Positions 1 to 64,000 of a stretch of 64,000 bases of DNA are shown here, one piece after another (within the stretch, counting starts at the first letter, position 1; every line of letters begins with the position of its first letter). The notes below the pieces were generated by a model. That model was not told where the DNA came from. It searched no databases and was given only the letters and a program-made list of their open reading frames with translations. The position numbers were made by a program, and so were the translations under genes. Source of the stretch: Parcubacteria group bacterium (GTDB taxonomy: Bacteria; Patescibacteriota; Minisyncoccia; Moranbacterales; UBA2206); assembly GCA_041659505.1 (NCBI GenBank), contig JBAZYF010000003.1, positions 86,026 to 150,025 on the forward strand, in the 5' to 3' direction.

Positions 1-342
1 TTGTATCGATTATGAACAAACATCAAATCCTCAACTATCCCTTTGAGAATTTTATTGTGCTTTTCATTCCAGCCTTTCAGCGCAATGCCCTCTCTTGCCA
101 ATTCTAAAATCGTTGCCATCTGGATGTGCAAATCGTTATTCTGCATTTGAAATTCCAATTGTTTTTTACGCTTCTGATTCATAGCCCTATGATTTTTTGG
201 ATACAAAAAAGGTCCTCCGTCGGCGGCACCGTTTCGGGCACCCAACACCCTTTCGAGTATTGACCCATGTGAACAGATACCGATCAGAAGACCGTTATTG
301 TTCACATGGGGTTTCATATATTTTGCCATGCCTACACCCGAA
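1..342 (-). CDS. hypothetical protein, 3' end cut off by the window edge. N-terminus is visible; the start is ATG at 182, 317 or 342
   Basis: Minus-strand frame is open from 342 through coordinate 1. It reads MPSGVGMAKYMKPHVNNNGLLIGICSHGS...MNQKRKKQLEFQMQNNDLHIQMATILELAREGIALKGWNEKHNKILKGIVEDLMFVHNRY. Segment 183-340 is GC-richer than 1-182, so the true start may be the ATG at 182. Confidence 0.25.
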
Positions 343-482
343 GGCATAAGTTTAGGCTGTATTGTAAATTTATTCTAGCTTTTTAAGTCGTGTTGGTCAA
401 TTTTCGGAAAGTTTTAGACACTCTTTTTAAATTTAGGCATACTAAAAACTAACTCCTATAAAAATAAGTTTTTATGCGTAAC

Positions 483-2231
483 TTACGTTTCCGAATACTT
501 TTTCCCATTAAGAAATCTGATTTCCTTTGTGAAATTAGCGACTCTATGATCATCTATTTCTAGGTTTAGCATTTTTTCTCGCTCTTCGTTTTCAATTTTA
601 TCCCTATTTAAGGTAAGAATGTATTGGAAGTCTTGTGACTCTTTTTTGGCTAAATAATTTAGACTTTTTATTAATGAATCCTGATCAACATCAAAAATAT
701 TATCATGAACCAAAAAATGAGGATGTCTCACTTGGGTGTATTCGTTAAATAATAATGCTAAATCATAAATAAAAACTTTCGTTCTGTCCACACTATGGCT
801 ACCATCATCATCTATCCTCATTTCAAATGATAAGACCTTTTTACTCTTCCCGCTTGTAACTGTCTTAATATCAAAGGATGCTTCGTTGCTATCCATTATA
901 TATTCATGGATACTTAAAATTGTTATATTAAAACTATCTATTATTTTTTTAGCATCAAATATCAAAGCATCCAGCTCCTGGAAATATTTGTCTTTCTCTA
1001 GTTTTAAATCCTTTAATTCTTTTTCGGTGTTTTCATAGGCCGCATACTTACTTTGAATATTTGCATAAGACTCTCTTTTTTGGTGATAAATAGCAAAACC
1101 GTTTTTCACATCCTTCAAAACACCCTTTTGATCAATAATTTCTAATTTATTTAGTCTGCTGTCTTCAAGAGCCTGAAGTTTTCTTGCAGTAACATTTAAT
1201 TCATCGCTTATAGATTTAATTTTTTCATTAAACAATTTTCTTTGGAATTCATCAATTTTTTGTTTAAAATTCACGACTTCTTCAATGGATTTGGAGACAA
1301 TATCACCAAGGCCTGATTTGAATTGGTTATAAATAATTTCAATATCTTTTTCTTTAATAGCCTCCAGTGCTGGGAAGGTTCTCATTTTTCTCAATTGATA
1401 TCTCAGGGCAGTCTGATGAGAGCGTAAATCATCTATCTCTATTTGCATTTTAGCCAAATCATCCTGCTGTAGCGCATATGCGTCATTGGTCTTGAAACTT
1501 TCAAGCGCTGTGTCTATTTTCTTTAAATCATCATTGAGGGAGTTGAGTGTAGCCTTGACATCGCCGACTTTTTTTGTTCCGTTTTCAGTTAAGGATTTTC
1601 TCAGTGCTGTTCTGTGGACACTAGTTTTTTCAATTTCTTTGAATTTTTTTTGTATCTTATTGATAAGCGAGACATCCAGACCAAAAATGAACGCACTTGG
1701 TTTTATGGCAGGAGGTATGGTCTTTTGTGAATTACTCTCATAACACATCATAATATCCTTAAACTCAGATCCTTCTTCTCTTAAGAACGGTCCCAGAAAT
1801 TCACGAAAACTAATATCTACACTTTCGGAAGTTTCCAAAAATAATATCCTCCCCAAATATTGGCTAGCATCATCCAAATTAGAAAAATCGGTTGTTTTAC
1901 CATCTTTTATAATTGTTGGATTTTCTGGTTTTCCTTTTGTTCTAATTATTCTAAGATTTTGAGAATTAATTTCAAGGTCTAAAATTATTTGAGTATCATC
2001 AGAAAATTTATCAAGTGGGATCTTCATAACCCGACTATTGGAACTTGCCTTTAAAAGACAAAAATTCACAAATTCTATACTTAAAGATTTGCCCACTCCA
2101 TTAGTTTTTTTCCCTTTTCTCACATTGTCTGTTTCAACTTTTTCACCCATGATAAGATTTATCCCATCTTGAAATTCGATGGGTTCAAATATTTCTGGTG
2201 AAGAATGAAGTTTCAATAATTTTATTCTCAT
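483..2231 (-). CDS. ABC/SMC-type ATPase with a long coiled-coil insertion (DUF2326/ABC-3C-like or Lamassu LmuB-like)
   Basis: N-terminal P-loop (GEKVETDNVRKGKKTNGVGKS). Central ~250 aa are heptad-rich coiled coil. C-terminal FLVHDNIFDVDQD is Walker B/D-loop-like. 4-nt ATGA overlap with the upstream small gene. Confidence 0.55.
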   Translation of the reverse strand: MRIKLLKLHSSPEIFEPIEFQDGINLIMGEKVETDNVRKGKKTNGVGKSLSIEFVNFCLLKASSNSRVMKIPLDKFSDDTQIILDLEINSQNLRIIRTKGKPENPTIIKDGKTTDFSNLDDASQYLGRILFLETSESVDISFREFLGPFLREEGSEFKDIMMCYESNSQKTIPPAIKPSAFIFGLDVSLINKIQKKFKEIEKTSVHRTALRKSLTENGTKKVGDVKATLNSLNDDLKKIDTALESFKTNDAYALQQDDLAKMQIEIDDLRSHQTALRYQLRKMRTFPALEAIKEKDIEIIYNQFKSGLGDIVSKSIEEVVNFKQKIDEFQRKLFNEKIKSISDELNVTARKLQALEDSRLNKLEIIDQKGVLKDVKNGFAIYHQKRESYANIQSKYAAYENTEKELKDLKLEKDKYFQELDALIFDAKKIIDSFNITILSIHEYIMDSNEASFDIKTVTSGKSKKVLSFEMRIDDDGSHSVDRTKVFIYDLALLFNEYTQVRHPHFLVHDNIFDVDQDSLIKSLNYLAKKESQDFQYILTLNRDKIENEEREKMLNLEIDDHRVANFTKEIRFLNGKKYSET

Positions 2232-2503
2232 ACTTTATAAATATAAGGATCTGTAAAATTTATAATACCCGCGGTATATAAAAATATTAACGATAGCATT
2301 ATTTGCCGATAATGAATTATTTTTAATTCCTTTTTTAATTTTTCAGTTACTTCAAAAATACTTACCTTATCATCATCCTTGCTCTTTAAAATTTTTAAAA
2401 TTAAATACCCAATATAAATTGGCGTTGTTTTAATTTCTTCATCTTTTGTAATCAAATTATTCTTCTTCATTTGGAAAAATACTACATTTGGGAATCTCTC
2501 CAA
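2228..2503 (-). CDS. small alpha-helical 'middle component' protein (91 aa) of a three-gene ATPase cassette
   Basis: Short ORF translationally coupled to the ATPase (ATGA overlap) and overlapping the upstream gene. Position and size fit the MC/LmuC-type adaptor. No recognizable catalytic motif. Confidence 0.4.
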   Translation of the reverse strand: MERFPNVVFFQMKKNNLITKDEEIKTTPIYIGYLILKILKSKDDDKVSIFEVTEKLKKELKIIHYRQIMLSLIFLYTAGIINFTDPYIYKV

Positions 2504-3386
2504 TTAAATAATATCTTATTGCACTATGCGCATATTTCTTGCCACTACTTTCAAGCTTATTCTCAAGATAATCTGCCATCTTATCTAACGCGGTCATAGG
2601 GTCACCATTATTCTCTCTTAAAAACCTACGACTAGTTTCCTTCAAAAACGCCACCTTTTTTGCTACCATTATCTTATCTGGACCAATTGCCTGTTCTGCT
2701 TCTTTTTGTGCACTTGCATACATTGCGCTATTTACTATTTCACTTTTAATTTGTACACAATAGCTACTAAAACGTTCGAGTTTTTTATCAGGATCAGGCA
2801 TGGTATTTTCAAACCCTTCATTGATAAAGTCCGCATTATCAGATACATAACAGATAAGATCCATTACGGTTTCAACTTCTGTCGCGTTGGAATTAATATT
2901 GGGAAGATTAAAGATTCTTTGCCGATCATTTTTGCTTAATTCAATAGCCTTTCTAACTATTTGTTCCAATCCCCAATGTTCCTTTTTTATTCCATCTCCA
3001 TTTCCATTTAATTCAATAATTTTTTGATGGGGCTTGCCCATTAAATTATCCCTTGTCACAAATACCCACTTATCAAACTGGTATTTATCTTTCCATTTTT
3101 CCAAAAATTTATCATAATCACCAAGCTCCTCTGATTTTTTAGGAATAGGATTTGAAATCTTCTTTGAAGTTATGCTATTATCGTATTTCTCTGATTCTGG
3201 ACCATACACGGCAAAAAAACATTTCTCATCTATACTGTACCCATCATTACCAAGATCATGTTGCATTTTAGGGGTTTGCAAATCCGGATAACAACAAATT
3301 AGGATATCCCACAAAATTTGCTGAAATTCCTTTCCTGTTTTTCTTGTCAATCGATCTCTTATTATTTCCTCAGAAGAATTAGCCAT
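2457..3386 (-). CDS. putative effector of the three-gene cassette with a PD-(D/E)xK-like motif
   Basis: First gene of the co-directional triad. Motif GNDGYSIDEKCFFAVYG resembles a restriction-endonuclease-fold D...(D/E)xK core. No other recognized family. Confidence 0.4.
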   Translation of the reverse strand: MANSSEEIIRDRLTRKTGKEFQQILWDILICCYPDLQTPKMQHDLGNDGYSIDEKCFFAVYGPESEKYDNSITSKKISNPIPKKSEELGDYDKFLEKWKDKYQFDKWVFVTRDNLMGKPHQKIIELNGNGDGIKKEHWGLEQIVRKAIELSKNDRQRIFNLPNINSNATEVETVMDLICYVSDNADFINEGFENTMPDPDKKLERFSSYCVQIKSEIVNSAMYASAQKEAEQAIGPDKIMVAKKVAFLKETSRRFLRENNGDPMTALDKMADYLENKLESSGKKYAHSAIRYYLIGEIPKCSIFPNEEE

Positions 3387-3494
3387 TTTTTATTTCGATA
3401 CTCAAGATTATATTTCATCTCAACTTTCTTGTTAAAATAATTATACCACATACTATCAGATTTGGTATCATTCATTCATTTTTAGCAAAATATC

Positions 3495-4001
3495 CTAACT
3501 AGAGAGATTCTTATTCTCCAAGATATTCCTAATATTTTGTGATAATTCTGAGAAGTTTCCGCCAACACTAATATGTTCTACTGGCAGACCAATTGCTTTG
3601 TATAATTCATCAATAAAATTATCCCGCTTTTTACGTTGTGCGCTATTATGCGATTTTCCATCTAGCTCAATAGCAAGCAATGGTTTTGTTGTGGCATAAT
3701 TACACACAAGGAAATCAACATGGCGTGACTTGATTTTGCCACGAAGACCCCAGTGACTATTGCCAGATATATTCTTCTTGTTCACATCAATAAAGTCCTC
3801 AATGCGAACCTTAGACAATACGATATAAACTTCTCCAAGTGCTTTTTGCAGATTAACGAATAATGCTTGCTCTGATTCATTCATTACCCTGTCCTTCTTT
3901 TGATATGAAGACAAACTCGTTAGTCTTTCCTTTTTCTCAATAAATGCCTTAGCGAGAGCAACAGCAACGATGAAAATGATTAATATAATTGTCCAAAGCA
4001 T
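3495..4001 (-). CDS. membrane-anchored DUF2726-like (PD-(D/E)xK, NERD-related) nuclease-domain protein
   Basis: N-terminal TM helix (LWTIILIIFIVAVALA). Core HVDFLVCN...LLAIELDGKSH matches the DUF2726 pattern (D...E.DGxxH). Confidence 0.5.
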   Translation of the reverse strand: MLWTIILIIFIVAVALAKAFIEKKERLTSLSSYQKKDRVMNESEQALFVNLQKALGEVYIVLSKVRIEDFIDVNKKNISGNSHWGLRGKIKSRHVDFLVCNYATTKPLLAIELDGKSHNSAQRKKRDNFIDELYKAIGLPVEHISVGGNFSELSQNIRNILENKNLSS

Positions 4002-4083
4002 AGTTTTGTTTTTATTGAATTATGTTTGATGAAATTAGAAAACAAATTAGACTTATCGTTTATTTTGCAATAATTGAAAAAAA

Positions 4084-5373
4084 TTACTTCAAATCAATCC
4101 TGTTGTTCTTTTTTAAATATTTTTCAATCATTTCATTTTCGAGTCTTTTTGCCAACCGCTCACCATAGCACCACCCTAATTGCTGACAAAAATCTTTAAT
4201 CAATTCTATTCTTTTCTCTTTTAAATCTTGCACCATGATATTCCTATTCCAGTCCAATTCATAATCTAATGATTTTTTTATTTTTTCGGATGTGAAATTT
4301 TCATCTCCCTTATACAGAAAATTATTATCCGTTTCTGAGAGTACAAACGAGAGTTCTATGTAACCCCAATAACCCAAATCTTCATAAAATTTATATGCAA
4401 ATTCAATGAGCAAATCTATTCTGGCTATTAAATGATAGAAGCCATAATACCCAAGTTTGTCTTCCCTTATATTATCAAAATTCATTTCACCCTCCCTTTC
4501 AAAACTTTGTTTTAACAATTCTATATCCTGCATGAATATTTCTCCATAGTATAAAAGTCCGAAATCATTGATTTCTGTATAATTTTTTTCGTTATATTTA
4601 ATAACAACACCATCATTTATAACCCTTCTTTTATCTATGAATCTAGGAAATCCACCTGAACTAAAATAATCATTAATTTGAAGCTCGCCGAGAAAATCAA
4701 ACAAATGATCTGGATTCGTTAGCACTTGATTTGGATAAATTGGGATCGATGAGAAATATCCACTTCCAAAAGGCTTTCTACTCCTAAAGGTTGCTATCAG
4801 TGTATTTTCCTCATTGGGAACATAAATTTTATCATTGTGTCTTTGCGTGGCCGAGGTTAATAAATTTTTTTTCAAATTATCTGATTTATCTCTCCTATTT
4901 CTCAACCACTCCAATTGCTCCATCGTGGCTAAACTTTCAGGGGTTTTAGTGTCATTAATTCTCACATATGCTCTAGTATTTCCCCTGATAGCATGGGGCG
5001 TTTCATTACTCGGATGAATTCTTATTACAACCAGCGCCTTCGTGCAATCATCGTTCTTGCAAACTTTTACTTCTGGAAATATTATTGGGTAAATATTATC
5101 AATGATTATTCTTGTTACTTTTTCAGAAATGCCCTCTTTATTTTCAAGGCCTTCAACTGGGAGCAATGGAACACCGTCATCATCTTTTACACCAACAATA
5201 ACTAAGCCACCAAAAGTATTTGCGAAAGCGCTCAGTGTCATTGCGAGTTTTTTATTGTCAGCATTAAAGTCTTCCTTGTAATCCAAATTAACATTTTCCC
5301 TGATTTTCTCATTACAAAAAGCAACAACATCCTCATAGGAAATATCTTCAATTTTTTTATTATATAAAATCAT
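4084..5373 (-). CDS. Schlafen/AlbA_2 (divergent AAA, PF04326-like) domain protein
   Basis: N-terminus EDISYEDVVAFCNEKIRENVNLDYKEDF...LSAFANTFGGLVIVGVKDDDG is the canonical AlbA_2 signature (LEfK...AFAN..GG.l.iGv.D.G). Confidence 0.6.
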   Translation of the reverse strand: MILYNKKIEDISYEDVVAFCNEKIRENVNLDYKEDFNADNKKLAMTLSAFANTFGGLVIVGVKDDDGVPLLPVEGLENKEGISEKVTRIIIDNIYPIIFPEVKVCKNDDCTKALVVIRIHPSNETPHAIRGNTRAYVRINDTKTPESLATMEQLEWLRNRRDKSDNLKKNLLTSATQRHNDKIYVPNEENTLIATFRSRKPFGSGYFSSIPIYPNQVLTNPDHLFDFLGELQINDYFSSGGFPRFIDKRRVINDGVVIKYNEKNYTEINDFGLLYYGEIFMQDIELLKQSFEREGEMNFDNIREDKLGYYGFYHLIARIDLLIEFAYKFYEDLGYWGYIELSFVLSETDNNFLYKGDENFTSEKIKKSLDYELDWNRNIMVQDLKEKRIELIKDFCQQLGWCYGERLAKRLENEMIEKYLKKNNRIDLK

Positions 5374-5519
5374 AGCTTTAATTAATTTTTATCTTTAGCA
5401 TAATTCTCAATAGCAAGCTCAGCCAATCCATAAAGATTATCCCTGATTTCCAAAACTTCTTCATCAGCGATATTTTCGTCGTTTAATATTTTCTTGACTT
5501 CTTCAATACTTAACATTCC

Positions 5520-7013
5520 TTATACTGATTTTAATACTTTCCAAATTTCAACCATAGCCAAGGTATCAAGATGGCAATAGTCCTTGAGTGCCTGCACTTT
5601 CATATTTTTTTCATCCTCAGAATATTCATCCGACACAATACGATTCCATGTATCTGACGCGGCACCACCCTCTTGAATATGCATATCCTTATATGAAAGA
5701 TGAGGAACAAGTGCCGGCAAAACATACTTTATTGAAGCGCTTCCTTTAAACTCTGGATGATCATACATTGTTGTATTTCCGTAAAATGGAATCATCAAGT
5801 CTACAACGCGATTATTAACACTTTGCATAAAATCCCGATATTCAGGCAGACGCTTTCCAATTTCTTCATTTCTCTTTTTTTCAAAACTCTGATTCCAAAC
5901 AACAACACTTCCTGTTTTCGGGATATGCTTTTCCAATGCTTTTGCGAAACTTTCATCAGGACAACCTTGATCAGTATAAATAAAATCATAATGTTCCAAT
6001 TCGCTCTCGCGTGAGTCAATCACATGCAGTGAAAATTGAAAAGTTATTTGCTGATATGGACTGTACCCACTATATCTCGGCAAGGCTGATGGATATGTTT
6101 CATAGTCAAGAAATGACAATGGGTATTTCATCGTTCCTAAAAATTCAGCAATGCTTTTTTTATCAATATATTCTTTGCCGGATTTGGCCGTTTCCACTTG
6201 CCTTTTCTGATTATCTGAAAGTGGGAAATCATCCGGCACATCGTGAATATTGAAAATATGACTATCAACCAACTCTGCTAATTTTTTTCCATTGATTCTT
6301 AAAATTGCGTGAACTGGATATTCCGGAAGATCAGAATTTGAATACCAAGCTGTTGTACAATGCGAGTTTTTCCCTTTCAAAATACAATCGCAATGCCCTT
6401 TCGGTTCAGCTTCACTAGATAACAATTCATAGGCACCCTCCATTTTTTGCTTTATGTCATCCAGCTTCTCATTCACTTGGCTAGTCGAATCTTCTATAAA
6501 AAATAACTTTTCCAAGTTAATTTCGCCAAGGCGGACATATTTTTTATTAAGCCTGATCAAATTGAAAGTTCCCATCTCAATGCCCAAATCATTCAGGACA
6601 TTCTTTTGAAAAGCCATATCTATCAAATAATCCTCGGTTTTTCTTCCTCCGTTTTCTTCCGAAGCTGTCGATGACTTCACTTCATATAGATCATAGACAT
6701 TTGTATCCAGATTGAAAACAAAAATATCAGAGACTGCGAGATATTTTTCGGTTGCAAAAACAGGCTGATAAATTACAGGTGTCTTTTCTTCCATAAGCTT
6801 CCTTGTAAGCTCTGTATCATCACGAGATTCCACTAGCACGCCGCCCGAGAAAAGGCCGCGCGCAAGCTCGTCAATTTGATTGCCAGTATCAATAATATTC
6901 AGCTCAAAAGAAGAAAGTGCTTTTTTCTTATATACCTCTGGATTGTGAATTTTTAGCCAAGCATTTTTTGCACAATCGAGACATATCAGAAAGTTTGTTT
7001 TTGATAATTTCAT
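5520..7013 (-). CDS. DUF2779-like protein (RecB/Cas4-like nuclease N-terminus)
   Basis: N-terminus LSKTNFLICLDCAKNAWLKIHNPEV resembles the DUF2779 start (LSKS.F..G.QC.K.LWL..H.PE). Later CDC...C cysteine cluster. Confidence 0.4.
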   Translation of the reverse strand: MKLSKTNFLICLDCAKNAWLKIHNPEVYKKKALSSFELNIIDTGNQIDELARGLFSGGVLVESRDDTELTRKLMEEKTPVIYQPVFATEKYLAVSDIFVFNLDTNVYDLYEVKSSTASEENGGRKTEDYLIDMAFQKNVLNDLGIEMGTFNLIRLNKKYVRLGEINLEKLFFIEDSTSQVNEKLDDIKQKMEGAYELLSSEAEPKGHCDCILKGKNSHCTTAWYSNSDLPEYPVHAILRINGKKLAELVDSHIFNIHDVPDDFPLSDNQKRQVETAKSGKEYIDKKSIAEFLGTMKYPLSFLDYETYPSALPRYSGYSPYQQITFQFSLHVIDSRESELEHYDFIYTDQGCPDESFAKALEKHIPKTGSVVVWNQSFEKKRNEEIGKRLPEYRDFMQSVNNRVVDLMIPFYGNTTMYDHPEFKGSASIKYVLPALVPHLSYKDMHIQEGGAASDTWNRIVSDEYSEDEKNMKVQALKDYCHLDTLAMVEIWKVLKSV

Positions 7014-7106
7014 GCAATTTTTTTAATCAATCGCCAAAAAACTATTATTTAAAATCATATTTGCCATTTTGCTTTTCGGGTTTAGTCCAATTTTTTCGCA
7101 AAACTT

Positions 7107-9293
7107 TTATTTTATCATTCGATTGTAGTGTGCCTCATGTCCAGAATTTTCAAATATTTTTTTAAATGCTTCTTTGAAAATTTGAGGATCAACTTCTTTT
7201 GTGTCAGAAATATTTATTCTATCAAAATGTGATTCTCTATTTATATATCTCAAAAAATAAGAGTATTTGCCATCTGTTAGATTTTCAATTGCTTTATCAT
7301 ATTTTTCATTATCAATAAAACCAAAAAAACATTCTAAAATATTTCTCATAGAATTAGCCAATAAACTATCAGGGGCGTTATCGTCTTTTATTATTTGCCA
7401 ATACTGTTGATAGTCATTTAATATCTCATCTTTACCCATTTCAGAAATTATAGATTTTTTTTCTCGATTCTTGGTAATTCTAAAAAGTTTTTCCCTGTCG
7501 TCTTTCTTGTTTTTCTCTGTGTATTTTATTAATTCGTGAAAAAGATATAAATTATGAGTTAAAATGAATACTTGCTTATAGTCATCATTAAAAAAGTTTT
7601 TTCTTATGAGCTGTGCAACATTAAAAACATACATATGCGACAAGCTAGAAATTGGATCATCAATAACAACTATTTTTTCAGTTGCTATATCATCATTATT
7701 TTCTTTGCCTTTGCATAATTCCAAAAAATACAGAAAACTAATTACTGTTTTTTCTCCCTCGCTCAATGTTTCAAATTTAGCAATATCTTCGTTTGGTCTT
7801 TGTAGTTTGTATGACTTTTCTCCAGCTGGAACAATAGAAAATCCATCTAATCCAAAAAATATTAATTCACTATTTATAGCCTCAATTGCATCTTGAATGT
7901 TTACCATTTCCTTTTGTGCGTCTTTTATTATCGTTCCTCGCTCTTCAATATTTTTGTTTAACTCTGAAATTTTAGTTTCAATATCTGATTTTTCTTTTTC
8001 AACTTTCACTTTTTGAGTGTTATAATTTTCTATTGTTTGATCATAATCCCACCGCATAATTTCCCAGAAGTCTTTAATGATCTGATTTCTTGTTTTTTGT
8101 TTGTTTTTTAGCTTTTCATTATGAGTTTTTATTTCATTAATAATTGTATCTAAAAAATCATTCAGTGCTTTTTGTTCTAAAATACTTAATTCTAAGGCAA
8201 TGACTACATTCGGACTTTTAATTTTATTGTTAATTTTTGACCAATTATTGTTCAATTTATCAATAAAATTTTTAAACAAAAGCTTAAATTTGGTTTCTTT
8301 GACCTTTATAAAATCAATTTGTAAAAGTTCATTTTCTAACTTTTTTGCATCCTGATATTCTCTAAAATATTCTTTGTCTAAATCTTCTAATTCTGTGATT
8401 TTTTGTTGGTAAGATACGTCAAAGTAATTTTGAATTTCTTGATATAAATCTTTAGTTATAGTTTTTTGCTGACAAAAAGGACAGATTTTATTTTCCTCTC
8501 GGGGTTCATTTATAAACTCTTTCCCTTTTTTCACCCAATCAGAATTGTTTAATTTCTCAATAAGATCCGCTACTTGTGAATTTTCATTTCCAATAATTAC
8601 TTCTTTGAAAATTTCCTTTTCTTCGGTTTTCCAAAAATCAAAAGTTACTTTTTTAACCAAATTTTCGTCATAAGTTTTGGCGCTTTTTCCTTGCGTTGCT
8701 TCTGCTTCTTTTTTTAAATCTTCTTTTGATTTTTCTGGTTTATTTGCTGGTTTTTGTAATCTTAAAAGATGATCAAATAAGTCTTTTTTGCTTCCCCTTT
8801 TTCCTTCCAAGCAAAATTCCAAAATTCTATCTCCACCCGAATATTTTGTTTTTATCTCCCAAGTTTTATCTTCTGTTGTATTTTGTAAATCAGCGACATT
8901 TTCTTGTTTTTTATTTAAGTCAAATTGAAATCCGGTTTTCAATTCATCGTTTTCAATTTGATTCTTTAGTTTATTTATCTCCTGAGTAGCTGTATCTATT
9001 TTTTCTTTTGCTTCTTTGTTTTCTGACTTCAGACTAAAAATACCTCTTTGTGTGTCCTGATAAAAATTATCACCAACAAATTTTTGATTATAAACTAACA
9101 CTTTTTCATTATTTAGTTCTGCAATTGAACAGCAAGAAAAACAAGCGTTATCTTTATCTTGAAGATAATTTGAAAGAGTTGTTTTTCCTGTCCCATTCAG
9201 TCCATAAATAAGATTGATTTTTTTATCAGTCTCCAAGATAGCGGGTGTTTCCCCATAACTTGCAGTATTTTTTATAGAAATCTTAGTGATCAT
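7107..9293 (-). CDS. AAA_13-family ABC ATPase (PrrC/RloC-like) with a coiled-coil insertion and CxxC hook-like motif
   Basis: Walker A GLNGTGKTT at the N-terminus. Long coiled coil with ICPFCQQK (zinc-hook-like CxxC) in the middle. Walker B/D-loop VVIDDPISSLS. C-terminal region carries R/H-rich motifs (RYINRESHFD, SGHEAHYNRM) compatible with a PrrC/RloC-type nuclease module. Confidence 0.55.
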   Translation of the reverse strand: MITKISIKNTASYGETPAILETDKKINLIYGLNGTGKTTLSNYLQDKDNACFSCCSIAELNNEKVLVYNQKFVGDNFYQDTQRGIFSLKSENKEAKEKIDTATQEINKLKNQIENDELKTGFQFDLNKKQENVADLQNTTEDKTWEIKTKYSGGDRILEFCLEGKRGSKKDLFDHLLRLQKPANKPEKSKEDLKKEAEATQGKSAKTYDENLVKKVTFDFWKTEEKEIFKEVIIGNENSQVADLIEKLNNSDWVKKGKEFINEPREENKICPFCQQKTITKDLYQEIQNYFDVSYQQKITELEDLDKEYFREYQDAKKLENELLQIDFIKVKETKFKLLFKNFIDKLNNNWSKINNKIKSPNVVIALELSILEQKALNDFLDTIINEIKTHNEKLKNKQKTRNQIIKDFWEIMRWDYDQTIENYNTQKVKVEKEKSDIETKISELNKNIEERGTIIKDAQKEMVNIQDAIEAINSELIFFGLDGFSIVPAGEKSYKLQRPNEDIAKFETLSEGEKTVISFLYFLELCKGKENNDDIATEKIVVIDDPISSLSHMYVFNVAQLIRKNFFNDDYKQVFILTHNLYLFHELIKYTEKNKKDDREKLFRITKNREKKSIISEMGKDEILNDYQQYWQIIKDDNAPDSLLANSMRNILECFFGFIDNEKYDKAIENLTDGKYSYFLRYINRESHFDRINISDTKEVDPQIFKEAFKKIFENSGHEAHYNRMIK

Positions 9294-9331
9294 AATTTAA
9301 AATATCAAATTTACTGGATATTTTTTTGATT

Positions 9332-10426
9332 TTATTTCCCCGATTTTCTTCTATTGCATTCTTTGCATAACATTTGGCAATTCTTTGCAACAGTTTTTCC
9401 GCCCTCATGCCAAGGATTTATATGATCAGCTTCCATTTCTTCAATTTCAAAATGTTTCTTGCATTTTTTACAAATGCCTTTTTGTCGCTCATAGGCTTCC
9501 AGCTTCATTTTCTCGTTAAACGCTCGAATATTGAGATATTTTTCTTCACCAGTTAGCACATACCAGTACACGCCTTTTTTGCTGTCAACGTCTTCGTCGG
9601 CAATCAATCGCGCAACTTCACTCTCCAATTCTTCTGCATCTAATTTAGTATTCTTAAATTTACCATATAATTCTCCCCACTCGATTCCTTTCATCATCTT
9701 ACGATATTTTGGAAAAACCATTCGCACCCACTCAATCACTTTTTGAAAATACGCCCATAATTCCTCAGCAGTTGCATCATGTTGATGTTTCCCCATATAG
9801 TCTTCAATTTTATCATTACTAATCCAGCGAAGTACTGTTTCCAAATATTCTTGACGATTTAATGCTCCCCCCATATAGTCATTAGCCGAAAGGGATGCTG
9901 GAGCATTGCTCTTACTAAAATATCGCTTAGCATCAGTTACCCAAGTCCCCGAGTAGATAGCATTTAATAATTCTTGATTCGTTAACTTTTCACCCGCAGT
10001 ATTAATAACCTTAAACCATGCCAATTTCTCATCATATGTACCTTCGCAAAAATAAACCATGAGCTTATAATCCAAAATCTTCGCTTTTTCTTTTTCAGTT
10101 AGATTGTCGAAATACATTTGATATTCACGATTTGTAATGTTAAAGTTACCAGCTACAAAATTACAAATGCTAACTGTGCGCTGTTGTCCATCAAGAATTT
10201 CAAAGCTTCCATCATTATTCTTTACCCAATACATTGCATTTAGCGGAAAACCTCCAATCACTGAATTTATTACAGCAATTTGTTGTTCGGGTTTATAAAT
10301 AAATTCACGCTGATACTTCGGACGAATATCTAATTTTCCGCCATATCCAACCACACCCTCTTCATCGCTATCCTGATATCCAGCAAAAAGTTCACGCACT
10401 GGAATTTCATTTAGTTCAATTTCCAT
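9332..10426 (-). CDS. DUF262 (ParB/GmrSD N-terminal-like) domain fused to a C-terminal HNH endonuclease
   Basis: N-terminal ILDGQQRT motif typical of DUF262. C-terminal CKKCKKHF..ADHINPWHEGGKT..NCQMLCKECNRRK is an HNH zinc-finger nuclease motif. Confidence 0.65.
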   Translation of the reverse strand: MEIELNEIPVRELFAGYQDSDEEGVVGYGGKLDIRPKYQREFIYKPEQQIAVINSVIGGFPLNAMYWVKNNDGSFEILDGQQRTVSICNFVAGNFNITNREYQMYFDNLTEKEKAKILDYKLMVYFCEGTYDEKLAWFKVINTAGEKLTNQELLNAIYSGTWVTDAKRYFSKSNAPASLSANDYMGGALNRQEYLETVLRWISNDKIEDYMGKHQHDATAEELWAYFQKVIEWVRMVFPKYRKMMKGIEWGELYGKFKNTKLDAEELESEVARLIADEDVDSKKGVYWYVLTGEEKYLNIRAFNEKMKLEAYERQKGICKKCKKHFEIEEMEADHINPWHEGGKTVAKNCQMLCKECNRRKSGK

Positions 10427-10427
10427 A

Positions 10428-11486
10428 TTATTTTTTTCGTTTAATTAAAATTCGATTATATATTTTCCTACCTTCAATTAAAGTAAAACATTCGTAACCA
10501 ATCCATCTTGCAGAATTAGCAATGCCCAATATTTCAAACTGCGCTGGGCTATATTTATCAACAAAGGTAATCGGTACGCCCATTACACTCTCATAATCCA
10601 TTGGAATATCAGCAACTTTATCAACATTTATAACGTTGTAGTTATCGTATTTTGGAAATTCTCCCGGCGTATATTTCTTATATAACACTATTTTTTCATG
10701 ACGTTTTGTATTGTCGAGGTTTGTATACCACACAATTCTACCCATACTGAAAAACTTTGTACCATTTTCAATTTTTATTCTTGACTCTGTCTCAATATCA
10801 TAATCATTGGGAACCTGAAACCATTTTGTACCACCATTGTCGTAGCCGTGCCACAATTTATTTTCTTTGATGAAACCGAAAGTTTCTTTATAGGTTACTG
10901 CATTTTGGTCGCCAAGAATCAAAAACTTCTTGTTATATTCAATCAATTGCGCAACATATTCCCGAAACAATGAAAAAGGTGGATTAGTCACCACGATATC
11001 TGCTTGTTTTAAAAGTTCTATACTTTCTTCACTTCTAAAATCTCCATCGCCTTCCAACGGTGCCCATTCATTGTTTTTGTTTGCTTTGAGTTGTTCAGCA
11101 ATATCACGCAAATCAAACGCACCATCACCGTCGAGATCGCTAACTTCATTGATAATGAATTTATTGGCCGTTAATTTTGGACGACCCTTTGTTATGGGCA
11201 GTGTCTTATTATCTCCAAATAATCCAAGTTGAGTATTAGCAATTGGTGATGGTTTGTAACTTGTAGCGATAAGTTTCTTTAGACCCAAAGCATTAAAATT
11301 TGAGGCAAAATACTTAAAAAAGTTACTCTCGAAAGGATCGTCACAATTGCAATATACCACCTTGTCACGAAATTGTTCTTTATAGTGTTTTAATTCCTTT
11401 TCAATATCAACAAGCTGAGTATAAAACTCATCTTTTTTTGCCTTGTTGGCTTTATGCAAATTACTGTTTAATGACTTATTTTCCAT
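10428..11486 (-). CDS. N6-adenine DNA methyltransferase, gamma-class (N6_Mtase-like)
   Basis: Motif X-like DEFYTQ followed by catalytic motif IV VVTNPPF. 1-nt gap to the downstream gene. Whether it is an orphan or R-M-linked MTase is unresolved. Confidence 0.65.
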   Translation of the reverse strand: MENKSLNSNLHKANKAKKDEFYTQLVDIEKELKHYKEQFRDKVVYCNCDDPFESNFFKYFASNFNALGLKKLIATSYKPSPIANTQLGLFGDNKTLPITKGRPKLTANKFIINEVSDLDGDGAFDLRDIAEQLKANKNNEWAPLEGDGDFRSEESIELLKQADIVVTNPPFSLFREYVAQLIEYNKKFLILGDQNAVTYKETFGFIKENKLWHGYDNGGTKWFQVPNDYDIETESRIKIENGTKFFSMGRIVWYTNLDNTKRHEKIVLYKKYTPGEFPKYDNYNVINVDKVADIPMDYESVMGVPITFVDKYSPAQFEILGIANSARWIGYECFTLIEGRKIYNRILIKRKK

Positions 11487-11490
11487 GAAA

Positions 11491-12402
11491 TTACTTATTC
11501 AAATCATAACTTTGCTTGATTAAAATAAAAGCTGATTCAAGGTCTTTTTCATCTTTTAATTTCACCTCATAATCTCCATTGCCCCAGTGTCCCTTTTTAG
11601 GTTTTGTGAAGTCTGTAGATATTTCAAACAAATCAACCAATTCACCACTTTTTACATTAAGTGTGATTCGTATTTCATCCTTATGAATAATCAGGTCGGC
11701 AAAGTTGGTTGCTGTTTTGTAGGCTATATAAAATTTCTTTGGCTCCTCTTTTATTTCCTCGTCGATGGAAATAATTTTTTCGCGCAATTTGTAAAAAAGA
11801 TCTTTTGTTTTTTGATCGGTTTTTTTCAGGTGGTCATCAATCGAATAATTTTTTTGTAGAACCTCGTGCTTTTCTTTTTGATTTTTAGACTTTTTGATAA
11901 TTCCAGAAGTAGAAATTTTTATTTTCTGATAGTTTTCCGGCTCAAGAAAAAGAAGATCGTTTTCATAGATCCTGTATCTCAAAAGTTCGATGTTAATTGG
12001 TAAAATATCTGCCGTGTCTATATCAAATTTGTTATAATTTTCCGCGACACAAATTACCCGCGGAGAATCCCAATCAATATCAATTTTGATATTTTTGTTT
12101 TTGCATAAAAATTCAAAATCAGCTTTGTGATCCAATAGCCAGCGCAAATATGAAAGACCTTGATTGATAACGCTATCGTTTTGATTTTTCTTATACTCAA
12201 TAATGCAGGGTGAGCCATTTTTATCTATACCCAAGGTATCAATCCTGCCCCCGAAACTAGTCGAATATTCATGAGCTAAAAAATCAATATTCAAAATTTC
12301 TTCCAGATTATTTTCAAATAATTTCTGCAAGTCCTTTTCTAGGCCTAAGTCTTTCGTTACTAATTTTGATACCTTTGGATTTTGAATCTTAAATAATGCC
12401 AT
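11491..12402 (-). CDS. NucS/DUF91-like PD-(D/E)xK endonuclease (candidate restriction endonuclease)
   Basis: GGRIDTLGID...GSPCIIEYKK gives a D...E.K nuclease core in a DUF91/NucS-like arrangement. Immediately upstream of the MTase with a 4-nt spacing. Confidence 0.45.
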   Translation of the reverse strand: MALFKIQNPKVSKLVTKDLGLEKDLQKLFENNLEEILNIDFLAHEYSTSFGGRIDTLGIDKNGSPCIIEYKKNQNDSVINQGLSYLRWLLDHKADFEFLCKNKNIKIDIDWDSPRVICVAENYNKFDIDTADILPINIELLRYRIYENDLLFLEPENYQKIKISTSGIIKKSKNQKEKHEVLQKNYSIDDHLKKTDQKTKDLFYKLREKIISIDEEIKEEPKKFYIAYKTATNFADLIIHKDEIRITLNVKSGELVDLFEISTDFTKPKKGHWGNGDYEVKLKDEKDLESAFILIKQSYDLNK

Positions 12403-12648
12403 CTAATTTAAACTTATTTTTTCCAATCTTTAACAAAACCCATCCACACACTTGACGGCTACTTCTTATTTCCCTTTTTTGTGACTTTTCCAATATTTTA
12501 ATAATACTCCCGAACGACCATAAAGTAAAGGAAAACAGCCCCTATTTCGCCAAATTCTGCCCTACGGGCGTTTTTCATATCGAAATGGTACAAGTACCCC
12601 AAAGGCAGGTCAGCTTCTCTCTGCCCCCAATATTCCGTGCAACCCGCC

Positions 12649-14613
12649 CTACTTGTATTCCTCCAAAAATTCCAGCATTTCCTTTTGTTCGGCGAGGGCT
12701 TCTTTGGCTGATTTTTCGACAGATGCGAGCATACCCTCAAAAGCCACTTTGTTTTCCACCGAGGTGACGCCGCTCAAATGCTTTCGTGCTTTCTCGGTGT
12801 GAAAAAGTGCCTTATTGCATACTTCCTGGATTACCTCATACCAAAATATTTTTTGCAGTTCCTTGATCTCTTTCTTCAAATCCAATTCTTTGAGGCTCTT
12901 GTTCCCGCCTCGTCTTGAGTATTTTTTCAAAACCTCAATTACCGTCGGGCTTAGTTGTCCTTTTTTGAGATCATCTTCCCAATCATGCGCGTCGTCATTA
13001 AGCTGTCTGGCGATTATATAATTTTCAAAGAATGCGAGTAAGTTTTTTATTTCTGAAGACTCAATGTTTTTTGTGTGAAAATACAACACAGCTATTGATC
13101 CCAACGCGTGACCGATGGAACGATCGGCGAGTCTTTCTAATGTTCCAAAATCAGGCAATCGGTCGGGAATCGTCAATCGTGATCCGGCTACCTGCGCTCG
13201 GCAATTAGTTGTCTCCCAGGCATTAGCAGAATCAATCCTGTCCATTGTGTTTTTGAAAAATTGTAAAAATTTTTCATCCTTCGCAAAAGTTTCGCAGTAT
13301 ATTAATGTTAATTCGCGAAGGCAGATATTGGCCAAGGAAAGAAACCTCGGGTCACCTTCGCCATCGAAAAAATCATCATAAATCGTATAGGCTATCCAGC
13401 CATAGAGACTGGCCACTTCCAGTTCAATGAGAATATTCTCATCCACAGCCTTATTGCTCCCCAGCGATTTTTGAAAATAATAGGGCAAGAGGGTTACTCG
13501 ATTTGCGTTGTCTCCTTTCAATATCCTTTTCCTGACAGCCAGAAAATTCTCAGTCAGTTCAGAATTGAAATTAGAAAATCTTTGATCTGTTAGCTTGATT
13601 ATCCTTTTATGTATCCTTTCCTGCTCCCTGTCTATTTTTATTTCTTTTTTATTCTTGACCGACTCATCTTCAGTCAAAAATTTTCCCACAGTTTCCAGAC
13701 AGAATGCCGTTGTAAGTTCCGCGCTACCGGAATAATGTTTTTGTTTCTTTTCTATTTTTTCAACCACGAAGGGATAGGCTTTCCACTCTCCATTTATTTT
13801 GTTTTTCAAGATAGATCCCAGACTTTCCTCCAGTTTTTCCTTATTGTGCCCTAGGTTAATAAGCGCGCTGACTGCCAGTGCGGTTTCCAAGGGATTACCC
13901 CAAGAATGATTCTTGTGCCTATTTTCCAAGAGATAGGAAATTATTTTGTCTTTCTTTTTTCCTTTGTACCAGCGAGAGATAAAATAAATGATGGCGTATG
14001 GGGATTGATAATAGGGAGAGCTGTATCTTCCAGAATCAATCGCTTCTTCCGCGAGAGCAGTCAGACTTTCCAGGGTCACGTCCTGAAGCGAAAGAAAAAA
14101 CGCAATGTTGCTGTTGACCGCCAAATCAATGTCTTTCCAGTCTTTGCCTGCATTCTGTGGAGTGAGCCACGTATAATACGGCCCGCCTTCTTTGCTCTCG
14201 CAAAATGTGAGAAGATTGATGACTTTAGCGATGGCTCTTATGGAGATAATTTTTTGATTATGCTTGGTCAGTGCGACCATAGCGCAACAAGTATCATCCA
14301 AATCGTCCGGGTACGGCGTATCTTTGCTTTCCGGCGAATTTCTTTTCCAATAATTCCACGACCAAAAATCGCTTTTTTGGCTCATCAGAAATTTTGCAGT
14401 TTTGCTTCTTACATTATCAAGCGCCTTTGAACTGGGAAGATTATTGAGACTCGCTAAAATTAAGCACGTGGGAAATGCGGATTGGTTTTCCCTGGATGCA
14501 TTGAAATCTTTTGAAGTTGAAACAAGATTGGAAAAACTTCCGTCTTTTTTTTGCCTTTGATCTAAATAATCAATACTCGCCTTTATCGTTTTGTCTATAT
14601 AGCTATGGTTCAT
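12649..14613 (-). CDS. terpene-synthase-like protein: N-terminal SHC-like class II (alpha/alpha toroid, DxDDT) region plus C-terminal class I (DDxxD) domain
   Basis: The ORF track extends to 14841 through an R-rich junk N-terminus overlapping the histidine kinase gene. A start at ATG 14613 (MNHSYIDKT...) is more plausible. Motifs: PYPDDLDDTCCAMVAL (compare SHC PYYPDVDDTAVV); QW-like repeats (DGSFSN, EGGPYYTW, NHSWGNPLETALAVSAL); C-terminal IYDDFFDGEGD and NDDAHDWED. Confidence 0.5.
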   Translation of the reverse strand: MNHSYIDKTIKASIDYLDQRQKKDGSFSNLVSTSKDFNASRENQSAFPTCLILASLNNLPSSKALDNVRSKTAKFLMSQKSDFWSWNYWKRNSPESKDTPYPDDLDDTCCAMVALTKHNQKIISIRAIAKVINLLTFCESKEGGPYYTWLTPQNAGKDWKDIDLAVNSNIAFFLSLQDVTLESLTALAEEAIDSGRYSSPYYQSPYAIIYFISRWYKGKKKDKIISYLLENRHKNHSWGNPLETALAVSALINLGHNKEKLEESLGSILKNKINGEWKAYPFVVEKIEKKQKHYSGSAELTTAFCLETVGKFLTEDESVKNKKEIKIDREQERIHKRIIKLTDQRFSNFNSELTENFLAVRKRILKGDNANRVTLLPYYFQKSLGSNKAVDENILIELEVASLYGWIAYTIYDDFFDGEGDPRFLSLANICLRELTLIYCETFAKDEKFLQFFKNTMDRIDSANAWETTNCRAQVAGSRLTIPDRLPDFGTLERLADRSIGHALGSIAVLYFHTKNIESSEIKNLLAFFENYIIARQLNDDAHDWEDDLKKGQLSPTVIEVLKKYSRRGGNKSLKELDLKKEIKELQKIFWYEVIQEVCNKALFHTEKARKHLSGVTSVENKVAFEGMLASVEKSAKEALAEQKEMLEFLEEYK

Positions 14614-16081
14614 TTCTAATTGGAAATTCAATAATAAATTTGCTTCCTTGCCCCCAGATGCTTTCAACCTTGATTGTTCCGCCAAAATCTTCCTCGACCG
14701 TGTTTTTTGCGGTTGCCAGTCCAATCCCCGCTCCCTTTTGCGGACCCTTGGTGGTAAAAAACGGATCAAATATCTTATTGCGGATTTCTTCCGAAATCCC
14801 GCCTGCCCGATCTTCAATGGAAATAACCGCCTTTTCGCCACGCTTTTCCAACCCTATCTTTATTTCTTTCCCCTCTTCATTGCTCATTTCATATGCGTCC
14901 AAGGCGTTGAGTATGATATTGGTTACCACATGATTGAATCTGACCGCGTTTCCGTAAGTAAGGATATCAAAATCGCCGCATAGCTTGATATCGACTTTTT
15001 CCGTTTTCAGTTTGTATCCCAGTATTTTGGCGACACCGAGTATCTCTTTCTTGGCCGAAAACAACGCTTCTATTTTTTGGTTTTGAAATTGCTTCTTGGC
15101 ATCTTCGATATATTCCGATATAGCCGCTTTATTATCATTGGCCTGCTTCAAATATTCTCTAATCTCAACCAATTCCTTTTCTCCCCCCTCGGTCGCCTGC
15201 TCTATGTTCAGAAAAAGAAAATTGATATGATTTATAAGGTCGTGGAAAAGTCCGGAGGAAATTTTGCCGAACTCGATAAACCTGGAAGCCTGATTGATTT
15301 TCTCCATTTGCGCCTTCTCTAACTCTCTTGTCCTTTCCTGAACTCTCATTTCCAGCATATCCCGTTCTTCTTTGAGTTCCGCTTCGGATTTTCTCGCTCG
15401 TTTTAATGACCTTTCAATTTCACGATTAGAAAGCCAGGAAACGATGGCGATGACCATGAAGGTTACAGAAAATTGTATGGCATCTTTGATGTCTAATGTT
15501 TCAGGCTTCCAATACACATTAGGTTGTGTCACACCGCTAAGTTGAAAATATGTCACCGCTAAAATAGCGAGGGCTGTCGCGAAAGCAATTCCAAATGCGA
15601 AGCGCGAACCAACCAAAACACCTGACGCCACAATAATAAACGCGTAACCGAGGAGCGCCTCTGGAACATCGGCGCCCCAATGAAAAGCGGTGTAGGTGGT
15701 CAAAATGAAAAAGATTGCTATGAAAACATAGGAGACAAAAACGAAAAGTTCCGCTCGGGAAAGTAAATATAAAACAACAAAGCTAAAAAATACAATCAAT
15801 ATATTGCTCAACGGAAAACCTCGATATTCCAAGCCGACCTTATTTGCTTGATATGCAATAATGAGCGAAAAGGTTGCCGACAAAACAATGGCGGACAATA
15901 GTAAAACATTCAGTATGAATTCGTGGCGCCTGGAGTCTTCGCTTTTTGACTTCGGTTTTATTACTTTTTCAAATAACAAAAAGACACTTTTTTGAAAAAC
16001 GCCAGAGTTGGAAATATCCTTTTCTTGTAGATCGTTTTTCATATAGTGTCTTTTTATAAAAAGCCTACGCCATCGGAGCAT
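14603..16081 (-). CDS. sensor histidine kinase (multi-TM sensor, HisKA H-box, HATPase_c)
   Basis: Six to seven predicted TM helices. H-box FHDLINHINFL. G-boxes (GAGIGLATAK, GGTIKVESIWGQGSKF). Confidence 0.75.
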   Translation of the reverse strand: MLRWRRLFIKRHYMKNDLQEKDISNSGVFQKSVFLLFEKVIKPKSKSEDSRRHEFILNVLLLSAIVLSATFSLIIAYQANKVGLEYRGFPLSNILIVFFSFVVLYLLSRAELFVFVSYVFIAIFFILTTYTAFHWGADVPEALLGYAFIIVASGVLVGSRFAFGIAFATALAILAVTYFQLSGVTQPNVYWKPETLDIKDAIQFSVTFMVIAIVSWLSNREIERSLKRARKSEAELKEERDMLEMRVQERTRELEKAQMEKINQASRFIEFGKISSGLFHDLINHINFLFLNIEQATEGGEKELVEIREYLKQANDNKAAISEYIEDAKKQFQNQKIEALFSAKKEILGVAKILGYKLKTEKVDIKLCGDFDILTYGNAVRFNHVVTNIILNALDAYEMSNEEGKEIKIGLEKRGEKAVISIEDRAGGISEEIRNKIFDPFFTTKGPQKGAGIGLATAKNTVEEDFGGTIKVESIWGQGSKFIIEFPIRNEP

Positions 16082-16296
16082 TGCTCCATGGACTGGCGAC
16101 GCTCACCATCGACATGACAAATGCACTCAATGCGACAGCCTTTCTGGCCTTCTTGCTCGTTAGAATTTTTTTGATGATTTTCTTTTTCATTTCTTCGTTA
16201 TTTTAATTTTTTGATAAAAATAATCCCTCGACCAAGAATTACAAATTTAATTGTATCAAAGCGAGGTAAAGAAAAAGTAAAGAAAATATCAAGAAA

Positions 16297-16968
16297 TCAA
16301 TCCAGTTCCATTTTGTAGCCTCTTCCGTTCACAGTTTGAATCAGGCTCACCTTTCTCCCAATGTCGATCTTGGCACGCAAGTTTCTGATATGTGATTTCA
16401 AAGTATTGGAAAAAGTATCTAAATCCATGTCCCACACGTGCTCCATGATATCTCCCTGCGACAGCGTTCGACCCGTATTTTTGGCTAGATATTCCAAGAG
16501 CATAAATTCTTTTCGCGTGAGATTGATGCTTTTCTTTCCTCGTTTCACCTCATGATTTTTGGTGTTCATGATCAAATCCCCGATTTTTATTGTTTCTCTG
16601 ATTGTGGCGTTCGGGCGACGCAGTAGCGCTTTCACTCTGGACAAAAGTTCCCGAAAAGAAAAAGGCTTGGTCAGATAGTCATCCGCACCATTATCCAAAA
16701 GATCCACCTTGGTGGTAATATCCGACAAGGCCGAAAGCATTATGATTTTCACGTCTTTCTTTTTTTCGCGGATCGCCTGGCACACTTCCAGTCCGCTTTT
16801 CTTGGGTAGCACGTTATCAAGCACGATTAAGTCATAATCATTGCAACGGCCGAGGAATGCTCCCTTCTCGCCATCCGTTGCCACGTCAACAGCAAAAAGT
16901 TCCATCTCAAGATTCGACTTGAGAAAGTCGGAAATTTTAGGGTCGTCGTCTATGACTAAAATTCGCAT
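16297..16968 (-). CDS. OmpR-family response regulator (REC + winged-helix)
   Basis: MRILVIDDD...D receiver motifs. C-terminal trans_reg_C pattern (LTRKEFMLLEYLAKNTGRTLSQGDIMEHVW...GRGYKM). Confidence 0.8.
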   Translation of the reverse strand: MRILVIDDDPKISDFLKSNLEMELFAVDVATDGEKGAFLGRCNDYDLIVLDNVLPKKSGLEVCQAIREKKKDVKIIMLSALSDITTKVDLLDNGADDYLTKPFSFRELLSRVKALLRRPNATIRETIKIGDLIMNTKNHEVKRGKKSINLTRKEFMLLEYLAKNTGRTLSQGDIMEHVWDMDLDTFSNTLKSHIRNLRAKIDIGRKVSLIQTVNGRGYKMELD

Positions 16969-17427
16969 ACTATTTTCAGGATGCTAATATTTCACCTGCC
17001 TATACTTTAGCACCTAATCTTTTCTTTGCCCATAGAAAAGTTACCCACAAAAGAAATCCCTGCGATTAGCAGAGATCTCTTTTTGGTTTAGATTCAATTT
17101 TGTCTCCTGGCTTATTCCTATGAAACAACTGCGAAGAAAGGCGCGCACTCGTGAGAGTATTTTCTTCATAGTGTATTTGCACTGGAATAAAAATCGCTAG
17201 GTGATGGATAGCATAAATATTTTTTGCTGCAACTAAAAATTATTTTTTCTTGGACGCCCAGTCCACGTCGACCTTCTCTTGGCATCCATCCCCTAGGATG
17301 CCTCGGAGCAAGAACTGTTTTTTTGCTTCCAAAAATATTAATAAACTAAAATAATTATACTCATCGCAAAGATAAATTTCAGTAAAAATTTGGTAAAATT
17401 TTTATAAAGCTCTACCCCTTGTTCTTT

Positions 17428-17655
17428 TCATGAGACTGAGTCCTCTGGAGCATCCTTCATTTTCTTGAGAAAACCGCGCCTGGTGCGCGATGCCACTTTC
17501 CACCAATTCACAATTTGGCCGTTTTTTATTTCAATCACAACCCGCCCGAAGCCTTCCGCTTCAATAGATGCCAAATCCTTGGCGATTTCCGAAAGGAGCA
17601 GATTGCGCTCCCGCTCATTGGATATATTTGTTTTTTGCTTATTTATTCGGTTCAT
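17428..17655 (-). CDS. small DUF2292/YezD-like protein
   Basis: GRVVIEIKNGQIVNW resembles the YezD family core. Last gene of the phage-like block. Confidence 0.3.
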   Translation of the reverse strand: MNRINKQKTNISNERERNLLLSEIAKDLASIEAEGFGRVVIEIKNGQIVNWWKVASRTRRGFLKKMKDAPEDSVS

Positions 17656-19201
17656 ATTTCAGTCTTTTTTTAAATGCGATATGCCAGTACAGGAGAGCAT
17701 GCCAAGCGTGATCAGTGCCAGTAGTCGATTGCCATTCCCGTTTTTCCTGGCCAAACTGATTAGTAACCGTCCGGGCATACATTGTTTGAGCGTGGTCTAT
17801 TAGCATGCGAAAGGTCGTGTCGTTCGACTGCATGGCAAATTTGATCTCTCCGCGCCTCAGGGATGAGATTGTGTCGTCAATGATGCGATTGCGTGAGGTA
17901 AGCACTTTCACTTCATCCTCGAAAGGTTTTCTGTCTTCCTCCCTCTCGTCATTCCAGCGAATTACCTCGAGCATTTTCGGGTCGTCTTTATAGAAATTCA
18001 CATAGACGCGATAGGGAAATTTGCGAGCCAAACGCAGGGCTTCTTCCGTCCATGGCATAGCGTCAATAACGCATACCCGCACGTCATAGAATTGAATCAG
18101 TTCTGCCATATATTCCCAGCGAGTTTTGTTCGGCCGGTCTTTGATTTTACCAATCCAAAATATTCCTTTGGCATTGCCAATTACGATATGATTCTCATCC
18201 CCGGTATCCGCGCCCATTACGTTCCAGCCGGCTGTTTCGACTTCTTCATTTGTAATATTGCGCAAAAATAGGCTTTGGGGAATTTTCTGATCGGATGCGA
18301 TATAGGGCAAACCGAGAACGAAATTGTAAAAGTATTTTTGGTCTTCGGCATTGGCTTCTTCATCAAGCAGATTAGCCGCACTGCGCCAAGGACACATCAT
18401 TTGACTGATCCAATACCCGCTGATTGCTTCTCCTGGATATCGAGCTTCCCATCGTCCAGTATCACAGACCCAGCGTGAGGTGATTTCTTTTCGGCATTTC
18501 TGGCAGACATAGATTCTTCGTTCGCGGTCAACATTCTTCTCCCAGTCCATATGCTGTTCATAGTTACAATTAGGACAATTAAACCGCCAGTGTTTTTGGT
18601 CGGATTGCCCGAACAACCGATCAATTCCCACGTCCGGAACAGTCGGGGTTGAAAAATAATGCTGACTTCTGATTTTCGAAAATCCCATACGGCTTGTGTA
18701 ATCGCGAATTACCTCCGGCTTGGATTTGTCGAGCTCGTCGTGAATGTTTCTGTCTGAAGTAAGCATAATAGCTTCCTTTTCCGTGTATGTTCCTTTGAAA
18801 AACAAGAATGATTTTCCGATCTGTTTTTGCTCCACCGAATCCACGTCTTTTCCACTCACTCCTTCCAGCACACAGGAATTCACTTTCACGATTCTGTTTA
18901 CCTTGCTCTTTACGAATTCGGCCACATCGTCCACCGTCGGAAGTGTATAAATTTGATTGATGCCCCAAAAACGCGCGGCGTGGATCGCTCGCAAAATCTC
19001 CATCGTGCTAGCTCCAATCTGCGAACCTTTACGGATAACTTGCATCGGAGTACGATCGGAATAAATATCCAGCATAAAGCGGTGATCCGAAAATTCAATT
19101 ACATCGCCACTTTCGCTTTTTATTCCATTCTGCTTGATCCAATACAGAATGCTACTTTTTTGTTTTTCCTTTTCGTCCATAAAAAGCTTTGATAGTTTCA
19201 T
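17639..19201 (-). CDS. phage terminase large subunit (GpA-like)
   Basis: N-terminal ATPase region (KGSQIGAST). Internal CPNCNYEQ....CQKCRK zinc ribbon. C-terminal nuclease-like acidic residues. Preceded by a small-terminase-like gene. Confidence 0.6.
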   Translation of the reverse strand: MKLSKLFMDEKEKQKSSILYWIKQNGIKSESGDVIEFSDHRFMLDIYSDRTPMQVIRKGSQIGASTMEILRAIHAARFWGINQIYTLPTVDDVAEFVKSKVNRIVKVNSCVLEGVSGKDVDSVEQKQIGKSFLFFKGTYTEKEAIMLTSDRNIHDELDKSKPEVIRDYTSRMGFSKIRSQHYFSTPTVPDVGIDRLFGQSDQKHWRFNCPNCNYEQHMDWEKNVDRERRIYVCQKCRKEITSRWVCDTGRWEARYPGEAISGYWISQMMCPWRSAANLLDEEANAEDQKYFYNFVLGLPYIASDQKIPQSLFLRNITNEEVETAGWNVMGADTGDENHIVIGNAKGIFWIGKIKDRPNKTRWEYMAELIQFYDVRVCVIDAMPWTEEALRLARKFPYRVYVNFYKDDPKMLEVIRWNDEREEDRKPFEDEVKVLTSRNRIIDDTISSLRRGEIKFAMQSNDTTFRMLIDHAQTMYARTVTNQFGQEKREWQSTTGTDHAWHALLYWHIAFKKRLKYEPNK

Positions 19202-19715
19202 CTATTGCCAATCCCAACTCCTCTTCTTCCGCTGTCGGTGGTTTTTGATCTTCTTCCTTGATGCTCAATTCGTGCTTACCGAGAGATTCTCCCATCTCCG
19301 TGCGAAACATTTCCCATAGTTTCTTAATCTCGTCGACTGTCGCTCCTTCTCCTTTTTTCATCTGCTTTTTTAGAGCCTGGATTTTTTCCCAAAAAACCTC
19401 ACCGATAACAAACACTTTTTTCTGTTTGATTTCCTGCGCTTTCTTTCGAAGACTCTCAAGATCTTCAGTGAGTTTGAGGTCTTTCCGTTCAACCCAGCGA
19501 TATTTTTTTGACCAAGTTTCTATCGTTGTATCACTTGGTTTCTTGCCAAGCCTTTCGGCAAATTCCACCCAAGTTTCACCCAAGCTTTGCCCAACCTTAT
19601 CCCATAGCCCCAATGTCTTTCGAATGCTTCCCGCTTCGCAATATAAAAGCCAAGCGGTATATTGAGATTCCGTTTCGCTTGGCATTTTTGAAGTTGTAAG
19701 TACGGGCTTTGCCAT
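19152..19715 (-). CDS. putative terminase small subunit / HTH DNA-binding protein
   Basis: Position immediately 5' of the large terminase gene with a 50-nt overlap. Basic helical protein. Confidence 0.35.
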   Translation of the reverse strand: MAKPVLTTSKMPSETESQYTAWLLYCEAGSIRKTLGLWDKVGQSLGETWVEFAERLGKKPSDTTIETWSKKYRWVERKDLKLTEDLESLRKKAQEIKQKKVFVIGEVFWEKIQALKKQMKKGEGATVDEIKKLWEMFRTEMGESLGKHELSIKEEDQKPPTAEEEELGLAIDETIKAFYGRKGKTKK

Positions 19716-19739
19716 ATGGCTTGATCGCTTATCATTTAT

Positions 19740-21077
19740 CTATCCCTTGAGCTTTACTTTTTCCCAGCGCTTTCGAATCACATCGCACCAACAAGGGTCA
19801 AGCTCCAGTAGATAGCAAGTGCGCCCTAATTTATGCGCAGCGAAAAGCGTACTACCTGATCCGCCGAAAAAATCGACAATATTATTTCCGATTCGACTGG
19901 AGTTTTTGATGGCTCGCATAATCAGCCACTCCGGTTTTTCAGTTGGATGAGTCATTTTAGTAACCGCCTTTCTGGGCATATCCCATACGTCGCTTTCATT
20001 ATTGTCACCATAGAAAAAATGACGCTCTCCTTTTTTCCAGCCATACATAATCGGCTGAGCTTTCGTTTTACTCTTGCTTCGCTTGGCTTTCATGATTTGC
20101 TCGTATTGCTTCTTATAATCGCCCCAACCGATAGAGAAAGACGGTTTGACCCAAACGATCGTCGATGAAAATTCAAAGCCTGAATTGAGCATTTCGTAAT
20201 ACCACAGCGAATAACTAGTATAGCCGGTGCAGACATAAATCACTGCGCCGGGCTTCATGATTTCACAATAATTCGCGAATACTTTCTCGCTGAACGCTTC
20301 GAAATCTTCTTGGCTCTGCTGATCTCCCAAAATTCTGCCCTGCTCAGTCGGAAATTTTCCTTTCTTTTCATGACTGACATGAGCCACATTATATGGCGGG
20401 TCAGTAAAAACCATATCGGCTTTGAGCGTACCAAGCAATTTTTTAATATCTTCCATTTTAGTCGCATCTCCGCACATAAGCCGATGCCTTCCGAGTTCAT
20501 AAATTTCGCCGTATTTTGATTTCGGCTTTTTTATTTCCGCATATTCTTCTTCGACAGTTTTTTCTTCTTCATCATCCGGTTCGTCTAGTATTTGACTGTC
20601 CAAGAGATTGCTGATTTCCACTTCATTAAACCCAGTGACGCTCAGATCAAAGTCCGAGTGGTTGAGTTCTGTCATCAGTTCAGCCAGCTTTTCATCATTC
20701 CAATCGCGCCTTTGAGCAATTTTGTTCAAAGCAAGACTCAGGGCTTTTTCTTCTTTTTCGGACAAATCCACCAAATCCACGTTTTCTTTTGGTACTGTCT
20801 CCCAGCCCAATTCCTGTAAAACCATAACGGTCATATTGCCACCAATAATAATGCCCGCACGGCTCTTATTGGTATTTACCGTTATGAGCCCGCGAAGCCC
20901 AAAGCGCTCAATCGATTTTTTTAGCGCATCAATGTCTTCCTGCTTAACTTCTCGCGGATTGTAAGACGGGTGCTTGAGTTCTGAAATTTTTACTATTTGC
21001 GTAGTTTTAACCATAGGTACATGAAAAATATTTTTATACGAATTAATATCATCTGCCATTTTGGAAGCGCGGGACAT
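19740..21077 (-). CDS. ParB-like nuclease domain fused to an N6/N4 DNA methyltransferase (phage-type orphan MTase)
   Basis: N-terminal ParB/Srx-like region (KISELKHPSYNPRE). MTase motif IV VFTDPPYN. C-terminal SAM-binding FFGGSGST. Confidence 0.7.
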   Translation of the reverse strand: MSRASKMADDINSYKNIFHVPMVKTTQIVKISELKHPSYNPREVKQEDIDALKKSIERFGLRGLITVNTNKSRAGIIIGGNMTVMVLQELGWETVPKENVDLVDLSEKEEKALSLALNKIAQRRDWNDEKLAELMTELNHSDFDLSVTGFNEVEISNLLDSQILDEPDDEEEKTVEEEYAEIKKPKSKYGEIYELGRHRLMCGDATKMEDIKKLLGTLKADMVFTDPPYNVAHVSHEKKGKFPTEQGRILGDQQSQEDFEAFSEKVFANYCEIMKPGAVIYVCTGYTSYSLWYYEMLNSGFEFSSTIVWVKPSFSIGWGDYKKQYEQIMKAKRSKSKTKAQPIMYGWKKGERHFFYGDNNESDVWDMPRKAVTKMTHPTEKPEWLIMRAIKNSSRIGNNIVDFFGGSGSTLFAAHKLGRTCYLLELDPCWCDVIRKRWEKVKLKG

Positions 21078-21155
21078 ACTTGCGTCGTTTCCTCTCGCTG
21101 AATCATTTCGATATGCTGTTTTCGCTCTTTGGCCACTGGAAGATTTTTTTGAGAA

Positions 21156-21419
21156 CTATTGTTTGACACGTACATATTCTTCTTCAATTAATTTTTTTGT
21201 TGTTAAGATGGCGTGTTCGACTTTTTCGATTCGCTCCTGATACTCGGCCACAATTTCCTTTTTAGTTTTTTGACCGTCCAGATTAAACGGGGTCAGGCGC
21301 GGTATCACCACGTCATTGTCATCGCGATCTTCGAGATTACGAATGGCAATCTCTAGTCGCAGGTTTTCTTCTATCAGTGAGTCATGGATTGACTCTAATA
21401 TTTCCAGTCTGGTTTTCAT
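21156..21419 (-). CDS. hypothetical coiled-coil protein
   Basis: ORF only. Confidence 0.3.
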   Translation of the reverse strand: MKTRLEILESIHDSLIEENLRLEIAIRNLEDRDDNDVVIPRLTPFNLDGQKTKKEIVAEYQERIEKVEHAILTTKKLIEEEYVRVKQ

Positions 21420-21484
21420 ATGATTTGATATGACGGATTTTGTTTCTTTGTCCCGCCCTTAGCGACAAGGCCGCCGTTATTTTA

Positions 21485-21766
21485 TTAAAGTTCGACAGAT
21501 GTCGGTCTGACACTACCCGGAAGATCCGGCACGTCAAGCCGAACACTGACCCGAGCCTTGCTTCTGCGACCGGCGAGATTCATGATTGAACGGATCGCTT
21601 TGATAACGCGTCCGTCTTTTCCAATCACAATTCCCGCATCACCTTCACCAAGCTTCACCGAGAGGAGCACGCCCATCTCATCGACATGCCTCAATACCTC
21701 GACCTGTTCGGGATACGTAACGATGGCCTGTAAAATCTCCTTCAATAAATTTTGATCTTGTTCCAT
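21485..21766 (-). CDS. KH-domain RNA-binding protein (YlqC/UPF0109-like)
   Basis: GxxG loop region VIGKDGRVIKAIRSI typical of a type II KH domain. Locally high GC. Confidence 0.55.
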   Translation of the reverse strand: MEQDQNLLKEILQAIVTYPEQVEVLRHVDEMGVLLSVKLGEGDAGIVIGKDGRVIKAIRSIMNLAGRRSKARVSVRLDVPDLPGSVRPTSVEL

Positions 21767-21877
21767 AGATTTTATTTTTCTTTAGATAATTTTTTAGTTT
21801 CTAACCACCTGTCGACCGCAGGTAGCAATGTGGATTAGCCACACCTGAAGAGTCAGTCTTTTTTACTCCTGAACGCC

Positions 21878-23128
21878 TCAGGTACTGCTAATAATTTTAT
21901 TGGTTTTTTTTATTGCTCTCATAATTTCAATCGCCACCTGCGGAACAATTGCGTTGCCAAGAGCCTTTAGTCTTTCTACTCGATGTCGTGATTTGGTGAG
22001 TTCAAATTCGTCCAGTTTTGCGGGTAGCCCATCATCCACTCCACAAAGTTCGGTTGCAACTTCAAGCCAGGAGAGTTCCCAACCTTCTCTCTCAAATTTG
22101 AACACCCGCCTTTGATTGCTTGGTTGCTTCTTTCTTCCGGTTTTCTGATATCGCTCCGCATATCCATCACGCTTGGAGCTGGAAGCATCGCCAACACGTC
22201 TTTCACCTTCACTCCGAATCTCACGCCCTTTCGATTTACCCTGCTCCATCGTCCGTTTTTCAGTTCCGCATTCTTTACCGGAGCACCTTCCTTTTCGCTT
22301 ACTCTCGGTGTCGGAAGCAAAGCGTTTATCGCTTCCTGAACTTGTTCTCCCATATTGTGCTTTCCTCTGTCCCTCATGGCCGCTCGGCTGTCTTGCGCTT
22401 TCGGTGTTCCTAGCATCTTCGGCCACAGGTGTGTTTTTCTCAAATCGCTCGCTCCTCCGGCCAAAAGCTGTTCGTAAAGATTGCCGGGCGGAACTGTGTT
22501 GCGCCCTGTTTTGTTTCTGCTCACCTGACGTTTCAGATAGCTTTCCGCGCTTTTTCTTTCGATTGGTCTTATCGCTGAGGGCGTGAGCAACAAACCAGAT
22601 CCGGTCTCTTCGGTGCGGAGCGTTGACGGCGACAGCTGGAATAATAAACGGCTGGATTTCGTAGCCGGAATTTTCCAAGTCAAGGCACACTTGTTCGAAT
22701 ACCATTCCGTTTTGCATAGTAAATAATCCGCGCACATTTTCAGCAATAACCCAGCGCGGTTTTGTAAGGCGGATGACGCGAAGCATTTCCGGCCAGAGAT
22801 AACGGTCATCATCTGTGCCTCGCCTTTTTCCGGCCTGGGAGAAGGGTTGACAAGGAAAGCCTCCCGTGAGGATGTCGACTTTAAATAGTTGTCTATTCCC
22901 ACTTGCTTGCTGTTTTTTCCTCTGTTTTTGTAGTCCGTTCCAGTTGGCGTCGGCAATAGACTTGATTTCTTTGATGTCCCCATATATTTTTGAATTTGGA
23001 AATCTTAGTTTTAATAATTTTTGGCAGTAGCGATCATTGTCGCAAAAAATATGTTCCGCGTTCGGCCAAATTTCTTCCACTGCCAGAGCAAAGCCACCAA
23101 TGCCGGAAAATAGATCTAAATGTCTCAT
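21878..23128 (-). pseudogene. DNA cytosine-5 methyltransferase with two apparent frame changes (pseudogene, recoding or assembly indels)
   Basis: Frame A from 23128 has motifs I (FSGIGGF), IV (GGFPCQPFS), VI (ENV) and VIII (RRDRIWFVAHA). After an A5 run near 22541-22552 the MTase-like sequence continues in another frame (ORF 21976..22983: LGTPKAQD..., LLPTPRVSE..., FVEWMMGYPQNWT). The terminal motif X (ALGNAIVPQVA) is back in frame A after an A4 run near 21990. Confidence 0.55.
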
Positions 23129-23140
23129 GTGCTTTTATTT

Positions 23141-24109
23141 TTATTTCCGCGAAACACTAAGCGATTCCTTCAACTTATTGAGCGCTTCGACCATTGCGCT
23201 CATTTTTTCAGCTTCGTTCTCGGTCTTTGAATTTTTCGCAGTGCCATACTTCATAGCAATCTGTTCCAGGTTTCCATAAAAACCATATTCGCGGTAACTG
23301 GCTTTTATAAAATCCCTGAGCACCTCCTTGCACAGCGCGGCGCCAATTGATGGCGACATGGATGGCTTGTTCTGCAAAAACCAGATGAATTCAAGTTCCA
23401 ATTGAAATTCAGTCAAATGCGAAAGAGCGTGCTTGAGTAAATTGCCGTCTTTAAATTTCACGAGCGTCGGCTTAGTATGTCGGATTGCTTGGCACAGCTG
23501 ACTAAACTTCCCAATAAAATACCGCGTTGGAATTATTTTTTTATTATCCCCAACAAGTTTTCTTGTCCGATAGGACTTCTTTGTAAACTCGGTTTCTTTT
23601 GTAGCCCGAAATTTTTTCGCCCGAAGATTTTTCGGGGGTTGTGCAAATTTTCTAACCCTCGAACTTTTTTCGGGGGTAGTTAAGTCAGGTATTTGTTGGG
23701 GGTGCTTAAGGCTAAGGCGATAGAAAATTTTTCCTCCGCATTTCATCCGTTTTTGCGATGAATCCAGAAGCTCGCCCAATTCGTCGTGAGCTTGGATTAT
23801 TCTCAACTCATCCACTAATCGCTTAAGCGAGTTTTGAATGGATCTGTCGCTTCGGTTTATCTTTTTCATCAGTTGACCCTGACTAATCCAATCTTTCTCC
23901 TTGCGCCGTTTTGTTTCCATGTCTTCAATCCATCCCAATGTTTGATCGGCAACAACGAGAAGAATTCTCAGCTCTACGTCACTCAAAAGTGGCATCCACA
24001 CACGGATGATGAGATGCGGAATTTGAGTCGTATTGGGAATTATTGATTGTATTTCGTAGTCCATATTTTTAGTGAAAGAGAAACAGCCACTGTCCTGACA
24101 CTTTCGCAA
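23141..24109 (-). CDS. putative replication initiator / replisome-organizer-like winged-helix protein
   Basis: N-terminal VWMPLLSDVELRILLVVADQTLGW resembles RepA/phage replisome organizer N-terminal domains. Weak. Confidence 0.3.
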   Translation of the reverse strand: MRKCQDSGCFSFTKNMDYEIQSIIPNTTQIPHLIIRVWMPLLSDVELRILLVVADQTLGWIEDMETKRRKEKDWISQGQLMKKINRSDRSIQNSLKRLVDELRIIQAHDELGELLDSSQKRMKCGGKIFYRLSLKHPQQIPDLTTPEKSSRVRKFAQPPKNLRAKKFRATKETEFTKKSYRTRKLVGDNKKIIPTRYFIGKFSQLCQAIRHTKPTLVKFKDGNLLKHALSHLTEFQLELEFIWFLQNKPSMSPSIGAALCKEVLRDFIKASYREYGFYGNLEQIAMKYGTAKNSKTENEAEKMSAMVEALNKLKESLSVSRK

Positions 24110-24130
24110 TCAAGACAGGGCTGAGAACTG

Positions 24131-24364
24131 TTAGAAATAAATGGGAAAATGAATTCTTATATATTCCTCCGCCTCTTCCTGTTCATGCAAGTTATCCGGG
24201 TCGGGATCGACCTGCCCGAGACCTTTGCATATTTTGCAATAAATATTTTCTCCATCACATTCGTCACATAGGCGCTTTTCGCCATCAAGAATGAATTGAC
24301 GTATTTTTTCTTCCCGCAATTCTTCAGGAAGCTCGTTCCATTCGAGATTGAATGCGTATTTCAT
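24131..24364 (-). CDS. hypothetical small protein with a CxxC...C cluster
   Basis: ORF; CDECDGENIYCKICKG. Confidence 0.3.
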   Translation of the reverse strand: MKYAFNLEWNELPEELREEKIRQFILDGEKRLCDECDGENIYCKICKGLGQVDPDPDNLHEQEEAEEYIRIHFPIYF

Positions 24365-24365
24365 A

Positions 24366-24740
24366 TTAGTAATCGGCTACTATCGTGCAAGGCTCTCCTG
24401 TTTCCTTTTCTTTTTGCTCGCACAATTTCACAAAATCAATAAAACTTTTTTGAATCCTGTCGATCTGTTTTTTTCTCACTTCTTTATAGAGGCGCCTTTC
24501 TCGCTCTTCGATTAATTCGAGAGTTTTCGGCAGTCGTTCGCGTAAAATTTTGGCTGCGATTTTCGTCTCTCCTTTTTTGGTAAAAACTTCCTGGAATAAA
24601 TAGTGAGTTGCATAAGGATCGCCGTGATACGCTTCCCTCAAATACCCCACATGTCCGTGCCTGGTTGAGAAGCCAGTCATTTGTTCTTCTCTTTGCTTTA
24701 GCGTCTGGTTTTTCCAGCGCGCGTAAATATCAATTCCCAT
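24366..24740 (-). CDS. hypothetical protein
   Basis: ORF abutting the downstream gene with a 1-nt gap. Confidence 0.3.
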   Translation of the reverse strand: MGIDIYARWKNQTLKQREEQMTGFSTRHGHVGYLREAYHGDPYATHYLFQEVFTKKGETKIAAKILRERLPKTLELIEERERRLYKEVRKKQIDRIQKSFIDFVKLCEQKEKETGEPCTIVADY

Positions 24741-24815
24741 AACTTTATATCTTCGGCAGGTTTCCGATCTCCGCTTTCGCCGATTCGGCGAACGATTCGG
24801 GATCGGAAACCTGGC

Positions 24816-25040
24816 TCATTTATTTCCCTCCGGGTTCGTTTCGCCCATTGGGAAGCTATTTAATTGCTTGGCGACTCCGTTCAACTTACGAAGCCGTATT
24901 TCGTTTGGCAAGTACTCTATCTGGATTTGGTCTCCTATTTTCCATTCGTAGCGATCCGCGAGCCATTTCCCTTCAAGGATTATCGCGGGAACTCCGTGCC
25001 TGCGATAAGTGACCGTGCGAGTGGTTTTCGGTTCTTTCAT
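24816..25040 (-). CDS. SymE-like (AbrB/SpoVT-fold) toxin-family protein
   Basis: YRRHGVPAIILEGKWLADRYEWKIGDQIQIE resembles the SymE core (Y.RS.P.P.IRL.GRWLEEAGF..G..V.V). Confidence 0.45.
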   Translation of the reverse strand: MKEPKTTRTVTYRRHGVPAIILEGKWLADRYEWKIGDQIQIEYLPNEIRLRKLNGVAKQLNSFPMGETNPEGNK

Positions 25041-25258
25041 TTGAGAATATTCAGCGCCAGCTTCGCTTGGGCTGACCAGAACGGACTCCAGTATCCGCTT
25101 TGGCCATCTGCCGTTATTTGAGCAAGCGAGATGAAGAGAATCATTATGTCGAGCATCACCAGGAAAACTGCCAGTTGCGTGGCGCAGACGATTGTTTTCT
25201 TAGCGTGCTCGCCTGCCCGCCGAAGCCTCGGCACAGGTGGGTAAGTTACTGCAATCAT
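25037..25258 (-). CDS. small membrane protein
   Basis: Two hydrophobic helices. 4-nt overlap with the SymE-like gene. Confidence 0.25.
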   Translation of the reverse strand: MIAVTYPPVPRLRRAGEHAKKTIVCATQLAVFLVMLDIMILFISLAQITADGQSGYWSPFWSAQAKLALNILK

Positions 25259-25303
25259 ACTTTTGATTACTGTTCGGCCGTGCGATATGCACCGACCGCA
25301 ACG

Positions 25304-25561
25304 TTATTGGTTAAGTTGCTTTTTGATTTTTTCGATCAGAGCTTTCCTAATCTGATCGAAGGCATAACCCGACAGTTCGCTTTGCATTTCTTCGTCAGCA
25401 AGTTCCGTCGTAAACTTTCCCATTAGCTCACCGATTTCGTCAGAGATATTATCCTCGAGATTCCCGGCGAGCCATTTGGCTTTTTCCAAGATGCGACTAC
25501 GCATCACTTTTCCACGCATCTCACTACGAATGCGTTGTTTAATTTTCGTTAGATTTTTCAT
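25304..25561 (-). CDS. hypothetical protein
   Basis: The ORF track starts at TTG 25576; the first ATG is at 25561 (MKNLTKIKQR...). Confidence 0.3.
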   Translation of the reverse strand: MKNLTKIKQRIRSEMRGKVMRSRILEKAKWLAGNLEDNISDEIGELMGKFTTELADEEMQSELSGYAFDQIRKALIEKIKKQLNQ

Positions 25562-25662
25562 AAGCGTGTTTGTCAACTTATGTAAACTTATTGCGGACTC
25601 AGGCGCCGCGTGCCTCGACCTTCAGGCGAGCGAAATTAATTTCGAGATCGGGGTTTTCGGCA

Positions 25663-25689
25663 TAGAAAAAACCCGTGCTCTTCGCACGG
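25663..25689 (-). terminator. Rho-independent terminator downstream of secA
   Basis: Minus strand: cccgtgc-gaaga-gcacggg followed by TTTTTT. A second 9-bp-stem hairpin lies at 25700-25719. Confidence 0.5.
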
Positions 25690-25741
25690 GTTTCCCCTTT
25701 TAATCCGCAACTGCGGATTACCTGGCTTTATTTTTCAGCTC

Positions 25742-28381
25742 CTACTTCCCACAACACTTCTTATATTTCTTGCCACTCCCACAAGGACACGGGTCATTCC
25801 GCCCAATCTTGTCATCATTGATAATCGGTTTTTGCTTGGGTGCTTCGCGTGTTTCGCCGTCTTGGATTTCTCGGGCGGAAGCAAATGATTCTGACTCTTC
25901 GGCTCCGCTGAAGTTGAGATTTTTTTCTGGAATTGCCGATTGCGTTTGTTGCACTGGAGCTACGGAAACACGGAAAATTGTGTGAACGATGGTTTGTTTG
26001 ATATTTTCCATCAAATAGGAAAACATCGTAAACGCTTCTCTTTTATACTCCACCAATGGATCGCGCTGGCCATAACCGCGAAGACCAATACCTTCTCGCA
26101 GATAATCAATCTCATCAAGATGACTCATCCACATCACATCAATCGTCTGAAGTGCGATACTCTTTTCAACCATCCGCATATTCGCCTCTCCTACTTCTTG
26201 TTCTTTGTGATTATAGACCTCTTTCGCTACGCCCGACAGATATTCCGTCGCCTCACCAATCAGCTCGGCTGTATTCTTATTGTGATTTTCCACAATTTCT
26301 TTGAGCTTGACTTGCGCTACTGGCGGAAGCACAATCATCGCCTGGATATTTTCTGCAATTTTTTCCATTTCAAGATTTCCATCTTCTGTCGTGAGACTTG
26401 CCGAAACCGCCCGCTCAATTTCTTCCCGGATATTATCAATAATCTCCGGCTTGATATTATTTGCCTCAAGAACCGCGCGTCTTTTTTTATAAAGAATTTC
26501 ACGTTGCTTATTCATCACATCATCATAATCCAAGATGTGTTTTCTAATGTCAAAATTAAAGCCTTCAATTTTTGACTGAGCATTTTCAATCGTACGAGAA
26601 ATGATCGGATTTTGGATCGGCTGATCTTCCGGCAATCCAAGTTTTGTCATCAGGTTGATCAAATTATCGCCGCCGAAACGCCGCATCAACTCATCTTCCA
26701 GAGAAACAAAAAATTGAGACATTCCAGGATCACCTTGGCGTCCTGCGCGACCGCGAAGCTGATTGTCGATGCGTCGCGCTTCGTGCCGCTCTGTGCCTAA
26801 AATAAACAGTCCCCCGAGTTCACGCGCCCCTTCGCCCAGCTTGATATCCGTTCCGCGTCCAGCCATATTGGTCGCGATTGTCACTGATCCGACGTGCCCG
26901 GCTTTCGCCACAATCTGCGCTTCCCGTTCATGGTTTTTGGCATTCAACACTTCATGCTCGACGCCGGATTTCATAAGGAGCATGCTGAGATATTCCGATT
27001 TCTCAACCGCAATCGTTCCCACGAGAATCGGTTGACCAAGTTTATTCACCTCCCTAATTTTTTCTACGATGGCGTTAAACTTCCCTTTTTCTGATTTATA
27101 AACAACATCAGGAATATCCTTTCTGATAGCCGGTTTGTTGGTCGGGATTTCCGTCACGTCCATTTTATACACCTTAAAAAATTCTTCCGCTGAAGTGGAA
27201 GCTGTTCCGGTCATGCCGGAAATTTTTTGGTACATCCGAAAATAGTTTTGGAAAGTAATAGTCGCAAGAGTCTTTGATTCTTTCTGCACGCGCACGTGCT
27301 CTTTCGCTTCGATTGCCTGATGCAACCCTTCACTATAGCGTCGTCCCGGCATCAAGCGCCCCGTGAAGTCATCAACAATAATCACTTCACCGTCTTTCAC
27401 CACATAGTCGCGATCCAGTTGAAAAATCACTTGCGCTTTCAAAGCCTGCTCCAAATGATGCACATAAGTAATTTTTCCTGCTTCATAGATATTTCCCACA
27501 TTAAGCCATGACTCAATCTTAGCAATTCCACTTTCTGTAATGGTCACTGATTTGGTTTTTTCTTCCACGGCATAATCCTCTTCTCTTTTCAGTTTTGGCA
27601 CAAGCATCGCAAATTGCTCATAGAGTTTTGTCGATTCGCTGTCCGCGGCGGAAATGATCAGCGGAGTCCGCGCTTCATCGATGAGGATCGAATCCACTTC
27701 ATCCACAATCACATAATTCAAGTTGCGCTGAACCATATGCTCGAGCGTCGGCACCATATTGTCCCGCAAGTAATCAAAACCAAATTCGTTATTCGTACCA
27801 TAAGTAATGTCGGCCGCATAGGCTTCACGCCGGGAGATTGGCGCGAGATTTTCCATCTCAACACTAACCTCGTCATCATCTTCCACTTTCGGAGTATAGA
27901 TATATGAAGCGTCATGGATGATACAAGCCGTGGAAATTCCCAGAAAATGCAAAATGCCTCCCATCCAATTACAGTCGCGTTTGGCCAGATAATCATTCAC
28001 CGTCACGAGATGCACGCCTTTGCCGGTGAGCGCATTGAGGTACATCGGCAGAAGTGAAGTATGGGTCTTTCCCTCACCGGTTTTCATCTCGGCAATCTTG
28101 CCACTATGAAGCACAATACCGCCCATCATTTGAACATCGAACAGTCTTTTTCCATCCACCCGCTTCACCGTTTCCCGCATAACCGCAAAAACTTCCGGCA
28201 GAAGTTCGTCGAGTGTTTCTTTTTCAGTAATCCGCTTTTTAAACTCAACTGTTTTCGCCCGCAACTGATCATCAGACAATTTAAGCATCTGCTCCTCAAT
28301 CGCATTGATTTTTTCGATGATCGGTTTCAGCTTCCCAATTTCCCTCTCATTCGAACCGAATATTTTCTTTAGAATTGACAT
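25742..28381 (-). CDS. secA: preprotein translocase ATPase SecA
   Basis: Full-length SecA with DEAD-like motor motifs and C-terminal zinc-binding [14 protein letters not shown]. Confidence 0.95.
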
Positions 28382-28452
28382 AAATATTGACTACGAAAAT
28401 ACGAATTATTACAAAAATACAAATAGTTACAAAATCACAAAAAAGCTCTAAT

Positions 28453-28619
28453 GCGTGTCATTCCCGCGAAGGCGGGAATCCAGGTACCACTAGTTATAAA
28501 TTATAAACAATCAAATTATAAATATTCTTGCCTTATGTTTCAGTCAGCCTTGCATTCAATAGCTCGTTTATCTATATACCAAGCCTGAGGTACCTGGATC
28601 CCCGCCTTCTCGGGGATGA
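28453..28619. repeat. 167-bp intergenic element bounded by 34-bp imperfect inverted repeats
   Basis: gtgtcattcccgcgaaggcgggaatccaggtacc at 28453-28486. Reverse-complement-like ggtacctggatccccgccttctcggggatgacac at 28586-28619. Each arm also folds locally. Confidence 0.6.
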
Positions 28620-28648
28620 CACAAGAAGAGAACCGAAATATAATCAGT

Positions 28649-29860
28649 TTAACCAATCTTCATCTTCCTAAACTCCCTCTTTCCCGCTTTCAGAATTTTT
28701 CCATCAAAACTTTTGTCCACTTTTAACTGCCAATCACGGATTACTTCATTATCCGCTTTTATTCCACCTTGGTCAACCTTGCGCCTAGCATCCGCCTTAC
28801 TGGTCGCTAACTTATTTTTCACTAAAACGTCAATCAGTGACTCTCCTGCAGAAACCTTAATTTCCAAAATTTCTATCGGCAATTCTTTTTTAGAAAAAAC
28901 TTGCTCGAAATGTGCTTCGGCCTTTTTGGCCGATTCTTCTCCTTTAATTATTTTCACAATCTCATAGGCCATCTTTTTCTTGAAAATCATCGGATTCTCA
29001 CCTTTTTCCATCGCCAGTTTCATTTTCTCAATTTCTTTTATCGGCACAGCCGTCAAAAGCTCAAAGCCGGACAAAATATGCGCATCAGAATAGGACATCG
29101 CTTTGCCATACATATCTTCTGGGCTATCGGCCAGATTAATTCCATTGCCTTTGGTTTTGCTCATCGTCCTGCCATCTGGCGCGTCCATCATCTTGTTCGT
29201 GCGTACAAATTTTTCCTTGCCGAGATAACTCTTGATCAGATCGCGCCCGACAAGCATATTGAAAGTTTGGTCGGTTCCGCCGATTTCCATATCCACTTCC
29301 ATCGCTACGCCATCATAACCTTGCATCAATGGATAGATAAATTCATGCAAACGAATTGGATCACCCTCTTTGATCCGACGTTCAAACATATCACGTTCGA
29401 GCATCCTCTGCACTGTGATAGTCGACATCAATTTGATCAGATCGTTCAGTTTTAGTTTTGAAAGCCATTTATAATTCCGCTCAAAACGCACCGGATTTTC
29501 TCCGCCAAAATCAATCAATTGTGAAGCCTGTTTTTTCCAACCGGACATATTTTTTTCAATTTCCTCGTCTGTCAGCATTTTTCTGGTCGTATCTTTGTCT
29601 GGATCTCCGACTTTGGCCGTGTAATCTCCAATAAGAAAAACTACTTCGTGACCTAATTTTTGCAAGATGCCCAGAGCGCGAATGCCCATCGCATGCCCAA
29701 CATGCAGATATGGCCCGGTCGGATCAAAACCCTGATAAATTTTCAATCTTTCACCTGACATCAGTTTTTTGCGAAAAGCTTCCTTGGAAGGATAAATCGC
29801 CTCCACTCCCCGCTCTAAAAATTCATCAATCAGTTTTTTGTCCTTTAATACTTTTGGCAT
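28649..29860 (-). CDS. tyrS: tyrosyl-tRNA synthetase
   Basis: HIGH motif (LHVGHAMG). KMSKS-like TMSKTKG. C-terminal S4 domain. Confidence 0.9.
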   Translation of the reverse strand: MPKVLKDKKLIDEFLERGVEAIYPSKEAFRKKLMSGERLKIYQGFDPTGPYLHVGHAMGIRALGILQKLGHEVVFLIGDYTAKVGDPDKDTTRKMLTDEEIEKNMSGWKKQASQLIDFGGENPVRFERNYKWLSKLKLNDLIKLMSTITVQRMLERDMFERRIKEGDPIRLHEFIYPLMQGYDGVAMEVDMEIGGTDQTFNMLVGRDLIKSYLGKEKFVRTNKMMDAPDGRTMSKTKGNGINLADSPEDMYGKAMSYSDAHILSGFELLTAVPIKEIEKMKLAMEKGENPMIFKKKMAYEIVKIIKGEESAKKAEAHFEQVFSKKELPIEILEIKVSAGESLIDVLVKNKLATSKADARRKVDQGGIKADNEVIRDWQLKVDKSFDGKILKAGKREFRKMKIG

Positions 29861-29980
29861 AAATTTTCTCCACTATAAATTAGCTTACCACCTAAATTTA
29901 GCACTAAAACGCATTGATTGCAAACAAAAAGGCTCCGTCTACGTAATTACTACGCAAACGGAGCCCATCGACCTTCGAGA

Positions 29981-30739
29981 TTATTCAGAAGGCCAAATGA
30001 TATCAATATTCAAGTCTCCGCCTTCGAAGAAACTCGGGGTAATTGAAATAACCCCATTTACCGCGTCATCCCAATTCAATGCGATTTCTGTATATTTCTT
30101 GCCTAAACTCAGCCCTAGCGACACGCCAGTGCCACTATGGGGAATGAATACTTCAGCCTTCAATTCACCGTTTGTATCTGCCCAGAAGTAAAGCTGACGG
30201 TTTATCTCCTCTCCATCAAAGATGAAACTGACCCTAGCGGAAATCTCCGCCTCATTCAGGCCGGAGCCTAAATTGATAATATAGTGTCCGCCGACGGGTA
30301 GCATCTCTACGGAAATACCCACTGACCTTCCGCCAATAACGGACACCGTTACGGGTGGGGAATAAAAAATGACGTCCCATTCACTCTCCCCAAAAGCAAA
30401 AAGGGCTACCTTATAACTCCCGGCAGGGATACCGCTGAGCGTGGTATCATATTCTCGATTAACAACCGGGATGGTGAAAGATGCTTTAGCCAAATAATCC
30501 CAATCGGGATCTTGGCCAGTTTGCATCATCCAACTCAAATCCTGCGGCTCGAAATCAGCCGCCATGAGGAGAACTTTAATCCCCTTTACGGAGTCCTTCA
30601 TGGTCTCAAGTCTTGAGTCCGAAGAAGCAATTCCCGAGCCTGAGAGAACAACTAATGTCAAAAAAAACGCAACCATCGCTATGATAACTACTGATCTTTT
30701 TTTCATTTTTTCTCCTTCCCTGATAGACCTTTTTAACAA
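29981..30739 (-). CDS. secreted hypothetical protein (signal peptide)
   Basis: N-terminal MKKRSVVIIAMVAFFLTLVVLSG. Confidence 0.4.
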   Translation of the reverse strand: MLKRSIREGEKMKKRSVVIIAMVAFFLTLVVLSGSGIASSDSRLETMKDSVKGIKVLLMAADFEPQDLSWMMQTGQDPDWDYLAKASFTIPVVNREYDTTLSGIPAGSYKVALFAFGESEWDVIFYSPPVTVSVIGGRSVGISVEMLPVGGHYIINLGSGLNEAEISARVSFIFDGEEINRQLYFWADTNGELKAEVFIPHSGTGVSLGLSLGKKYTEIALNWDDAVNGVISITPSFFEGGDLNIDIIWPSE

Positions 30740-30800
30740 TCGTTAATAGCCGCATCTCCAACACCACGCCGGAGAGTATCTTTGTTATTTCTTAAAAAAA

Positions 30801-31052
30801 TCAAAGCTTACCTCGAATCCGGATTGATCCAGTGGGTGCGATTTCCTGAACTTGTTGCGACTGGATTGGTATTTGTTTTTTTGAAGCGATTACTACTGGT
30901 CCAGTCTTAATAACGGGCTTCATGGCCACCACCGGTGTTTTTTTTGACTCCGCTGGCGACGATTTAATGTTGAAATATTTGCCAGCTAACAATCCGCTAG
31001 CAAAAATCAACGCCACAACAAAGAATATCAACGCTTTTTTCATTATAATCAC
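30801..31052 (-). CDS. small secreted/membrane-anchored protein
   Basis: Signal-peptide-like N-terminus. Confidence 0.3.
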   Translation of the reverse strand: MIIMKKALIFFVVALIFASGLLAGKYFNIKSSPAESKKTPVVAMKPVIKTGPVVIASKKQIPIQSQQVQEIAPTGSIRIRGKL

Positions 31053-31212
31053 CTCCCTATAAATAGATTTTTAAGCTTCAATAAAATCAACCGTAACTGA
31101 CAATAATAGCATAATTATTTATATTTGTCAAATGCACCTAAATTAACTCTAAAAACATGAAAAAGACAGGGCTAGGCGTCTTTGACGCTCTAGCCCTTTT
31201 TCCAATGTTGGA

Positions 31213-31440
31213 TCAGTAAACATAAACTTCAATATCCGCTTCATCCAGCAAAACTGCCTTAAGCATGCCGGACAACTGTTCCTCCAATCGCTCATGAGAC
31301 AGATATTTGTCCTCTATCGACTTCCGGATGACCATCTCCTCGACATCCTGCTGTTCAAAAAACTTTCTGATCAATGTCTCATTTCCGTTCGCCTTATAGA
31401 CGCGAACCTGCCCGATTTCTCTCGTTACGTGAATAATCAT
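31213..31440 (-). CDS. hypothetical small protein
   Basis: ORF only. Confidence 0.3.
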   Translation of the reverse strand: MIIHVTREIGQVRVYKANGNETLIRKFFEQQDVEEMVIRKSIEDKYLSHERLEEQLSGMLKAVLLDEADIEVYVY

Positions 31441-31758
31441 TGAATTCCCTCCTGTTGTTTGTGATCCATCTTAGAGAAATTAAAGAACAAAAAACCCGCT
31501 GTTGGCGGGTTTTGGTTTATTTCGAAAGGATAACTTCATCGAACCATTTTCCTCTTCGCTTCAAGCCAAAATTCGCCAACATAAAGTCGGGACCCGGATC
31601 CGGAACATGTTGACCAAATATTGGTTTTGACTTGGCGATTTAGGCTCATAAAACTATCAAAATTATTTATAATAAAATATTACCACGCGACAATATTTTG
31701 TCAATAAAATATCTTACACCATTACTGAATCCTGTTCACTGATCAGTGTTCTCTGTTA

Positions 31759-31855
31759 TTCATTCCACCACCGCCTTAATCCTCCTCACACCCGCCGAAG
31801 AGCTTTCTTCTTTTTGGATGCGGAATTTGCCTTTGATTTCGGCGGTATTTTTGAT
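31759..31855. repeat. 97-bp direct repeat, copy 1: duplicate of the alaS 3' end
   Basis: Identical to 33315-33411, which is the alaS stop codon plus its last ~31 codons. Confidence 0.85.
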
Positions 31856-31884
31856 TGTTGGCCATTTCAATCAAACTTTTCTTG

Positions 31885-33285
31885 CTAATAATTAAAACTG
31901 ATACTTGAGATGATCTCTTCAAATTCTTTTTGCAACTCTGAGTATTTTGCAAAATACTGCGGTTGGCCTAGGCTGATTCTTATTTTTCTTCCATTTACTT
32001 GGGTGTAATAAGCCACTTTCTCAAGTCCTGATTCTTTAAAGTTTTTTATTAAGTAATTATAATTTCCCAATATTTCATTTTTTTCATCGATAACCTGATT
32101 TTGCAAATCCATTCCGTTGTACATCACATCAAAAGAAGGATCTGAAGAATTAGGCACATACATGAACATGAAAGGCTCTGTAAAATTTAATCCATTTATT
32201 TTTTCAAAATCGGAATGCTTTGTTATGACATAAAATTTAGCATATTTTCCTAACTTAATATCTTCAAATGTTAAACCAGTTTCAGTTGGATCTTCAACTT
32301 TGTATTTGTCATTATCTATTTTGAAAGAAATAAATTTATCCGAATAAACGCCTTGATTATCTACGGTCTTCCTCTCTGAAATCTCCACTTTTCCATTTTC
32401 AGAAATTTCATAACTCAAGCCTTCCATTTTTTTTGAATCTTTCAGAATAAACTCTAAACAATTTTTAATACTACTAGATTCAAAGCCCTCCGCTTCACAT
32501 ATAGCATCTCTAGTTTTTTCCCAATCCGAAAAATTCATATAATTAAATATTGATGTCGGCCAAGCGCTAGAAACCCTAGGATTAAATTCTAACGTACATG
32601 CAGTTTCCACCTCTTTTCCAGGCAATGTTTTTATCAAGATACTGCTGCCCCAAGAACCACTTTCTGCTATTTCGTTATCGCTATACAAATATTTAATATT
32701 ATTCAAGAAATACAACATTATGAGTTGTTTTTTTGGATTTCTTAGATCGCTTTTTAAACTAAGGCCAATCATCGCCTCACGATCAGTCCAATTTTGATTT
32801 TTTTCTTTTTCTGCCACGCATTTATTTATCTGGTGATTAGTTAACACAAATGAAACGGATAGTAATATAATAAAAATACAAACATTCGAAATTAAAATTA
32901 CTCTTTTTGCGATATACTTATCTACTAAATAAATAACCAGTCTAGAAAAAACATAAAGCAACCCCAAAGATACTAAAATTGCTATTCCTATAGTTATTAG
33001 ATTAGGAAAAGATATCATTGTACCTTGCCAGAAGTATAAATCTTCGTTCACATTTTCAGAAAAAATAAAAAATGGAAAGTAGACAATTTTAATAAAGGAA
33101 GTTAAAACTGGATGCCAAAAAACATAAAGGCTAAGATCTGTTAAATAAAAAATTGCTAAAATAACTGCGATAATTGGCCATGCTAATGCAGACCACCTGA
33201 AAATTTTTCTTTTGGGGTCTAATGCGGCATCATCTCCCTGAATATTATTTAAGTTTTCGCCTGCTAAATTTGGGTCTTGTTCCAT
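31885..33285 (-). CDS. polytopic membrane protein, hypothetical (AT-rich insert cargo)
   Basis: Multiple TM helices. Sits between the two 97-bp direct repeats. Confidence 0.4.
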   Translation of the reverse strand: MEQDPNLAGENLNNIQGDDAALDPKRKIFRWSALAWPIIAVILAIFYLTDLSLYVFWHPVLTSFIKIVYFPFFIFSENVNEDLYFWQGTMISFPNLITIGIAILVSLGLLYVFSRLVIYLVDKYIAKRVILISNVCIFIILLSVSFVLTNHQINKCVAEKEKNQNWTDREAMIGLSLKSDLRNPKKQLIMLYFLNNIKYLYSDNEIAESGSWGSSILIKTLPGKEVETACTLEFNPRVSSAWPTSIFNYMNFSDWEKTRDAICEAEGFESSSIKNCLEFILKDSKKMEGLSYEISENGKVEISERKTVDNQGVYSDKFISFKIDNDKYKVEDPTETGLTFEDIKLGKYAKFYVITKHSDFEKINGLNFTEPFMFMYVPNSSDPSFDVMYNGMDLQNQVIDEKNEILGNYNYLIKNFKESGLEKVAYYTQVNGRKIRISLGQPQYFAKYSELQKEFEEIISSISFNY

Positions 33286-33314
33286 TTTTTTTATTTTAAT
33301 TTATTATTCACTTT

Positions 33315-33411
33315 TTCATTCCACCACCGCCTTAATCCTCCTCACACCCGCCGAAGAGCTTTCTTCTTTTTGGATGCGGAATTTGCCTTTGATTTCGGCG
33401 GTATTTTTGAT
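33315..33411. repeat. 97-bp direct repeat, copy 2 (authentic 3' end of alaS)
   Basis: See copy 1. Confidence 0.85.
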
Positions 33412-35256
33412 GTGCGGTCCGCCGCAAATTTCCTTGGAATAATTGCCGATGGAATAAACTTTCACTCGGTCGCCATATTTATGCCCAAATTCACCTTCTG
33501 CTCCAACATTTTTCGCTTCTTCCGGTGTCATTTCCTCCAGCGTCACTTCTGTTTTTGATTCGATCGCCTCGTTGACAAAATCCTCCACCGCCTTTTTCTG
33601 TTCATCAGTCATTTTGTCTGGATGGGAAAAATCAAAACGAATGCGCTCGCCATTAATGTTTGAGCCTTTTTGATGGACGTTTTCTCCCAAAACCTTGCGT
33701 AATCCTGCCAGCATCAAATGAGCAACAGTGTGCAGTTCGGTGGTTTTTTCTTTTGTATCAGAAAGTCCACCTTTAAACATTCCAGCTGAAGCAGTGCGGG
33801 ACAAATCTTGGTGTTTTTTTAATCTGTCATCAAATTTATCCTTTAGCTTAACTTCATCAATATTTATACTTTTATTTTTCAACTCTTCAAACACTAATTC
33901 TAAGGGAAAGCCATATGTTTGATATAAATCAAAAATTGTATCCACGATATCATCATTAGGATATATGGGAGCTATCCGATCTCCTTTTATCCAAAAATTT
34001 CCCTCTTTGTTTTCTAATAACTTGCCAAATCTAGCTATACCACTTTCCAATGTCCTCCTAAATTTCTCTTCCTCTTTTTTTAACTCACTCAAGACTCTCT
34101 CTTGCATAACTTCTGGATAAAACTGCCCATACATTTCTTGTACTACCTTGGCAATTTTAGCGGTAAAGTTACTTTTTATGCCCAGAAGATGCGCCTGACG
34201 AATGGCACGACGGATGAGGCGACGCAATACATAGCCCCGCTCAGTATTGGACGGTTCGACTCCATCGGCAATAATGAATACGCTTGCCTTGATGTGATCA
34301 GCGATAATTCTGGCAGAGCGTTTTTTTTCTTCACTAAGGCTCGCGTACCATTGCTGACGTGGCCTGATTTCTTCAGAAAAAGGAATATTAGGTTCCATTT
34401 TCTGTGGCATAAGAAGTGCAATCTCGTGGAATATTTTTTCAAATAAATCCGTATCAAAAACATTGTCCTTACCCGAAAGAACGGTAATCGTTCTTTCTAG
34501 TCCCATCCCAGTATCCACATTTTGCTGAGCCATTTTCTCGAAACTCCCATCTTCTTTTTTATTAAACTCCATAAACACGTCATTCCAAATTTCCATCAAA
34601 CGGAAACTTTTCACCATTTCATCATGCGTTCCCACAAGTTTTCCCTCAGCCGGTCTCACGTCATAGAACATTTCACTGCACGGTCCGCATGGTCCGGTTT
34701 TTCCGGCTGGTCCCCAGAAATTATCCTCACTACCCAAAAGAAAGATACGACTGTCCTCTTTGGCTTTTTGATCCAATTCGCAAACACCATTACTCAGTCC
34801 CGCTTTTTCAAATTGCTTTTTCCAAATCTCGATCGACTCATCGTCCCGATCTGCTCCCAATTTTTCATCCCCAGCGAAAACTGTCACGCAAATCCTTTTT
34901 GGATCAAGTCCCAGCCACTTTTTGTCAGTTAAAAATTCAAAGCTCCACTCAATCGCCTCTTTTTTAAAATAATCACCCAAAGACCAGTTACCCAACATTT
35001 CAAAAAAAGTCAGATGTCGGTTGTCACCCACATCATCAATGTCCCCTGTGCGGATACATTTTTGCGCATCAACCAATCTTTTACCCAGCGGATGTCTCTC
35101 TCCCATCAGATACGGCACAAGCGGATGCATACCAGCAGTTGTGAAAAGCACGGTTGGATCATTTTCCGGCACCAAGGGCGCTGAAGGAATAATGGCGTGA
35201 CCCTTACTTTTGAAAAAGTCCAGATATTTTTGGCGCAAATCTTTGGCTGTAAGCAT
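33316..35256 (-). CDS. alaS: alanyl-tRNA synthetase, short form (catalytic + tRNA-recognition + editing, no C-Ala domain)
   Basis: N-terminal class II AlaRS motifs (FTTAGMHP, GNWSLGDYFK). Editing-domain HxxxH (HTVAHLMLAGL) and CGGPH. Confidence 0.85.
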   Translation of the reverse strand: MLTAKDLRQKYLDFFKSKGHAIIPSAPLVPENDPTVLFTTAGMHPLVPYLMGERHPLGKRLVDAQKCIRTGDIDDVGDNRHLTFFEMLGNWSLGDYFKKEAIEWSFEFLTDKKWLGLDPKRICVTVFAGDEKLGADRDDESIEIWKKQFEKAGLSNGVCELDQKAKEDSRIFLLGSEDNFWGPAGKTGPCGPCSEMFYDVRPAEGKLVGTHDEMVKSFRLMEIWNDVFMEFNKKEDGSFEKMAQQNVDTGMGLERTITVLSGKDNVFDTDLFEKIFHEIALLMPQKMEPNIPFSEEIRPRQQWYASLSEEKKRSARIIADHIKASVFIIADGVEPSNTERGYVLRRLIRRAIRQAHLLGIKSNFTAKIAKVVQEMYGQFYPEVMQERVLSELKKEEEKFRRTLESGIARFGKLLENKEGNFWIKGDRIAPIYPNDDIVDTIFDLYQTYGFPLELVFEELKNKSINIDEVKLKDKFDDRLKKHQDLSRTASAGMFKGGLSDTKEKTTELHTVAHLMLAGLRKVLGENVHQKGSNINGERIRFDFSHPDKMTDEQKKAVEDFVNEAIESKTEVTLEEMTPEEAKNVGAEGEFGHKYGDRVKVYSIGNYSKEICGGPHIKNTAEIKGKFRIQKEESSSAGVRRIKAVVE

Positions 35257-35295
35257 AGTTTTAGACGTTAAAAACTTAAATTCAGTCTACGTTGA

Positions 35296-35324
35296 ATTGT
35301 ATAATGCTTAAGCTTCGCAGTCAA
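35296..35324 (-). promoter_or_regulatory. sigma70-like promoter upstream of alaS
   Basis: Minus strand: TTGACT, 17-bp spacer, TACAAT. About 40 nt upstream of the alaS ATG. Confidence 0.4.
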
Positions 35325-35337
35325 ACTGAAGCTTGAC

Positions 35338-36591
35338 TTATTTTTTCAAGAATTTATAGACTAAAAAGATTAAAAGCAAGGAAGTTACCGTCATAATTCC
35401 GGAAAGTAGATAGGGAATTCTTTCTGTCAGGGGCTTTAGCGGTTCTTGCTCCGGGACAAAACCCGGACTGTCTTTTTGCCCGCCCAGACTTGCTTGTGCC
35501 GCCTTGTCCGGCTCCAAATATTGGAAATATTTCTCCAAATCATATTGCGGATGATTGGCCTTTGCATTTCCATAAAATAGGCGATATTTTTCAGTTGCCT
35601 TAGTCTCGAAAATAACTTCCCGATAGATGGAAAAAGTACGCAGAGCAGAGATTGACAGAGGCACGTCATCTTTGTTAATTACCTCAATCCTTATAAGACG
35701 CTTATTGGTTTCCGGAAAATTTACAGTCAGATTTTCTCCATTGAATTTCGGAGTGCTATAACGAAAGACATAGCCTTGACCAAGATAGTTCCAATCCCTC
35801 GCATTTTCATCATTACTTGCATAGACCAAGATCGCCCGATTGAAATTCATATTGTTCGTATCAAGACTCAATCGGTCAGTCGGGATTCCGCTTGCCCCCA
35901 AATCCGCCACCAACTCTGTCAATTTCTCATCCGACTTTTCAAGAGATTTGAATTGTGGACGACGCTCATTTCCTCGAGTTTTTTCCTGGACAATATTACT
36001 CGTGTCCACCGAATTGATCTTCACTGGAGACCCATTTTCATCTGTGATTTCAATCTTGATGTAGCGATAAGCACTGTTGGGAAAATAAATTTCCGTATTT
36101 TGAGACTTGAAATTGGCTTTTTTGTCGGTAAAATCATAGATATAGCCATTATCTATGAGCGTATTCCACGCTTGCATATCATTACCGCCATAAACTTTGA
36201 CATTTCTCTGGAAATTTTCTGAAACAGTGTTGATCCTTAGGTTATTGACCAAGTTACCGGAAGTTCCCAGATCCAAAACCACTTGAGAATTTTCTCCTGG
36301 CACAAATGAATTATTGATCATAGTGACCGAAGTTCGGTCAACCTTCGACCTTTCCTTTGCGGAAACGAGTTGGAACGGCACTTCCTGATTATTTCCATCG
36401 ATGATCCGCAAATCAGACAGATCTTTCGTGGCACCAGAAAAAACTTCATCATCCAAAGTTATCTTGGCCATATCCCCACCCGAAGAAGATATATCCTTAT
36501 AGTACTTCCAGCGGGTCAGATCAAAATCCGCCAAGCAACCAGTCGAGATAATTGAAAAAAATAATGCACAAATGAGAATTGATTTTTTCAT
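35338..36591 (-). CDS. secreted protein with a C-terminal TM anchor (possibly DUF3999-like partner of DUF2339)
   Basis: Signal peptide MKKSILICALFFSIIS. C-terminal TM LLSGIMTVTSLLLIFLV. Adjacent to the DUF2339-like gene. Confidence 0.35.
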   Translation of the reverse strand: MKKSILICALFFSIISTGCLADFDLTRWKYYKDISSSGGDMAKITLDDEVFSGATKDLSDLRIIDGNNQEVPFQLVSAKERSKVDRTSVTMINNSFVPGENSQVVLDLGTSGNLVNNLRINTVSENFQRNVKVYGGNDMQAWNTLIDNGYIYDFTDKKANFKSQNTEIYFPNSAYRYIKIEITDENGSPVKINSVDTSNIVQEKTRGNERRPQFKSLEKSDEKLTELVADLGASGIPTDRLSLDTNNMNFNRAILVYASNDENARDWNYLGQGYVFRYSTPKFNGENLTVNFPETNKRLIRIEVINKDDVPLSISALRTFSIYREVIFETKATEKYRLFYGNAKANHPQYDLEKYFQYLEPDKAAQASLGGQKDSPGFVPEQEPLKPLTERIPYLLSGIMTVTSLLLIFLVYKFLKK

Positions 36592-36604
36592 TTTTTTATT
36601 TTAT

Positions 36605-38545
36605 TTAAATTATTTCTTTGATCTTGTCCTTATATTTTTGATATGCGAAAGAAATAGCCAAAAGTACAACGCCTAGACTCATCGAAGAAATGATGCGGTA
36701 GAGCGTCCCCATACTCCAAAGATCATAGAAGAATAGCTTGAGGATAGCAAGCGTGAAAAGCAAAAGTCCGCCCACCCGTACGCCCTTGACGCGAGAAAAG
36801 AATCCGAACAAAACCAGAATGATTCCATAGAGAAGCCAGAACAAAGAAAGCGAAACACTGCTCTTATTTTGCAGTTTTTTAATCTTCTCTTGATTTACAT
36901 TGAGCGTTTGGTATGGCTGAAAAGAACCGACATCCATTTTTTTGGGAATGGCATAGTCTTTTTCCAATTGCCGCTGGACCGTCCTAATTTCTTGATCATA
37001 GTAATAGCTGATTTCTCGACTGATCGCATAGATGGTTAAAAAATTGGCCGTAATCAGAAAAGTAGCGACTAATTTTTTCGGCGCCAAGAAACTATTCTTA
37101 TCATCCTCGCCTTCTAGGGAATAAGCGTGAAAAAGATAGGCAGCTAGGTAGGCGGAAATAATCACAACCAAGTATGTCAACATCACTTTATTAAACAGTA
37201 CCATATCATTTGATCCGTGATTAGAATCAATGAAGAGCATCCGGAAAAAAGCCAGTTCGAAAACAACAACACCGAAAGCCTTGATCGCATTTTGAGCCGT
37301 TTTGGTTCCGAGAATGAGCAAGAGAATTGCTTCGATCGTCCAGCCGATCGTAATTACCCTACCATCAAATTGCAGAGGAATCGCCAATGTCACAAAACCA
37401 ACCGTTAGAAAAGCCAGAAAACCATATAGACTATCATCCTCAGGAGTAAGCGCCCGGACAAGATAGGCCCAGAGAAAATAATAGATAGCTAGGATCAATG
37501 CGAAAAATCCCATAAAAATATGATATTTGGGATCGAGGATAGCATAACTGGAAGCAAAGTAGACCGAACCTGCCATGATTGTCAGCAGTTGTTCAATGCC
37601 GGATGATTTTTCTTTCTGAACTAAATTATAAATGAGAGATGAGATGGAATAAGTGATAAAAAACAAGGTCAGAAAAAACATCGTCAAGGGCAATTCATCG
37701 GCCCGATAAAATTCTCCCGCCCAAGCCATAAAAACAAACATCGTCGCAAGAAATCCCAAAACATTCAGCCATCTCCATTTCTTGAAGATAGAAACGGCCA
37801 AGATTGCCAGATCAAGGATCAGGATATAGGAAAAAAGTCCTGCTTCATTATTCTTTCCGGTCGAGATAAGAAAAGGAGTAAAAAAACCGCCCAATGTGGA
37901 AACAATGATAAGTGAAATTGCGTCGTAGCGGATGCTGAGAATTATTCCCACAGTCGTAATTAGCATCATCATCAAAAAAGCCGGAATCTGTCCGATGAGG
38001 GAGTAAAAATCAAAAGCGGCAAAGATAGAAAGGTAAAGCACGGCCAAACCACCACCACTGAGCAATTGCCCATAGACAAAATATTTACGGATGAATTTTT
38101 CCCCAAGTCCAAGTAGGATAATCCCAACAATGATACCAATCATCACCCGACCAACTTCGCCGATCCAATTATTATCAAAAGCATATTTCAGAAAAAAAGA
38201 AGCGCCAAGAACAAGCGCAGCCATTCCGATCCGCGCAAACCAAGTGCCACCGATGTTTTCTTCCATACTGGACTTTTCCATAGCGACTGGCTGTTGAGTC
38301 GGCTGCGCTGATCCGGAAAAATCGATTCCTGGATAATTAGACTCGGGGGACCCTGGAGCAGACACTGGCGGTGGTGGCGGTGGCGCATAGGCAGTAGCTG
38401 TGTTTGCTATTTTCACATCACCTTTCTCTAACCGCAAAATTCGCTCATTCTGCAATTCTACCTTTTGATTTAAATCTGAGAGGGCACCACCAATTGCATT
38501 CAGACTTGCAATTATTTCTTCAGAAGTATTGTTTTCGTTTGACAT
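36605..38545 (-). CDS. DUF2339-like polytopic membrane protein
   Basis: N-terminal coiled coil, then a proline-rich linker (PPPPPVSAPGSP), then many TM helices. Confidence 0.45.
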   Translation of the reverse strand: MSNENNTSEEIIASLNAIGGALSDLNQKVELQNERILRLEKGDVKIANTATAYAPPPPPPVSAPGSPESNYPGIDFSGSAQPTQQPVAMEKSSMEENIGGTWFARIGMAALVLGASFFLKYAFDNNWIGEVGRVMIGIIVGIILLGLGEKFIRKYFVYGQLLSGGGLAVLYLSIFAAFDFYSLIGQIPAFLMMMLITTVGIILSIRYDAISLIIVSTLGGFFTPFLISTGKNNEAGLFSYILILDLAILAVSIFKKWRWLNVLGFLATMFVFMAWAGEFYRADELPLTMFFLTLFFITYSISSLIYNLVQKEKSSGIEQLLTIMAGSVYFASSYAILDPKYHIFMGFFALILAIYYFLWAYLVRALTPEDDSLYGFLAFLTVGFVTLAIPLQFDGRVITIGWTIEAILLLILGTKTAQNAIKAFGVVVFELAFFRMLFIDSNHGSNDMVLFNKVMLTYLVVIISAYLAAYLFHAYSLEGEDDKNSFLAPKKLVATFLITANFLTIYAISREISYYYDQEIRTVQRQLEKDYAIPKKMDVGSFQPYQTLNVNQEKIKKLQNKSSVSLSLFWLLYGIILVLFGFFSRVKGVRVGGLLLFTLAILKLFFYDLWSMGTLYRIISSMSLGVVLLAISFAYQKYKDKIKEII

Positions 38546-38583
38546 TTTTTTTCATTTTATTATTTTTTTAAGAAAGCATGAAT

Positions 38584-38844
38584 TTATAATCCAGTATATT
38601 CTGAACGCTTGATATTCTCTCCGACTTTTTTTACGATATCATCCCTATCAGAAGAGCTAAATTTATTTCTAAGCTCGCTTGAATCCAAATCCCTCCTCAA
38701 CTCGCGCAAAAGCTGGGAAATATGATCGTTAAGTTCTCTTTCAAGCAAACGCAACTCTTCGGAAACTTTTTTCTTTTCTTCATCATCCACAATCTTGTCT
38801 CCCAAAATACCTAAAGCGACTTCTTGCAATTTTGATTCGAGCAT
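38584..38844 (-). CDS. small coiled-coil protein
   Basis: ORF only. Confidence 0.3.
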   Translation of the reverse strand: MLESKLQEVALGILGDKIVDDEEKKKVSEELRLLERELNDHISQLLRELRRDLDSSELRNKFSSSDRDDIVKKVGENIKRSEYTGL

Positions 38845-38869
38845 AAATTTATATTTTAAAAAATTAAAA

Positions 38870-39169
38870 TTAAAGCAAGTTTAGTTTCTTTTTCAGATGT
38901 TTGACTTCATCATCCTTAGATAAGATTTCTCTTGCAACAATTTCGTAGCGCTTTTTTTTACTATCCAATTCTAGTCTGATCCGCTCACCATCTTGCTTCA
39001 ACTTTCGCAGTTCCGCATCCAGTGTTGTTTTTTCATTAGTGAGTTTTCGCGTGTCAGAATCCAAAATTAAAAGCTCCATTTGAATTCGCCTTTTTTGACT
39101 TTCTTTGGCTGCGTCATCCGTACTAGTGTTGCTACCGCCGGAAGAATTTCCCATGTACATATGTTTCAA
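38870..39169 (-). CDS. small coiled-coil protein
   Basis: ORF only. Confidence 0.3.
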   Translation of the reverse strand: MKHMYMGNSSGGSNTSTDDAAKESQKRRIQMELLILDSDTRKLTNEKTTLDAELRKLKQDGERIRLELDSKKKRYEIVAREILSKDDEVKHLKKKLNLL

Positions 39170-39207
39170 TTTTATAATTTTTAATTTTGTAATTTTTAAA
39201 AAAGTAA

Positions 39208-40278
39208 TTAAGTTATCACGCCTCCGCCCAAAACTTCTCCATCCTTGCCATAAAAAACTACCGATTGTCCTGGTGAAATGGCTTTTTGAGGTACATCAAA
39301 TTTTACCTGGCAAGTTTTTTCACCTTTATCACTTTTAACTATAGCACAAACAAGCGGATTATGATAGCGCGTCCGCGCTAAAACAGCCAGGGGAAACTTT
39401 GGTGTGATACCTCTTGTCCAAACAACGTCTAATAATTTAATCGCTTTTCGCGCAATTGCCAAGTGTTTCAAATCATTAGCCACGATCAAATTATTTTTTT
39501 TCATGTCTTTGGCCACAACAAAATATGGTCCTGTTCCACCAATCTCAATTCCCTTTCTCTGCCCGATCGTGTAAAGTGGCAATCCGCGATGCTTACCAAG
39601 CAACTGTCCTTCAGTATCGATGATTTTCCCCTTTTTTAGATTTATGTTTTTCGCCAAAAATCTCTCCAAGTTATTATCCGCCATAAAACAGACATCTTGC
39701 GAATCAATTTTATCAAAAACCGGCAAACCAAATTTTTCCGCCAATTTCCGCACATCAGCTTTTTGATATTCACCAAGGGGAAAAATAATCCGCGCCAATT
39801 CTTTTTGGCCTAAGCGATAAAGGAAATATGACTGATCCTTTTTTCCATCATTTCCCGGTAATAATTCATAACTTATTCTATTACCAGCCTTAACATTTTT
39901 AAGCCGAGCATAATGACCCGTCGCCACAAGATCTATTTCCATTTTCTTAGCCATTTCTAGGAGCAATCTGAATTTCAGCTGAGCATTACAATGGACGCAA
40001 GGATTGGGAGTTTTACCGCATACATACTCAGCAAGAAAATATTCAATTACGGTTTTTTTAAAGTCCGCGCGCGCATCAATAACTGTCAGAGGGATGTTCA
40101 AAGATTCACAGACAATTCTTGCATCAGACAGTGCTTTTTTTATTTTTTCTTCCACGTCCCAAAAAAGCAAAAAAGCCGCACTTACAGCGTATCCCATGTT
40201 CTTTAATAGCGCACAAGAAACTGAGGAATCCACACCACCAGACATTCCGACTAGAACTTTTTTTTGTCGTATAGTCAT
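39208..40278 (-). CDS. mnmA: tRNA-specific 2-thiouridylase MnmA
   Basis: PP-loop SGGVDSS. Conserved cysteines (CVHCN). Confidence 0.9.
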   Translation of the reverse strand: MTIRQKKVLVGMSGGVDSSVSCALLKNMGYAVSAAFLLFWDVEEKIKKALSDARIVCESLNIPLTVIDARADFKKTVIEYFLAEYVCGKTPNPCVHCNAQLKFRLLLEMAKKMEIDLVATGHYARLKNVKAGNRISYELLPGNDGKKDQSYFLYRLGQKELARIIFPLGEYQKADVRKLAEKFGLPVFDKIDSQDVCFMADNNLERFLAKNINLKKGKIIDTEGQLLGKHRGLPLYTIGQRKGIEIGGTGPYFVVAKDMKKNNLIVANDLKHLAIARKAIKLLDVVWTRGITPKFPLAVLARTRYHNPLVCAIVKSDKGEKTCQVKFDVPQKAISPGQSVVFYGKDGEVLGGGVIT

Positions 40279-40443
40279 AATATCTATCGAGGAATTCTTT
40301 TCGCCGGATTGAAAATCGCAGACTGAGGCGCGCTAGCAACAATGTTATCTCCAACAGACAAGGCAAACCAGGCCACAAGGAAACTCAATACAAAAATAAA
40401 AATTAAAGCCAACACAGAAGAAATTTTTTGATTCAGATCAAAT

Positions 40444-42333
40444 CTACCCATTGTTATTTTTACTACTATTAATTATATTTCTAATCCCTTCTTTGTCTAA
40501 GTTAAGCTCTTTTTTGGGCGTCTTAAACTTTCTGGGCTCAATATAGGAAATCTGACCGAGACTAATTTTTCCACTATCACGCAAAAGTCCCGCGGGATGA
40601 GAACTGTTCAACTCTTCCCGAACCGCTGAGTGGCTACTTTTCGCTTCATTTCGCACGGCAGGATTGTTCTGTAGCTGCACCTTCGCTCTCGCTCTCTGAT
40701 AGTCTCGCAAGCATTCTTTGCAAAAAGTTTTTCGGCTTGGGTCAGGCTTGAAAGGTACGATTATTTTCTCTTCGCAAGTTGAACAAATTGCTTCAAATAG
40801 TTCTTTCCGCTGTTCATCCTTCTGGATCAAAACTTCTTCTTTTTTTCGCTCATCATTCTGCCTAATTTTGGGCGGGGCTTGACTTTCCCTTGAGACATTC
40901 TCCTCAGGAACAATTCGTTCTTCAATCACTCTTGGCGAAGTCGCAATCGTATTCTCTGCTCGAGCTGGCCTTTGTTCAATCCTAGCGGGACTAGCTGCGC
41001 GCTGATTATTATTAGAAGAATCAAATTCATCAAACCCAAGTCCTACATCCATTCCGCTCCAACGAGCAATTTTTTCCGCCACTTCCAAGCGCGATTTTCC
41101 ATAACGCTCACGCGAAACTGCAATCACTTTTTGCTCTCCATCAATTGTGTCGGAAATGTCAGCTGGAGGCAATGTCCGCGCCGAAAAAGCATCACCGGCA
41201 ATGCCATCAATCATCAGTTTCAAATAAATATCGTATTTAGACAGATTAACAATATCATTCATCAGAAAGACCGGATCAAATTCTTTTTCCAGCGCCTCCG
41301 CATCTTCGGCGCCCACTCGGAAAGAAACTATGGTACCCACATTACCAAAAATCGCATCACGCACGGTGGCATTGCCATCAAAAATTAATTGATTGATGTA
41401 TTGATGCGCTAAAATCAGAGCCAAGCGGTATTTTCTGGCTTCTGAAAGAATGTTAGAAAAAGATTCCGTGGCAAAATTTTGAAATTCGTCAACATAAAGA
41501 TAGAAATCCTTTCGATCATTTTCAGGAATATCCACCCGACTCATTGCTGCCAGTTGAATTTTGGTGATAATCATACCGCCCAAAAGCCGCATCGCATCTT
41601 CACCGATCCGTCCCTTGGAAAGATTGACTATGAGAATTTTCTGATTATCCATAATTTCACGCATATCGATCGTCGATTTTGGTTGCCCAATGATATGGCG
41701 CACCAAGGTATAGGACAAAAATTGTCCGACTTTGTTTTGAATGGCAGCTACAGCTTCTTTTCTGAATTTATCTTCCCATTTGTCAAACTCATTGATCCAA
41801 AAAGCTTTCACGACTGGATCAGTAATTTTTGTATAGACTCTTTTGCGATAATCCTTATCACTCATCATCCTATTCACTCCCAAGAGCGTCGAACCAGGAT
41901 AATCCAAAAGCGCCAAAATCGCATTATTCAAAATATACTCCATCCGCGAACTCCACACGTCCGGCCAGATTTTCTTAAAAACTCCCATCATGCCTGATGC
42001 GACAAGATTCTTTTTATCCTCATCGACTGCTTCCAAAATATTAAAAGCTACCGGAAATTCAGTGTCCGATGGATTGAAATAGACCACGTCATTAATCCGG
42101 TTAGCGGGAACGGCGCGGAGCATCTTCTCGGCAAATTCACCGTGTGGATCAACAACACAAACACCCTTGCCATTGCGGATATCCTGGATCGCCATATTTT
42201 CCAACAAATTAGATTTTCCCATGCCGGTCTTACCGATGATATACATATGCCGGCGACGGTCGTCTTCTTTTATTCCAAAGACCCGCTCTTGATTGCGAAA
42301 ATTGGTTTTGGCGAAAAAATTAATATTAGACAT
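40444..42333 (-). CDS. TraG/TraD/VirD4-family (T4SS coupling-protein-like) ATPase with a C-terminal zinc ribbon
   Basis: Walker A IIGKTGMGKS. Motifs VVDPHGEF and KYRLALILAHQYINQL typical of coupling-protein ATPases. C-terminal C..C...C..C. Confidence 0.5.
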   Translation of the reverse strand: MSNINFFAKTNFRNQERVFGIKEDDRRRHMYIIGKTGMGKSNLLENMAIQDIRNGKGVCVVDPHGEFAEKMLRAVPANRINDVVYFNPSDTEFPVAFNILEAVDEDKKNLVASGMMGVFKKIWPDVWSSRMEYILNNAILALLDYPGSTLLGVNRMMSDKDYRKRVYTKITDPVVKAFWINEFDKWEDKFRKEAVAAIQNKVGQFLSYTLVRHIIGQPKSTIDMREIMDNQKILIVNLSKGRIGEDAMRLLGGMIITKIQLAAMSRVDIPENDRKDFYLYVDEFQNFATESFSNILSEARKYRLALILAHQYINQLIFDGNATVRDAIFGNVGTIVSFRVGAEDAEALEKEFDPVFLMNDIVNLSKYDIYLKLMIDGIAGDAFSARTLPPADISDTIDGEQKVIAVSRERYGKSRLEVAEKIARWSGMDVGLGFDEFDSSNNNQRAASPARIEQRPARAENTIATSPRVIEERIVPEENVSRESQAPPKIRQNDERKKEEVLIQKDEQRKELFEAICSTCEEKIIVPFKPDPSRKTFCKECLRDYQRARAKVQLQNNPAVRNEAKSSHSAVREELNSSHPAGLLRDSGKISLGQISYIEPRKFKTPKKELNLDKEGIRNIINSSKNNNG

Positions 42334-42346
42334 TTATGTATGTTAA

Positions 42347-43624
42347 TTATTCAACTGGTAAATTAGATGGAGCTGCTCCCAGCTTGGAAGTCGTCTGAGT
42401 TATCGCATGTGATTTGACTGACAAATCTGGAAAATGAAACATTGTTGCTAATTCCTTTGTGGAAAATAACATATTGACTCCGTCCGTATTTCTCCGACGA
42501 TAGCGGTCATAAATTTTTCTTTTACGAAAATTAGAAATCCGCTGAGTAAAAAAACCTGTTCCATAGGTCTTACTAATATCTTCGGGCTTGACTTGATTCA
42601 TATTAAGATCGTTAAACTGCTTTATTGCCCCACTAAACGCACTGACAAAAGATTTATCAAAAACATCTCTTTTTCCTAGAACGATCAGGCGCATCTTAGT
42701 TTTGAAAAAATTCTTACCTAAATTTTCCTCTACTGCTTTCAAGACCTCCCTTTCAATCGGAGAGAGCCTAGTGTCAAGCGGCAACTCATCTTTTTTCTTG
42801 GCCAACTCTTTAAATTCCGGCGGACCAAAAACCCCGGGGAAAATATTAAAAAATACGTCTTTAATATCATGCCACAACCTTCCTTCGGTAACGGCTACTG
42901 GTCGACCTTTTAATGTATTCGCCAATGCCTCACCGCCTTTTATCGACTCCCCTTCCTGCACTGGCACTAACATATATTGCAACCAAATATGTTGCCCCGG
43001 TCCGAGCGCTCCCATCACCTCTACCATCGCCGCCATCGGGTCAATCATTTCGCCAGTAATACTTTCTTCAAACTGATCGTAGGTCTTAATTGGATAGTAA
43101 GGCTCTTTTTTTACAAACTCATAATCCGCCCCCCAAAGATCCCAATTGCGATTAGGAATGACTTTCGGAAACTTATTATAATAATCTTCGACTTCCAAAA
43201 TTTGTGCCTCAGGATATTGCGCATAAATCTGAGCTTCAATCAAATTGCGATATTTCTTCAAGAGCCGAAAATAGAAATGCACACTGCCTTCCTCGCCGAC
43301 CAACTCTACTCCAAACGGATCCTGGCGATATGCACCATTAAGCCAAACATCAAAATTATTATGCGTCGTCATTACGCCAGTCATTCCGGCGTAGATAATT
43401 TCCATCGGCTTGGGACCGCGCTCGATGTCGCGAGGCGGAATCACTTCCAGGATTGTCCATTTATATTTCGAAAACCAAGAATCGCTTGAATAAATAGCGA
43501 CGTAATCCTTCCAAACAATCCCAAAGATATACCAGACTGGTACCGGCAGTATCAACCACCAAGAAGTAGCGAAAACGCTTCCGAAAGTATTTAAAATATC
43601 AAAAGTATTTACAGAACCATCCAT
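42347..43624 (-). CDS. membrane-anchored hypothetical protein adjacent to the coupling-type ATPase
   Basis: N-terminal TM (WWLILPVPVWYIFGIVW). Confidence 0.35.
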   Translation of the reverse strand: MDGSVNTFDILNTFGSVFATSWWLILPVPVWYIFGIVWKDYVAIYSSDSWFSKYKWTILEVIPPRDIERGPKPMEIIYAGMTGVMTTHNNFDVWLNGAYRQDPFGVELVGEEGSVHFYFRLLKKYRNLIEAQIYAQYPEAQILEVEDYYNKFPKVIPNRNWDLWGADYEFVKKEPYYPIKTYDQFEESITGEMIDPMAAMVEVMGALGPGQHIWLQYMLVPVQEGESIKGGEALANTLKGRPVAVTEGRLWHDIKDVFFNIFPGVFGPPEFKELAKKKDELPLDTRLSPIEREVLKAVEENLGKNFFKTKMRLIVLGKRDVFDKSFVSAFSGAIKQFNDLNMNQVKPEDISKTYGTGFFTQRISNFRKRKIYDRYRRRNTDGVNMLFSTKELATMFHFPDLSVKSHAITQTTSKLGAAPSNLPVE

Positions 43625-43686
43625 TGTAATTTTTATTTTAGATAAATATAGCCCATGATTCCTCCCTTTGGAAAAGGGGGAGAAAA

Positions 43687-44748
43687 CTATCTCCTTAATC
43701 TATATCCACTGCCCACTTTTTCAAAATTTTTGCCATTGAGGTTGATCATGATCGTAGTCCGTTTCACCTTGCGTACTTCAAAAACTTTTTGCACAATTTC
43801 TTCTCGATCCAAGGGTTTTTCGCTCTTCGCTAAAATATCTTTAAGCACATCCTTCACTGCTCCACCGAAATAGCCCCACTCGCCCAAAGCATAGATGCCT
43901 CGGCCGATCAGCACAAATCGCTCATCCTTGATTAGTTCATTGTGGATCGTTTGCGGATGCACCTTCTTCGTTCCCAGCTTATATTTCTCGATCAATTTCG
44001 CAATCTGGGTAAAATGCAATGGCGCTTTTTCTTCTTTTAAAACCAGATAGATCTTTTCACGACTGCCTTTCGGACTGACTTCGGGCCAATTGCGCATCCC
44101 CCATTTGCCAAATTTGTTTTTCTTAACTCCAGAAAGGACATTCAAATAACACAAAACGTCTTTCTTGGAAAATTCCGGCAAACGTGTCACCAACTCTTTG
44201 GAAATCTGATCATCACTGAGCAGCTGCTTATTTTTCGACAGCATTTCCTCGGCAGCTTTTGCCACTTTCAAAACTTTTTCCAAAACATTTTCGGCGGTCA
44301 CCCAAGACCGTTCAATTCTGTTCTTGTGGGCAATGGCTTGGATCTTTTGGGAATAACTAACCAAAAAACGCATCGCGTTTTCTTCTTTCTTTGATCCATC
44401 AGGATTCAGCTCGGTCAGAATTTCCTCTTCCCTGATTATACCACATTTTTTTTCAACTGCCAAAAATAATTGGTTTTCCGCTTTTTGAAAATCTGCTTCT
44501 TCGCAAATCTTTCCGATGCTCTTTTTGGCATCAGAAATGATCTGGCGCACCCGCTCCCTAGTTATGCTATAGTCAGAGCCGATCTTTTCTAAGGTTTGGA
44601 CGGAAAAATCGCCCATAAGACCAAAACGTTTTTTCAGAATCTCTTGTGCTCTTTGGGGCAATTGGACTAAGATTTTTTCGGCGACATCAAAAAAGGAGTT
44701 CTTTTCTCCAATTTGCGAATTATTGCGCTTATTTGTGTTTTCCACCAT
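43687..44748 (-). CDS. DNA-binding protein with a sigma-70 region-4-like HTH
   Basis: SITRERVRQIISDAKKSI resembles the sigma70 r4 HTH. Confidence 0.35.
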   Translation of the reverse strand: MVENTNKRNNSQIGEKNSFFDVAEKILVQLPQRAQEILKKRFGLMGDFSVQTLEKIGSDYSITRERVRQIISDAKKSIGKICEEADFQKAENQLFLAVEKKCGIIREEEILTELNPDGSKKEENAMRFLVSYSQKIQAIAHKNRIERSWVTAENVLEKVLKVAKAAEEMLSKNKQLLSDDQISKELVTRLPEFSKKDVLCYLNVLSGVKKNKFGKWGMRNWPEVSPKGSREKIYLVLKEEKAPLHFTQIAKLIEKYKLGTKKVHPQTIHNELIKDERFVLIGRGIYALGEWGYFGGAVKDVLKDILAKSEKPLDREEIVQKVFEVRKVKRTTIMINLNGKNFEKVGSGYRLRR

Positions 44749-44846
44749 CGTTTTTGCCTTAAATTAAGTTATTTTCGACTTCCAGAAATACTAGCACATA
44801 ATCAATTAATTTGTCAAGCCTCCGACCCCTGTGGTACTCTTGAGGA

Positions 44847-45929
44847 ATGAAATATCTCCATGCATTGAATAAAATTGAAGGCGTCGGAACACAAAGACTA
44901 AAATTACTCCTGGCTGAATTTGGCACAGCCCAGAATGCTTGGCAGGCCAGTCTTTCCGATTTGCAAAAAGCGCTGGGCGGAGATATCTTGCCGGAACGGA
45001 TTTTTTTTGAAAAACAAAGAATTGATCCGGACGCGGAATGGGAGCAAGTGGAAAAATCCAACATTCAGGTGATCGATTTTTTGAGTCCAAGCTATCCCAA
45101 ACTGCTCAAAGAAATCCACAGCCCGCCCTATCTCATTTATACTCGGGGAAATTTAGTTTTTGATTCCACGCCCGCCATTGCTATTGTCGGCTCACGAAAA
45201 TTTTCTAATTATGGCGAACAACTGGCTAGCACCTTTGCTCGTGATTTGGCAAAAGCCGGTTTTGTCATCGTAAGCGGTCTCGCGCTGGGTATCGATGCCA
45301 TTTCACATCGCAGCACGCTAGAAGCGAGAGGCAAAACGATTGCGGTTCTTGGCGGAGGGATTGACAATGAAACCATCTATCCGCGCGCTAATTATAATCT
45401 CGCTCAAGAAATCATCTCCAGTGGCGGAATCGTCATGAGCGATTATCTACCAGGCACGCCCGCTACCGCCGCAACTTTTCCCGCCAGAAACAGAATTATT
45501 GCTGGTCTCGCACTTGGCACGCTTGTCGTGGAAGCTGGAGAAAAAAGTGGAACATTGATTACAGCTAAAATGGCACTGGAAAGCAACCGCGAAGTTTTTT
45601 CCATCCCCGGTTCAATTTTCTCCCCCACTTCCATCGGCACCAACAACCTCATTAAATCCGGCGCCAAAATGGTCACTTGCGTGCAAGATATCCTGGAAGA
45701 ATTCGATCTTTCGCAGAGCCTGACAGAAACAAAACAAGCCACACTCAAATTGCCGGAAAACAAAGAAGAAGAAATTCTCCTCACAATCCTATCTGACGTG
45801 CCGCTCCACATCGACAATATTGCCAAGCAATCAAAACTCTCAGTATCAGCAATTTCAGCCACACTAATGATGATGGAAATCAAAGGCTGGGTAAAAAATC
45901 TCGGCGGGCAGAATTATATTCTTTTGTAA
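44847..45929 (+). CDS. dprA: DNA processing protein DprA (Smf)
   Basis: Rossmann-like DprA core (IAIVGSRK...GLALGIDAISH...GGGID). Confidence 0.85.
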   Translation: MKYLHALNKIEGVGTQRLKLLLAEFGTAQNAWQASLSDLQKALGGDILPERIFFEKQRIDPDAEWEQVEKSNIQVIDFLSPSYPKLLKEIHSPPYLIYTRGNLVFDSTPAIAIVGSRKFSNYGEQLASTFARDLAKAGFVIVSGLALGIDAISHRSTLEARGKTIAVLGGGIDNETIYPRANYNLAQEIISSGGIVMSDYLPGTPATAATFPARNRIIAGLALGTLVVEAGEKSGTLITAKMALESNREVFSIPGSIFSPTSIGTNNLIKSGAKMVTCVQDILEEFDLSQSLTETKQATLKLPENKEEEILLTILSDVPLHIDNIAKQSKLSVSAISATLMMMEIKGWVKNLGGQNYILL

Positions 45930-46056
45930 CAAAACTTGGAGAAAATCCAATTCTGGTTTATGATAAATAGCGAACGCTTAATTCATTGTACAAATATTTT
46001 CTAATAACAATTCGTATGTCCGGCATTCGTGACGCCGGTTCGCGAAGCGAATAACT

Positions 46057-48315
46057 ATGAAACTGATTATTGTTGAGTCGCCGACCAAGGCTAAAACTAT
46101 CACTAAATTTCTTGATAAAAGTTACACGGTCAAATCCAGCTATGGCCACATCCGCGATTTGCCGGTGAAAGAAATGGGCATTGATATCGAGCACGATTTT
46201 GCCCCGCAATATGTCATTCCCAACAAAGTCGCTGATCGCGTCGATGAGTTGAAAAAGCTGGCCAAAAAAGCCGAAAGTGTGATTCTGGCAACTGACGAAG
46301 ACCGCGAAGGAGAAGCTATTTCTTGGCACCTTGCCACGGCCTTGGAACTGGACAAGCATTTCAAGGGTGAAAAAATTGCCCGCATCGTCTTTCATGAAAT
46401 CACCAAAACCGCCATTGAAAAAGCGCTCGCCACACCACGTGAGATAGATTTAAACTTAGTCGATGCCCAACAGGCCCGGCGCATCCTTGATCGCCTGGTT
46501 GGTTATGAGCTCTCGCCTTTTCTTTGGAAAAAAATCCGCCGCGGACTGTCCGCCGGCCGCGTCCAATCGATGGCGCTGCGCATCATTGTCGAACGAGAAA
46601 AAGAAATCGATAAATTTAAAGCGGAAAATTATTGGAAAATAAATCTGACTTTGAAAACTAAGTCTGGCGGAAAGGATTCCGAATTCCCGGCCGAGTTGGT
46701 CAAAAAAAATGAAGAAAAGATTGAGGCCGTCACCACGCTGAAATTGTTCGCCGGTGATTATAAGATCAAAAAAACAATTCTCACGAAAGAAAAAGGCGCC
46801 CTAGATATTATCGCTGATCTAGAAAAATGTGACTACCAAGTTGAGGCACTGACCAAACGAGAAACAACCAAAACTCCGCCACCACCTTTCACAACATCCA
46901 CCTTGCAACAATCCGCTATTAGTAGTCTTGGTTACAGCTCCAAACAAACGATGACCTTAGCGCAAAAACTCTACGAGCAGGGCTTCATCACCTATATGCG
47001 TACAGACAGTCTCAATCTTTCCTTGGAGTCATTGCTCTCTGCTCAAAAAACGATCCATAAATTGTTCGGTAAAGATTTTGCGCTCAAAAGTCCGCGCTAT
47101 TTCAAAAATAAATCCAAAGGCGCACAAGAAGCCCACGAAGCCATTCGCCCGGCTTATCCGGAAAAAACGCCCGAAGAACTCAAGTCTAAACTCGAGCCAG
47201 GACAGTATAAACTATATAGACTGATCTGGAACCGAATGATCGCTTCCCAGATGGAATGCGCCGTTTTCAACTCTGTCAAAGTCGATATTTCCGCTAAAAG
47301 TAAAGCCAGCAAAAATGTCTATGCGCTGAGCGCCAGCGGATCGACCTTGACTTTTGAGGGCTATCTGAAAGTCTATGCCGATAAAAAATCGGCGACAACC
47401 GACACGCTTTTGCCTCCAATGGAAAAAGGCGACGCACTGGAGCTGGCATCTGCCACATCCGAAGGCAAAACAACCACCCAACCTCCACGCTACAATGAGG
47501 CAACGCTTGTGAAAGTGCTGGAAGAAAATGGCATCGGCCGACCATCTACCTATGCGCCAACCATCTCCACAATCATTGATAGAAAATATATCGATAAAAA
47601 CGAAGAGAAGCGACTCTTTCCAGAAGAAATCGGCACATTAGTCAGCGATCTTCTAGTCGCCCACTTTCCTCAAATCGTCGACATGACTTTCACCGCCACA
47701 CTTGAAAAAGATTTCGACGAAATCGCCGAGGGCGCCAAAAAATGGGTGCCGGTCATCAGGGAATTCTATGAACCGTTCCATAAAAATCTCCAAACCAAAA
47801 CTAAGGAAGTGAAAAAAGAAGAGTTTCAAGAAAAGCTGGACAAGAGTTGCCCGGATTGCGGCGGAGATCTGATCATGAAATTTGGCCGCTTCGGAAAATT
47901 TATCGCTTGTTCCAATTATCCCAATTGCCGTTACACAGAAAAAACTGGGGCGGAAAAAAAGATTGAGGAAGAATTTTCCGGAGAGATCTGTGAAAAATGC
48001 GGCGCTAAGATGGCAGTGAAACGGGGAAAATTCGGTGTCTTTCTAGGTTGTTCCAACTATCCGACTTGCAAAAATATCAAACGGATTGAAAACAAAACCG
48101 GCGTCAAATGCCCCAAATGCAAGGTTGGCGATATCGTCGAACGCAAATCCAAAAAAGGCCGTGCCTTTTTCGGCTGCAGCACCTACCCGGCATGCGATTT
48201 CTCCCTTTGGAACAAACCGACCGGAGAAGTTTGTCCTACCTGTGGATCACTCTTAGTTTTCGCCGCCAAAGGCAAAACCAAATGTTCCAACAAGGAATGT
48301 AATTTTGAGAAATAG
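46057..48315 (+). CDS. topA: DNA topoisomerase I
   Basis: TOPRIM (MKLIIVESPTKA...ATDEDREGE). Active-site region. Three C-terminal C4 zinc ribbons. Confidence 0.95.
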   Translation: MKLIIVESPTKAKTITKFLDKSYTVKSSYGHIRDLPVKEMGIDIEHDFAPQYVIPNKVADRVDELKKLAKKAESVILATDEDREGEAISWHLATALELDKHFKGEKIARIVFHEITKTAIEKALATPREIDLNLVDAQQARRILDRLVGYELSPFLWKKIRRGLSAGRVQSMALRIIVEREKEIDKFKAENYWKINLTLKTKSGGKDSEFPAELVKKNEEKIEAVTTLKLFAGDYKIKKTILTKEKGALDIIADLEKCDYQVEALTKRETTKTPPPPFTTSTLQQSAISSLGYSSKQTMTLAQKLYEQGFITYMRTDSLNLSLESLLSAQKTIHKLFGKDFALKSPRYFKNKSKGAQEAHEAIRPAYPEKTPEELKSKLEPGQYKLYRLIWNRMIASQMECAVFNSVKVDISAKSKASKNVYALSASGSTLTFEGYLKVYADKKSATTDTLLPPMEKGDALELASATSEGKTTTQPPRYNEATLVKVLEENGIGRPSTYAPTISTIIDRKYIDKNEEKRLFPEEIGTLVSDLLVAHFPQIVDMTFTATLEKDFDEIAEGAKKWVPVIREFYEPFHKNLQTKTKEVKKEEFQEKLDKSCPDCGGDLIMKFGRFGKFIACSNYPNCRYTEKTGAEKKIEEEFSGEICEKCGAKMAVKRGKFGVFLGCSNYPTCKNIKRIENKTGVKCPKCKVGDIVERKSKKGRAFFGCSTYPACDFSLWNKPTGEVCPTCGSLLVFAAKGKTKCSNKECNFEK

Positions 48316-48324
48316 CATCCATAT

Positions 48325-48480
48325 CCCCTTCGCCCTTAGGGAGAAGGTGCCCGAAGGGCGGATGAGGGAAAGGGCATTACATTAAGATAAAACTAACTTT
48401 ATTTAGATTTTATCCTAACCCAAAGCCCTTGCCCTCACCTGTCACGTGCTCGTGACATCCTCTCCCGAAGGGCGAGGAGG
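48325..48480. repeat. ~155-bp palindromic intergenic element (family copy A) with ~50-nt imperfect terminal inverted repeats
   Basis: Left arm ccccttcgcccttagggagaaggtgcccgaagggcggatgagggaaagggc. Right arm is its imperfect reverse complement. Near-identical arms recur at 61604-61758. Confidence 0.7.
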
Positions 48481-48499
48481 CGTTAAAAAGAATAATTTT

Positions 48500-49996
48500 A
48501 TGTCTATCGAAGCAAAAATTACCATTGAAGATGTCCTGCGTAACGTCAAGTTCAATCTGGAATTCAAAAAAGAAGCTCTGATCCGCAGTGCTTATGCTGT
48601 CGCGGAGAAAGCCCACTTGGGCCAAAAACGCAAATCCGGCAAAGACGACTATATCCAGCATCCTTTGCATACCGCGCTCAATCTGGCGCGTATCGGCTTG
48701 GGTTCCAAAACGATTGCCGCGGGACTTTTGCATGATGTGCCGGAAGATACAACTGTCACGCTCAAGGAGCTGGAACTAAAATTTGGCAAAGAAATTGCCT
48801 GCATGGTTGATGGTGTCACTAAACTGGGTAAGATAAAATTGCGCGGAGCGAAAGAAGATAATTATTTGGAAAATCTGCGCAAGATGTTTTTGGCCATGGC
48901 CTCAGACATCCGCGTCGTTCTCATCAAATTAGCCGACCGTCTGCACAATATGGAAACGCTAGAATATCTTCCGCCTGAAAAACAACAGCGCATCGCGCTG
49001 GAAACGATGGAAGTTTTTGCCCCGATCGCTAATCGCCTGGGAATCGGAGAGATCAAGGTTCGCTTGGAAGATTTATCGTTCAAATATCTCGATCCGGAAA
49101 ATTTCGCCGCGACGGAAAAATTAGTCATGGCGGAATATGGCCAAAGAAAAAAATTCATCGACAAGATGGTCATTGAACTGAAAAAGGAATTGACCAAGGA
49201 AGGGATCAACGTGCTGGAAATTTTCGGACGCACCAAGCACATCTACAGCCTCTACCAGAAATTAAAACGCCACGATATGGACATCAGCAAGGTCTATGAC
49301 CTCCTGGGCATCCGCATCATTGTGTCAGAACTGGCCAACTGTTATGAAACGCTCGGCATCGTGCACAAAAAATATCGTCCACTGGTCGGCCGAATTAAGG
49401 ACTACGTCTCACTGCCTAAACCCAATGGCTACCAATCGATCCACACCACGATTTTTGGACCAGAAGGCATCTTTCTGGAAGTCCAGATCCGCACCAAAAA
49501 AATGGACGACGAGGCGGAATTTGGCATTGCCTCGCACTGGATCTATTCGGAGAAAAAAAGAAAACTGAAAAATTTCTTTATGAAAAGTAAATATGCCGTG
49601 CCGGACGAAGAATTAGCCTGGGTCAATCAGTTGCGCGAATGGCAAAATGATCTTGGCAAGGATGACGCCGAGTTCATGGAAAGTCTCAAGATTGATTTTT
49701 TCAAAAATCATATTTTTGCGTTCACTCCGCAGGGAGATATAATCGACCTGCCGGAAGATGCCACGCCGATCGATTTCGCCTACCGCATCCACGGCGAAGT
49801 CGGCAACCGCGCGAATGGCGCCAAAGCCAATGGCAAGATGGTTACTTTGGATTATAAAATCCAAAACGGCGAAGTGATCGAGATTCTCACCACCCGAGAT
49901 CAAAAAAACCCCAGCCGCGACTGGCTGAAGTTTGTCCGCACGTCTCTGGCAAAAAGTCAGATTAAGAAATATTTGAAGAAAGAAGGGTTGTTATAA
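48500..49996 (+). CDS. rel: RelA/SpoT-family (p)ppGpp synthetase/hydrolase, short form (HD + synthetase + TGS, no ACT)
   Basis: HD motif (LLHDVPED). Synthetase motifs (EVQIRT). TGS domain. Start moved to ATG 48500 because the upstream ORF extension runs through the repeat element. Confidence 0.85.
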   Translation: MSIEAKITIEDVLRNVKFNLEFKKEALIRSAYAVAEKAHLGQKRKSGKDDYIQHPLHTALNLARIGLGSKTIAAGLLHDVPEDTTVTLKELELKFGKEIACMVDGVTKLGKIKLRGAKEDNYLENLRKMFLAMASDIRVVLIKLADRLHNMETLEYLPPEKQQRIALETMEVFAPIANRLGIGEIKVRLEDLSFKYLDPENFAATEKLVMAEYGQRKKFIDKMVIELKKELTKEGINVLEIFGRTKHIYSLYQKLKRHDMDISKVYDLLGIRIIVSELANCYETLGIVHKKYRPLVGRIKDYVSLPKPNGYQSIHTTIFGPEGIFLEVQIRTKKMDDEAEFGIASHWIYSEKKRKLKNFFMKSKYAVPDEELAWVNQLREWQNDLGKDDAEFMESLKIDFFKNHIFAFTPQGDIIDLPEDATPIDFAYRIHGEVGNRANGAKANGKMVTLDYKIQNGEVIEILTTRDQKNPSRDWLKFVRTSLAKSQIKKYLKKEGLL

Positions 49997-50171
49997 AAAA
50001 TCTACTTTCCATTCTTTTCTAAAAAAAAGGGAGGGTGGCAATTTGCCCCCGCCCTGTCGGCTCAAGTCTCTCCGACTTGCCTGCCTGCCTTTTGGAGGGA
50101 AATATTTATTTCTAGTCCAGCTTTGGAAAAAAGCTGATTAGAGCTACAAGGCGAATTCCGCTTATCACCTT

Positions 50172-51164
50172 TTACTCCTTGTTTATTTTTTTAATAGGAT
50201 ACAGCAACCTTGCTGAATCAGGTTGATTTTTAATTGGCGTTGATATTCCGTTGTTGGTTATTTTCAAACTTCCTCCGCGACTTCTAATATTACCAGCAAT
50301 ACTGCCAAATATTTGGGAGTATAAAGCGAAGTCAGTTGGCACACGATATTTATATGTCAATCCTTCCCCTCGAGCTTCATTATCTATTGCAATAATTTTC
50401 ATATTAGTATCCCCACTTTCAGATTCTAGCATTTCACCTATTTTCGCAAAAGGCAATGCATCAACATCATACTTTGCAAAAGGATCGTTATCATTGGTGG
50501 TTGGATTTTTTAAATCATAAGAACGAATTTTGTGATAATGCGGATCGTACAGAACAACTTCATTTTTTTCCTGAATTCTTATCCATTCATGACCAAACGA
50601 GTGTGTTTGACACTCCATTTGACCAACTTGCTCCGTAGATCCCGCTATTGTCTGCACACTCAGAGAGGGGAAAACTTTTTTCAAAATCATTGAGGATATT
50701 AACGATTGGCCAACGCAAGCACTACTTTTTTTTATCAAAATATCATTACTACTGCGGATGTTTTCATTAGCAAGACTAGACTTTATTTCTTGCTTCATAG
50801 TCTGTTCTAGTAATTCAATTTTCCCAATAAGCGTAGAGGGTGAATTCTGTCTTAAAGAATTTTTATACTTATTTTCTAGTTGCAAAAATTCAAACGTTTT
50901 ACATTCTAATTTTAACGGTGTAGCTCTTACCTCGGGAGGATTATTGCTGTAAAATAATTTATCATTATTTAAATCAAATTCAGGAAAAGAAAAATCTACA
51001 AACAAAATATCCCCGCTGTGAGTTTTTATTTCAAAAATATTATCCCCGTTTAATGTCCGCTTTTTTTCTATCTTAAAACCACTGTTTTCAAATAAAGCAT
51101 CGGGTTTATTTTTTTCGTTTTTTCCACCAATTCTATTAAATGTCAACCTCTGATCTATACCCAT
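50172..51164 (-). CDS. hypothetical protein (AT-rich islet)
   Basis: ORF only. Confidence 0.3.
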   Translation of the reverse strand: MGIDQRLTFNRIGGKNEKNKPDALFENSGFKIEKKRTLNGDNIFEIKTHSGDILFVDFSFPEFDLNNDKLFYSNNPPEVRATPLKLECKTFEFLQLENKYKNSLRQNSPSTLIGKIELLEQTMKQEIKSSLANENIRSSNDILIKKSSACVGQSLISSMILKKVFPSLSVQTIAGSTEQVGQMECQTHSFGHEWIRIQEKNEVVLYDPHYHKIRSYDLKNPTTNDNDPFAKYDVDALPFAKIGEMLESESGDTNMKIIAIDNEARGEGLTYKYRVPTDFALYSQIFGSIAGNIRSRGGSLKITNNGISTPIKNQPDSARLLYPIKKINKE

Positions 51165-51382
51165 AGTTATAAAATTAAAATCGTATTAAAGTCCCTCGAG
51201 AACATTTTAATTTTCAAAATATAATTCTAGTGCTTCATCCAAAGCGCATAGTGCCTCTTTTTTAGTTTTTCCAAAACTGGAAACATCCACGTTCAAACAT
51301 TGAGCAACATAATATTCCCCTTCCTTCCAAACCACGTTTTTTAGATCGATTTTGCGCATATAAATATTTCCGTTCCTAAGCA

Positions 51383-52108
51383 CTATTTATTTTTCCTTAC
51401 AATTATTGAAAATTGATTATCGTCAGCCAATTCTCCGTTAAATTTTTCTGGATTAAGCAGCGGATTATCAATGAACTTCAGGATTGCATATCCTTTATTT
51501 GAAAAATAATCCCTGAAAAAATCTTTACTATACCTATTAAAGTATGTTTTGTATTCTGGATTAAATGGTTCTTTTCCAAAAATCTCTTTGTTATTATTTT
51601 TTAACTCCAAAACATTTATTGCAATTAATCCATTCTTTTTCAGTATACGATCGAATTGATTTAGAATTTTCAAGCATTCATTATCATCAACATGGGTTAA
51701 CGTAGCAAAACAAATTATCACATCAAACAGTTCCTTTGAAAACTCTAAATTTCTAATATCCATTACCTGAAACTCTGCTTTGCGTGCATTGTTTTTTGCG
51801 ACTTCTATCATATTCTTTGCCGCATCGATTCCAACAACTCTAAATTTCTTTGAACATTTCTCAGTTAGATATTTAGGATATTCTCCCGTGGCTGTTCCTG
51901 CATCTAGGATCACAGCATTTTCTTTTAATTCTGAAACTATATAATCTATTTCTTTTTGAAATTGAACATTCTCTCCCAGATCTTTGGTCTTAAAATACTC
52001 AATATACTCCTTCACGATATTATTATAAGTTTCAACGGTCGTATCTGTTTTATTTTCTTTTTCTTTTTTGTCCATATTGCATCGCCTTTTCTTCGCAATT
52101 AAAATCAC
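51383..52108 (-). CDS. class I SAM-dependent methyltransferase
   Basis: Motif I VILDAGTATGEY. Motif post-I (RVVGIDAAKNMI). Confidence 0.6.
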   Translation of the reverse strand: MILIAKKRRCNMDKKEKENKTDTTVETYNNIVKEYIEYFKTKDLGENVQFQKEIDYIVSELKENAVILDAGTATGEYPKYLTEKCSKKFRVVGIDAAKNMIEVAKNNARKAEFQVMDIRNLEFSKELFDVIICFATLTHVDDNECLKILNQFDRILKKNGLIAINVLELKNNNKEIFGKEPFNPEYKTYFNRYSKDFFRDYFSNKGYAILKFIDNPLLNPEKFNGELADDNQFSIIVRKNK

Positions 52109-52482
52109 ATAACTTTCAAATAATCAGTATCTTTGTTTCTATCTATCAGCTTATGAGCGTGTTTCATTTCTTCTGGTGTATAGATATAGATTATTTTAAA
52201 TTTTCCAGAAGTTGTTTGATTAAGATTGTTGTGAATAACTTCAATAACATGAACAAGTCCCCAGTAAAGCCATTCACCATCTATATTTTGAGCCAGAAAA
52301 TTACGAACAGGCGGTAAATGATACATCCTAACCTTAGGCTTATCTTTAAACTCAAAAATTTTACCTTCAAAATCAGAAGCAACAATTGGCTTTATTTTAT
52401 GTTGCTCATAATCTAATTCTTTTGGAAAACCCTGCTCCCTAGATATTTGCAGAGTATCATTCATCTCGATGAAACTGCCCAT
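52105..52482 (-). CDS. hypothetical protein
   Basis: ATGA overlap with the methyltransferase gene. Confidence 0.3.
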   Translation of the reverse strand: MGSFIEMNDTLQISREQGFPKELDYEQHKIKPIVASDFEGKIFEFKDKPKVRMYHLPPVRNFLAQNIDGEWLYWGLVHVIEVIHNNLNQTTSGKFKIIYIYTPEEMKHAHKLIDRNKDTDYLKVM

Positions 52483-52557
52483 AATTTTAATTGCTAATTT
52501 TAAAGGTTTGCTTTTTTAAGATTTTACCATAACGCTGAGTTCCACTATATTATATTC

Positions 52558-52818
52558 TTATTGATACAGACAAATATAGCTAGAGGTTTCTTTTGCTACA
52601 ATAGTAAATGGCGCACCTTGCTTGACTACAATCTCTTGACCTGGTATGCATTGCTCATTATTGATTTCCAGTAATCCCGTTAAGCACTGGATTGTTTCTT
52701 CACGATCAGGCGTAAAGGTGTATTTGCCAGGCTCGACAACTCCGACCGATTTATCGAAACCATTGTTACTAAACTCAATGTTTTGAAGACCGCCGTTTGC
52801 GTAGCTGTTGTGTTTCAT
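52558..52818 (-). CDS. ppnP: pyrimidine/purine nucleoside phosphorylase PpnP (DUF1255/YaiE-like cupin)
   Basis: Collinear with YaiE: SVGVVEPGKYTFTPDREETIQCLTGLLEI....SSYICLY against [27 protein letters not shown]....TSYLCRY. Confidence 0.65.
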   Translation of the reverse strand: MKHNSYANGGLQNIEFSNNGFDKSVGVVEPGKYTFTPDREETIQCLTGLLEINNEQCIPGQEIVVKQGAPFTIVAKETSSYICLYQ

Positions 52819-52869
52819 AAAAATTGTTTTAATTGTGCTAAATTTTGTTAATAATATTTACGTTCGATC

Positions 52870-53868
52870 CTACTTCCCAATCCGCTCAATATTCTCTGCG
52901 ATATTTCTCAGTTCCTCTTCGGAATAAAATTCAATCACAATTTTTCCGCCTGCGCCGGATTTTTGCAATTTAACTTTGGTGTTTAGGGCTTGAGAGAGAT
53001 TATCCTCAAGGGCTTTTTGTTCCGGGTCAACGCTGACCTGGCGACTGTGCGTACGCACGGAAACTTCTTTTGTCTTATTTTCCGTCTGACGGACAGTGAG
53101 ACCACTTTTGAGAATCAGATCGAACAGTGCTTTTTGTTTTTCCGGATTTTCCAGTGCCAAAATTGCCTTGGCGTGACCTTCGGTAATCTTGTCTTCCATT
53201 AATGCCTTTTGAATCTCTACAGGAAGGTTCAGGATTCGAAGCTTATTCGCCACCGTCGAACGACTCTTGCCCAATTTGATGGCCGCTTCTTCTTGACTCA
53301 AATCAAAATCCTCCATCAATTTTTGATATGACCGCGCTTCCTCGACTGGATTCAAATCATGCCGCTGGATATTTTCGATGATCGCCAATTCCAGTTTCTG
53401 TTGTTCTGTCACGTCACGTAAAATTACCGGGACTTTCAGAAGGCCTGCCAATTTGGCTGCTTGAAAACGCCGTTCACCGGCGATGATTTCATATTTCTCA
53501 CCATTGCGACTAACCACGATCGGCTGGATAATGCCATGCTCCTTGATTGAGTTGGAAAGTTCCTGTAATTTCGTCTCATCAAAATGAAACCGCGGCTGAT
53601 GCGGATTAGGCACGATCTTGCTAATTTCAACTTCATTATCTTCCAAAAGTTTTGGCGCAACATCGCTACGGAGCTCAGCTCCGGTGCTCCGGAGCTGAGC
53701 TCCGTTTCCGCCGGGCACCTCTAATTTTTCTGCGCGTGTACCGAAATAATTAAAATCCGCTTCCGGCTTGGTGATTTTTTTCTCCCCCTCGTCAGCGCCC
53801 GCGCTAGTTGCTTTTCTTTGTGGGATGAGTGATGATAATCCCCTTCCCAGTCCATAGTTTTGTGCCAT
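52870..53868 (-). CDS. parB: ParB/Spo0J partition protein
   Basis: ParB box (IQPIVVSRNGEKYEIIAGERRFQAAKLAGL). HTH. Confidence 0.85.
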   Translation of the reverse strand: MAQNYGLGRGLSSLIPQRKATSAGADEGEKKITKPEADFNYFGTRAEKLEVPGGNGAQLRSTGAELRSDVAPKLLEDNEVEISKIVPNPHQPRFHFDETKLQELSNSIKEHGIIQPIVVSRNGEKYEIIAGERRFQAAKLAGLLKVPVILRDVTEQQKLELAIIENIQRHDLNPVEEARSYQKLMEDFDLSQEEAAIKLGKSRSTVANKLRILNLPVEIQKALMEDKITEGHAKAILALENPEKQKALFDLILKSGLTVRQTENKTKEVSVRTHSRQVSVDPEQKALEDNLSQALNTKVKLQKSGAGGKIVIEFYSEEELRNIAENIERIGK

Positions 53869-53878
53869 TTTTTTATTT

Positions 53879-54673
53879 TTAAACTGAAAACTTTTTAACT
53901 TCTTTTTTCTCCAGCCCGATCACTTCCTTGGCAAAATTTTTATAGGATCTTGCACCGCGCGAAAAAGAATCAAATCCGAGGATTGATTTGCCAAAGCCAG
54001 GTGCTTCAGCGAGACGCACACTTCGTGGAATGACACTTTCGAAAACGTGCCCAGGGAAATGATCTTGCACTTCTTTCACGACCTGACGTGCCAAACGATT
54101 GCGCTTGTCATACATCGTGAGCAGTGCACCCATAATTTTGAGATTTGGCTGCAAATTTTCTTTCACAAGCGTGATGGTGTTCAAAAGCTGACTCAGTCCT
54201 TCCAAGGCAAAATATTCGGTCTGCACAGGAATAATCACTTCGTCGCAGGCTACCAGACCATTAATTGTGAGCAGGCCAAGGCTAGGCGGAGAATCAATAA
54301 TGATATAGTCATAATTTGTGCGAATTTCACGCAAAACGTTATAGAGCCGAAATTCCCGATTGTCCATATGTACAAGTTCTATCCCCGCTCCCGCCAAATC
54401 TTGCGAAGACGGAATCAGATCATGCCCCAGTGTTTCCGTACGCATAATAATTTTTGAAGGATGTTCGCCCAAAATCATCGAGTGATAGAGACTTTTTTCA
54501 ATCGTGCGGATGTCAAACCCGAGGCCCGATGAAGCATTGCCCTGCGGATCAAGATCGACTAGGAGCACAAATTTCCCCGCCGACGCCAAATAGGTCGCAA
54601 GGTTGATGGCCGAGGTAGTTTTACCCACTCCGCCCTTCTGGTTGACTAATGAAATAATCTTTGCCATAATCAA
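53879..54673 (-). CDS. parA: ParA/Soj partition ATPase
   Basis: Deviant Walker A KGGVGKTT. Confidence 0.9.
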   Translation of the reverse strand: MIMAKIISLVNQKGGVGKTTSAINLATYLASAGKFVLLVDLDPQGNASSGLGFDIRTIEKSLYHSMILGEHPSKIIMRTETLGHDLIPSSQDLAGAGIELVHMDNREFRLYNVLREIRTNYDYIIIDSPPSLGLLTINGLVACDEVIIPVQTEYFALEGLSQLLNTITLVKENLQPNLKIMGALLTMYDKRNRLARQVVKEVQDHFPGHVFESVIPRSVRLAEAPGFGKSILGFDSFSRGARSYKNFAKEVIGLEKKEVKKFSV

Positions 54674-54786
54674 TAAGTGGTTATTCGCTTCGCGAACCCG
54701 TATTGCGAAAACGGGACATGCGAATAATCTTTGTATAATGAAATTATACTACAATTTTTGCATAAGTCCAAATAGCGCGAAAACCG

Positions 54787-54868
54787 CGCCGATGTGGTGA
54801 AATTGGCAAACACGCACGACTCAAAATCGTGTACCGCAAGGTTTGTGGGTTCAAGTCCCACCATCGGC
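54787..54868 (+). tRNA. tRNA-Leu (anticodon CAA), class II with long variable arm. CCA not encoded
   Basis: Acceptor GCCGATG/CATCGGC. D-arm TGGTGAAATTGGCAAACAC. Anticodon stem-loop CACGA-CTCAAAA-TCGTG. 13-nt variable arm. T-arm GTGGG-TTCAAGT-CCCAC. Closely parallels E. coli tRNA-Leu. Confidence 0.8.
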
Positions 54869-54928
54869 ACAAAAAATATTCTTGTCGCAGGAACGAGCTA
54901 GCAAATTAGTGTCGCCCGCCTTTTGGCA

Positions 54929-54951
54929 GGAACGGGTTTGTAACCCGTTCC
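54929..54951. repeat. REP-like hairpin copy 1 (ggaacgggtt-NNN-aacccgttcc)
   Basis: Perfect 10-bp stem; also at 55504-55526 and 56613-56635. Confidence 0.7.
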
Positions 54952-54990
54952 GCATAGCTTACAATCTTTTTTAGCTTATCAAAACAAAAA

Positions 54991-55494
54991 ATGCCTTCGG
55001 TAAAAATACACAAAGAGTTTAGCTCAGGAACTTATTTCCTCACTTTTAGTGTTAAAAATCTTTATTACTTCTTCGATCAATATTATCGGTGGAATATCCT
55101 AGCTGATTCGCTAAAATATTGCCAAAAAGAAAAGCAACTAAAGATCTATGCTTTTGTGTTTATGCTAAATCATCTCCATCTAATAGCTAGCTCACCAGAT
55201 GTTTCTGGTTTTGTTTGCGATTTCAAAAAATTTACTTCAAAAGAATTTCACAGAAACATTGAAAGCACAGAACCCAATGTGCTGAAATTATTTTTAGACG
55301 CCGATGGAAAATATGAATTTTGGGAAAAAACCAATATGCCGAAAATAATCGAAACCGAGGAATTTTATTTGCAAAAAGTAAATTACATCCACAACAATCC
55401 AGTGAAGAAAAATTATGTCACTGAACCGGAGCACTGGCATTGGTCGAGCGCAAATCCGCACTGTGAAATTACGCCTAATAAAATTTATAGCTAG
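54991..55494 (+). mobile_element. IS200/IS605-type Y1 HUH transposase (RAYT-like)
   Basis: HuH motif MLNHLHLIA. Conserved downstream Tyr region (YIHNNPVKKNYV). Flanked by REP-like hairpins. Confidence 0.6.
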
Positions 55495-55552
55495 TAAACT
55501 AAAAGGAACGGGTTGCAAACCCGTTCCTGCTGTTGGATGCGACAATAATTCC
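55493..55552. repeat. REP-like element copy 2 (~60 nt, direct orientation relative to copy 3)
   Basis: aaactaaaaggaacgggttgcaaacccgttcctgctgttggatgcgacaataatt against copy 3 at 56602-56661 (~8 mismatches). Confidence 0.65.
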
Positions 55553-55560
55553 TAGAAGAC

Positions 55561-55830
55561 TTACTTCTCCAACTCTTTAAGTAATTCGATCTCCTTATTG
55601 ACTAATCTTTGCCACAAAATTTTGTCATTTTTTACTATCGATTCCTCCTTTGCTCGATAAATATCCACTAAGTTCTCAAGAAAGTCGGGATTGTCTTCTA
55701 ATAAAGCGACGAGCTCACATAGCTGATTATCATTAGCTTGGGACAGCAAATTAATCATATACTCTCTATTATTTTCAGACAGAGAGGAATTCATCATTAA
55801 GTTTATACCTTTTTCTGTATTTGTTGCCAT
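55561..55830 (-). CDS. hypothetical protein
   Basis: ORF between REP copies 2 and 3. Confidence 0.3.
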   Translation of the reverse strand: MATNTEKGINLMMNSSLSENNREYMINLLSQANDNQLCELVALLEDNPDFLENLVDIYRAKEESIVKNDKILWQRLVNKEIELLKELEK

Positions 55831-55831
55831 A

Positions 55832-56509
55832 CTATTTAGATTTGAATAAGTTATCTATTTTAATCTGAATTGTATGATCTTTTTCGTCATTTAAACTAAT
55901 CTTGCTCTTTTTCGGGAGAACATTTCTACCATCACTCGTAAGATCCTGTGCTAATGGATGAGCAATAAAAAAATTTCCAAGATTGGTTCTGAAAGATTGA
56001 CTACCTCCATCTGAATAAATCTCTGCTTCATTAATTTCCGCCACTTTTCCACCAACAACAATCTTATAACTTTTCAAATCAGCCTTTCTCCATAATTCAG
56101 CAACTTTCATAAAATCAGCATCTTTTATTTTTTTCTGATATTCGACATCATCCTCTCTCTGATAATTCGTTTTATATATTTCAAATGGTATTTTTCCGTC
56201 AATAGTTCCAGAGATTAGAAGCTGTAATTGCTCTTTGGATTCAACTTTAGTGGCCATTTCTCCAGCTATTGCAGATTTTGTTTCAATGGCAACATGCCCC
56301 ATTGATGAACTAACTATAAGGGTGCCCAAAACAAAAGCGCGCATAAGTTTAGAGGCTCTAAGTCCTCCGAGACTAGCTCTTTTTAAAACTTCTTCCTCAT
56401 AAGTTAAAAAATTCTCAACGCCCCCTACTGATTGAAATTCGACAAAATCCCCACTCTTTTCCTTGCGCATATCTCCGCCACCCAATACAAACACCTGTTC
56501 CATTTTCAT
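55832..56509 (-). CDS. hypothetical protein
   Basis: ORF between REP copies 2 and 3; 1-nt gap to the downstream gene. Confidence 0.3.
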   Translation of the reverse strand: MKMEQVFVLGGGDMRKEKSGDFVEFQSVGGVENFLTYEEEVLKRASLGGLRASKLMRAFVLGTLIVSSSMGHVAIETKSAIAGEMATKVESKEQLQLLISGTIDGKIPFEIYKTNYQREDDVEYQKKIKDADFMKVAELWRKADLKSYKIVVGGKVAEINEAEIYSDGGSQSFRTNLGNFFIAHPLAQDLTSDGRNVLPKKSKISLNDEKDHTIQIKIDNLFKSK

Positions 56510-56601
56510 AAGATTATAAAACTATTTAATTTATCAATTATATATAACCTAGCATTTTTTCGAGATCAGGGCAAGCCAACCCGCTCCCTCCGATGGTCCT
56601 T

Positions 56602-56661
56602 ACAAACTAAAAGGAACGGGTTACAAACCCGTTCCTGCAATTAGATGCGGTAATAAATTTC
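56602..56661. repeat. REP-like element copy 3
   Basis: See copy 2. Confidence 0.65.
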
Positions 56662-56669
56662 TGAACGCT

Positions 56670-57122
56670 TTATTTCCCCAATTCTTCCTCAGCAATCTTT
56701 TTGACCAGGTTTCCATCGGCTTGGCCCTTCAACTTTCCCATTGCTGGTCCCATCACTTTGCCGATTTCCGCCATTCCAGTTGCACCAACTTGGGCGATCA
56801 CTGCTTTCACCGTTTCACGCACAGTGGCCTCGTCCAATTGGGCTGGTAAGTAGGCAGCCAGAATTGCAATCTCTTGATTTTCTTTTTCCACGAGATCAGC
56901 GCGTCCGCCGGACAGATATTGCGCGGAAGCATCTTTTCTTTGTTTCACCGCTTTCCCAATCACTTCCATCACTTCCTCGTCAGAAAGACCGGATTCCCGT
57001 TTTTGCTTTTCGATCTCGACGTTTTTCACCATCGAATCAAGCATCCGGAGCGTATCACGCTTCACTGTATCCCCGGCTTTCATAGCGGCTTTAAGATCAT
57101 CAAGTATGGTTTGTTTTAGCAT
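56670..57122 (-). CDS. GatB/YqeY domain protein
   Basis: Full-length match to the YqeY pattern (LKAAMKAGD...LSDEEV...AILAAYLP). Confidence 0.8.
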   Translation of the reverse strand: MLKQTILDDLKAAMKAGDTVKRDTLRMLDSMVKNVEIEKQKRESGLSDEEVMEVIGKAVKQRKDASAQYLSGGRADLVEKENQEIAILAAYLPAQLDEATVRETVKAVIAQVGATGMAEIGKVMGPAMGKLKGQADGNLVKKIAEEELGK

Positions 57123-57135
57123 ATGTTTTATAAGA

Positions 57136-57390
57136 TTACTTGATCAATTTCTTTTTGACGTTTTTGAAGTTTTGATCGTCAAATTTGCCCATTTTTTTGA
57201 GCTTATTCACAACTTTACGCACTTTTACCTTATACATCGCTCCGGCGCGCAGTTCGCGTTTGCTTTTTTCATCCTGGCGAAAACGCACTTTTCGGGCGCG
57301 CATCAAAACTCCGCTCTGCTGGATGCGGCGGCTAAAGCGCCTAATTAGGCTTTCCGGTGACTCACGTTCTTTCTTTTTTACCTCGATCAT
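57136..57390 (-). CDS. rpsU: 30S ribosomal protein S21
   Basis: MIEVKKKERESPESLIRRFSRRIQQSGVLMRARK matches the S21 core (V.V..E...alrrFkr.....G.l.e.r.r). Start trimmed to the internal Met. Confidence 0.55.
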   Translation of the reverse strand: MIEVKKKERESPESLIRRFSRRIQQSGVLMRARKVRFRQDEKSKRELRAGAMYKVKVRKVVNKLKKMGKFDDQNFKNVKKKLIK

Positions 57391-57444
57391 AAAAAACCTC
57401 CTTTCTAAGTTCAACCAAATTACAAAACAATCAATTATCTAATT

Positions 57445-57801
57445 TTAGCGATCCGCCCAAGGACGGATATTCTCATAGAGCCGGACTCCACCGATGAGGT
57501 GCATATGCAGGTGCGCCACCTCTTGTCCGCCCCATTCACCGACCCGAGTAAGTAGTTTATACCCTTTTGGCGAAATGTCAAAGTCAATGGCAATTTTCTT
57601 GGCGACGAGCACCATCCGCCCAGCCAGGTTGACATCTTTCTCGGTCAGGTCATTTAAGCTCTCAATGTGCTTTTTGGGAATAATCAGAATATGCACTGGA
57701 GCCAAGGGACGGACATCCTTAAAGGCCAAGATATCATCATCTTCATAAACAACAGAAGCGGGAAGTTCCTTGTTGATGATTTTGCAAAATAAGCATTCCA
57801 T
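57445..57801 (-). CDS. HIT-family hydrolase
   Basis: Histidine triad HLHMHLIGG. Confidence 0.8.
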   Translation of the reverse strand: MECLFCKIINKELPASVVYEDDDILAFKDVRPLAPVHILIIPKKHIESLNDLTEKDVNLAGRMVLVAKKIAIDFDISPKGYKLLTRVGEWGGQEVAHLHMHLIGGVRLYENIRPWADR

Positions 57802-57865
57802 AATTTTTCCTCGTCACGCCGAAGCTTCAACAGAAGCGAAGGCGGATTTCTCCTTAAAATTTTTA

Positions 57866-59269
57866 TTATATAATCGGCTCTTCGTGATTGTGAAAGACAA
57901 CCACATTGTCCGTTTTTAATTTTTTCTTGATGATATCGATCAGCTTTTCCATACTAACTGTTTCTTGCACGCCGGTCTGCATATTTTTGATAATAACCGT
58001 GCCATCCAGCGTTTCTTTTTGACCCAAAATTAACGTCAGCTCTACTCCCAAGCGGTTAGCGATTTTCAGTTGCGATTTGAGACTGCCCCGGCCGAAACTT
58101 TCTGCCGTAAGAATTCCGTTTTTCTCCAACTCAGCAAACAGGCGCAAACTTTTTTTCTTGGCCAAGCCTCCCAGTTGCGCCAAAAAGACGCGCGGCTTCA
58201 TCGGTTTGTAGGATTTGGCCTGCACTCTTTTCATCTCTGCAATGATGCGTTCCATGCCGACCGCAAAGCCGATGGCTGGTGTATCCTCGCCACCCATAAT
58301 TTTTATCAGTCGATCATAACGACCGCCACCACCAAGAGAAGCTTTCTTGCCTTCTTCTGAACCGGACCAAATTTCAAACACAGTTCTTGTGTAATAGTCA
58401 AGCCCTCTCACAAGGCGCGGATTGATCGTATAGGGCAGATCCAATTCGTCCAGATATTCGAGCAATGTCTTGAAATGCACCCGACATTCATCACAAAGGT
58501 GATCAACGGCCTGCGGCGCCGTGGCCGCCACTTGAGCGCATTTATCTTCCTTACAATCTAAAACACGCATCGGATTTATTTCCAATCTCCGCTTGCAATC
58601 TTGACAAAGTTTGGTCTTTTTCGATTCCAAATAATTCACCAAGAGATTATTGTAGTCTTTTTTACAAACAGCACAACCGATCGAATTGACTTGGATTTGG
58701 ACAAATTTCAAGCCCAAACAATGTGTCAGACGATGCGCCATCTGGATCATCTGCGCATCCAAAATTGGATCATCTTCTCCAAACGCATCAAAATTGGCCT
58801 GATAATGCTCGCGATAACGGCCTTCTTGCGGACGGTCATAGCGATAAACCGGGCCGATCGAAAAAAGTTTCACCGGCTTAGCTAGCGTGTGCATTCCGTG
58901 TTGGATAAAACTGCGACAAATTCCCGCTGTCATCTCTGGCCGCAAGGCTACTTTATCGCCGCCACGCGTCGTGAAGGCATACATCTCTTTGTCCACAATG
59001 TCCGTTCCGCCGCCGATATTTCTTGTGAAAAGATTCGCAAATTCCAAAAGTGGTACATCAATCCGTGAAAAACCATAATCTCGGGATAAGCGTTCAGCGA
59101 CTTTCCTGGCCTGCTCCCAATAAGCTTGGTCTTCCGGCAAAGTGTCTTTCATTCCGCGCAAATTCTGCAAAACCAGTGGTTCGTCTTTCGGTTTTTCCGC
59201 TTTAGATTTTTTGGAAACTTTTTTTACCGCGCCCTTTTCTTTGGTTACACTCTTTGTGACTTTAGGCAT
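57866..59269 (-). CDS. hisS: histidyl-tRNA synthetase with a lysine-rich N-terminal extension
   Basis: LRGMKDTLPED matches the IRGMNDYLP start region. Class II motifs. C-terminal anticodon-binding domain. Confidence 0.9.
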   Translation of the reverse strand: MPKVTKSVTKEKGAVKKVSKKSKAEKPKDEPLVLQNLRGMKDTLPEDQAYWEQARKVAERLSRDYGFSRIDVPLLEFANLFTRNIGGGTDIVDKEMYAFTTRGGDKVALRPEMTAGICRSFIQHGMHTLAKPVKLFSIGPVYRYDRPQEGRYREHYQANFDAFGEDDPILDAQMIQMAHRLTHCLGLKFVQIQVNSIGCAVCKKDYNNLLVNYLESKKTKLCQDCKRRLEINPMRVLDCKEDKCAQVAATAPQAVDHLCDECRVHFKTLLEYLDELDLPYTINPRLVRGLDYYTRTVFEIWSGSEEGKKASLGGGGRYDRLIKIMGGEDTPAIGFAVGMERIIAEMKRVQAKSYKPMKPRVFLAQLGGLAKKKSLRLFAELEKNGILTAESFGRGSLKSQLKIANRLGVELTLILGQKETLDGTVIIKNMQTGVQETVSMEKLIDIIKKKLKTDNVVVFHNHEEPII

Positions 59270-59302
59270 AGGAAGTTGGGATAAAAAATTAAGTTAAAAA
59301 AT

Positions 59303-59956
59303 TTAGAACACTGAGATTTGATTGAGCGGCCAAGCGCGCACCAACACCTCACCAATAATATCCTCACTTGGTACCGGTCCCCATACGCGCGAATCTGAAC
59401 TGAACGGCCGGTTATCCCCCATCACAAAATATTCATTATCGGAAAGCGTCACTGATTGGTCGCCGACTGTTTTTACGTTCTTGTTCAAATAAGCGCTCTC
59501 GTCAAGCACGAAACCATCGGGATTGTCTTTGTTAAAAATCTTGAAACTGCCGTCTTTTATTTCGATCCGCTCACCTGGAAGTCCAATGATGCGTTTGATA
59601 AAAAATTTGCTCGGGTCTTTCGGGTAGCGGAAAACAACCACTTTTTGCCTGGTAATTTCTCGAAAAGCACCAACAGTAAAAAATTTAATACTATCTAGAC
59701 CAACGGTTGTTTTCTTGAACCCCAACTCATTGACGATCAAGTATTGTCCATTTTCGAAGCTTGGTTCCATTGAAGCGCCTTGGACAAAAAATGGCTGAAA
59801 GAGAAACATCCGGATTGGCACGATAATCACGAACGCCAAAAATATAATCTTGATTATTTCCAAAACAAATCCTCCGACACCGACATAATTTCCATTTGGA
59901 GAGCCTGCTTTTTCGCGAAGAACTTCGTCTCGCACCTCCTGTTCCTTTTCTTCCAT
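59303..59956 (-). CDS. lepB: signal peptidase I
   Basis: Catalytic Ser box VQGASMEPSF. Box E YFVMGDNRPFSSDSR. Confidence 0.85.
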   Translation of the reverse strand: MEEKEQEVRDEVLREKAGSPNGNYVGVGGFVLEIIKIIFLAFVIIVPIRMFLFQPFFVQGASMEPSFENGQYLIVNELGFKKTTVGLDSIKFFTVGAFREITRQKVVVFRYPKDPSKFFIKRIIGLPGERIEIKDGSFKIFNKDNPDGFVLDESAYLNKNVKTVGDQSVTLSDNEYFVMGDNRPFSSDSRVWGPVPSEDIIGEVLVRAWPLNQISVF

Positions 59957-60125
59957 AAAAATACTTCTTAAATAGATTAAAGTTGACCTCGAATGTTCTT
60001 AAGCATAGCAGAAAATTATCCGTTTGGCAAGGGCATTTTTTCCTTATATAAAGCCCTAATTTGACTTGTGGCCACTAACAGGCTATGATTAAATAGCTTC
60101 CGGTGCAACTTTTTCACAAAAAAGG

Positions 60126-61601
60126 ATGGCGATAAAAAAAATATTGATAAAACTGATTCTTTGGTCTATCATACTTCTCCTTCTCGGCGCAATCGCCTAT
60201 GGAGCTTTTTTCTTGCACAAACTGAATTCTCTTAGCAACAAGATAAACGTCTACCAAAAACCGGAAAATCTATTCGACACACTCACCTCTGTCGCTCAAA
60301 TTGCCAAAAATGAACCGCTGGAGTTAAAAAATAGCAATGGTGAAAGAATCAATATTTTACTCTTGGGCGTAGCGGGAGACGGAAAACCAGGAAGAAATCT
60401 GACGGACACAATCATGATTGCTAGTTTGAATCTCAAAACTAACCAAGTTGCATTGCTTTCACTTCCGCGTGACCTCTATGTCAAAGTGCCCGCGTCCGAT
60501 TGGCAGACAAAAATCAATGCCATCTACCAGGCGGGACTCAATAATGAAAAAGATCAGAGCAAAGCAATCGATCCACTACTTGAAACAATCACTACTGTCA
60601 CTTCTTTAGATATTCACTATTATGCCGTACTTAATTTTGACGGTTTTCGGCAAGTACTCGATGCGATTGGCGGAGTAAATATCACAAATGTTAGAGACAT
60701 CTATGACGAGCGCTATCCCGGACCGAACTATAGCTATGAGACATTTGATCTCAAAAAGGGTTTTCAACATCTTGACGGAGACATGGCCTTGAAATATGCT
60801 CGCGAACGCCACGATGACCCAGAGGGTGATTTTGGCCGTGCCAAAAGGCAACAACAAATCATCCAAGTGACAAAAAATAAAATCTTTTCCGCCACCACCC
60901 TTTTTGACATCTCTTCCTTGAACAAGCTCTTCGACGCGCTGGGGAACAATATCAAGACCAATCTGTCATCGGATGAAATAGGCAGTTTTTTTGAGCTGAG
61001 CAAAAAATTAGACACCAATAACATCATCAATTCTACTGTCGATGCCTGGAATAAAGACAGCTTGCTCAAAGTCTCACATGTTTATTATGGCGATATTGCC
61101 GCCTTTGTCCTAATCCCCCGCGTCGGCAATTATAGTGAAATCCAAGAGTTGGCGCAAAACATTTTTGACTTGAATAAACTCAAAAGACGCCGCGAAGAAA
61201 TTAGCGGGGAAAACGCTTTGGTTGCGCTCATTAACAAAAGCGGAGATAATACTATCGTAACCAAGATCCAAAAATTACTCAGCGAAAATCTGGTCTACAA
61301 AAACGTAATTATTATCACCGATCCAGGAAAAGATCAGGAAAAGACGACAAACGTCTATGACTCCAACTCAGGGACCAAGCCATTCACGCTTGACGAATTA
61401 GCTACTCGCCTTCCCGCTAAGGTTTTCTATGCCTTGCCGGATAAATACCAAAAAATAGTTGAAAAAAAATCACCGGACATCGTCCTAGTCATCGGCAAGG
61501 ATCTGATTGAAAAATACAACGTGCCGGAAGACTCGATCGAAGATTTCAAAAAAGCCCAAGATGATCAAGATCTGATAAATATGCAAAATAAATCTAACTA
61601 A
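60126..61601 (+). CDS. LytR-CpsA-Psr (LCP) family protein
   Basis: N-terminal TM. LCP core NILLLGVAGDG...DTIMIASL...LLSLPRD. Confidence 0.8.
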   Translation: MAIKKILIKLILWSIILLLLGAIAYGAFFLHKLNSLSNKINVYQKPENLFDTLTSVAQIAKNEPLELKNSNGERINILLLGVAGDGKPGRNLTDTIMIASLNLKTNQVALLSLPRDLYVKVPASDWQTKINAIYQAGLNNEKDQSKAIDPLLETITTVTSLDIHYYAVLNFDGFRQVLDAIGGVNITNVRDIYDERYPGPNYSYETFDLKKGFQHLDGDMALKYARERHDDPEGDFGRAKRQQQIIQVTKNKIFSATTLFDISSLNKLFDALGNNIKTNLSSDEIGSFFELSKKLDTNNIINSTVDAWNKDSLLKVSHVYYGDIAAFVLIPRVGNYSEIQELAQNIFDLNKLKRRREEISGENALVALINKSGDNTIVTKIQKLLSENLVYKNVIIITDPGKDQEKTTNVYDSNSGTKPFTLDELATRLPAKVFYALPDKYQKIVEKKSPDIVLVIGKDLIEKYNVPEDSIEDFKKAQDDQDLINMQNKSN

Positions 61602-61603
61602 TT

Positions 61604-61758
61604 CCCCTTCGCCCTTAGGGAGAAGGTGGTCGAAGGCCGGATGAGGGAAAGGGCTTTTGATAAAATTATTACTTTCCTACGCAGAACATTTTTATTTTTT
61701 TAGCATTACCCTTGCCCTCACCTGTCCTTCGGACATCCTCTCTCGAAGGGCGAAGAGG
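61604..61758. repeat. ~155-bp palindromic intergenic element (family copy B)
   Basis: Arms 48/51 identical to copy A. The central ~60 nt are unrelated. Confidence 0.7.
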
Positions 61759-61794
61759 ATACTTCACGCAATTAAAATAATTTAAAGCAATATT

Positions 61795-62340
61795 ATGAAA
61801 CTAATCATCGGCTTGGGTAATCCCGGCCAAAAATATGTCGCGACGCGGCACAATCTGGGATTTATTTTTCTCAATAAGTTGCGGGAAAGATGGTCATTGC
61901 CAAATTTTAGACTAGAAGCCAAATTTTCTGCTGAAATTTCCCATGGCGAACTAAATGGTCAAAAAATAATCTTAGCCAAACCGCAAAACTTTATGAATCT
62001 GTCCGGCGAAGCTGTGCAAAAAATTCTGGCTTTTTACAAACTTAGTCCCGAAGATCTTTTGGTCATCCATGATGATATCGACATCTTAGCCGGAAGATAT
62101 AAGCTGGCTAGTGATTCAACTTCCGCCGGACATAACGGCGTGCAAAATATCATCGAGCTTTTAGGCACAAAAAAATTCGCTCGTCTGCGAATCGGAATTA
62201 AGAATGAAAATAAAGATGAGACTGAAAACCAGATGGAAGTCAGTGATTTTGTCTTGGGAAAATTGACTGCGCTTGAGCTAGAAAAAATTAATGCGCAAGA
62301 AAAATCAATCCTGGAAGAAATAGAAAAATTTATTTCTTAA
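61795..62340 (+). CDS. pth: peptidyl-tRNA hydrolase
   Basis: MKLIIGLGNPG..Y..TRHN.GF. Confidence 0.9.
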   Translation: MKLIIGLGNPGQKYVATRHNLGFIFLNKLRERWSLPNFRLEAKFSAEISHGELNGQKIILAKPQNFMNLSGEAVQKILAFYKLSPEDLLVIHDDIDILAGRYKLASDSTSAGHNGVQNIIELLGTKKFARLRIGIKNENKDETENQMEVSDFVLGKLTALELEKINAQEKSILEEIEKFIS

Positions 62341-62342
62341 AA

Positions 62343-62486
62343 AACTTACGCTTGTCCAAAAAATAATTTTATCTATAGCCCGGACTAACCAAATAAAACC
62401 CCAGGAGTCAGACCAACTAAAAATAACAAAATAAAGCAATAAGAGGCCTCGCGCCTTGAAAATTATTTTTTGGACAAGCGTAAGTT
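62343..62486. repeat. 144-bp element with 28-bp perfect inverted-repeat arms immediately downstream of pth
   Basis: aacttacgcttgtccaaaaaataatttt at 62343-62370. Exact reverse complement at 62459-62486. Confidence 0.65.
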
Positions 62487-62747
62487 GCATCCTTGTTGTT
62501 TTTCAAAGTTTCGCACGTAAGATTGCATCTCTCTCGGAATTATCCTGGAAAAATACGTTTGACTTACTCGCGAAAACTAAGGAGGGTGTTTCCGCTTTCA
62601 AACTTACGCACGAAACCCTGAAAACCAATTTGCAAAATATCGAATTTTCAAAAAATACACCAACTTGATAGTATAGCACCAAATAGGACTTTTGTCAAAC
62701 AAAAAAAGCTAGAATGGCTTAATAAAAGCTTTTTTTGGTCAAAAAAC

Positions 62748-62778
62748 CGCCAAAATTACATCTGGCGGTTTTTCACAT
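62748..62778 (-). terminator. Rho-independent terminator after the kinase-like gene
   Basis: Minus strand: aaccgcca-gatgtaatt-ttggcggtt then TTTT. Confidence 0.45.
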
Positions 62779-62794
62779 TTTCAACTATAAAAGA

Positions 62795-63358
62795 TTACTT
62801 CAAAAGTGCTTGCATCATCTTCTCTGTCTGCTCTTTCAACTCATCGGCTGTGCCATTATTGTTCATCTTAAACTGGGCGTGCCGGCCGATCTCATGGATG
62901 GAAATTTCAGTCAACTTCCCCTCCTCTTCAAGAAATTGTTCCAGCGTCGCATTCTCTTCTCCGGCTTTTTCCTTGCGTGCTTTGGTCCGTTCGAAACGCA
63001 ACTTCAAATCTGCCGTCACATAGGCCAGATAGAAATTCTCCCCATAGTGTTTCTGGAATGGCTCGACATCGCCATGCATCCGGATACCGTCCGCAATGAT
63101 GATATCCGCATCGCTCTTCTCCATATCTTGGATCAAAGAATCGATGATGACCGAAGGACCATAACCCTCTTTGAGCACCAAGGCCAACTTGATCAAGTTG
63201 TCCCGCGTCACCGGAAGATGCAGATCCTCCAGCGTCCGACGCAAAATTTTGGAAGTGCCAAAATGAACCGCACCATATTTTTCGATCAAGTATTCAGCGA
63301 CAGTTCCTTTTCCTGCTCCTTTTTCCCCGATCAGGCCGATAATTATTTTTCTTTTCAT
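62795..63358 (-). CDS. P-loop nucleoside/nucleotide kinase family protein
   Basis: Walker A IGLIGEKGAGKGTVAEYL. Small kinase-like size. Confidence 0.4.
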   Translation of the reverse strand: MKRKIIIGLIGEKGAGKGTVAEYLIEKYGAVHFGTSKILRRTLEDLHLPVTRDNLIKLALVLKEGYGPSVIIDSLIQDMEKSDADIIIADGIRMHGDVEPFQKHYGENFYLAYVTADLKLRFERTKARKEKAGEENATLEQFLEEEGKLTEISIHEIGRHAQFKMNNNGTADELKEQTEKMMQALLK

Positions 63359-63370
63359 ATTTTTTCTTGT

Positions 63371-63408
63371 CGCGGACTGTCCGCTAGCTAGCGGACAGTC
63401 CGCGACTA
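63371..63408. repeat. 38-bp perfect palindrome (19-bp stem)
   Basis: gtcgcggactgtccgctag|ctagcggacagtccgcgac, 13 nt upstream of the kinase-like gene start. Confidence 0.7.
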
Positions 63409-63424
63409 ATTATGCTTTGAAAAA

Positions 63425-63465
63425 CAAAAACTTTCAGTACTGAAACCGAAAGTTTTTTTGTTGAT
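63425..63465 (-). terminator. putative bidirectional hairpin terminator downstream of rplA
   Basis: actttcagt/actgaaagt palindrome flanked by T-runs on both strands. Confidence 0.4.
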
Positions 63466-63471
63466 GATAGA

Positions 63472-64000
63472 TTAAACTGTGATTTTGAAACCGACGCCCA
63501 TTGTTGAGCAAAGTGAGATGTTACGCACCAATTTTCCCTTGAGACTAGCTGGTTTCATTTTTTCCACGCTGTCCAAAAAGGCTTTGATATTTTCCAGCAG
63601 TTTTTCATCAGTAAAAGATAATTTTCCCACCACTTGGTGGATATTCCCAGAGTTATCAGTCTTGTAGGCGGCGCGACCTTTTTTGAGCGCGTCCACTGTT
63701 TCTTTAATCTTAGTCGTCACTGTTTCCGTCTTGGGATTTGGCATGAGACCTTTAGGTCCCAGAATTTTCGCCACAACCGCCAATTTTGGCATCATTTCCG
63801 GCGTCGCGACCAAGACATCAAATCCTCCGTCTTCAGAAAAGATTTTTCCACTCTTGATCCGCTCGATCAACTCCTCTCCGCCGACAATTTCAGCGCCGGA
63901 TTTCTTGGCGTCATCAACGCTTGTTGAAGTGATTACAGCCACTTTCTTATTCTTTCCAGTTCCATGTGGCAAAGAAACCGCACTACGGATCTGTTGATCA
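63472..64000 (-). CDS. rplA: 50S ribosomal protein L1, C-terminal part (5' end beyond the window)
   Basis: LPHGTGKNKKVAV...GPKGLMPNP...VGKLSF matches the L1 central and C-terminal regions. The ORF continues past 64000. Confidence 0.85.
   Translation of the reverse strand, partial: DQQIRSAVSLPHGTGKNKKVAVITSTSVDDAKKSGAEIVGGEELIERIKSGKIFSEDGGFDVLVATPEMMPKLAVVAKILGPKGLMPNPKTETVTTKIKETVDALKKGRAAYKTDNSGNIHQVVGKLSFTDEKLLENIKAFLDSVEKMKPASLKGKLVRNISLCSTMGVGFKITV

What the first reader, a model, noticed from the sequence alone, without database searches (positions are those of the whole stretch)
483..12402. 12-kb AT-rich, single-strand defense island of ten nuclease/ATPase/MTase genes
All ten genes are on the minus strand with 0-100-nt spacings. 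GC is far below the flanking backbone; the shift to higher GC begins near 12480. The content is almost entirely conflict-system domains: coiled-coil ABC ATPase triad, DUF2726, Schlafen/AlbA_2, DUF2779, AAA_13, DUF262-HNH, N6A-MTase and NucS-like nuclease. Several of the domain combinations do not correspond to a named defense system that I can recognize. The left flank (183-340) is a short GC-rich non-coding or partially coding segment with a 12-bp inverted repeat (cccatgtgaaca...tgttcacatggg).
Basis: partly seen in the sequence, partly recalled or inferred. Interest (0 to 1): 0.75.

Follow-up and report, generated by a model that had tools for sequence, protein, structure and literature searches.

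The report
Composite defence island in a CPR bacterium
This 12-kb AT-rich stretch of a tiny-genome Parcubacteria (CPR) bacterium is a real anti-phage defence island built from separately mobile cassettes, including a five-gene block that travels as one unit between genomes.

Summary
Ten minus-strand genes lie at 483-12402, with GC 0.24-0.37 against about 0.42 for the rest of the window. Every domain call was reproduced, and independent assemblies tile the region at 99.98-100% identity.

The source is a Parcubacteria-group (CPR) MAG. The island is composite, not one unit.

- A 3.0-kb ABC-3C/Lamassu-type cassette (488-3472) has a PD-(D/E)xK effector, an MC6 middle component and a DUF2326 ATPase. 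It recurs at 88% DNA identity in a Moranbacteria MAG in an unrelated context.
- g4 is a membrane-anchored DUF2726 nuclease. g5 is a Schlafen/AlbA_2 protein.
- A 6.9-kb five-gene block (5520-12408) holds a NucS/Shedu-like PDC-S18 nuclease, an EcoRI-family methylase, a DUF262-HNH restriction enzyme, an RloC-like anticodon nuclease and a DUF2779 Cas4-DEDD exonuclease. It recurs collinearly (one 6986-bp alignment, 77% identity) between housekeeping genes in another CPR genome.
- Other genomes carry slot-by-slot replacements of this block.

DUF2779 is highly conserved across CPR. In most of about 29 relatives' loci it sits directly downstream of restriction or defence genes.

The inverted repeat on the left flank is a stem of a LOOT small RNA.

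The kind of element is known. The block and the DUF2779 association look new. All functions are inferred.

The parts
225..358 (-). LOOT small RNA gene (Rfam RF03000). It is a flank feature, not island cargo.
   Evidence: cmscan gave 71.1 bits (gathering score 46.4) over model positions 1-121 of 121. A promoter-like site lies at 400-372 on the minus strand.
488..3472 (-). ABC-3C / Lamassu-type three-gene cassette (g3-g2-g1) with its own upstream region. It moves as one unit.
   Evidence: It is 88% DNA-identical over 2986 bp to Moranbacteria MAG contig L013, in an unrelated context (TspO, MsrB, MsrA). The trio also occurs in L006, L007 and L011.
483..2231 (-). g1: DUF2326/YydD-type ABC ATPase, in the LmuB-like sensor position.
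   Evidence: Pfam DUF2326 scores 80.7 bits and PADLOC PDC-M68B gives 3e-53. Walker A NGVGKS and Walker B FLVHDN/G without a catalytic Glu are invariant in 7 homologues.
2228..2503 (-). g2: ABC-3C middle component 6 (LmuC-like). The start is probably at 2470, as called on L001.
   Evidence: Pfam MC6 scores 36.5 bits against a cut-off of 27.2. The gene call on L001 is 80 aa.
2457..3386 (-). g3: effector (LmuA position). It has an N-terminal PD-(D/E)xK nuclease domain (about residues 1-160) and a helical C-terminal docking domain.
3407..3435 (-). Best sigma-70-like promoter match of the region (TTAACA-17-TATAAT). It lies upstream of g3, inside the shared cassette.
   Evidence: It matches 11 of 12 positions. 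The scan as a whole is not above chance (51 found, 57.8 expected).
3495..4001 (-). g4: small DUF2726 nuclease with an N-terminal hydrophobic helix and a Vsr/DUF559-like motif AIELDGKSH.
   Evidence: Pfam DUF2726 scores 97.4 bits, with a weak REase_MTES_1575 hit. The sequence was read. It was found only on contigs identical to the window.
4038..4083 (-). Conserved intergenic element, core TTCAATTATTGCAAAATAAA. It starts at the stop of the gene downstream of DUF2779.
   Evidence: It is present in the window, L016 and L021, although the preceding gene differs in each. There is no second copy in the window.
4084..5373 (-). g5: Schlafen/AlbA_2-domain protein. The C-terminal 280 residues are unassigned.
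   Evidence: Pfam SLFN_AlbA_2 scores 65.2 bits. A 71%-identical homologue lies directly downstream of DUF2779 in L049.
5520..12408 (-). Five-gene block g10-g9-g8-g7-g6, which co-migrates as one collinear unit.
   Evidence: One 6986-bp blastn alignment at 77% identity joins it to L069 9995-16850. The alignment ends 6 nt upstream of the g10 ATG and at the g6 stop. In L069 the block is flanked by rpsB-tsf-PSP1-TPR-tRNAs on one side and by rplT-rpmI-infC-smpB on the other.
5520..7013 (-). g6: DUF2779 protein, a Cas4-like PD-(D/E)xK domain fused to a DEDD 3'-5' exonuclease.
   Evidence: Pfam DUF2779 scores 132 bits. The architecture is described in PMC13621843 and PMC3985635. More than 5000 homologues were found, and the best 120 listed are 66-93% identical.
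7107..9293 (-). g7: RloC-like ABC ATPase / anticodon nuclease (AAA_13, PDC-S06).
   Evidence: AAA_13 scores 386 bits, PDC-S06 gives 4e-230 and PADLOC PrrC gives 3e-14. CPFC 271-274 is invariant, and R650-x3-E654-x34-S688-H689 is conserved, across 40 family members. This matches the RloC definition in PMC2610378.
9332..10426 (-). g8: Type II restriction endonuclease (DUF262/GmrSD_N plus HNH).
   Evidence: PADLOC REase_II gives 5e-135. Pfam GmrSD_N scores 71.5 bits and HNH 47.2 bits.
10428..11486 (-). g9: EcoRI-family N6-adenine DNA methyltransferase.
   Evidence: Pfam EcoRI_methylase scores 447.8 bits and PADLOC MTase_II gives 5e-121.
11491..12402 (-). g10: PDC-S18 protein, a NucS/Shedu-like PD-(D/E)xK nuclease (D55, E69-x-K71) with a DUF5655 (YdhG/YjbR-like) C-terminal domain.

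Best explanation
The region is a composite anti-phage defence island in a Parcubacteria-group (CPR) genome. It was assembled from cassettes that are exchanged separately among CPR bacteria.

**Unit 1 (5520-12408): a five-gene, operon-like block.**
- g9 and g8 form a Type II restriction-modification pair, an EcoRI-family m6A methylase with a DUF262-HNH endonuclease. They give first-line cleavage of unmodified incoming DNA.
- g7 is an RloC-type protein. It has an ABC ATPase head, a coiled coil with a CxxC zinc hook, and a C-terminal Arg-Glu-His anticodon-nuclease domain.
- By analogy with RloC and PrrC, g7 would cut tRNA and stop translation when DNA breaks appear or restriction is subverted. 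That would make it a second, abortive line of defence.
- g10 (a NucS/Shedu-like nuclease) and g6 (a Cas4-like nuclease fused to a DEDD exonuclease) are accessory DNA nucleases. They most plausibly act on DNA ends or restriction fragments.

**Unit 2 (488-3472): an ABC-3C/Lamassu-type system.**
- A coiled-coil ABC ATPase (g1) has a degenerate Walker B motif.
- With the small MC6 protein (g2), it holds a PD-(D/E)xK nuclease effector (g3) inactive until foreign DNA structures are sensed. The effector then degrades DNA.

**Units 3 and 4: single genes of unknown trigger.** These are g5 (Schlafen/AlbA_2) and g4 (a membrane-anchored DUF2726 nuclease).

**What is shown and what is inferred.** Gene content, domain and fold assignments, motif conservation, foreign composition and independent mobility of the units are shown. 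All biochemical activities, triggers, operon status and any cooperation between genes are inferred.
For: **Composition and identity**
- The composition is foreign to the backbone.
- The organism was identified.

**Independent mobility**
- The Lamassu-type trio is 88% DNA-identical in L013, in an unrelated context.
- Within that family the effector N- and C-domains are swapped independently, together with the ATPase type.
- The five-gene block is collinear at 77% identity in L069, between housekeeping genes and next to a tRNA cluster.
- Slot-wise variants of the block:
  - L016: methylase + endonuclease (M-R) 92% and DUF2779 90.6% DNA-identical, but a Ppl-like 919-aa ATPase replaces g7 and a 216-aa gene replaces g5.
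  - L073: next to a serine recombinase that abuts a tRNA, with g10-M-R-397aa-HerA.
  - L068: a Prim-Pol gene followed by g10-M-R.
  - L021: an OLD-like ATPase lies between the methylase and the endonuclease.

**Defence context of DUF2779.** In about 29 non-redundant loci the upstream neighbours include the following:
- Hhe/PDC-S37 helicase-nucleases (6)
- Type III R-M (3-4)
- HerA (3-4)
- RmuC, Type IIG enzymes, AbiEii and C-proteins
- The upstream gene is on the same strand in 23 of 26 loci, with a median gap of 16 nt.

**Other support**
- g7 meets the published RloC criteria (PMC2610378).
- ABC-3C is equated with the Lamassu superfamily, in which LmuA has an N-terminal effector domain and a C-terminal docking domain (PMC10586767).
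- Independent assemblies confirm the junctions.
Against: - No function has been tested. CPR bacteria are uncultured.
- No integrase, transposase or flanking direct repeats lie at the island's edges in the window.
- PADLOC's LmuB models do not hit g1. Only the candidate model PDC-M68B does. A profile of g1 homologues finds no solved LmuB, only non-significant Rad50/SMC1 head matches.
- GAATTC, CAATTG and AATT are not depleted in the 64-kb window, so activity of the R-M pair is unsupported.
- RloC is rarely linked to R-M systems, and where it is, to Type I or III, not Type II.
- A DUF2779 homologue is quasi-essential in a minimal Mycoplasma, so g6 may be a repair enzyme rather than an immunity gene.
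- g10 also occurs alone among housekeeping genes in Zixibacteria.
- The promoter and terminator scan is at chance level, so operon structure is inferred only from spacing and synteny.
- g4, g5 and g6 have no PADLOC match.
Confidence: 0.78

Rival explanations
1. The five-gene block is one integrated multi-layer system, not merely co-located independent systems. The nucleases g10 and g6 and the RloC-like g7 would be functionally coupled to the Type II R-M pair. For example, g7 could guard the restriction enzyme, as PrrC guards EcoprrI. g6 and g10 could process or sense the DNA ends that restriction creates.
For: - The block is collinear in two unrelated genomic contexts, even though the R-M pair has diverged to 58-60% amino-acid identity. 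Over the same span g10, g7 and g6 stay at 88, 74 and 86%.
- Spacings are tight: 4, 1, 38 and 93 nt.
- g10 lies 4 nt upstream of an EcoRI-family methylase in five contexts, down to 38% endonuclease identity.
- DUF2779 usually follows an R-M or NTPase gene on the same strand, with a median gap of 16 nt and frequent start/stop overlaps.
- PrrC gives a precedent for R-M-coupled anticodon nucleases.
Against: - Each slot can be swapped or lost while the neighbours stay at 90-92% DNA identity. L016 lacks g10 and has a different ATPase. L073 has HerA and no DUF2779.
- PDC-S06 and PDC-S18 are catalogued as single-gene candidates.
- g10 is solitary in Zixibacteria.
- DUF2779 pairs with many unrelated upstream genes, so no specific partnership is implied.
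- CPR genomes are compact, so short gaps are weak evidence.
Confidence: 0.3
2. g6 (DUF2779) is a resident DNA-repair or end-processing gene of reduced genomes. The genes around it are cargo that accumulates at a recombination hotspot beside it. On this reading the 'island' is two variable regions flanking an anchor gene, and g6 has no immune role.
For: - There are more than 5000 homologues. The best 120 listed are nearly all 495-512 aa and 66-93% identical, from many CPR lineages.
- A homologue is quasi-essential in JCVI-syn3.0.
- Related loci keep DUF2779 and the same downstream genes (C31, C9) and the same upstream AbiEii gene (C8). Between them, a Type III R-M plus HerA is exchanged for an Hhe-like helicase-nuclease (L022/L028 against L050).
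- DNA homology to L016 stops 6 nt before the g6 start codon and at its stop codon.
Against: - GC of g6 homologues stays at 0.33-0.41 whatever the GC of the host flanks (0.31-0.51). In this window g6 has island-like GC3 (0.32 against 0.42). This argues for horizontal spread rather than vertical inheritance.
- g6 travels inside the five-gene block in L069.
- No conserved backbone synteny was seen on either side across most loci.
Confidence: 0.3
3. The region is the cargo end of a degraded integrated mobile element, such as a prophage remnant or integrative island. Its genes would serve mainly as addiction or stabilisation and inter-element competition modules rather than host immunity.
For: - Phage-like genes (TerL gpA, ParB-methylase, C5 methylase, RepO-like) lie 5-12 kb to the right.
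- An HNH protein lies just beyond the left end.
- In L073 the g10-M-R module sits next to a serine recombinase, an excisionase-like HTH and a tRNA. In L068 it sits next to a Prim-Pol. In L069 and L016 it follows tRNA clusters.
Against: - A two-component system and a 654-aa gene with backbone composition separate the island from the phage-like genes. They are conserved in the relative L015.
- No integrase or attachment-site repeats occur in the window or around the block in L069.
- No close relatives of g6 or g7 were found in IMG/VR viral contigs.
Confidence: 0.15

Closest known systems
Lamassu superfamily / ABC-3C systems (LmuA-LmuC-LmuB; DdmABC)
   Same: - The gene order is effector, small middle component, coiled-coil ABC ATPase.
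- g2 matches Pfam MC6, an 'ABC-3C middle component'.
- The ATPase has a Walker A motif and a Walker B motif without a catalytic Glu, consistent with the reported hydrolysis-deficient LmuB.
- The effector has an N-terminal enzymatic (PD-(D/E)xK) domain and a C-terminal docking domain.
- The N-domains are shuffled between family members while the C-domain tracks the ATPase type.
   Different: - The ATPase belongs to the DUF2326/YydD family. PADLOC LmuB models do not detect it; it is filed only as candidate PDC-M68B.
- The effector family (49 proteins found, the named ones mostly CPR) has no Pfam or PADLOC model.
- No experimental evidence exists for this subtype.
RloC / PrrC anticodon nucleases (prr locus: EcoprrI Type Ic R-M + PrrC)
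   Same: - g7 has the ABC ATPase motifs, a CxxC in the coiled-coil insert, and a C-terminal Arg-X3-Glu-Xn-Ser-His triad. All are conserved across its family.
- It lies 38 nt downstream of a restriction enzyme gene.
   Different: - The linked R-M system is Type II, not Type I or III.
- The Glu-to-His spacer is 34 residues, between PrrC (31) and the published RloC range (36-52).
- In a close variant (L016) the slot holds an unrelated Ppl-like ATPase, so coupling to the R-M pair is not obligatory.
Type II R-M with an EcoRI-family methylase and a DUF262-HNH endonuclease
   Same: There are strong full-length matches to the Pfam EcoRI_methylase model and to the PADLOC REase_II and MTase_II models. 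The two genes are adjacent with a 1-nt gap and co-migrate in L016, L017, L021, L068, L069 and L073.
   Different: The recognition site is unknown, and no AATT-core site is avoided in the window. In five contexts the pair is preceded by a PDC-S18 nuclease gene, which is not part of any described Type II system.
Shedu (SduA) and NucS nucleases
   Different: There is no DUF4263/Shedu HMM hit. The C-terminal DUF5655 domain resembles YdhG/YjbR/DUF419 folds, not Shedu sensor domains. It is catalogued only as candidate PDC-S18.
Core-gene-anchored defence hotspots (as described in E. coli and Pseudomonas; from memory, not checked here)
   Same: A conserved gene (DUF2779) has highly variable defence cargo immediately upstream, and in some relatives both flanks are conserved.
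   Different: The 'anchor' itself has a foreign, host-independent GC content and moves with the cargo in L069, so it behaves as part of the mobile pool.

Membership tests
ABC-3C / Lamassu superfamily | Three-gene operon in the order effector, middle component, ABC/SMC-like ATPase | tested here: met
   The order is g3-g2-g1 with overlapping or adjacent reading frames. The same trio is conserved in L006, L007, L011 and L013.
ABC-3C / Lamassu superfamily | A recognisable middle component (LmuC/MC) | tested here: met
   Pfam PF20293 MC6 scores 36.5 bits against a cut-off of 27.2.
ABC-3C / Lamassu superfamily | The ATPase is an LmuB (SMC/Rad50-like) family member | tested here: not met
   PADLOC LmuB models give no hit to g1 at E<=0.01; only PDC-M68B does. 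A PDB profile search gives only non-significant SMC1A and Rad50 head matches (E 0.26-0.8) and no solved LmuB. Walker A, a signature-like motif and a degenerate Walker B are present. The coiled coil was not formally computed.
ABC-3C / Lamassu superfamily | The effector has an N-terminal enzymatic domain and a C-terminal docking domain | tested here: met
ABC-3C / Lamassu superfamily | Protects against phage or plasmids by abortive infection | not testable with these tools
   This needs expression and infection assays.
RloC anticodon nuclease | ABC ATPase motifs (Walker A, signature, Walker B/D-loop, switch His) | tested here: met
   GxNGxGK 31-37, LSEGE 510-514, DD 545-546 and H580 are invariant in 40 family members. 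AAA_13 matches over its full length at 386 bits.
RloC anticodon nuclease | Coiled-coil insert with a CXXC zinc hook | tested here: met
   C271-P-F-C274 is invariant across the family. It lies between Walker A and the signature motif. The coiled-coil propensity itself was not computed.
RloC anticodon nuclease | C-terminal Arg-X3-Glu-X36-52-His triad, with Ser often before His | tested here: met
   The motif is R650-NIL-E654-X34-S688-H689. R650 and H689 are invariant and E654 is at least 90% conserved. The spacer is 2 residues shorter than the published RloC range and 3 longer than in PrrC.
RloC anticodon nuclease | Cleaves or excises the tRNA wobble nucleotide | not testable with these tools
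   This needs a biochemical assay.
Type II restriction-modification system | Adjacent DNA methyltransferase and endonuclease of matching families | tested here: met
   EcoRI_methylase scores 447.8 bits, MTase_II gives 5e-121, REase_II gives 5e-135, and GmrSD_N plus HNH are present, with a 1-nt gap. The pair is conserved in six other contexts.
Type II restriction-modification system | Evidence of activity (site avoidance or a methylated motif) | tested here: inconclusive
   GAATTC, CAATTG, AATT and AAATTT are not depleted in 64 kb. The site is unknown, and recent acquisition would leave no signal.
PDC-S18 (PADLOC candidate single-gene system) | Match to the PDC-S18 HMM | tested here: met
   PDLC04946 gives 1.2e-96 over residues 2-300.
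PDC-S18 (PADLOC candidate single-gene system) | Acts as a stand-alone gene | tested here: inconclusive
   It is solitary in Zixibacteria. In CPR it lies directly upstream of an EcoRI-family R-M in five contexts.
Defence island (genomic island enriched in immunity genes) | Foreign composition and variable presence among relatives | tested here: met
   GC3 is 0.28 against 0.42. Cassettes occur in different contexts and combinations.
Defence island (genomic island enriched in immunity genes) | Mobility genes or attachment sites at the edges | tested here: not met
   There are none in window 1-16000. The left edge is truncated by the window. Related modules do sit next to a serine recombinase or tRNAs elsewhere.
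Integron-like cassette array | Repeated attC-like imperfect inverted repeats between same-strand cassettes, plus an integron integrase | tested here: not met
   No recurring intergenic repeat family was found. The single conserved 46-nt element occurs once. No integrase is present.

The most novel reading that the evidence does not exclude
DUF2779 is a fusion of a Cas4-like nuclease and a DEDD 3'-5' exonuclease. It may be a previously unrecognised, horizontally circulating accessory of restriction and NTPase-based immunity in CPR bacteria. The five-gene block (PDC-S18, methylase, endonuclease, RloC-like, DUF2779) would then be a single multi-layer immune operon, in which a Type II R-M system is guarded by an anticodon nuclease and served by two end-processing nucleases.
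Probability: 0.25. Interest if true: 0.7.

Novelty: new variant of a known kind. Interest (0 to 1): 0.5.

Why it matters
CPR/Patescibacteria have genomes of roughly 1 Mb. They largely lack CRISPR-Cas and are thought to rely mainly on restriction-modification (PMC12455944).

This genome spends about 12 kb of one 248.8-kb contig on layered immunity:
- a restriction system
- a candidate tRNA-cutting abortive module
- a Lamassu-type system
- several orphan nucleases

The parts circulate among CPR lineages as exchangeable cassettes.

Two leads can be tested:
1. A conserved five-gene block links a Type II R-M pair with an RloC-like nuclease.
2. The strongly conserved DUF2779 nuclease is consistently placed directly downstream of diverse defence genes. 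A homologue of this protein is quasi-essential in a minimal Mycoplasma, and its function is unknown.

If DUF2779 proves to be part of immunity or of post-restriction DNA processing, that would assign a role to a widespread uncharacterised family.

Tried and rejected
- **Palindrome avoidance to infer the R-M site.** No AATT-core site is depleted.
- **Integron-like array.** No attC-like repeats or integrase were found.
- **Attachment-site repeats around the block in L069.** None were found.
- **Sequence search of g1, g5, g7, g10 and the g3 profile against PDB chains.** Nothing significant. The g1 family profile gave only non-significant Rad50/SMC1 hits.
- **Close relatives of g6 and g7 in IMG/VR viral contigs.** None were found.
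- **Promoter and terminator scan.** Counts are at chance level and only individual sites were noted.
- **First locus search with the 50-sequence g3 alignment.** It failed for lack of conserved stretches and was redone with 27 sequences.
- **Look-up of the 730-aa reading of the right-flank ORF.** It failed because the start codon was wrong. The likely start gives 654 aa.
- **The Krishnan et al. 2020 ABC-3C paper.** It is not held, so the ABC-3C = Lamassu equivalence is cited from PMC10586767.
- **The LOOT supplement.** It is not held.
- **g6 as a simple vertically inherited core gene.** I consider this unlikely because its GC does not track the host GC.
- **The whole ten-gene set as one unit.** Rejected because no other contig carries more than the five-gene block or the trio.
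- **LOOT RNA as an integration target.** Judged unlikely. The island faces the 5' end of the RNA, and no LOOT match was found in nine related loci.

Full report
**1. Observation**

- The region is compositionally distinct. In 1-kb windows GC is 0.27-0.37 across 1-12000 and 0.38-0.49 in most of the rest.
- Per gene, the island averages GC 0.32 and GC3 0.28. The other 37 ORFs average 0.416 +/- 0.046 and 0.42 +/- 0.08.
- PADLOC recognises five of the ten proteins:
  - g1: PDC-M68B
  - g7: PDC-S06
  - g8: REase_II
  - g9: MTase_II
  - g10: PDC-S18
- The inverted repeat on the left flank is the long stem of a full-length LOOT RNA (RF03000) at 225-358 on the minus strand, 71 bits.
- Contigs from three other samples tile window 1-14761 at 99.98-100% identity and include both junctions, so the island is not an assembly chimera.

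**2. Source and surroundings**

- Exact-sequence look-up places the genes on a 248,828-bp contig of a 'Parcubacteria group bacterium' MAG, a member of the CPR (MFA5961951-MFA5961961).
- To the right lie, in order:
  - a 654-aa protein with a weak squalene-cyclase-like match
  - a histidine kinase and a response regulator
  - a phage-like group (TerL gpA, ParB-methylase, C5 methylase, RepO-like)
  - SecA, TyrRS, AlaRS and MnmA
- To the left the window ends 483 bases beyond g1. An identical Logan contig (L001) adds 1885 bases. These hold a short ORF and a 443-aa HNH protein with GC 0.31-0.40, so the left boundary is open.
- No integrase, transposase, tRNA or repeat pair flanks the island in the window.

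**3. The Lamassu-type cassette (488-3472)**

- g2 is a Pfam MC6 'ABC-3C middle component'. g1 is a DUF2326 ABC ATPase.
- g1 has an invariant Walker A motif (NGVGKS). Its Walker B motif, FLVHD(N/G), lacks the catalytic glutamate.
- g3 has no family match.
  - Its 49 detectable homologues are almost all unnamed metagenomic proteins. The few that are named are mostly CPR: Moranbacteria, Shapirobacteria and WWE3.
  - The C-terminal domain is helical.
- ABC-3C is regarded as part of the Lamassu superfamily. There LmuA carries an N-terminal effector domain and a C-terminal docking domain, and LmuB is thought to be hydrolysis-deficient (PMC10586767).
- The family shows the expected modularity:
  - L011 keeps the C-domain and a 63%-identical ATPase but has a different N-domain.
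  - L008-L010 keep the N-domain but pair it with another C-domain and a 24%-identical ATPase.
- The cassette is a discrete mobile unit. Window 488-3472 is 88% DNA-identical to a Moranbacteria contig, where it sits beside TspO, MsrB and MsrA.
- It includes the best promoter-like site of the region, at 3435-3407.
- Membership caveat: PADLOC's LmuB models do not detect g1, and no solved LmuB is found by profile search.

**4. The five-gene block (5520-12408)**

- A 164.8-kb CPR contig (L069) carries PDC-S18, an EcoRI-family methylase, a DUF262-HNH endonuclease, an AAA_13 protein and DUF2779 in the same order.
  - One 6986-bp alignment at 77% identity joins the two copies. It begins 6 nt before the g10 start codon and ends at the g6 stop codon.
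  - In L069 the block lies between rpsB-tsf-PSP1-TPR plus four tRNA genes on one side and rplT-rpmI-infC-smpB on the other.
  - Amino-acid identities are 88% (g10), 58% (methylase), 60% (endonuclease), 74% (g7) and 86% (g6).
- Variants show slot-wise replacement:
  - L016 has the same rpsB-tsf-PSP1-TPR flank. It keeps M-R at 92% and DUF2779 at 90.6% DNA identity. It lacks g10, has a 919-aa Ppl-like ATPase in place of g7 and a 216-aa gene in place of g5. Homology breaks fall within a few bases of gene ends.
  - L073 has g10-M-R followed by a 397-aa gene and a HerA-like ATPase. These lie next to a serine recombinase that abuts a tRNA.
  - L068 has a Prim-Pol gene followed by g10-M-R.
  - L021 has an OLD-like ATPase between the methylase and the endonuclease.
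- A relative at about 76% DNA identity (L015) shares response regulator, kinase, the 654-aa gene, g10 and the methylase in the window's arrangement.

**5. Individual genes of the block**

- **g7** meets the published definition of RloC (PMC2610378).
  - It has the ABC ATPase motifs, a CxxC (C271-P-F-C274) in the insert, and a C-terminal R650-x3-E654-x34-S688-H689.
  - All of these are invariant or nearly so across 40 family members down to 29% identity.
  - JGI's own name for the protein is 'wobble nucleotide-excising tRNase'.
  - RloC is rarely R-M-linked, and then to Type I or III. Here the neighbour is Type II.
- **g10** has D55...E69-x-K71.
  - Its homologues are 70-92% identical across many CPR lineages and even in Zixibacteria, where it is solitary.
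- **g8/g9** are a standard Type II pair by HMM. No candidate site is avoided in the window.

**6. DUF2779 (g6)**

- The literature describes the family as a Cas4-like nuclease fused to a DEDD exonuclease. A member is quasi-essential in JCVI-syn3.0 (PMC13621843 and PMC3985635).
- g6 has more than 5000 homologues. The best 120 are 66-93% identical, almost all 495-512 aa long, and where named are CPR or unclassified-bacterium MAGs.
- I took 48 metagenome loci plus L016, which reduce to about 29 non-redundant loci with DUF2779 at 60% identity or better.
  - The upstream gene is on the same strand in 23 of 26 loci, with a median gap of 16 nt.
  - The three upstream genes are dominated by defence families:
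    - Hhe/PDC-S37 helicase-nucleases (6)
    - Type III R-M (3-4)
    - HerA (3-4)
    - C-proteins (4)
    - RmuC, Type IIG enzymes, AbiEii and Ppl-like ATPases
  - Downstream genes are a mixture of housekeeping, toxin-antitoxin and some R-M genes.
- Some relatives share both flanks and differ only in the cargo between them (L022/L028 against L050).
- GC of DUF2779 stays at 0.33-0.41 whatever the host flanks are (0.31-0.51). In L069 it moves with the block.
- I therefore cannot decide between 'hotspot anchor' and 'mobile accessory nuclease'. Both are listed as rivals.

**7. Remaining genes**

- g5 (Schlafen/AlbA_2) has a 71%-identical homologue directly downstream of DUF2779 in L049.
- g4 is a 168-aa DUF2726 protein with an N-terminal hydrophobic helix and a Vsr/DUF559-like AIELDGKSH motif. 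It was found only on contigs identical to the window.
- A 46-nt intergenic element (4038-4083) follows the gene downstream of DUF2779 in the window, L016 and L021, although that gene differs in each. Its role is unknown.

**8. Verdict**

The 'defence island' reading is supported, and neither refutation condition is met.
- The island is composite. It holds one Lamassu-type cassette, two orphan genes, and a five-gene block that behaves as a unit and also as a scaffold for slot-wise replacement.
- Most 'unnamed' combinations map onto known or candidate kinds.
- What appears new, as far as the held literature shows:
  - the recurrent PDC-S18 / Type II R-M / RloC-like / DUF2779 block
  - the tight placement of DUF2779 downstream of diverse defence genes in CPR
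  - the CPR-centred g3 effector family
- All activities are inferred. Interest is moderate.

Noticed in passing
window 225-358 (-): A full-length LOOT RNA (RF03000, 71 bits) lies 125 nt downstream of g1 on the same strand. It has its own promoter-like site at 400-372. No LOOT match was found in nine related loci.
   Followed up: partly
L001 7651-9535 (sequence left of window position 1): A 76-131-aa ORF and a 443-aa protein with an N-terminal HNH domain (weak PtuB and REase_II hits) lie here, with GC 0.31-0.40. The low-GC island may continue beyond the window.
   Followed up: partly
window 4038-4083: A conserved ~46-nt intergenic element (core TTCAATTATTGCAAAATAAA) starts at the stop codon of the gene downstream of DUF2779. 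It is shared with L016 and L021, although the preceding and following genes differ. It may be a promoter, a terminator or a recombination junction.
   Followed up: partly
window 17639-24109: A phage-like gene group (TerL gpA-type, a 187-aa ORF, ParB-N6/N4 methylase, C5 methylase, RepO-like) sits between the response regulator and SecA. It has backbone-like GC. The TerL C-terminus is 91% identical in relative L015, which has an extra 3.2 kb (HTH_5, thioredoxin, CDF, ArsP) between TerL and the response regulator.
   Followed up: partly
window 12649-14613 (-): A 654-aa protein has only a weak squalene-hopene-cyclase C-domain match (E 0.003) and a DDFFD motif. It is 63% identical in L015. Its function is unknown.
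   Followed up: no
window 31885-33285; 50172-52482; 54788-56509: There are further small low-GC islets. One is a 466-aa ORF with no Pfam hit. Another is a 330-aa ORF, a SAM methyltransferase and a 125-aa ORF. A third has an IS200-like Y1 transposase next to tRNA-Leu(CAA), followed by a 225-aa ORF.
   Followed up: partly
L075-L080 (Zixibacteria and related contigs): A g10 (PDC-S18) homologue at 72% identity sits alone between an aromatic-amino-acid lyase and HisRS in a non-CPR phylum. The arrangement is conserved over 15 contigs. The identity is strikingly high across phyla.
   Followed up: no
L069 9225-9821; L016 2823-3793; L073 2895-2965: tRNA gene clusters lie just upstream of the block in L069 and L016. 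In L073 a tRNA abuts a large serine recombinase next to the g10-M-R module. This suggests tRNA-targeted integration in those genomes, although no direct repeats were found in L069.
   Followed up: partly
L006 1941-2011 (-): A DUF3800-IX RNA (66 bits) lies about 8 kb from the Lamassu-type trio in a Shapirobacteria MAG.
   Followed up: no
L068 7679-8843: The DUF262-HNH endonuclease is split into two ORFs (159 and 253 aa) next to an intact methylase and PDC-S18. It is probably a frameshifted, inactivated restriction gene.
   Followed up: no

Follow-up and report, generated by a model that had tools for sequence, protein, structure and literature searches.

Three adjacent genes on the minus strand of the window (the whole stretch of 64,000 nucleotides which was analysed, from a Parcubacteria group bacterium) probably make up an ABC-3C conflict system of the MC6/DUF2326 class, with a build like that of short Lamassu, a candidate anti-phage function and an effector which is predicted to have a nuclease fold. 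The genes are arranged as follows, from the effector to the ATPase, with a promoter-like site ahead of the first of them:

3407..3435, minus strand: promoter-like site, TTAACA-17-TATAAT, which precedes the effector ATG by about 20 nt.
2457..3386, minus strand: effector gene (open reading frame) of 309 aa, for the third ABC-3C component, which is LmuA-like.
2228..2470, minus strand: middle component gene (MC6, Pfam PF20293), starting at the ATG at 2470 and coding for 80 aa.
483..2231, minus strand: ABC ATPase gene, 582 aa, the protein having a coiled-coil insert (DUF2326 / PDC-M68B, by Pfam and PADLOC).

An earlier sequence-only reading of this DNA had placed three open reading frames, all on the minus strand, at 3386..2457, 2503..2228 and 2231..483, and they are found at these positions. 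It had also described the genes as translationally coupled, by overlaps of 47 and 4 nt. The 4 nt overlap (ATGA) between the middle gene and the ATPase gene stands, but the 47 nt overlap needs the middle gene to start from a TTG codon at 2503. In the homologues of the middle gene the conservation starts only at "NNLITKDE", and gene callers give proteins of 75-80 aa in related loci. Hence, the ATG at 2470 is likely the true start of this gene, which gives a protein of 80 aa and an overlap of 14 nt with the effector stop. The promoter-like site agrees with the consensus at 11 of 12 positions and is the best match in the interval 1-4200, as a pattern match only, the number of promoter-like sites in this interval being not above that of shuffled sequence. 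We concluded that the three minus-strand genes are a real operon-like unit.

The class of the system is indicated by the profile matches of the middle component and of the ATPase. The middle component matches the Pfam model MC6 (PF20293) at E=4.9e-9, with 36.5 bits for a cut-off of 27.2, and MC6 is called in homologous loci as well. The ATPase matches the Pfam model DUF2326 (PF10088) at E=1.1e-22, with 80.7 bits for a cut-off of 28.7, and the PADLOC model PDC-M68B at E=3e-53 over residues 5-555. Together, the matches to MC6, DUF2326 and PDC-M68B back the ABC-3C / Lamassu-like architecture which had been proposed from the letters of the sequence. The ABC-3C systems with middle component 6 were reportedly defined by Krishnan, Burroughs, Iyer and Aravind in 2020 (Nucleic Acids Res 48:10045). 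Our triad has the order of these systems (effector, MC6, ATPase) and their overlapping genes, and the PGAP name is "ABC-three component system protein / middle component 6". It differs from them in that the C-terminal domain of the window's effector itself stays below the CTD10 and CTD11 models, which only its relatives match, and the hosts of the window's family are candidate-phyla-radiation bacteria. In PADLOC, the MC6/DUF2326 class is PDC-M68, which is a candidate system only. The ATPase of the window matches PDC-M68B over nearly its full length and the C-terminal domains of distant relatives of the effector match PDC-M68A, whereas the window's own effector has no match to PDC-M68A, even at E<=10. 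In the searchable literature we found no experimental test of any member of the MC6/DUF2326 class, and likewise no validation of PDC-M68.

The ATPase carries its two nucleotide-binding motifs at opposite ends of the protein:

2085..2114, minus strand: Walker A / P-loop GKKTNGVGKS, residues 40-49, conserved in the alignment.
684..716, minus strand: Walker B and D-loop FLVHDNIFDVD, residues 506-516, conserved in the alignment.

When 10 ATPases, 21-74% identical to that of the window, are aligned, N44, G45, G47, K48 and S49 of the Walker A motif are invariant, and so are H509 and D510 of the Walker B motif. The position which follows the Walker B aspartate, 511, is occupied by Asn and not by Glu (the aligned ATPases have N or G there, and the Enterobacter plasmid homologue has S). 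For residues 185-470, between the two motifs, a profile search of the PDB finds coiled-coil proteins and nothing else. The layout which the sequence-only reading had described, with an N-terminal P-loop, a coiled coil and a C-terminal Walker B/D-loop, is confirmed, the coiled coil being roughly 280 aa long.

A P-loop, a coiled coil and a Walker B in this order are common to SMC and Rad50 as well. One could suppose that the ATPase is a housekeeping protein of the SMC/RecN/Rad50 type, serving chromosome or plasmid maintenance, and that the two upstream genes are unrelated neighbours. The PDB profile search of the ATPase gave marginal matches only (the SMC1A head at E=0.08, Rad50 at an E of about 0.9), which would go in this direction. 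However, the specific matches of the protein are DUF2326 and PDC-M68B, and the SMC_N, RecN, RecF and SbcC models of Pfam and NCBIfam do not match it at E<=0.01. Furthermore, the upstream genes are conserved partners of the ATPase. Enough upstream sequence was available for 57 metagenome loci. In 54 of them, a protein with the C-terminal domain of the effector is encoded at most 400 nt upstream of the ATPase, and 50 of these 54 also carry a middle-component open reading frame abutting the ATPase. The triad was also found with differing flanks in 11 independent loci (genomes and assemblies), where the effector is always followed by the MC6 and DUF2326 genes; a genome scan with a tighter effector alignment gave only 4 loci among the GTDB representative genomes. 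This shows that the co-occurrence is nearly without exception. The two observations which the earlier reading had named as fatal to a defence triad, namely an SMC or RecN profile match of the ATPase and upstream genes lacking conserved co-occurrence with it, are thus both contrary to what is seen. As the profile and co-occurrence tests already contradict the housekeeping explanation, and as the flanks differ between genomes and the GC content of the block is foreign, we regard this explanation as extremely improbable and retain the conflict system.

The fact that the flanking genes differ between loci means that the triad moves as a unit. In the window, its neighbours are AAA_13/PDC-S06, GmrSD_N+HNH, an EcoRI-type methylase, SLFN_AlbA_2 and DUF2726, and the block which holds the triad and these neighbours has a GC content of 32%, against 41-46% elsewhere. 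This low-GC block is a defence island, in a bacterium which is candidate-phyla-radiation-like.

A structured RNA, LOOT (RF03000), lies on the strand of the triad, downstream of the ATPase stop, at a distance of 124 nt in the window and of 149, 112 and 691 nt in the loci L004, L027 and L016, respectively. In the four LOOT-bearing systems, the ATPases are 23-63% identical to that of the window and the effector types differ. We did not find LOOT in about 46 other triad loci which were scanned, ten of them being checked at E<=1, and the text of Weinberg 2017 says nothing on LOOT. It could be imagined that LOOT is a functional part of the system, as a regulatory or antitoxin-like RNA or as a co-mobilised unit, and four adjacencies are indeed far above chance placement for a rare RNA gene. 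Yet the scanned loci devoid of LOOT are many times more numerous than those which have it, LOOT carries promoter-like and terminator-like signals of its own, and the proteobacterial plasmid triads work in hosts with no known LOOT. Moreover, several other triads adjoin tRNA or tmRNA genes, which fits islands inserting beside small-RNA genes. A functional part of the system is therefore, in our opinion, very unlikely. We also consider it unlikely that LOOT is linked to triads of the DUF2326-type ABC-3C kind in general, be it as an RNA partner or regulator or as a landmark for cassette insertion.

The effector is made of two domains, the first of which contains the motif singled out by the sequence-only reading:

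2892..3386, minus strand: effector N-terminal domain, residues 1-165, restriction-endonuclease-like fold (predicted) with a non-canonical active-site pattern.
3222..3251, minus strand: GNDGYSIDEK, effector residues 46-55, with D48 invariant and G49 nearly so.
2460..2877, minus strand: C-terminal domain of the effector (residues 170-309, approximately), an adaptor which is all-helical and related to CTD10/CTD11.

Taken as a whole, the effector has no match in Pfam, PADLOC or NCBIfam, even at E<=10. It has 49 close homologues, mostly from metagenome-assembled genomes of the candidate phyla radiation, the best of which is 93% identical and belongs to Candidatus Moranbacteria. In the predicted model the C-terminal domain is all-helical from residue 168 to residue 296. 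A profile search with this domain collected 1113 representatives; in the best 150 of them, 54 proteins of at least 270 aa and 37 shorter proteins match the C-terminal domain only. CTD10 or CTD11 is matched by 8 of the 40 relatives which were sampled, and the protein P0105 matches the window's effector across both domains (E=2.2e-20) while passing CTD10 (PF20275) at 2.5e-16. The N-terminal domain found in the 57 metagenome loci is SMEK in 47 and the domain of the window in 6, its closest relatives, and in 1 the C-terminal domain stands alone; the best 150 representatives display the same pattern, in which only the N-terminus is swapped. We concluded that the conserved core consists of the C-terminal domain, MC6 and the ATPase, and that the N-terminal domain of the effector alone is exchanged between relatives.

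The N-domain family of the window is also met elsewhere, joined either to TPR repeats or to a C-terminal HEPN domain which bears the motif RNxLVHG. Its distant members match the PADLOC LmuA model PDLC03852 (1.8e-7 to 4.5e-9, at model positions about 10-114), and the window's effector matches none of the PADLOC LmuA models. The earlier remark that the effector is neither Cap4 nor HEPN is borne out. The suggestion that it may be a new variant has to be abandoned, since 124 RefSeq plasmid records (91 from Klebsiella) carry the same N-domain family fused to CTD10 and followed by MC6 and an ATPase of the DUF2326 type, and PGAP annotates these as "ABC-three component system protein". In one such triad, carried by an IncF plasmid of Enterobacter kobei and annotated as ABC-3C, the N-domain of the effector matches the window family at E=1e-25 and the ATPase aligns with ours end to end, whereas the middle components of the window and of the plasmid are not alignable by BLAST.

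We modelled the N-domain with AlphaFold2 (pLDDT 92.6, pTM 0.88), and the model resembles the restriction-endonuclease core fold (alpha-beta-beta-beta-alpha-beta). Compared by Foldseek with the viral library BFVD, the only one in which its matches are significant, it finds several phage "Restriction endonuclease" models with a probability of 1.00 and E=8.6e-5 to 7e-3. Its top neighbours in the PDB are cleavage domains of type IIS/IIG restriction enzymes; the best are EcoT38I, Nt.BspD6I and FokI, with TM 0.46-0.57 and all at E>0.1; the model of the full-length effector has no Foldseek match in the PDB at E<1e-3, and the N-domain alone gives better neighbours, which are still not significant. Sequence and profile searches of the PDB with effector profiles give chance matches only, and the comparison of the N-domain with the FokI cleavage domain by hhalign, for which the FokI query sequence was approximate, is not significant (P=0.43). 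In the effector-profile search, a likeness to the EF-hand of frequenin (DxGNDGY) was noticed and rejected: the model is alpha/beta and the position-3 ligand of the EF-hand is missing.

The motif GNDGYSIDEK had been read as restriction-endonuclease-like. It is present at residues 46-55 and its D48 is invariant, but D53, E54 and K55 vary (IGEK, ISER, FSSK, LKAT and others). This means that the motif is not a D-E-K catalytic triad, and that the DEK mutant which had been proposed would miss the conserved core (D44, D48, K76, D90). In 25 diverse sequences D44, D48 and K76 are invariant; in a broader alignment of 68 sequences Y61, D90, G49, W98, F109 and G117 are nearly invariant, and D44 is near-invariant only. 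When the N-domain is set against FokI, Nt.BspD6I, EcoT38I and the Mrr-like phage proteins, D48 stands just before the strand expected to hold the "PD" aspartate. The canonical D...(D/E)-x-K motif is absent: unlike in PD-(D/E)xK cleavage domains, the strand which should carry (D/E)xK has neither an acidic residue nor a lysine, and reads A59-V60-Y61 in the window and Q-V-[Y/H] in the wider family, position 59 being Ala in the window and Gln in the wider family and in the plasmid relatives. The invariant lysine K76 is located on the helix after this strand. With the canonical triad incomplete, D44, D48, K76 and D90 would have to account for any nuclease activity.

Such a strand, A-V-Y in the window's clade, could also mean that the triad is an ABC-3C system whose N-domain has the restriction-endonuclease fold with lost catalysis; it would then be a DNA-binding or sensor module, or another enzyme, and toxicity, if there is any, would result from binding or be due to a partner which it recruits. 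Inactive folds of this kind exist, an example being RPB5, which is itself among the structural neighbours of the N-domain, and in the HEPN or TPR fusions another module could be the effector. On the other hand, sequences with as little as about 20% identity still keep D44, D48 and K76 without exception, and D90 and Y61 almost without exception, as one would expect for an active site. There are well-documented PD-(D/E)xK variants in which the lysine has been relocated. In addition, the domain stands in for the nuclease SMEK on an otherwise identical core. We give limited credence to the loss of catalysis, as a possible explanation, and keep a nuclease-fold effector as the preferred one.

SMEK is a nuclease domain found among short-Argonaute partners (PMC10810196) and is a named effector of short Lamassu (bioRxiv 10.1101/2025.04.02.646746). 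The N-domain of the window takes the same position as SMEK (Pfam PF21941) on the same core, and the order of the motifs is similar: a helix, a loop which contains D (IDLGD in SMEK, DLGNDG in the window), a strand (Q-V-T/S in SMEK, A/Q-V-Y in the window) and T..K on the next helix. The hhalign profile alignment of the two is collinear over 114-126 columns, but with P=0.017-0.044 and a probability of 1-3% homology is not established, and no member of the window's N-domain family matches SMEK_N.

The likeness extends to short Lamassu as a whole (LmuA-LmuC-LmuB; DdmABC). In both systems the N-domain of the effector is variable and its C-terminal domain is one for oligomerisation/docking, the middle protein is small, and the ATPase is ABC/SMC-like, with a length of ~600 aa. 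In short LmuB, the Walker B motif lacks the usual Glu and reads hhhhD[Q/S/T/E] (bioRxiv 10.1101/2025.04.02.646746); that of the window's ATPase lacks it too, with D-N instead. Most relatives of the window's core carry SMEK, and we infer that the SMEK clade of the same study is the DUF2326 clade. The ATPase of the window differs from short LmuB in that it has no CxxC hook and no sequence match to the PADLOC LmuB models, even at E<=10, or to solved LmuB chains, which neither a sequence search nor a profile search of the PDB recovered; neither the ATPase nor the middle component gave a significant match to LmuB, LmuC or Rad50 in the PDB. As the ATPase does not match LmuB, the mechanism proposed below is borrowed from that of Lamassu.

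By analogy with the Lamassu structures (bioRxiv 10.1101/2025.03.14.643221 and 10.1101/2025.04.02.646746), a dimer of the ATPase and the middle component would hold one effector, through its C-terminal domain, as an inactive monomer. The heads and the coiled coils of the ATPase would sense foreign DNA, for example ends or replication intermediates. The effector might then be released and oligomerise through its C-terminal domain, so that the N-terminal nuclease-fold domains would be brought together, DNA would be cut and the infection aborted. For Lamassu, this corresponds to an A1B2C1 complex, from which the effector is freed to become a tetramer. With Asn in the place of the Walker B glutamate, the ATPase probably binds ATP but hydrolyses it slowly, and would act as a switch rather than as a motor.

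The main value of these results lies in annotation: three hypothetical genes can now be named as ABC-3C, MC6/DUF2326 class, PDC-M68. For LOOT, an orphan structured RNA of candidate-phyla-radiation bacteria, the adjacency to the triad is a first genomic handle. The N-domain is a widespread family which has no Pfam model, with a rearranged conserved core in which Y61 occupies the place expected for the lysine, and biochemistry on the plasmid version (WP_196351380-82) would establish a new variant of active site. In the MC6/DUF2326 class, SMEK and the domain of the window are interchangeable as effector domains, which permits one core to be compared with both. Finally, we must note that reduced genomes of the candidate-phyla-radiation-like kind carry a multi-gene defence island.

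The sequence-only reading had described three co-oriented genes, and these are indeed present as minus-strand open reading frames:

3386..2457, minus strand: effector, 309 aa
2503..2228, minus strand: middle component as listed, with a TTG start, 91 aa
2231..483, minus strand: ATPase, 582 aa

The overlap of the middle gene with the ATPase gene, ATGA, is as described, but the 47-nt overlap of the effector and middle genes has to be given up, as the TTG start is unlikely. Because conservation among homologues of the middle protein begins at NNLITKDE, and because gene callers give products of 75-80 aa in related contigs, the likely start is the ATG at 2470, which yields 80 aa and an effector overlap of 14 nt. 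About 20 nt before the effector ATG is the best sigma-70-like match of the region (TTAACA-17-TATAAT, 11/12 positions, a pattern match only).

The middle protein matches the Pfam family MC6, "ABC-three component system middle component 6", above the gathering score (E=4.9e-9). Pfam DUF2326 matches the 582-aa protein at its C-terminal head (E=1.1e-22), and the PADLOC candidate model PDC-M68B covers the ATPase nearly end to end (E=3e-53). None of the SMC, RecN, RecF and LmuB models matched it in the Pfam, PADLOC and NCBIfam scans, and a PDB search with a profile of ten homologues gave only marginal matches to SMC1A and Rad50, residues ~185-470 matching solely coiled-coil proteins. Hence the protein does not appear to be a chromosome-segregation SMC or RecN, and the reading of a triad holds on this point. 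Among ten aligned ATPases (21-74% identity to that of the window), the Walker A residues N44, G45, G47, K48 and S49 and the Walker B residues H509 and D510 are invariant, the D-loop is nearly so, and Asn or Gly follows the Walker B aspartate in place of Glu. A CxxC hook is absent from the ATPase.

The upstream genes accompany the ATPase. We found 49 close homologues of the effector, nearly all metagenomic; apart from one Mariniphaga MAG, the named sources are candidate-phyla-radiation MAGs: Moranbacteria (93% identity), Shapirobacteria and WWE3. Every contig examined has an MC6 gene and then a DUF2326 gene after the effector, and the flanks vary (methyltransferases, housekeeping genes, a type I restriction-modification system, a diversity-generating retroelement). 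Starting from the ATPase, we fetched 80 metagenome loci (36-71% identity), 57 of them with enough upstream sequence: an ORF with the C-terminal domain of the effector lies at most 400 nt upstream of the ATPase in 54/57, and a middle-component ORF abuts the ATPase in 50 of these 54. The three loci where the effector was not found are one system on three contigs, with a large surface-protein gene in its place. On these human-gut and related metagenome contigs (L035, L040 and L042) an orphan MC6 and DUF2326 pair lies upstream of 3753, and a 1176-aa repetitive surface-protein gene terminates at the expected effector site; the pair looks like a decayed system. In another locus (L012, 870-5863) the triad adjoins a Fic gene and an apparent diversity-generating retroelement (RVT_1 reverse transcriptase, bAvd, and a Laminin_G_3/FGE-sulfatase target protein), with conjugation genes on the opposite side. 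Taken with the MC6, DUF2326 and PDC-M68B matches, this conserved neighbourhood bears out the ABC-3C reading: by homology, the triad is a real candidate system of the MC6 class.

Alignments divide the effector into two domains. The C-terminal one (about residues 170-309), all-helical in the predicted model, is the widespread one of the two. Searching 1.84 billion representatives by profile gave 1113 matches.

Parts of the effector matched by the best 150 of the 1113 proteins
Both domains: 48
N-terminal domain alone: 11
C-terminal domain alone, proteins of at least 270 aa: 54
C-terminal domain alone, shorter proteins: 37

Relatives matching both domains pass Pfam CTD10 or CTD11 together with PADLOC PDC-M68A. 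Of the proteins with 270 aa or more that match the C-terminal domain alone, 20 were sampled, and every one carries SMEK_N at its N-terminus, SMEK being an effector of short Lamassu (bioRxiv 10.1101/2025.04.02.646746). Across the 57 metagenome loci the N-terminal domain is SMEK in 47, of the window's type in 6 and absent in 1, and the six loci with the window's type have exactly the six closest ATPases (62-71% identity). This shows that the C-terminal domain, MC6 and the ATPase form a conserved core on which the N-terminal domain is swappable, an arrangement known from ABC-3C and Lamassu.

The N-terminal domain (residues 1-165) has no match of its own in Pfam, NCBIfam or PADLOC. Modelled by itself with AlphaFold2, it is predicted confidently (pLDDT 92.6, pTM 0.88). 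The nearest PDB neighbours by Foldseek are the EcoT38I, Nt.BspD6I and FokI cleavage domains (TM 0.46-0.57) and RPB5, all at E>0.1; among predicted viral structures one unnamed protein matches at E=8.6e-5 and several phage "Restriction endonuclease" proteins at E=1e-3 to 7e-3 (probability 1.00). On the strength of this model and these neighbours, we accept a predicted restriction-endonuclease fold. The conserved core is not where it had been placed: D53-E54-K55, the DEK of the proposed GNDGYSIDEK motif (residues 46-55), is variable across the family. D44, D48 and K76 are invariant across 25 diverse sequences; across 68, D48 and K76 remain so and D44, G49, Y61, D90, W98, F109 and G117 nearly so, the signature being G-x-x-F-Q ... 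G-D-x-G-N-D-G-Y ... Y-F-Q-V-Y-A-P ... K ... D-F. D48 falls just ahead of the strand expected to bear the "PD" aspartate, and the strand expected to bear (D/E)xK reads A59-V60-Y61 in the window and Q-V-Y/H in the wider family, so that the domain lacks the canonical PD-(D/E)xK triad. Any nuclease active site here would have to draw on the invariant K76, from the following helix, and on D44 and D90. The motif order resembles that of SMEK, with a weak profile-profile comparison (P=0.017-0.044); the comparison with FokI was not significant.

Outside ABC-3C operons, some members of this family carry a HEPN domain at the C-terminus (RNxLVHG motif, weak HepT-like/Apea matches; P0212, P0225 and P0232, about 255-261 aa), and others are fused to TPR repeats (P0200, P0206). 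On a Morganella morganii chromosome (L018, 6001-6804) a 267-aa member ends a prophage as a lone gene, near tail-fibre assembly, invertase, UmuDC-like and integrase genes and adjoining an unannotated 340-aa gene; an ABC ATPase is absent next to it.

The suggestion of a new effector variant did not survive a search of plasmids. With P0105, a distant family member combining the N-terminal domain with CTD10, tblastn against RefSeq/GenBank plasmids found 124 records, 91 of them from Klebsiella, in which "ABC-three component system protein" is the annotation of the matched genes. The triad on an Enterobacter kobei IncF plasmid comprises:

Effector, 306 aa, annotated "ABC-three component system protein"
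Middle gene, 83 aa, annotated "ABC-three component system middle component 6"
ATPase, 573 aa, annotated "ABC-three component system protein"

Compared with the window's family profile, this effector's N-terminal domain scores E=1e-25 (probability 99.7%); the ATPase, whose Walker B is FLIHDS, shares 21% identity with that of the window across an alignment of 550 residues (E=1e-13). Distant members of the family also match the PADLOC LmuA model PDLC03852 (1.8e-7 to 4.5e-9). Since plasmid triads headed by the same family already carry the ABC-three component annotation, the window's triad is, judged by homology, a divergent candidate-phyla-radiation member of a class that annotation pipelines recognise.

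The triad lies within a ~12-kb block (window 1-12400) of about 32% GC; elsewhere the window has 41-46%. On the triad's strand, the other ORFs of at least 100 aa in the block are all restriction-associated, defence-associated or uncharacterised:

3495-4001, minus strand: DUF2726
4084-5373, minus strand: SLFN_AlbA_2
5520-7013, minus strand: DUF2779
7107-9293, minus strand: AAA_13/PDC-S06
9332-10426, minus strand: GmrSD_N+HNH
10428-11486, minus strand: EcoRI-type adenine methylase
11491-12402, minus strand: DUF5655

A few kb past this island, beyond a two-component system (14603-16968), lie a gpA-type phage terminase large subunit (17639-19201, minus strand) and a ParB_N-fused N6/N4 DNA methylase (19740-21077, minus strand), which may be a prophage or mobile-element remnant. 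The sole tRNA of the window is tRNA-Leu(CAA), at 54788-54870.

A LOOT RNA (Rfam RF03000; 71 bits, gathering score 46.4) lies on the triad's strand at 358..225, 124 nt beyond the ATPase stop. Three other triad loci have one downstream of the ATPase, on its strand:

L004, 9688-9805, at 149 nt: ATPase 63% identical to the window's; effector of C-terminal domain only
L027, 5644-5772, at 112 nt: ATPase 47% identical; SMEK effector
L016, 9675-9793, at 691 nt: ATPase 23% identical; window-type N-terminal domain with a different C-terminal domain

LOOT was not found in about 46 other triad loci scanned, several of which have tRNA or tmRNA genes nearby. By eye, promoter-like sequences flank three of the LOOT copies, those of the window (400..372), L004 and L027, and the first two also have terminator-like ones, which in the window is a stem with a T-run after it. 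Most simply read, this suggests that triad cassettes insert beside small-RNA genes, LOOT perhaps marking an insertion hot spot; LOOT may also have a functional link with the triad.

Beyond architecture, homologies, conserved neighbourhood and N-terminal swapping, we infer the mechanism from Lamassu structures. The core resembles short Lamassu, whose LmuB has the Walker B hhhhD[Q/S/T/E] (bioRxiv 10.1101/2025.04.02.646746): this motif and the SMEK effector both fit. However, the window's ATPase has no match among the PADLOC LmuB models or the solved LmuB chains, and we therefore file the triad under ABC-3C (MC6 class), with Lamassu as a probable analogue only. In Lamassu, DNA sensing frees LmuA, which forms a tetramer and becomes an active nuclease (bioRxiv 10.1101/2025.03.14.643221, 10.1101/2025.04.02.646746); by analogy, the triad probably works in the same way.

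What the first reader, a model, noticed from the sequence alone, without database searches (positions are those of the whole stretch)
3495..7013. Membrane-anchored DUF2726 nuclease + Schlafen/AlbA_2 + DUF2779 trio: uncharacterized candidate module
Three consecutive genes inside the island. Each carries a domain (DUF2726, AlbA_2, DUF2779) repeatedly seen in defense contexts. I know of no characterized system with this combination. The TM anchor on the DUF2726 protein suggests a membrane-proximal nuclease or sensor. They may instead be three independent single-gene systems.
Basis: inference. Interest (0 to 1): 0.55.

Follow-up and report, generated by a model that had tools for sequence, protein, structure and literature searches.

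The report
Three independent defence-island genes, not a trio
The three neighbouring genes are real, but each moves between genomes on its own: the middle one belongs to the recently described bacterial Schlafen family of tRNA-cutting antiphage proteins, and the other two are uncharacterised nucleases that sit beside it in a defence island.

Summary
Three minus-strand ORFs lie at the stated coordinates in a low-GC defence island of a Parcubacteria (CPR) genome. They match DUF2726 (with an N-terminal TM helix), SLFN_AlbA_2 and DUF2779.

- 0 of 71 AlbA_2-family clusters have the other two genes nearby.
- 0 of 80 DUF2779 loci have either other gene nearby.
- 0 of 5 close DUF2726 loci have either other gene nearby.

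DNA homology breaks at the gene borders. The DUF2726 cassette starts one base after the AlbA_2 stop codon and recurs behind unrelated genes. DUF2779 alone is shared with three other CPR genomes. Only DUF2779, an unlisted 44-aa gene and AlbA_2 are shared, with one related island.

The AlbA_2 protein is a prokaryotic Schlafen (pSlfn). Its invariant E26-x4-D31-x-K33 aligns with the CbCash catalytic triad. Its C-terminal domain has no Pfam or PDB match, always occurs in this ~400-aa architecture, and diverges much faster than the nuclease domain. This is what a sensor domain would show.

DUF2779 is an intact fusion of a Cas4-like [4Fe-4S] nuclease and a DEDDy exonuclease. It usually lies just downstream of another gene, and P-loop NTPases are over-represented among those genes.

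Verdict: new members of known kinds, of modest interest.

The parts
3495..4001 (-). DUF2726 gene: a 168-aa Vsr/DUF559-clan PD-(D/E)xK-type endonuclease with an N-terminal TM helix (residues about 2-19)
   Evidence: Pfam DUF2726, E 6.5e-28. The family alignment A6 has invariant D96, E112, D114, H118, R126 and D127, and a hydrophobic N-terminus in all 22 sequences. Clan assignment follows PMC3424549.
4002..4083 (-). Upstream leader that travels with the DUF2726 gene and marks the cassette border
   Evidence: blastn: window 4083..3543 matches L174, L175, L177 and L178 at 81-83% nt identity. The match starts 1 nt after the AlbA_2 stop codon, and the upstream genes in those loci are unrelated to each other.
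4897..5373 (-). Schlafen (AlbA_2) nuclease domain of the pSlfn protein, residues 1-159, with the E26-x4-D31-x-K33 triad
   Evidence: Pfam SLFN_AlbA_2, E 1e-17. E26, D31, Y32 and K33 are invariant in A1. The family profile hits CbCash 9ylu at E 1.5e-6, aligning E26/D31/K33 with E17/D22/K24. Foldseek hits SLFN13 5yd0 (3.7e-4) and SLFN11.
4084..4896 (-). C-terminal domain of the pSlfn protein, residues 160-429; uncharacterised and presumed to be the sensor or regulatory domain
   Evidence: No Pfam or PDB sequence match. AF2 gives pLDDT 78 and pTM 0.81. Foldseek returns only weak TBP hits at E 0.2-1. An HMM finds 892 cluster representatives; nearly all of the 150 best listed are about 400 aa with the domain at about 155-405. 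Identity to L001 is 45-72% here, against 90-100% in the nuclease domain.
5382..5516 (-). Unlisted 44-aa gene (MLSIEEVKKILNDENIADEEVLEIRDNLYGLAELAIENYAKDKN), a member of a small-protein family
   Evidence: Homologues at 64-95% identity lie on other contigs. Differences by codon position are 116/62/176, and conservation is confined to the ORF. jackhmmer joins 25 small ORFs in the fetched loci. There is no Pfam or PHROG match.
5520..7013 (-). DUF2779 gene: 497 aa, an N-terminal Cas4-like PD-(D/E)xK nuclease with four Cys fused to a C-terminal DEDDy 3'-5' exonuclease (RNase H-like fold)
   Evidence: Pfam DUF2779, E 1.9e-38; RNase_H_2 weak. Conservation over 71 sequences: D96, E111, K113 and Q136 at 100%; C14, C208, C210 and C219 at 96-97%; D303, E305, E378 and Y479 at 100%; D483 at 99%. 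Domain assignment follows PMC13621843 and PMC3985635.
7107..9293 (-). Context: AAA_13 / PDC-S06 P-loop ATPase directly upstream of DUF2779. It is not part of the claimed trio but is a possible partner of DUF2779.
   Evidence: Pfam AAA_13, E 5e-115; PADLOC PDC-S06, E 4e-230. The same MTase-REase-AAA_13-DUF2779 order occurs in L095, with homology ending at the DUF2779 stop.

Best explanation
Window 3495-7013 is a run of separately mobile single-gene cassettes packed into one defence island of a Parcubacteria genome. It is not a three-gene system.

(1) The AlbA_2 gene is a self-contained prokaryotic Schlafen (pSlfn) sensor-effector. The N-terminal Schlafen nuclease has an intact E-x4-D-x-K site. 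The C-terminal domain is family-specific and diverges fast. By analogy with RorSlfn5 and CbCash (inferred, not shown here), the C-terminal domain detects an infection cue and releases the nuclease. The nuclease then cuts tRNAs and halts translation in the infected cell.

(2) DUF2779 is a stand-alone dual nuclease: a Cas4-like [4Fe-4S] PD-(D/E)xK domain plus a DEDDy 3'-5' exonuclease. Both active sites are intact. It spreads horizontally as a single gene and usually sits directly behind another same-strand gene. Its biological role is unknown.

(3) DUF2726 is a Vsr/DUF559-clan endonuclease on an N-terminal membrane anchor. The positive-inside rule predicts that the catalytic domain is cytoplasmic (inferred). 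It carries its own 82-nt leader and recurs behind unrelated genes.

(4) A 44-aa gene between DUF2779 and AlbA_2 belongs to a small-protein family scattered through such islands.
For: Gene-border homology breaks
- Window versus L001 share only 7062..4163 (DUF2779, the 44-aa gene and AlbA_2).
- Window versus L095 share 11486..5529, ending at the DUF2779 stop.
- Window versus L094, L096 and L097 share only the DUF2779 gene.
- The DUF2726 cassette 4083..3543 is shared with L174, L175, L177 and L178, behind unrelated upstream genes.

Co-occurrence
- 0 of 80 DUF2779 loci have an AlbA_2 or DUF2726 neighbour, including loci at 77-87% identity.
- 69 of 71 AlbA_2 clusters lack DUF2779, and all 71 lack DUF2726.
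- Neighbours of both families are heterogeneous.

pSlfn assignment
- E26, D31 and K33 are invariant and align with the CbCash catalytic residues E17, D22 and K24 at E 1.5e-6.
- Foldseek hits SLFN13 and SLFN11.
- The C-terminal domain has 892 cluster representatives at E <= 0.001. Nearly all of the 150 best listed have the same two-domain architecture.
- Against L001 the N-terminal domain is 90-100% identical and the C-terminal domain 45-72%. Perez Taboada et al. report the same pattern for pSlfn5 sensor domains (PMC13056530).
- Weickert et al. describe Schlafen proteins with a C-terminal domain of unknown function, associated with restriction-modification (PMC13462974).

DUF2779 active sites are conserved over 71 sequences.
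Against: - DUF2779, the 44-aa gene and AlbA_2 are packed with 3-nt and 8-nt spacers. They are shared as one block with L001.
- A distant AlbA_2 (33% identity) lies 870 bp from a DUF2779 (38% identity) in L010/L011. A facultative pairing is therefore not excluded.
- No terminator-like site was found between the genes, so co-transcription is likely.
- No activity, trigger or phenotype was measured for any gene.
- The DUF2726 context sample is small: 5 loci from 3 proteins.
- My neighbour detection used single-sequence phmmer with the window's proteins. Very divergent DUF2726/DUF559-type neighbours would be missed.
Confidence: 0.75

Rival explanations
1. DUF2779, the 44-aa protein and the pSlfn form a functional operon, a subset of the proposed trio. 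A DNA nuclease and a tRNase would cooperate, with the small protein acting as adaptor or regulator.
For: - The spacers are 3 nt and 8 nt.
- The 2.9-kb block is shared as a unit with L001-L003, between different flanks.
- AlbA_2 and DUF2779 are near each other again at 33% and 38% identity in L010/L011, in reversed order.
- Members of the 44-aa family also lie directly after an 86%-identical DUF2779 in L181, and directly after AlbA_2-family genes in L054, L061 and L080.
Against: - 0 of 80 DUF2779 loci carry an AlbA_2 gene, including five at 79-87% identity.
- 69 of 71 AlbA_2 clusters lack DUF2779.
- L001 shares a distal flank with the window (404..43), so it may be the same island inherited vertically rather than an independent case.
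- Two DUF2779 genes in 466 kb of AlbA_2 flanks is not significant against a rough background of one per Mb (Poisson P = 0.08; the background rate is my assumption).
- Homologues of the 44-aa gene also occur without either partner, in L179 and L180.
Confidence: 0.12
2. The full trio DUF2726 + AlbA_2 + DUF2779 is one defence system.
For: The genes are adjacent and share a strand within a defence island. All three carry nuclease-type domains.
Against: - The combination was found in no other locus.
- The DUF2726 cassette border falls exactly at the AlbA_2 stop codon, and the cassette carries its own leader.
- L001 keeps DUF2779, the 44-aa gene and AlbA_2 but has a Dcm methylase and a HATPase_c_3 gene where the window has DUF2726.
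Confidence: 0.03
3. DUF2779 works with the gene upstream of it. It would be a plug-in dual nuclease for diverse P-loop NTPases, here the AAA_13/PDC-S06 ATPase at 7107-9293, rather than a partner of AlbA_2.
For: - 61 of 70 upstream genes are on the same strand, and 39 of those end within 30 nt of the DUF2779 start.
- Among upstream neighbours of at least 250 aa, 12 of 32 carry a Walker A motif, against 73 of 511 for all genes of that size in the same loci (Fisher P = 6e-4).
- Pfam on the neighbours finds ResIII, SF1 helicases, AAA_13, AAA_21, AAA_15, SMC_N, FtsK, HerA-like and UvrD domains.
- A NACHT-HEPN protein overlaps the DUF2779 start on an Aliarcobacter plasmid.
- AAA_13 followed by DUF2779 is conserved in L095.
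- The shared DUF2779 homology starts only 3-18 nt before its ATG, so the gene has no leader of its own.
Against: - No single NTPase family dominates; AAA_13 accounts for only 2 of 53.
- Many upstream neighbours are not NTPases (DsbA/thioredoxin, sigma-70, RhuM).
- The Walker A regular expression is crude, and NTPases are common in defence islands anyway.
- The L095 block also includes the RM genes, so it may simply be island synteny.
- PDC-S06 is a single-gene entry in PADLOC.
Confidence: 0.2
4. DUF2779 and/or DUF2726 are not defence genes. DUF2779 would be a DNA repair or processing nuclease. DUF2726 would be a selfish or mobile-element-maintenance endonuclease, homing-like or plasmid-borne.
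For: - The DUF2779 homologue MMSYN1_0389 is quasi-essential in JCVI-syn3.0 (PMC13621843).
- Some DUF2779 neighbours are housekeeping genes.
- DUF2726 homologues occur on 242 plasmid records, 185 of them conjugative.
- The Vsr/DUF559/DUF2726 group includes Vsr repair and homing endonucleases (PMC3424549).
- The DUF2726 cassette inserts between unrelated genes with sharp borders.
Against: - Both genes here lie in a low-GC island full of defence genes.
- The close homologues of both sit next to RM and ATPase genes.
- DUF2779 at 75-87% identity across CPR lineages points to horizontal transfer, not a vertically inherited core gene.
Confidence: 0.2

Closest known systems
Prokaryotic Schlafen defence proteins (pSlfn1-55; RorSlfn5, EcoSlfn7): Perez Taboada et al., Nat Microbiol 2026 (PMC13056530)
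   Same: - An N-terminal Schlafen nuclease with the Ex4(E/D)xK motif fused to a C-terminal non-catalytic domain in a single polypeptide.
- Located in a defence island.
- The C-terminal domain diverges much faster than the nuclease domain (against their pSlfn5 observation).
- The paper lists a TBP-like fusion class (1.5%) and 17% of fusions with unannotated domains.
   Different: - The C-terminal domain here is not Ig-like, HisKinase, HTH or DUF262. It has no Pfam or PDB match and only non-significant TBP hits.
- The host is a CPR bacterium.
- No trigger, tRNA cleavage or phage phenotype is known for this subfamily.
- I could not check which pSlfn number it would fall under.
CbCash, CRISPR-associated Schlafen: Weickert et al., Nat Commun 2026 (PMC13462974; PDB 9ylu)
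   Same: - It is the best solved-structure sequence match of the family profile (E 1.5e-6).
- The catalytic residues E17, D22 and K24 align with E26, D31 and K33.
- That paper's Cluster 4 (Schlafen with a C-terminal domain of unknown function, RM-associated) fits this gene's architecture and its RM-rich island.
   Different: - There is no Csx15/CARF-like cA4 sensor, and no type III CRISPR genes are nearby.
- Activation by a cyclic oligoadenylate is not expected.
DUF2779 / MMSYN1_0389 lineage of Cas4-related nucleases (PMC13621843); RNase H-like family F.17 (PMC3985635)
   Same: - A two-domain fusion of a Cas4-like PD-(D/E)xK nuclease and a DEDD(y) exonuclease.
- D-ExK and the acidic DEDD residues are conserved.
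   Different: - This clade keeps all four Cas4 cysteines (96-97% conserved), whereas MMSYN1_0389 keeps only two.
- It lies in a horizontally transferred island rather than behaving as a quasi-essential core gene.
- No cas1 or cas2 genes are nearby.
Vsr / DUF559 / DUF2726 clan of small PD-(D/E)xK endonucleases (PMC3424549)
   Same: The conserved core matches the clan..HVDF..(x)..IELDG..H... Weak co-hits to MTES_1575 also occur.
   Different: - It has an N-terminal membrane anchor that is conserved across the subfamily.
- No biochemical function is known.
- In other loci the gene is followed by a conserved 50-54-aa ORF, which the window lacks.

Membership tests
Prokaryotic Schlafen (pSlfn) antiphage nucleases | Schlafen/AlbA_2 nuclease fold domain | tested here: met
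   Pfam SLFN_AlbA_2, E 1e-17. Foldseek SLFN13 5yd0 at 3.7e-4 and SLFN11 9erd. Profile versus CbCash at E 1.5e-6.
Prokaryotic Schlafen (pSlfn) antiphage nucleases | Catalytic E-x4-(E/D)-x-K motif | tested here: met
   E26, D31 and K33 are invariant in 14 family members. They align column for column with the CbCash residues E17, D22 and K24, which are required for tRNA cleavage (PMC13462974).
Prokaryotic Schlafen (pSlfn) antiphage nucleases | Fusion to a non-catalytic (sensor) domain in one polypeptide | tested here: met
   The 270-aa C-terminal domain is found essentially only in about 400-aa AlbA_2 fusions: 892 cluster representatives at E <= 0.001, with nearly all of the 150 best listed showing this architecture. 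It diverges faster than the nuclease domain. A sensing role is inferred, not tested.
Prokaryotic Schlafen (pSlfn) antiphage nucleases | Phage-triggered tRNA cleavage and protection from phage | not testable with these tools
   This needs expression, phage challenge and tRNA sequencing.
Prokaryotic Schlafen (pSlfn) antiphage nucleases | Location near known defence genes | tested here: met
   Within 8 kb lie PDC-S06, a type II RM pair, PDC-S18 and PDC-M68B/ABC-3C.
Multi-gene defence system (the proposed trio) | Conserved co-occurrence of the component genes across unrelated genomes | tested here: not met
   The trio appears in 0 of 71 AlbA_2 clusters, 0 of 80 DUF2779 loci and 0 of 5 DUF2726 loci. 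The homology borders fall between the genes.
Cas4 / RecB-like PD-(D/E)xK nucleases (N-terminal half of DUF2779) | D...ExK catalytic residues and a four-cysteine Fe-S cluster | tested here: met
   D96, E111 and K113 are 100% conserved. C14, C208, C210 and C219 are 96-97% conserved over 71 sequences. Metal or cluster binding was not measured.
Cas4 / RecB-like PD-(D/E)xK nucleases (N-terminal half of DUF2779) | Association with cas1/cas2 adaptation genes (CAS-Cas4) | tested here: not met
   No cas family appeared among the island genes or among the families reported for the 91 immediate neighbours of DUF2779 (which shows only the 25 commonest families). At best it is a 'solo' Cas4-like domain.
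DEDD 3'-5' exonucleases (C-terminal half of DUF2779) | Four acidic residues plus Y/H in the ExoI-III motifs | tested here: met
   D303, E305, E378 (E in place of D) and Y479 are 100% conserved, and D483 is 99% conserved. Weak RNase_H_2 hit. Placement in the exonuclease clade follows PMC3985635.
DUF2726 / Vsr-like endonucleases | Pfam DUF2726 core with conserved acidic and His residues | tested here: met
   E 6.5e-28. D96, E112, D114 and H118 are invariant.

The most novel reading that the evidence does not exclude
DUF2779 is a horizontally spreading "plug-in" dual nuclease, a Cas4-like endonuclease plus a DEDDy exonuclease. It would be co-transcribed behind, and work for, whichever P-loop NTPase sensor it lands after. 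Here that is the AAA_13/PDC-S06 ATPase; elsewhere it is a helicase, an SMC-like, HerA-like or NACHT protein. In this island it might additionally be coupled, through the 44-aa protein, to the pSlfn tRNase. That would make it a modular NTPase-nuclease defence architecture not yet described.
Probability: 0.12. Interest if true: 0.6.

Novelty: new member of a known kind. Interest (0 to 1): 0.3.

Why it matters
The result removes a false candidate "three-gene system" from the list of things to test.

- **Schlafen gene.** It places the AlbA_2 gene in the pSlfn tRNase family, which was characterised experimentally in 2026. This extends that family to CPR/Patescibacteria. The associated domain has at least 892 clusters at 50% identity, and its ligand is unknown.
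- **Domain mosaic.** The nuclease domain is nearly identical between two islands while the C-terminal domain is swapped. This is a natural example of the sensor exchange that was engineered in pSlfn5.
- **Other leads.** The DUF2779 cassette reaches 75-87% protein identity across CPR lineages and shows NTPase enrichment upstream. The unannotated small-protein family is a cheap lead for follow-up. Neither is a finding yet.

Tried and rejected
- **Integron-like cassette junctions.** I looked for a shared repeat or attC-like inverted repeat at the gene borders of the island. I found only chance-level AT-rich pairs. There is no tRNA in the island; the only one in the window is at 54788.
- **The 44-aa ORF as a conserved DNA or RNA element.** Rejected. 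Differences between homologues fall 116/62/176 by codon position, and conservation stops at the ORF ends.
- **C-terminal domain identity.**
  - Pfam at E <= 1: nothing.
  - PDB profile search: only noise, such as Mitoguardin and TNFSF18 at E >= 0.017.
  - Foldseek against PDB: only TBP hits at E 0.2-1 and probability <= 0.25, which is not significant.
- **A third DUF2779/AlbA_2 pair on a plasmid.** The "ATP-binding protein" next to DUF2779 on Aliarcobacter plasmid pM830MA is a NACHT/DUF4145 protein, not AlbA_2.
- **Phage origin.** The DUF2726 and DUF2779 proteins have no tblastn match in 50,697 phage records. DUF2726 has only a weak PHROG hit of unknown function.
- **A recurrent small PD-(D/E)xK partner for AlbA_2.** DUF559 lies directly upstream in L049, L071 and L072, and an Mrr_cat gene overlaps the downstream end in L004. 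This covers only about 5 of 71 clusters. I do not consider it above the defence-island background.
- **A contig-length coincidence.** P0022 lies on a 5192-nt contig and L098 is also 5192 nt. They are different contigs.
- **Promoter and terminator scan.** The counts did not clearly exceed the shuffled controls (16 promoter-like sites against 18.4 +/- 4.1 expected; 5 terminator-like against 1.9 +/- 1.4). None of the five terminator-like sites lies between the genes.

Full report
**1. What is there**

The window is a Parcubacteria (CPR) genome fragment. The AlbA_2 and DUF2726 proteins are found identically in an NCBI MAG of "Parcubacteria group bacterium".

Positions 1 to about 12500 form a low-GC island. 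Gene GC there is 24-37%, against 42-43% in the backbone. All island genes are on the minus strand.

In transcription order the island holds:
- DUF5655/PDC-S18 (11491-12402);
- an EcoRI-like MTase (10428-11486);
- a DUF262-HNH REase (9332-10426);
- an AAA_13/PDC-S06 ATPase (7107-9293);
- DUF2779 (5520-7013);
- a 44-aa ORF (5382-5516);
- the AlbA_2 protein (4084-5373);
- DUF2726 (3495-4001);
- an ABC-3C system: a 309-aa protein, MC6, and the DUF2326/PDC-M68B ATPase (483-3386).

The N-terminal hydrophobic helix of the DUF2726 protein is real and is conserved in all 22 aligned homologues. None of the three matches a PADLOC model.

It lies 3 nt after the DUF2779 stop and 8 nt before the AlbA_2 start.

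**2. Do the three genes belong together?**

I anchored on each gene in turn.

*AlbA_2.*
- The word-indexed search found 16 relatives.
- A metagenome scan added 80 loci, giving 91 loci in 71 clusters at 85% identity.
- DUF2726 is near none of them.
- DUF2779 is near only two clusters. One is L001-L003, where AlbA_2 is 71% identical and the order is DUF2779, 44-aa gene, AlbA_2. The other is L010/L011, where AlbA_2 is 33% identical and DUF2779 lies 870 bp downstream, so the order is reversed.
- The other contexts vary: an overlapping Mrr_cat gene (L004), a type III RM (L006), DUF5655 (L013) and plain housekeeping neighbours (L008).
- Pfam and PADLOC scans of 105 flanking proteins show no dominant partner. 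They show a mix of RM methylases, OLD, AIPR, DUF559 and housekeeping genes.

*DUF2779.*
- A scan of one genome per species returned 80 loci at 35-87% identity. They come from many CPR lineages plus Hyphomicrobium, Gammaproteobacteria and others.
- None has an AlbA_2-family or a DUF2726 gene within the flanks, which total 915 kb.

*DUF2726.*
- Close homologues at 80-86% identity were looked up in three clusters, giving five loci.
- They lie after a type III RM plus an SMC-like ATPase (L174), after a type IIG RM next to a serine recombinase (L175, L176), and after rpsB-tsf (L177).
- None has AlbA_2 or DUF2779 nearby.

*Breakpoints.* The DNA homology breakpoints are the most direct evidence.
- Window versus L001: only 7062..4163 is shared, which is DUF2779, the 44-aa gene and AlbA_2. 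A distal flank at 404..43 is also shared.
- Window versus L095: 11486..5529 is shared, running from the MTase to the last codons of DUF2779 and ending there.
- Window versus L094, L096 and L097: only the DUF2779 gene is shared (7031/7022/7016 to 5520/5527).
- Window versus L174, L175, L177 and L178: 4083..3543 is shared. This starts one base after the AlbA_2 stop codon and includes the 82-nt leader of DUF2726.

So DUF2726 is a cassette of its own, and DUF2779 is shared independently of both of its neighbours.

The only larger unit is DUF2779, the 44-aa gene and AlbA_2, and it is seen in a single related island. That island shares a distal flank with the window, so it may be the same island with cassettes exchanged rather than an independent occurrence.

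Two DUF2779 genes in 466 kb of AlbA_2 flanks is not significant against a rough one-per-Mb background (P = 0.08; the background rate is my assumption).

**3. What each gene is**

*AlbA_2 protein (429 aa).*
- The family alignment has invariant E26, D31, Y32 and K33.
- A profile of the family hits CbCash (PDB 9ylu) at E 1.5e-6. "EnvnLDYK" aligns on "ETRKVDLK", so E26/D31/K33 fall on E17/D22/K24.
- Those three residues form the Mg2+-dependent catalytic centre of CbCash, and mutating them abolishes tRNA cleavage (PMC13462974).
- Foldseek on the AF2 model (pLDDT 74.8) finds SLFN13, a RecG-related AlbA_2 domain and SLFN11.
- The C-terminal 270 residues have no Pfam or PDB sequence match.
- Modelled alone they fold with pTM 0.81 into two beta-sheet-plus-long-helix units. 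They give only weak, non-significant TBP hits.
- An HMM of this domain, run against 1.84 billion cluster representatives, finds 892 proteins at E <= 0.001. Nearly all of the 150 best listed are about 400 aa with the domain at about 155-405. It is therefore a dedicated partner of this Schlafen domain.
- Between the window and L001, residues 1-160 are 90-100% identical and residues 161-429 are 45-72% identical. Nucleotide identity drops from 97-100% to 61-66% at the domain boundary.
- This matches published pSlfn biology. These are single-polypeptide nuclease-sensor fusions in which the sensor determines phage specificity and diverges faster. The published classes include a TBP-like class (1.5%), and 17% have unannotated domains (PMC13056530). 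"Cluster 4" of Weickert et al. is Schlafen with a C-terminal domain of unknown function, associated with RM.
- The steps shown here are the fold, the triad, the architecture and the divergence pattern. The inferred steps are trigger sensing, tRNA cleavage and protection.

*DUF2779 (497 aa).*
- Over 71 sequences, D96, E111, K113 and Q136 are invariant. C14, C208, C210 and C219 are 96-97% conserved. D303, E305, E378 and Y479 are invariant, and D483 is 99% conserved.
- This fits a Cas4-like [4Fe-4S] PD-(D/E)xK nuclease fused to a DEDDy exonuclease. The same was proposed for the family from MMSYN1_0389 and from the RNase H-like survey.
- Its role is unknown.
- Identity of 75-87% between Parcubacteria, Moraniibacteriota, Falkowbacteria, Taylorbacteria and Saccharibacteria, confined to the gene itself, indicates horizontal transfer of a single gene.
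- It usually sits directly behind another gene. 61 of 70 upstream genes are on the same strand, and 39 of those end within 30 nt of its start.
- Walker A proteins are enriched among these upstream genes: 12 of 32 against 73 of 511 for proteins of at least 250 aa, P = 6e-4.
- The enrichment spans many NTPase families, including a NACHT-HEPN protein on an Aliarcobacter plasmid. This is a lead, not a result.

*DUF2726 (168 aa).*
- It belongs to the Vsr/DUF559 clan and has invariant D96, E112, D114 and H118.
- The TM helix is followed by a lysine-rich stretch (KAFIEKKERL). The positive-inside rule therefore predicts that the nuclease domain faces the cytoplasm (inference).
- Distant homologues occur on 242 plasmid records, mostly conjugative.
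- In the other loci the gene is followed by a conserved 50-54-aa ORF that the window lacks.

*The 44-aa gene.*
- Homologues at 64-95% identity lie in other contexts.
- The substitution pattern is that of a coding sequence.
- jackhmmer links it to 25 small ORFs in the fetched loci. These include three tandem copies after an 86%-identical DUF2779 (L181), copies directly after AlbA_2-family genes (L054, L061, L080), and the N-terminus of a Zn-ribbon/HTH_17 protein (L097).
- It has no Pfam or PHROG match.
- Its scattered links to both DUF2779 and AlbA_2 keep a small probability alive for the operon rival.

**4. Verdict**

- The AlbA_2 gene is a new member of a known kind: a pSlfn single-gene antiphage tRNase with an uncharacterised sensor domain.
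- DUF2779 and DUF2726 remain uncharacterised nucleases whose domain composition was already described.
- Interest is modest (0.3).
- The most novel reading still open is DUF2779 as a plug-in nuclease for upstream NTPases, possibly linked to the pSlfn through the small protein. I give it about 0.12.

Noticed in passing
window 5382-5516 (-); also L181 1373-1893, L054 6247-6444, L061 3103-3246, L080 3166-3309 and 5044-5196, L094 10492-10879, L097 11058-11696 and 11838-12254, L147 10633-10824, L179 6548-6694, L180 4465-4611: An unannotated family of 45-75-aa proteins with the consensus M(L/I)S..ai.eFk.IykkEFG.dISDeEA...g..Ll.lf.liykPi. They recur directly after, or between, defence-type genes, including DUF2779 and AlbA_2-family genes. 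In L097 the motif forms the N-terminus of a Zn-ribbon/HTH_17 protein. They show a coding substitution pattern and have no Pfam or PHROG match.
   Followed up: partly
window 4084-5373 versus L001 8001-9299: Sharp mosaic within the pSlfn gene. Nucleotide identity is 97-100% over the 3' end of DUF2779, the 44-aa gene and the Schlafen domain. It falls to 61-66% from the domain boundary (about window 4900) onwards. This looks like exchange of the C-terminal (sensor) domain by recombination.
   Followed up: partly
L094-L105, L112 (DUF2779 loci): DUF2779 proteins are 63-87% identical across different CPR lineages (Parcubacteria, Moraniibacteriota, Falkowbacteria, Taylorbacteria, Saccharibacteria) and one Oligoflexia MAG. 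In the three loci compared by DNA (L094, L096, L097) homology is confined to the gene itself, which implies recent horizontal transfer of a single gene.
   Followed up: partly
L094-L173, gene immediately upstream of DUF2779: P-loop (Walker A) proteins are about threefold over-represented directly upstream of DUF2779: 12 of 32 against 73 of 511 for proteins of at least 250 aa, Fisher P = 6e-4. 39 of 61 same-strand upstream genes end within 30 nt of its start.
   Followed up: partly
L069, L070, L071, L072, L077, L083: An AlbA_2-family gene is inserted between the large subunit and the B12-binding subunit genes of methylmalonyl-CoA mutase. In L071 and L072 (and also L049) a DUF559 endonuclease gene lies directly upstream of it.
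   Followed up: partly
L174 6519-6671, L175 6519-6671, L177 4351-4515; window 3387-3494: Close homologues of the DUF2726 gene are followed, 6 nt after the stop, by a conserved 50-54-aa ORF (MQYKFSEELR..ETADEWLDSLANLYLSF). The window has no such ORF. Homology to the other loci ends inside the 3' end of DUF2726, at about 3543.
   Followed up: partly
window 43-404 versus L001 13562-13942: The distal flank of the island is shared (74% nt) with the L001 island, but the cargo between it and the pSlfn gene differs. The window has DUF2726 plus ABC-3C; L001 has a Dcm methylase, a HATPase_c_3 gene and a 366-aa gene. This suggests one hot spot with cassette turnover. The ORF at 3-347 has no Pfam match.
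   Followed up: partly
window 483-3386 (-): An ABC-3C system: a 309-aa protein with no Pfam match (presumed effector), the MC6 middle component (overlapping ORFs) and a DUF2326/PDC-M68B ATPase.
   Followed up: no
window 31000-33300 and 50000-52500: Two further low-GC patches (GC 0.32-0.34) hold ORFs without Pfam matches: 466 aa at 31885-33285, 330 aa at 50172-51164 and 125 aa at 52105-52482. They lie next to alaS, a methyltransferase and parB.
   Followed up: partly
L182 (Aliarcobacter cryaerophilus plasmid pM830MA, record 60012-73461): A DUF2779 gene is embedded in a run made up of an SbcC-like AAA ATPase, a NACHT/DUF4145(HEPN) protein that overlaps its start by 14 nt, a 779-aa SF1-like protein, an AAA protein and a dGTPase. 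This is a candidate defence cluster on a plasmid.
   Followed up: no
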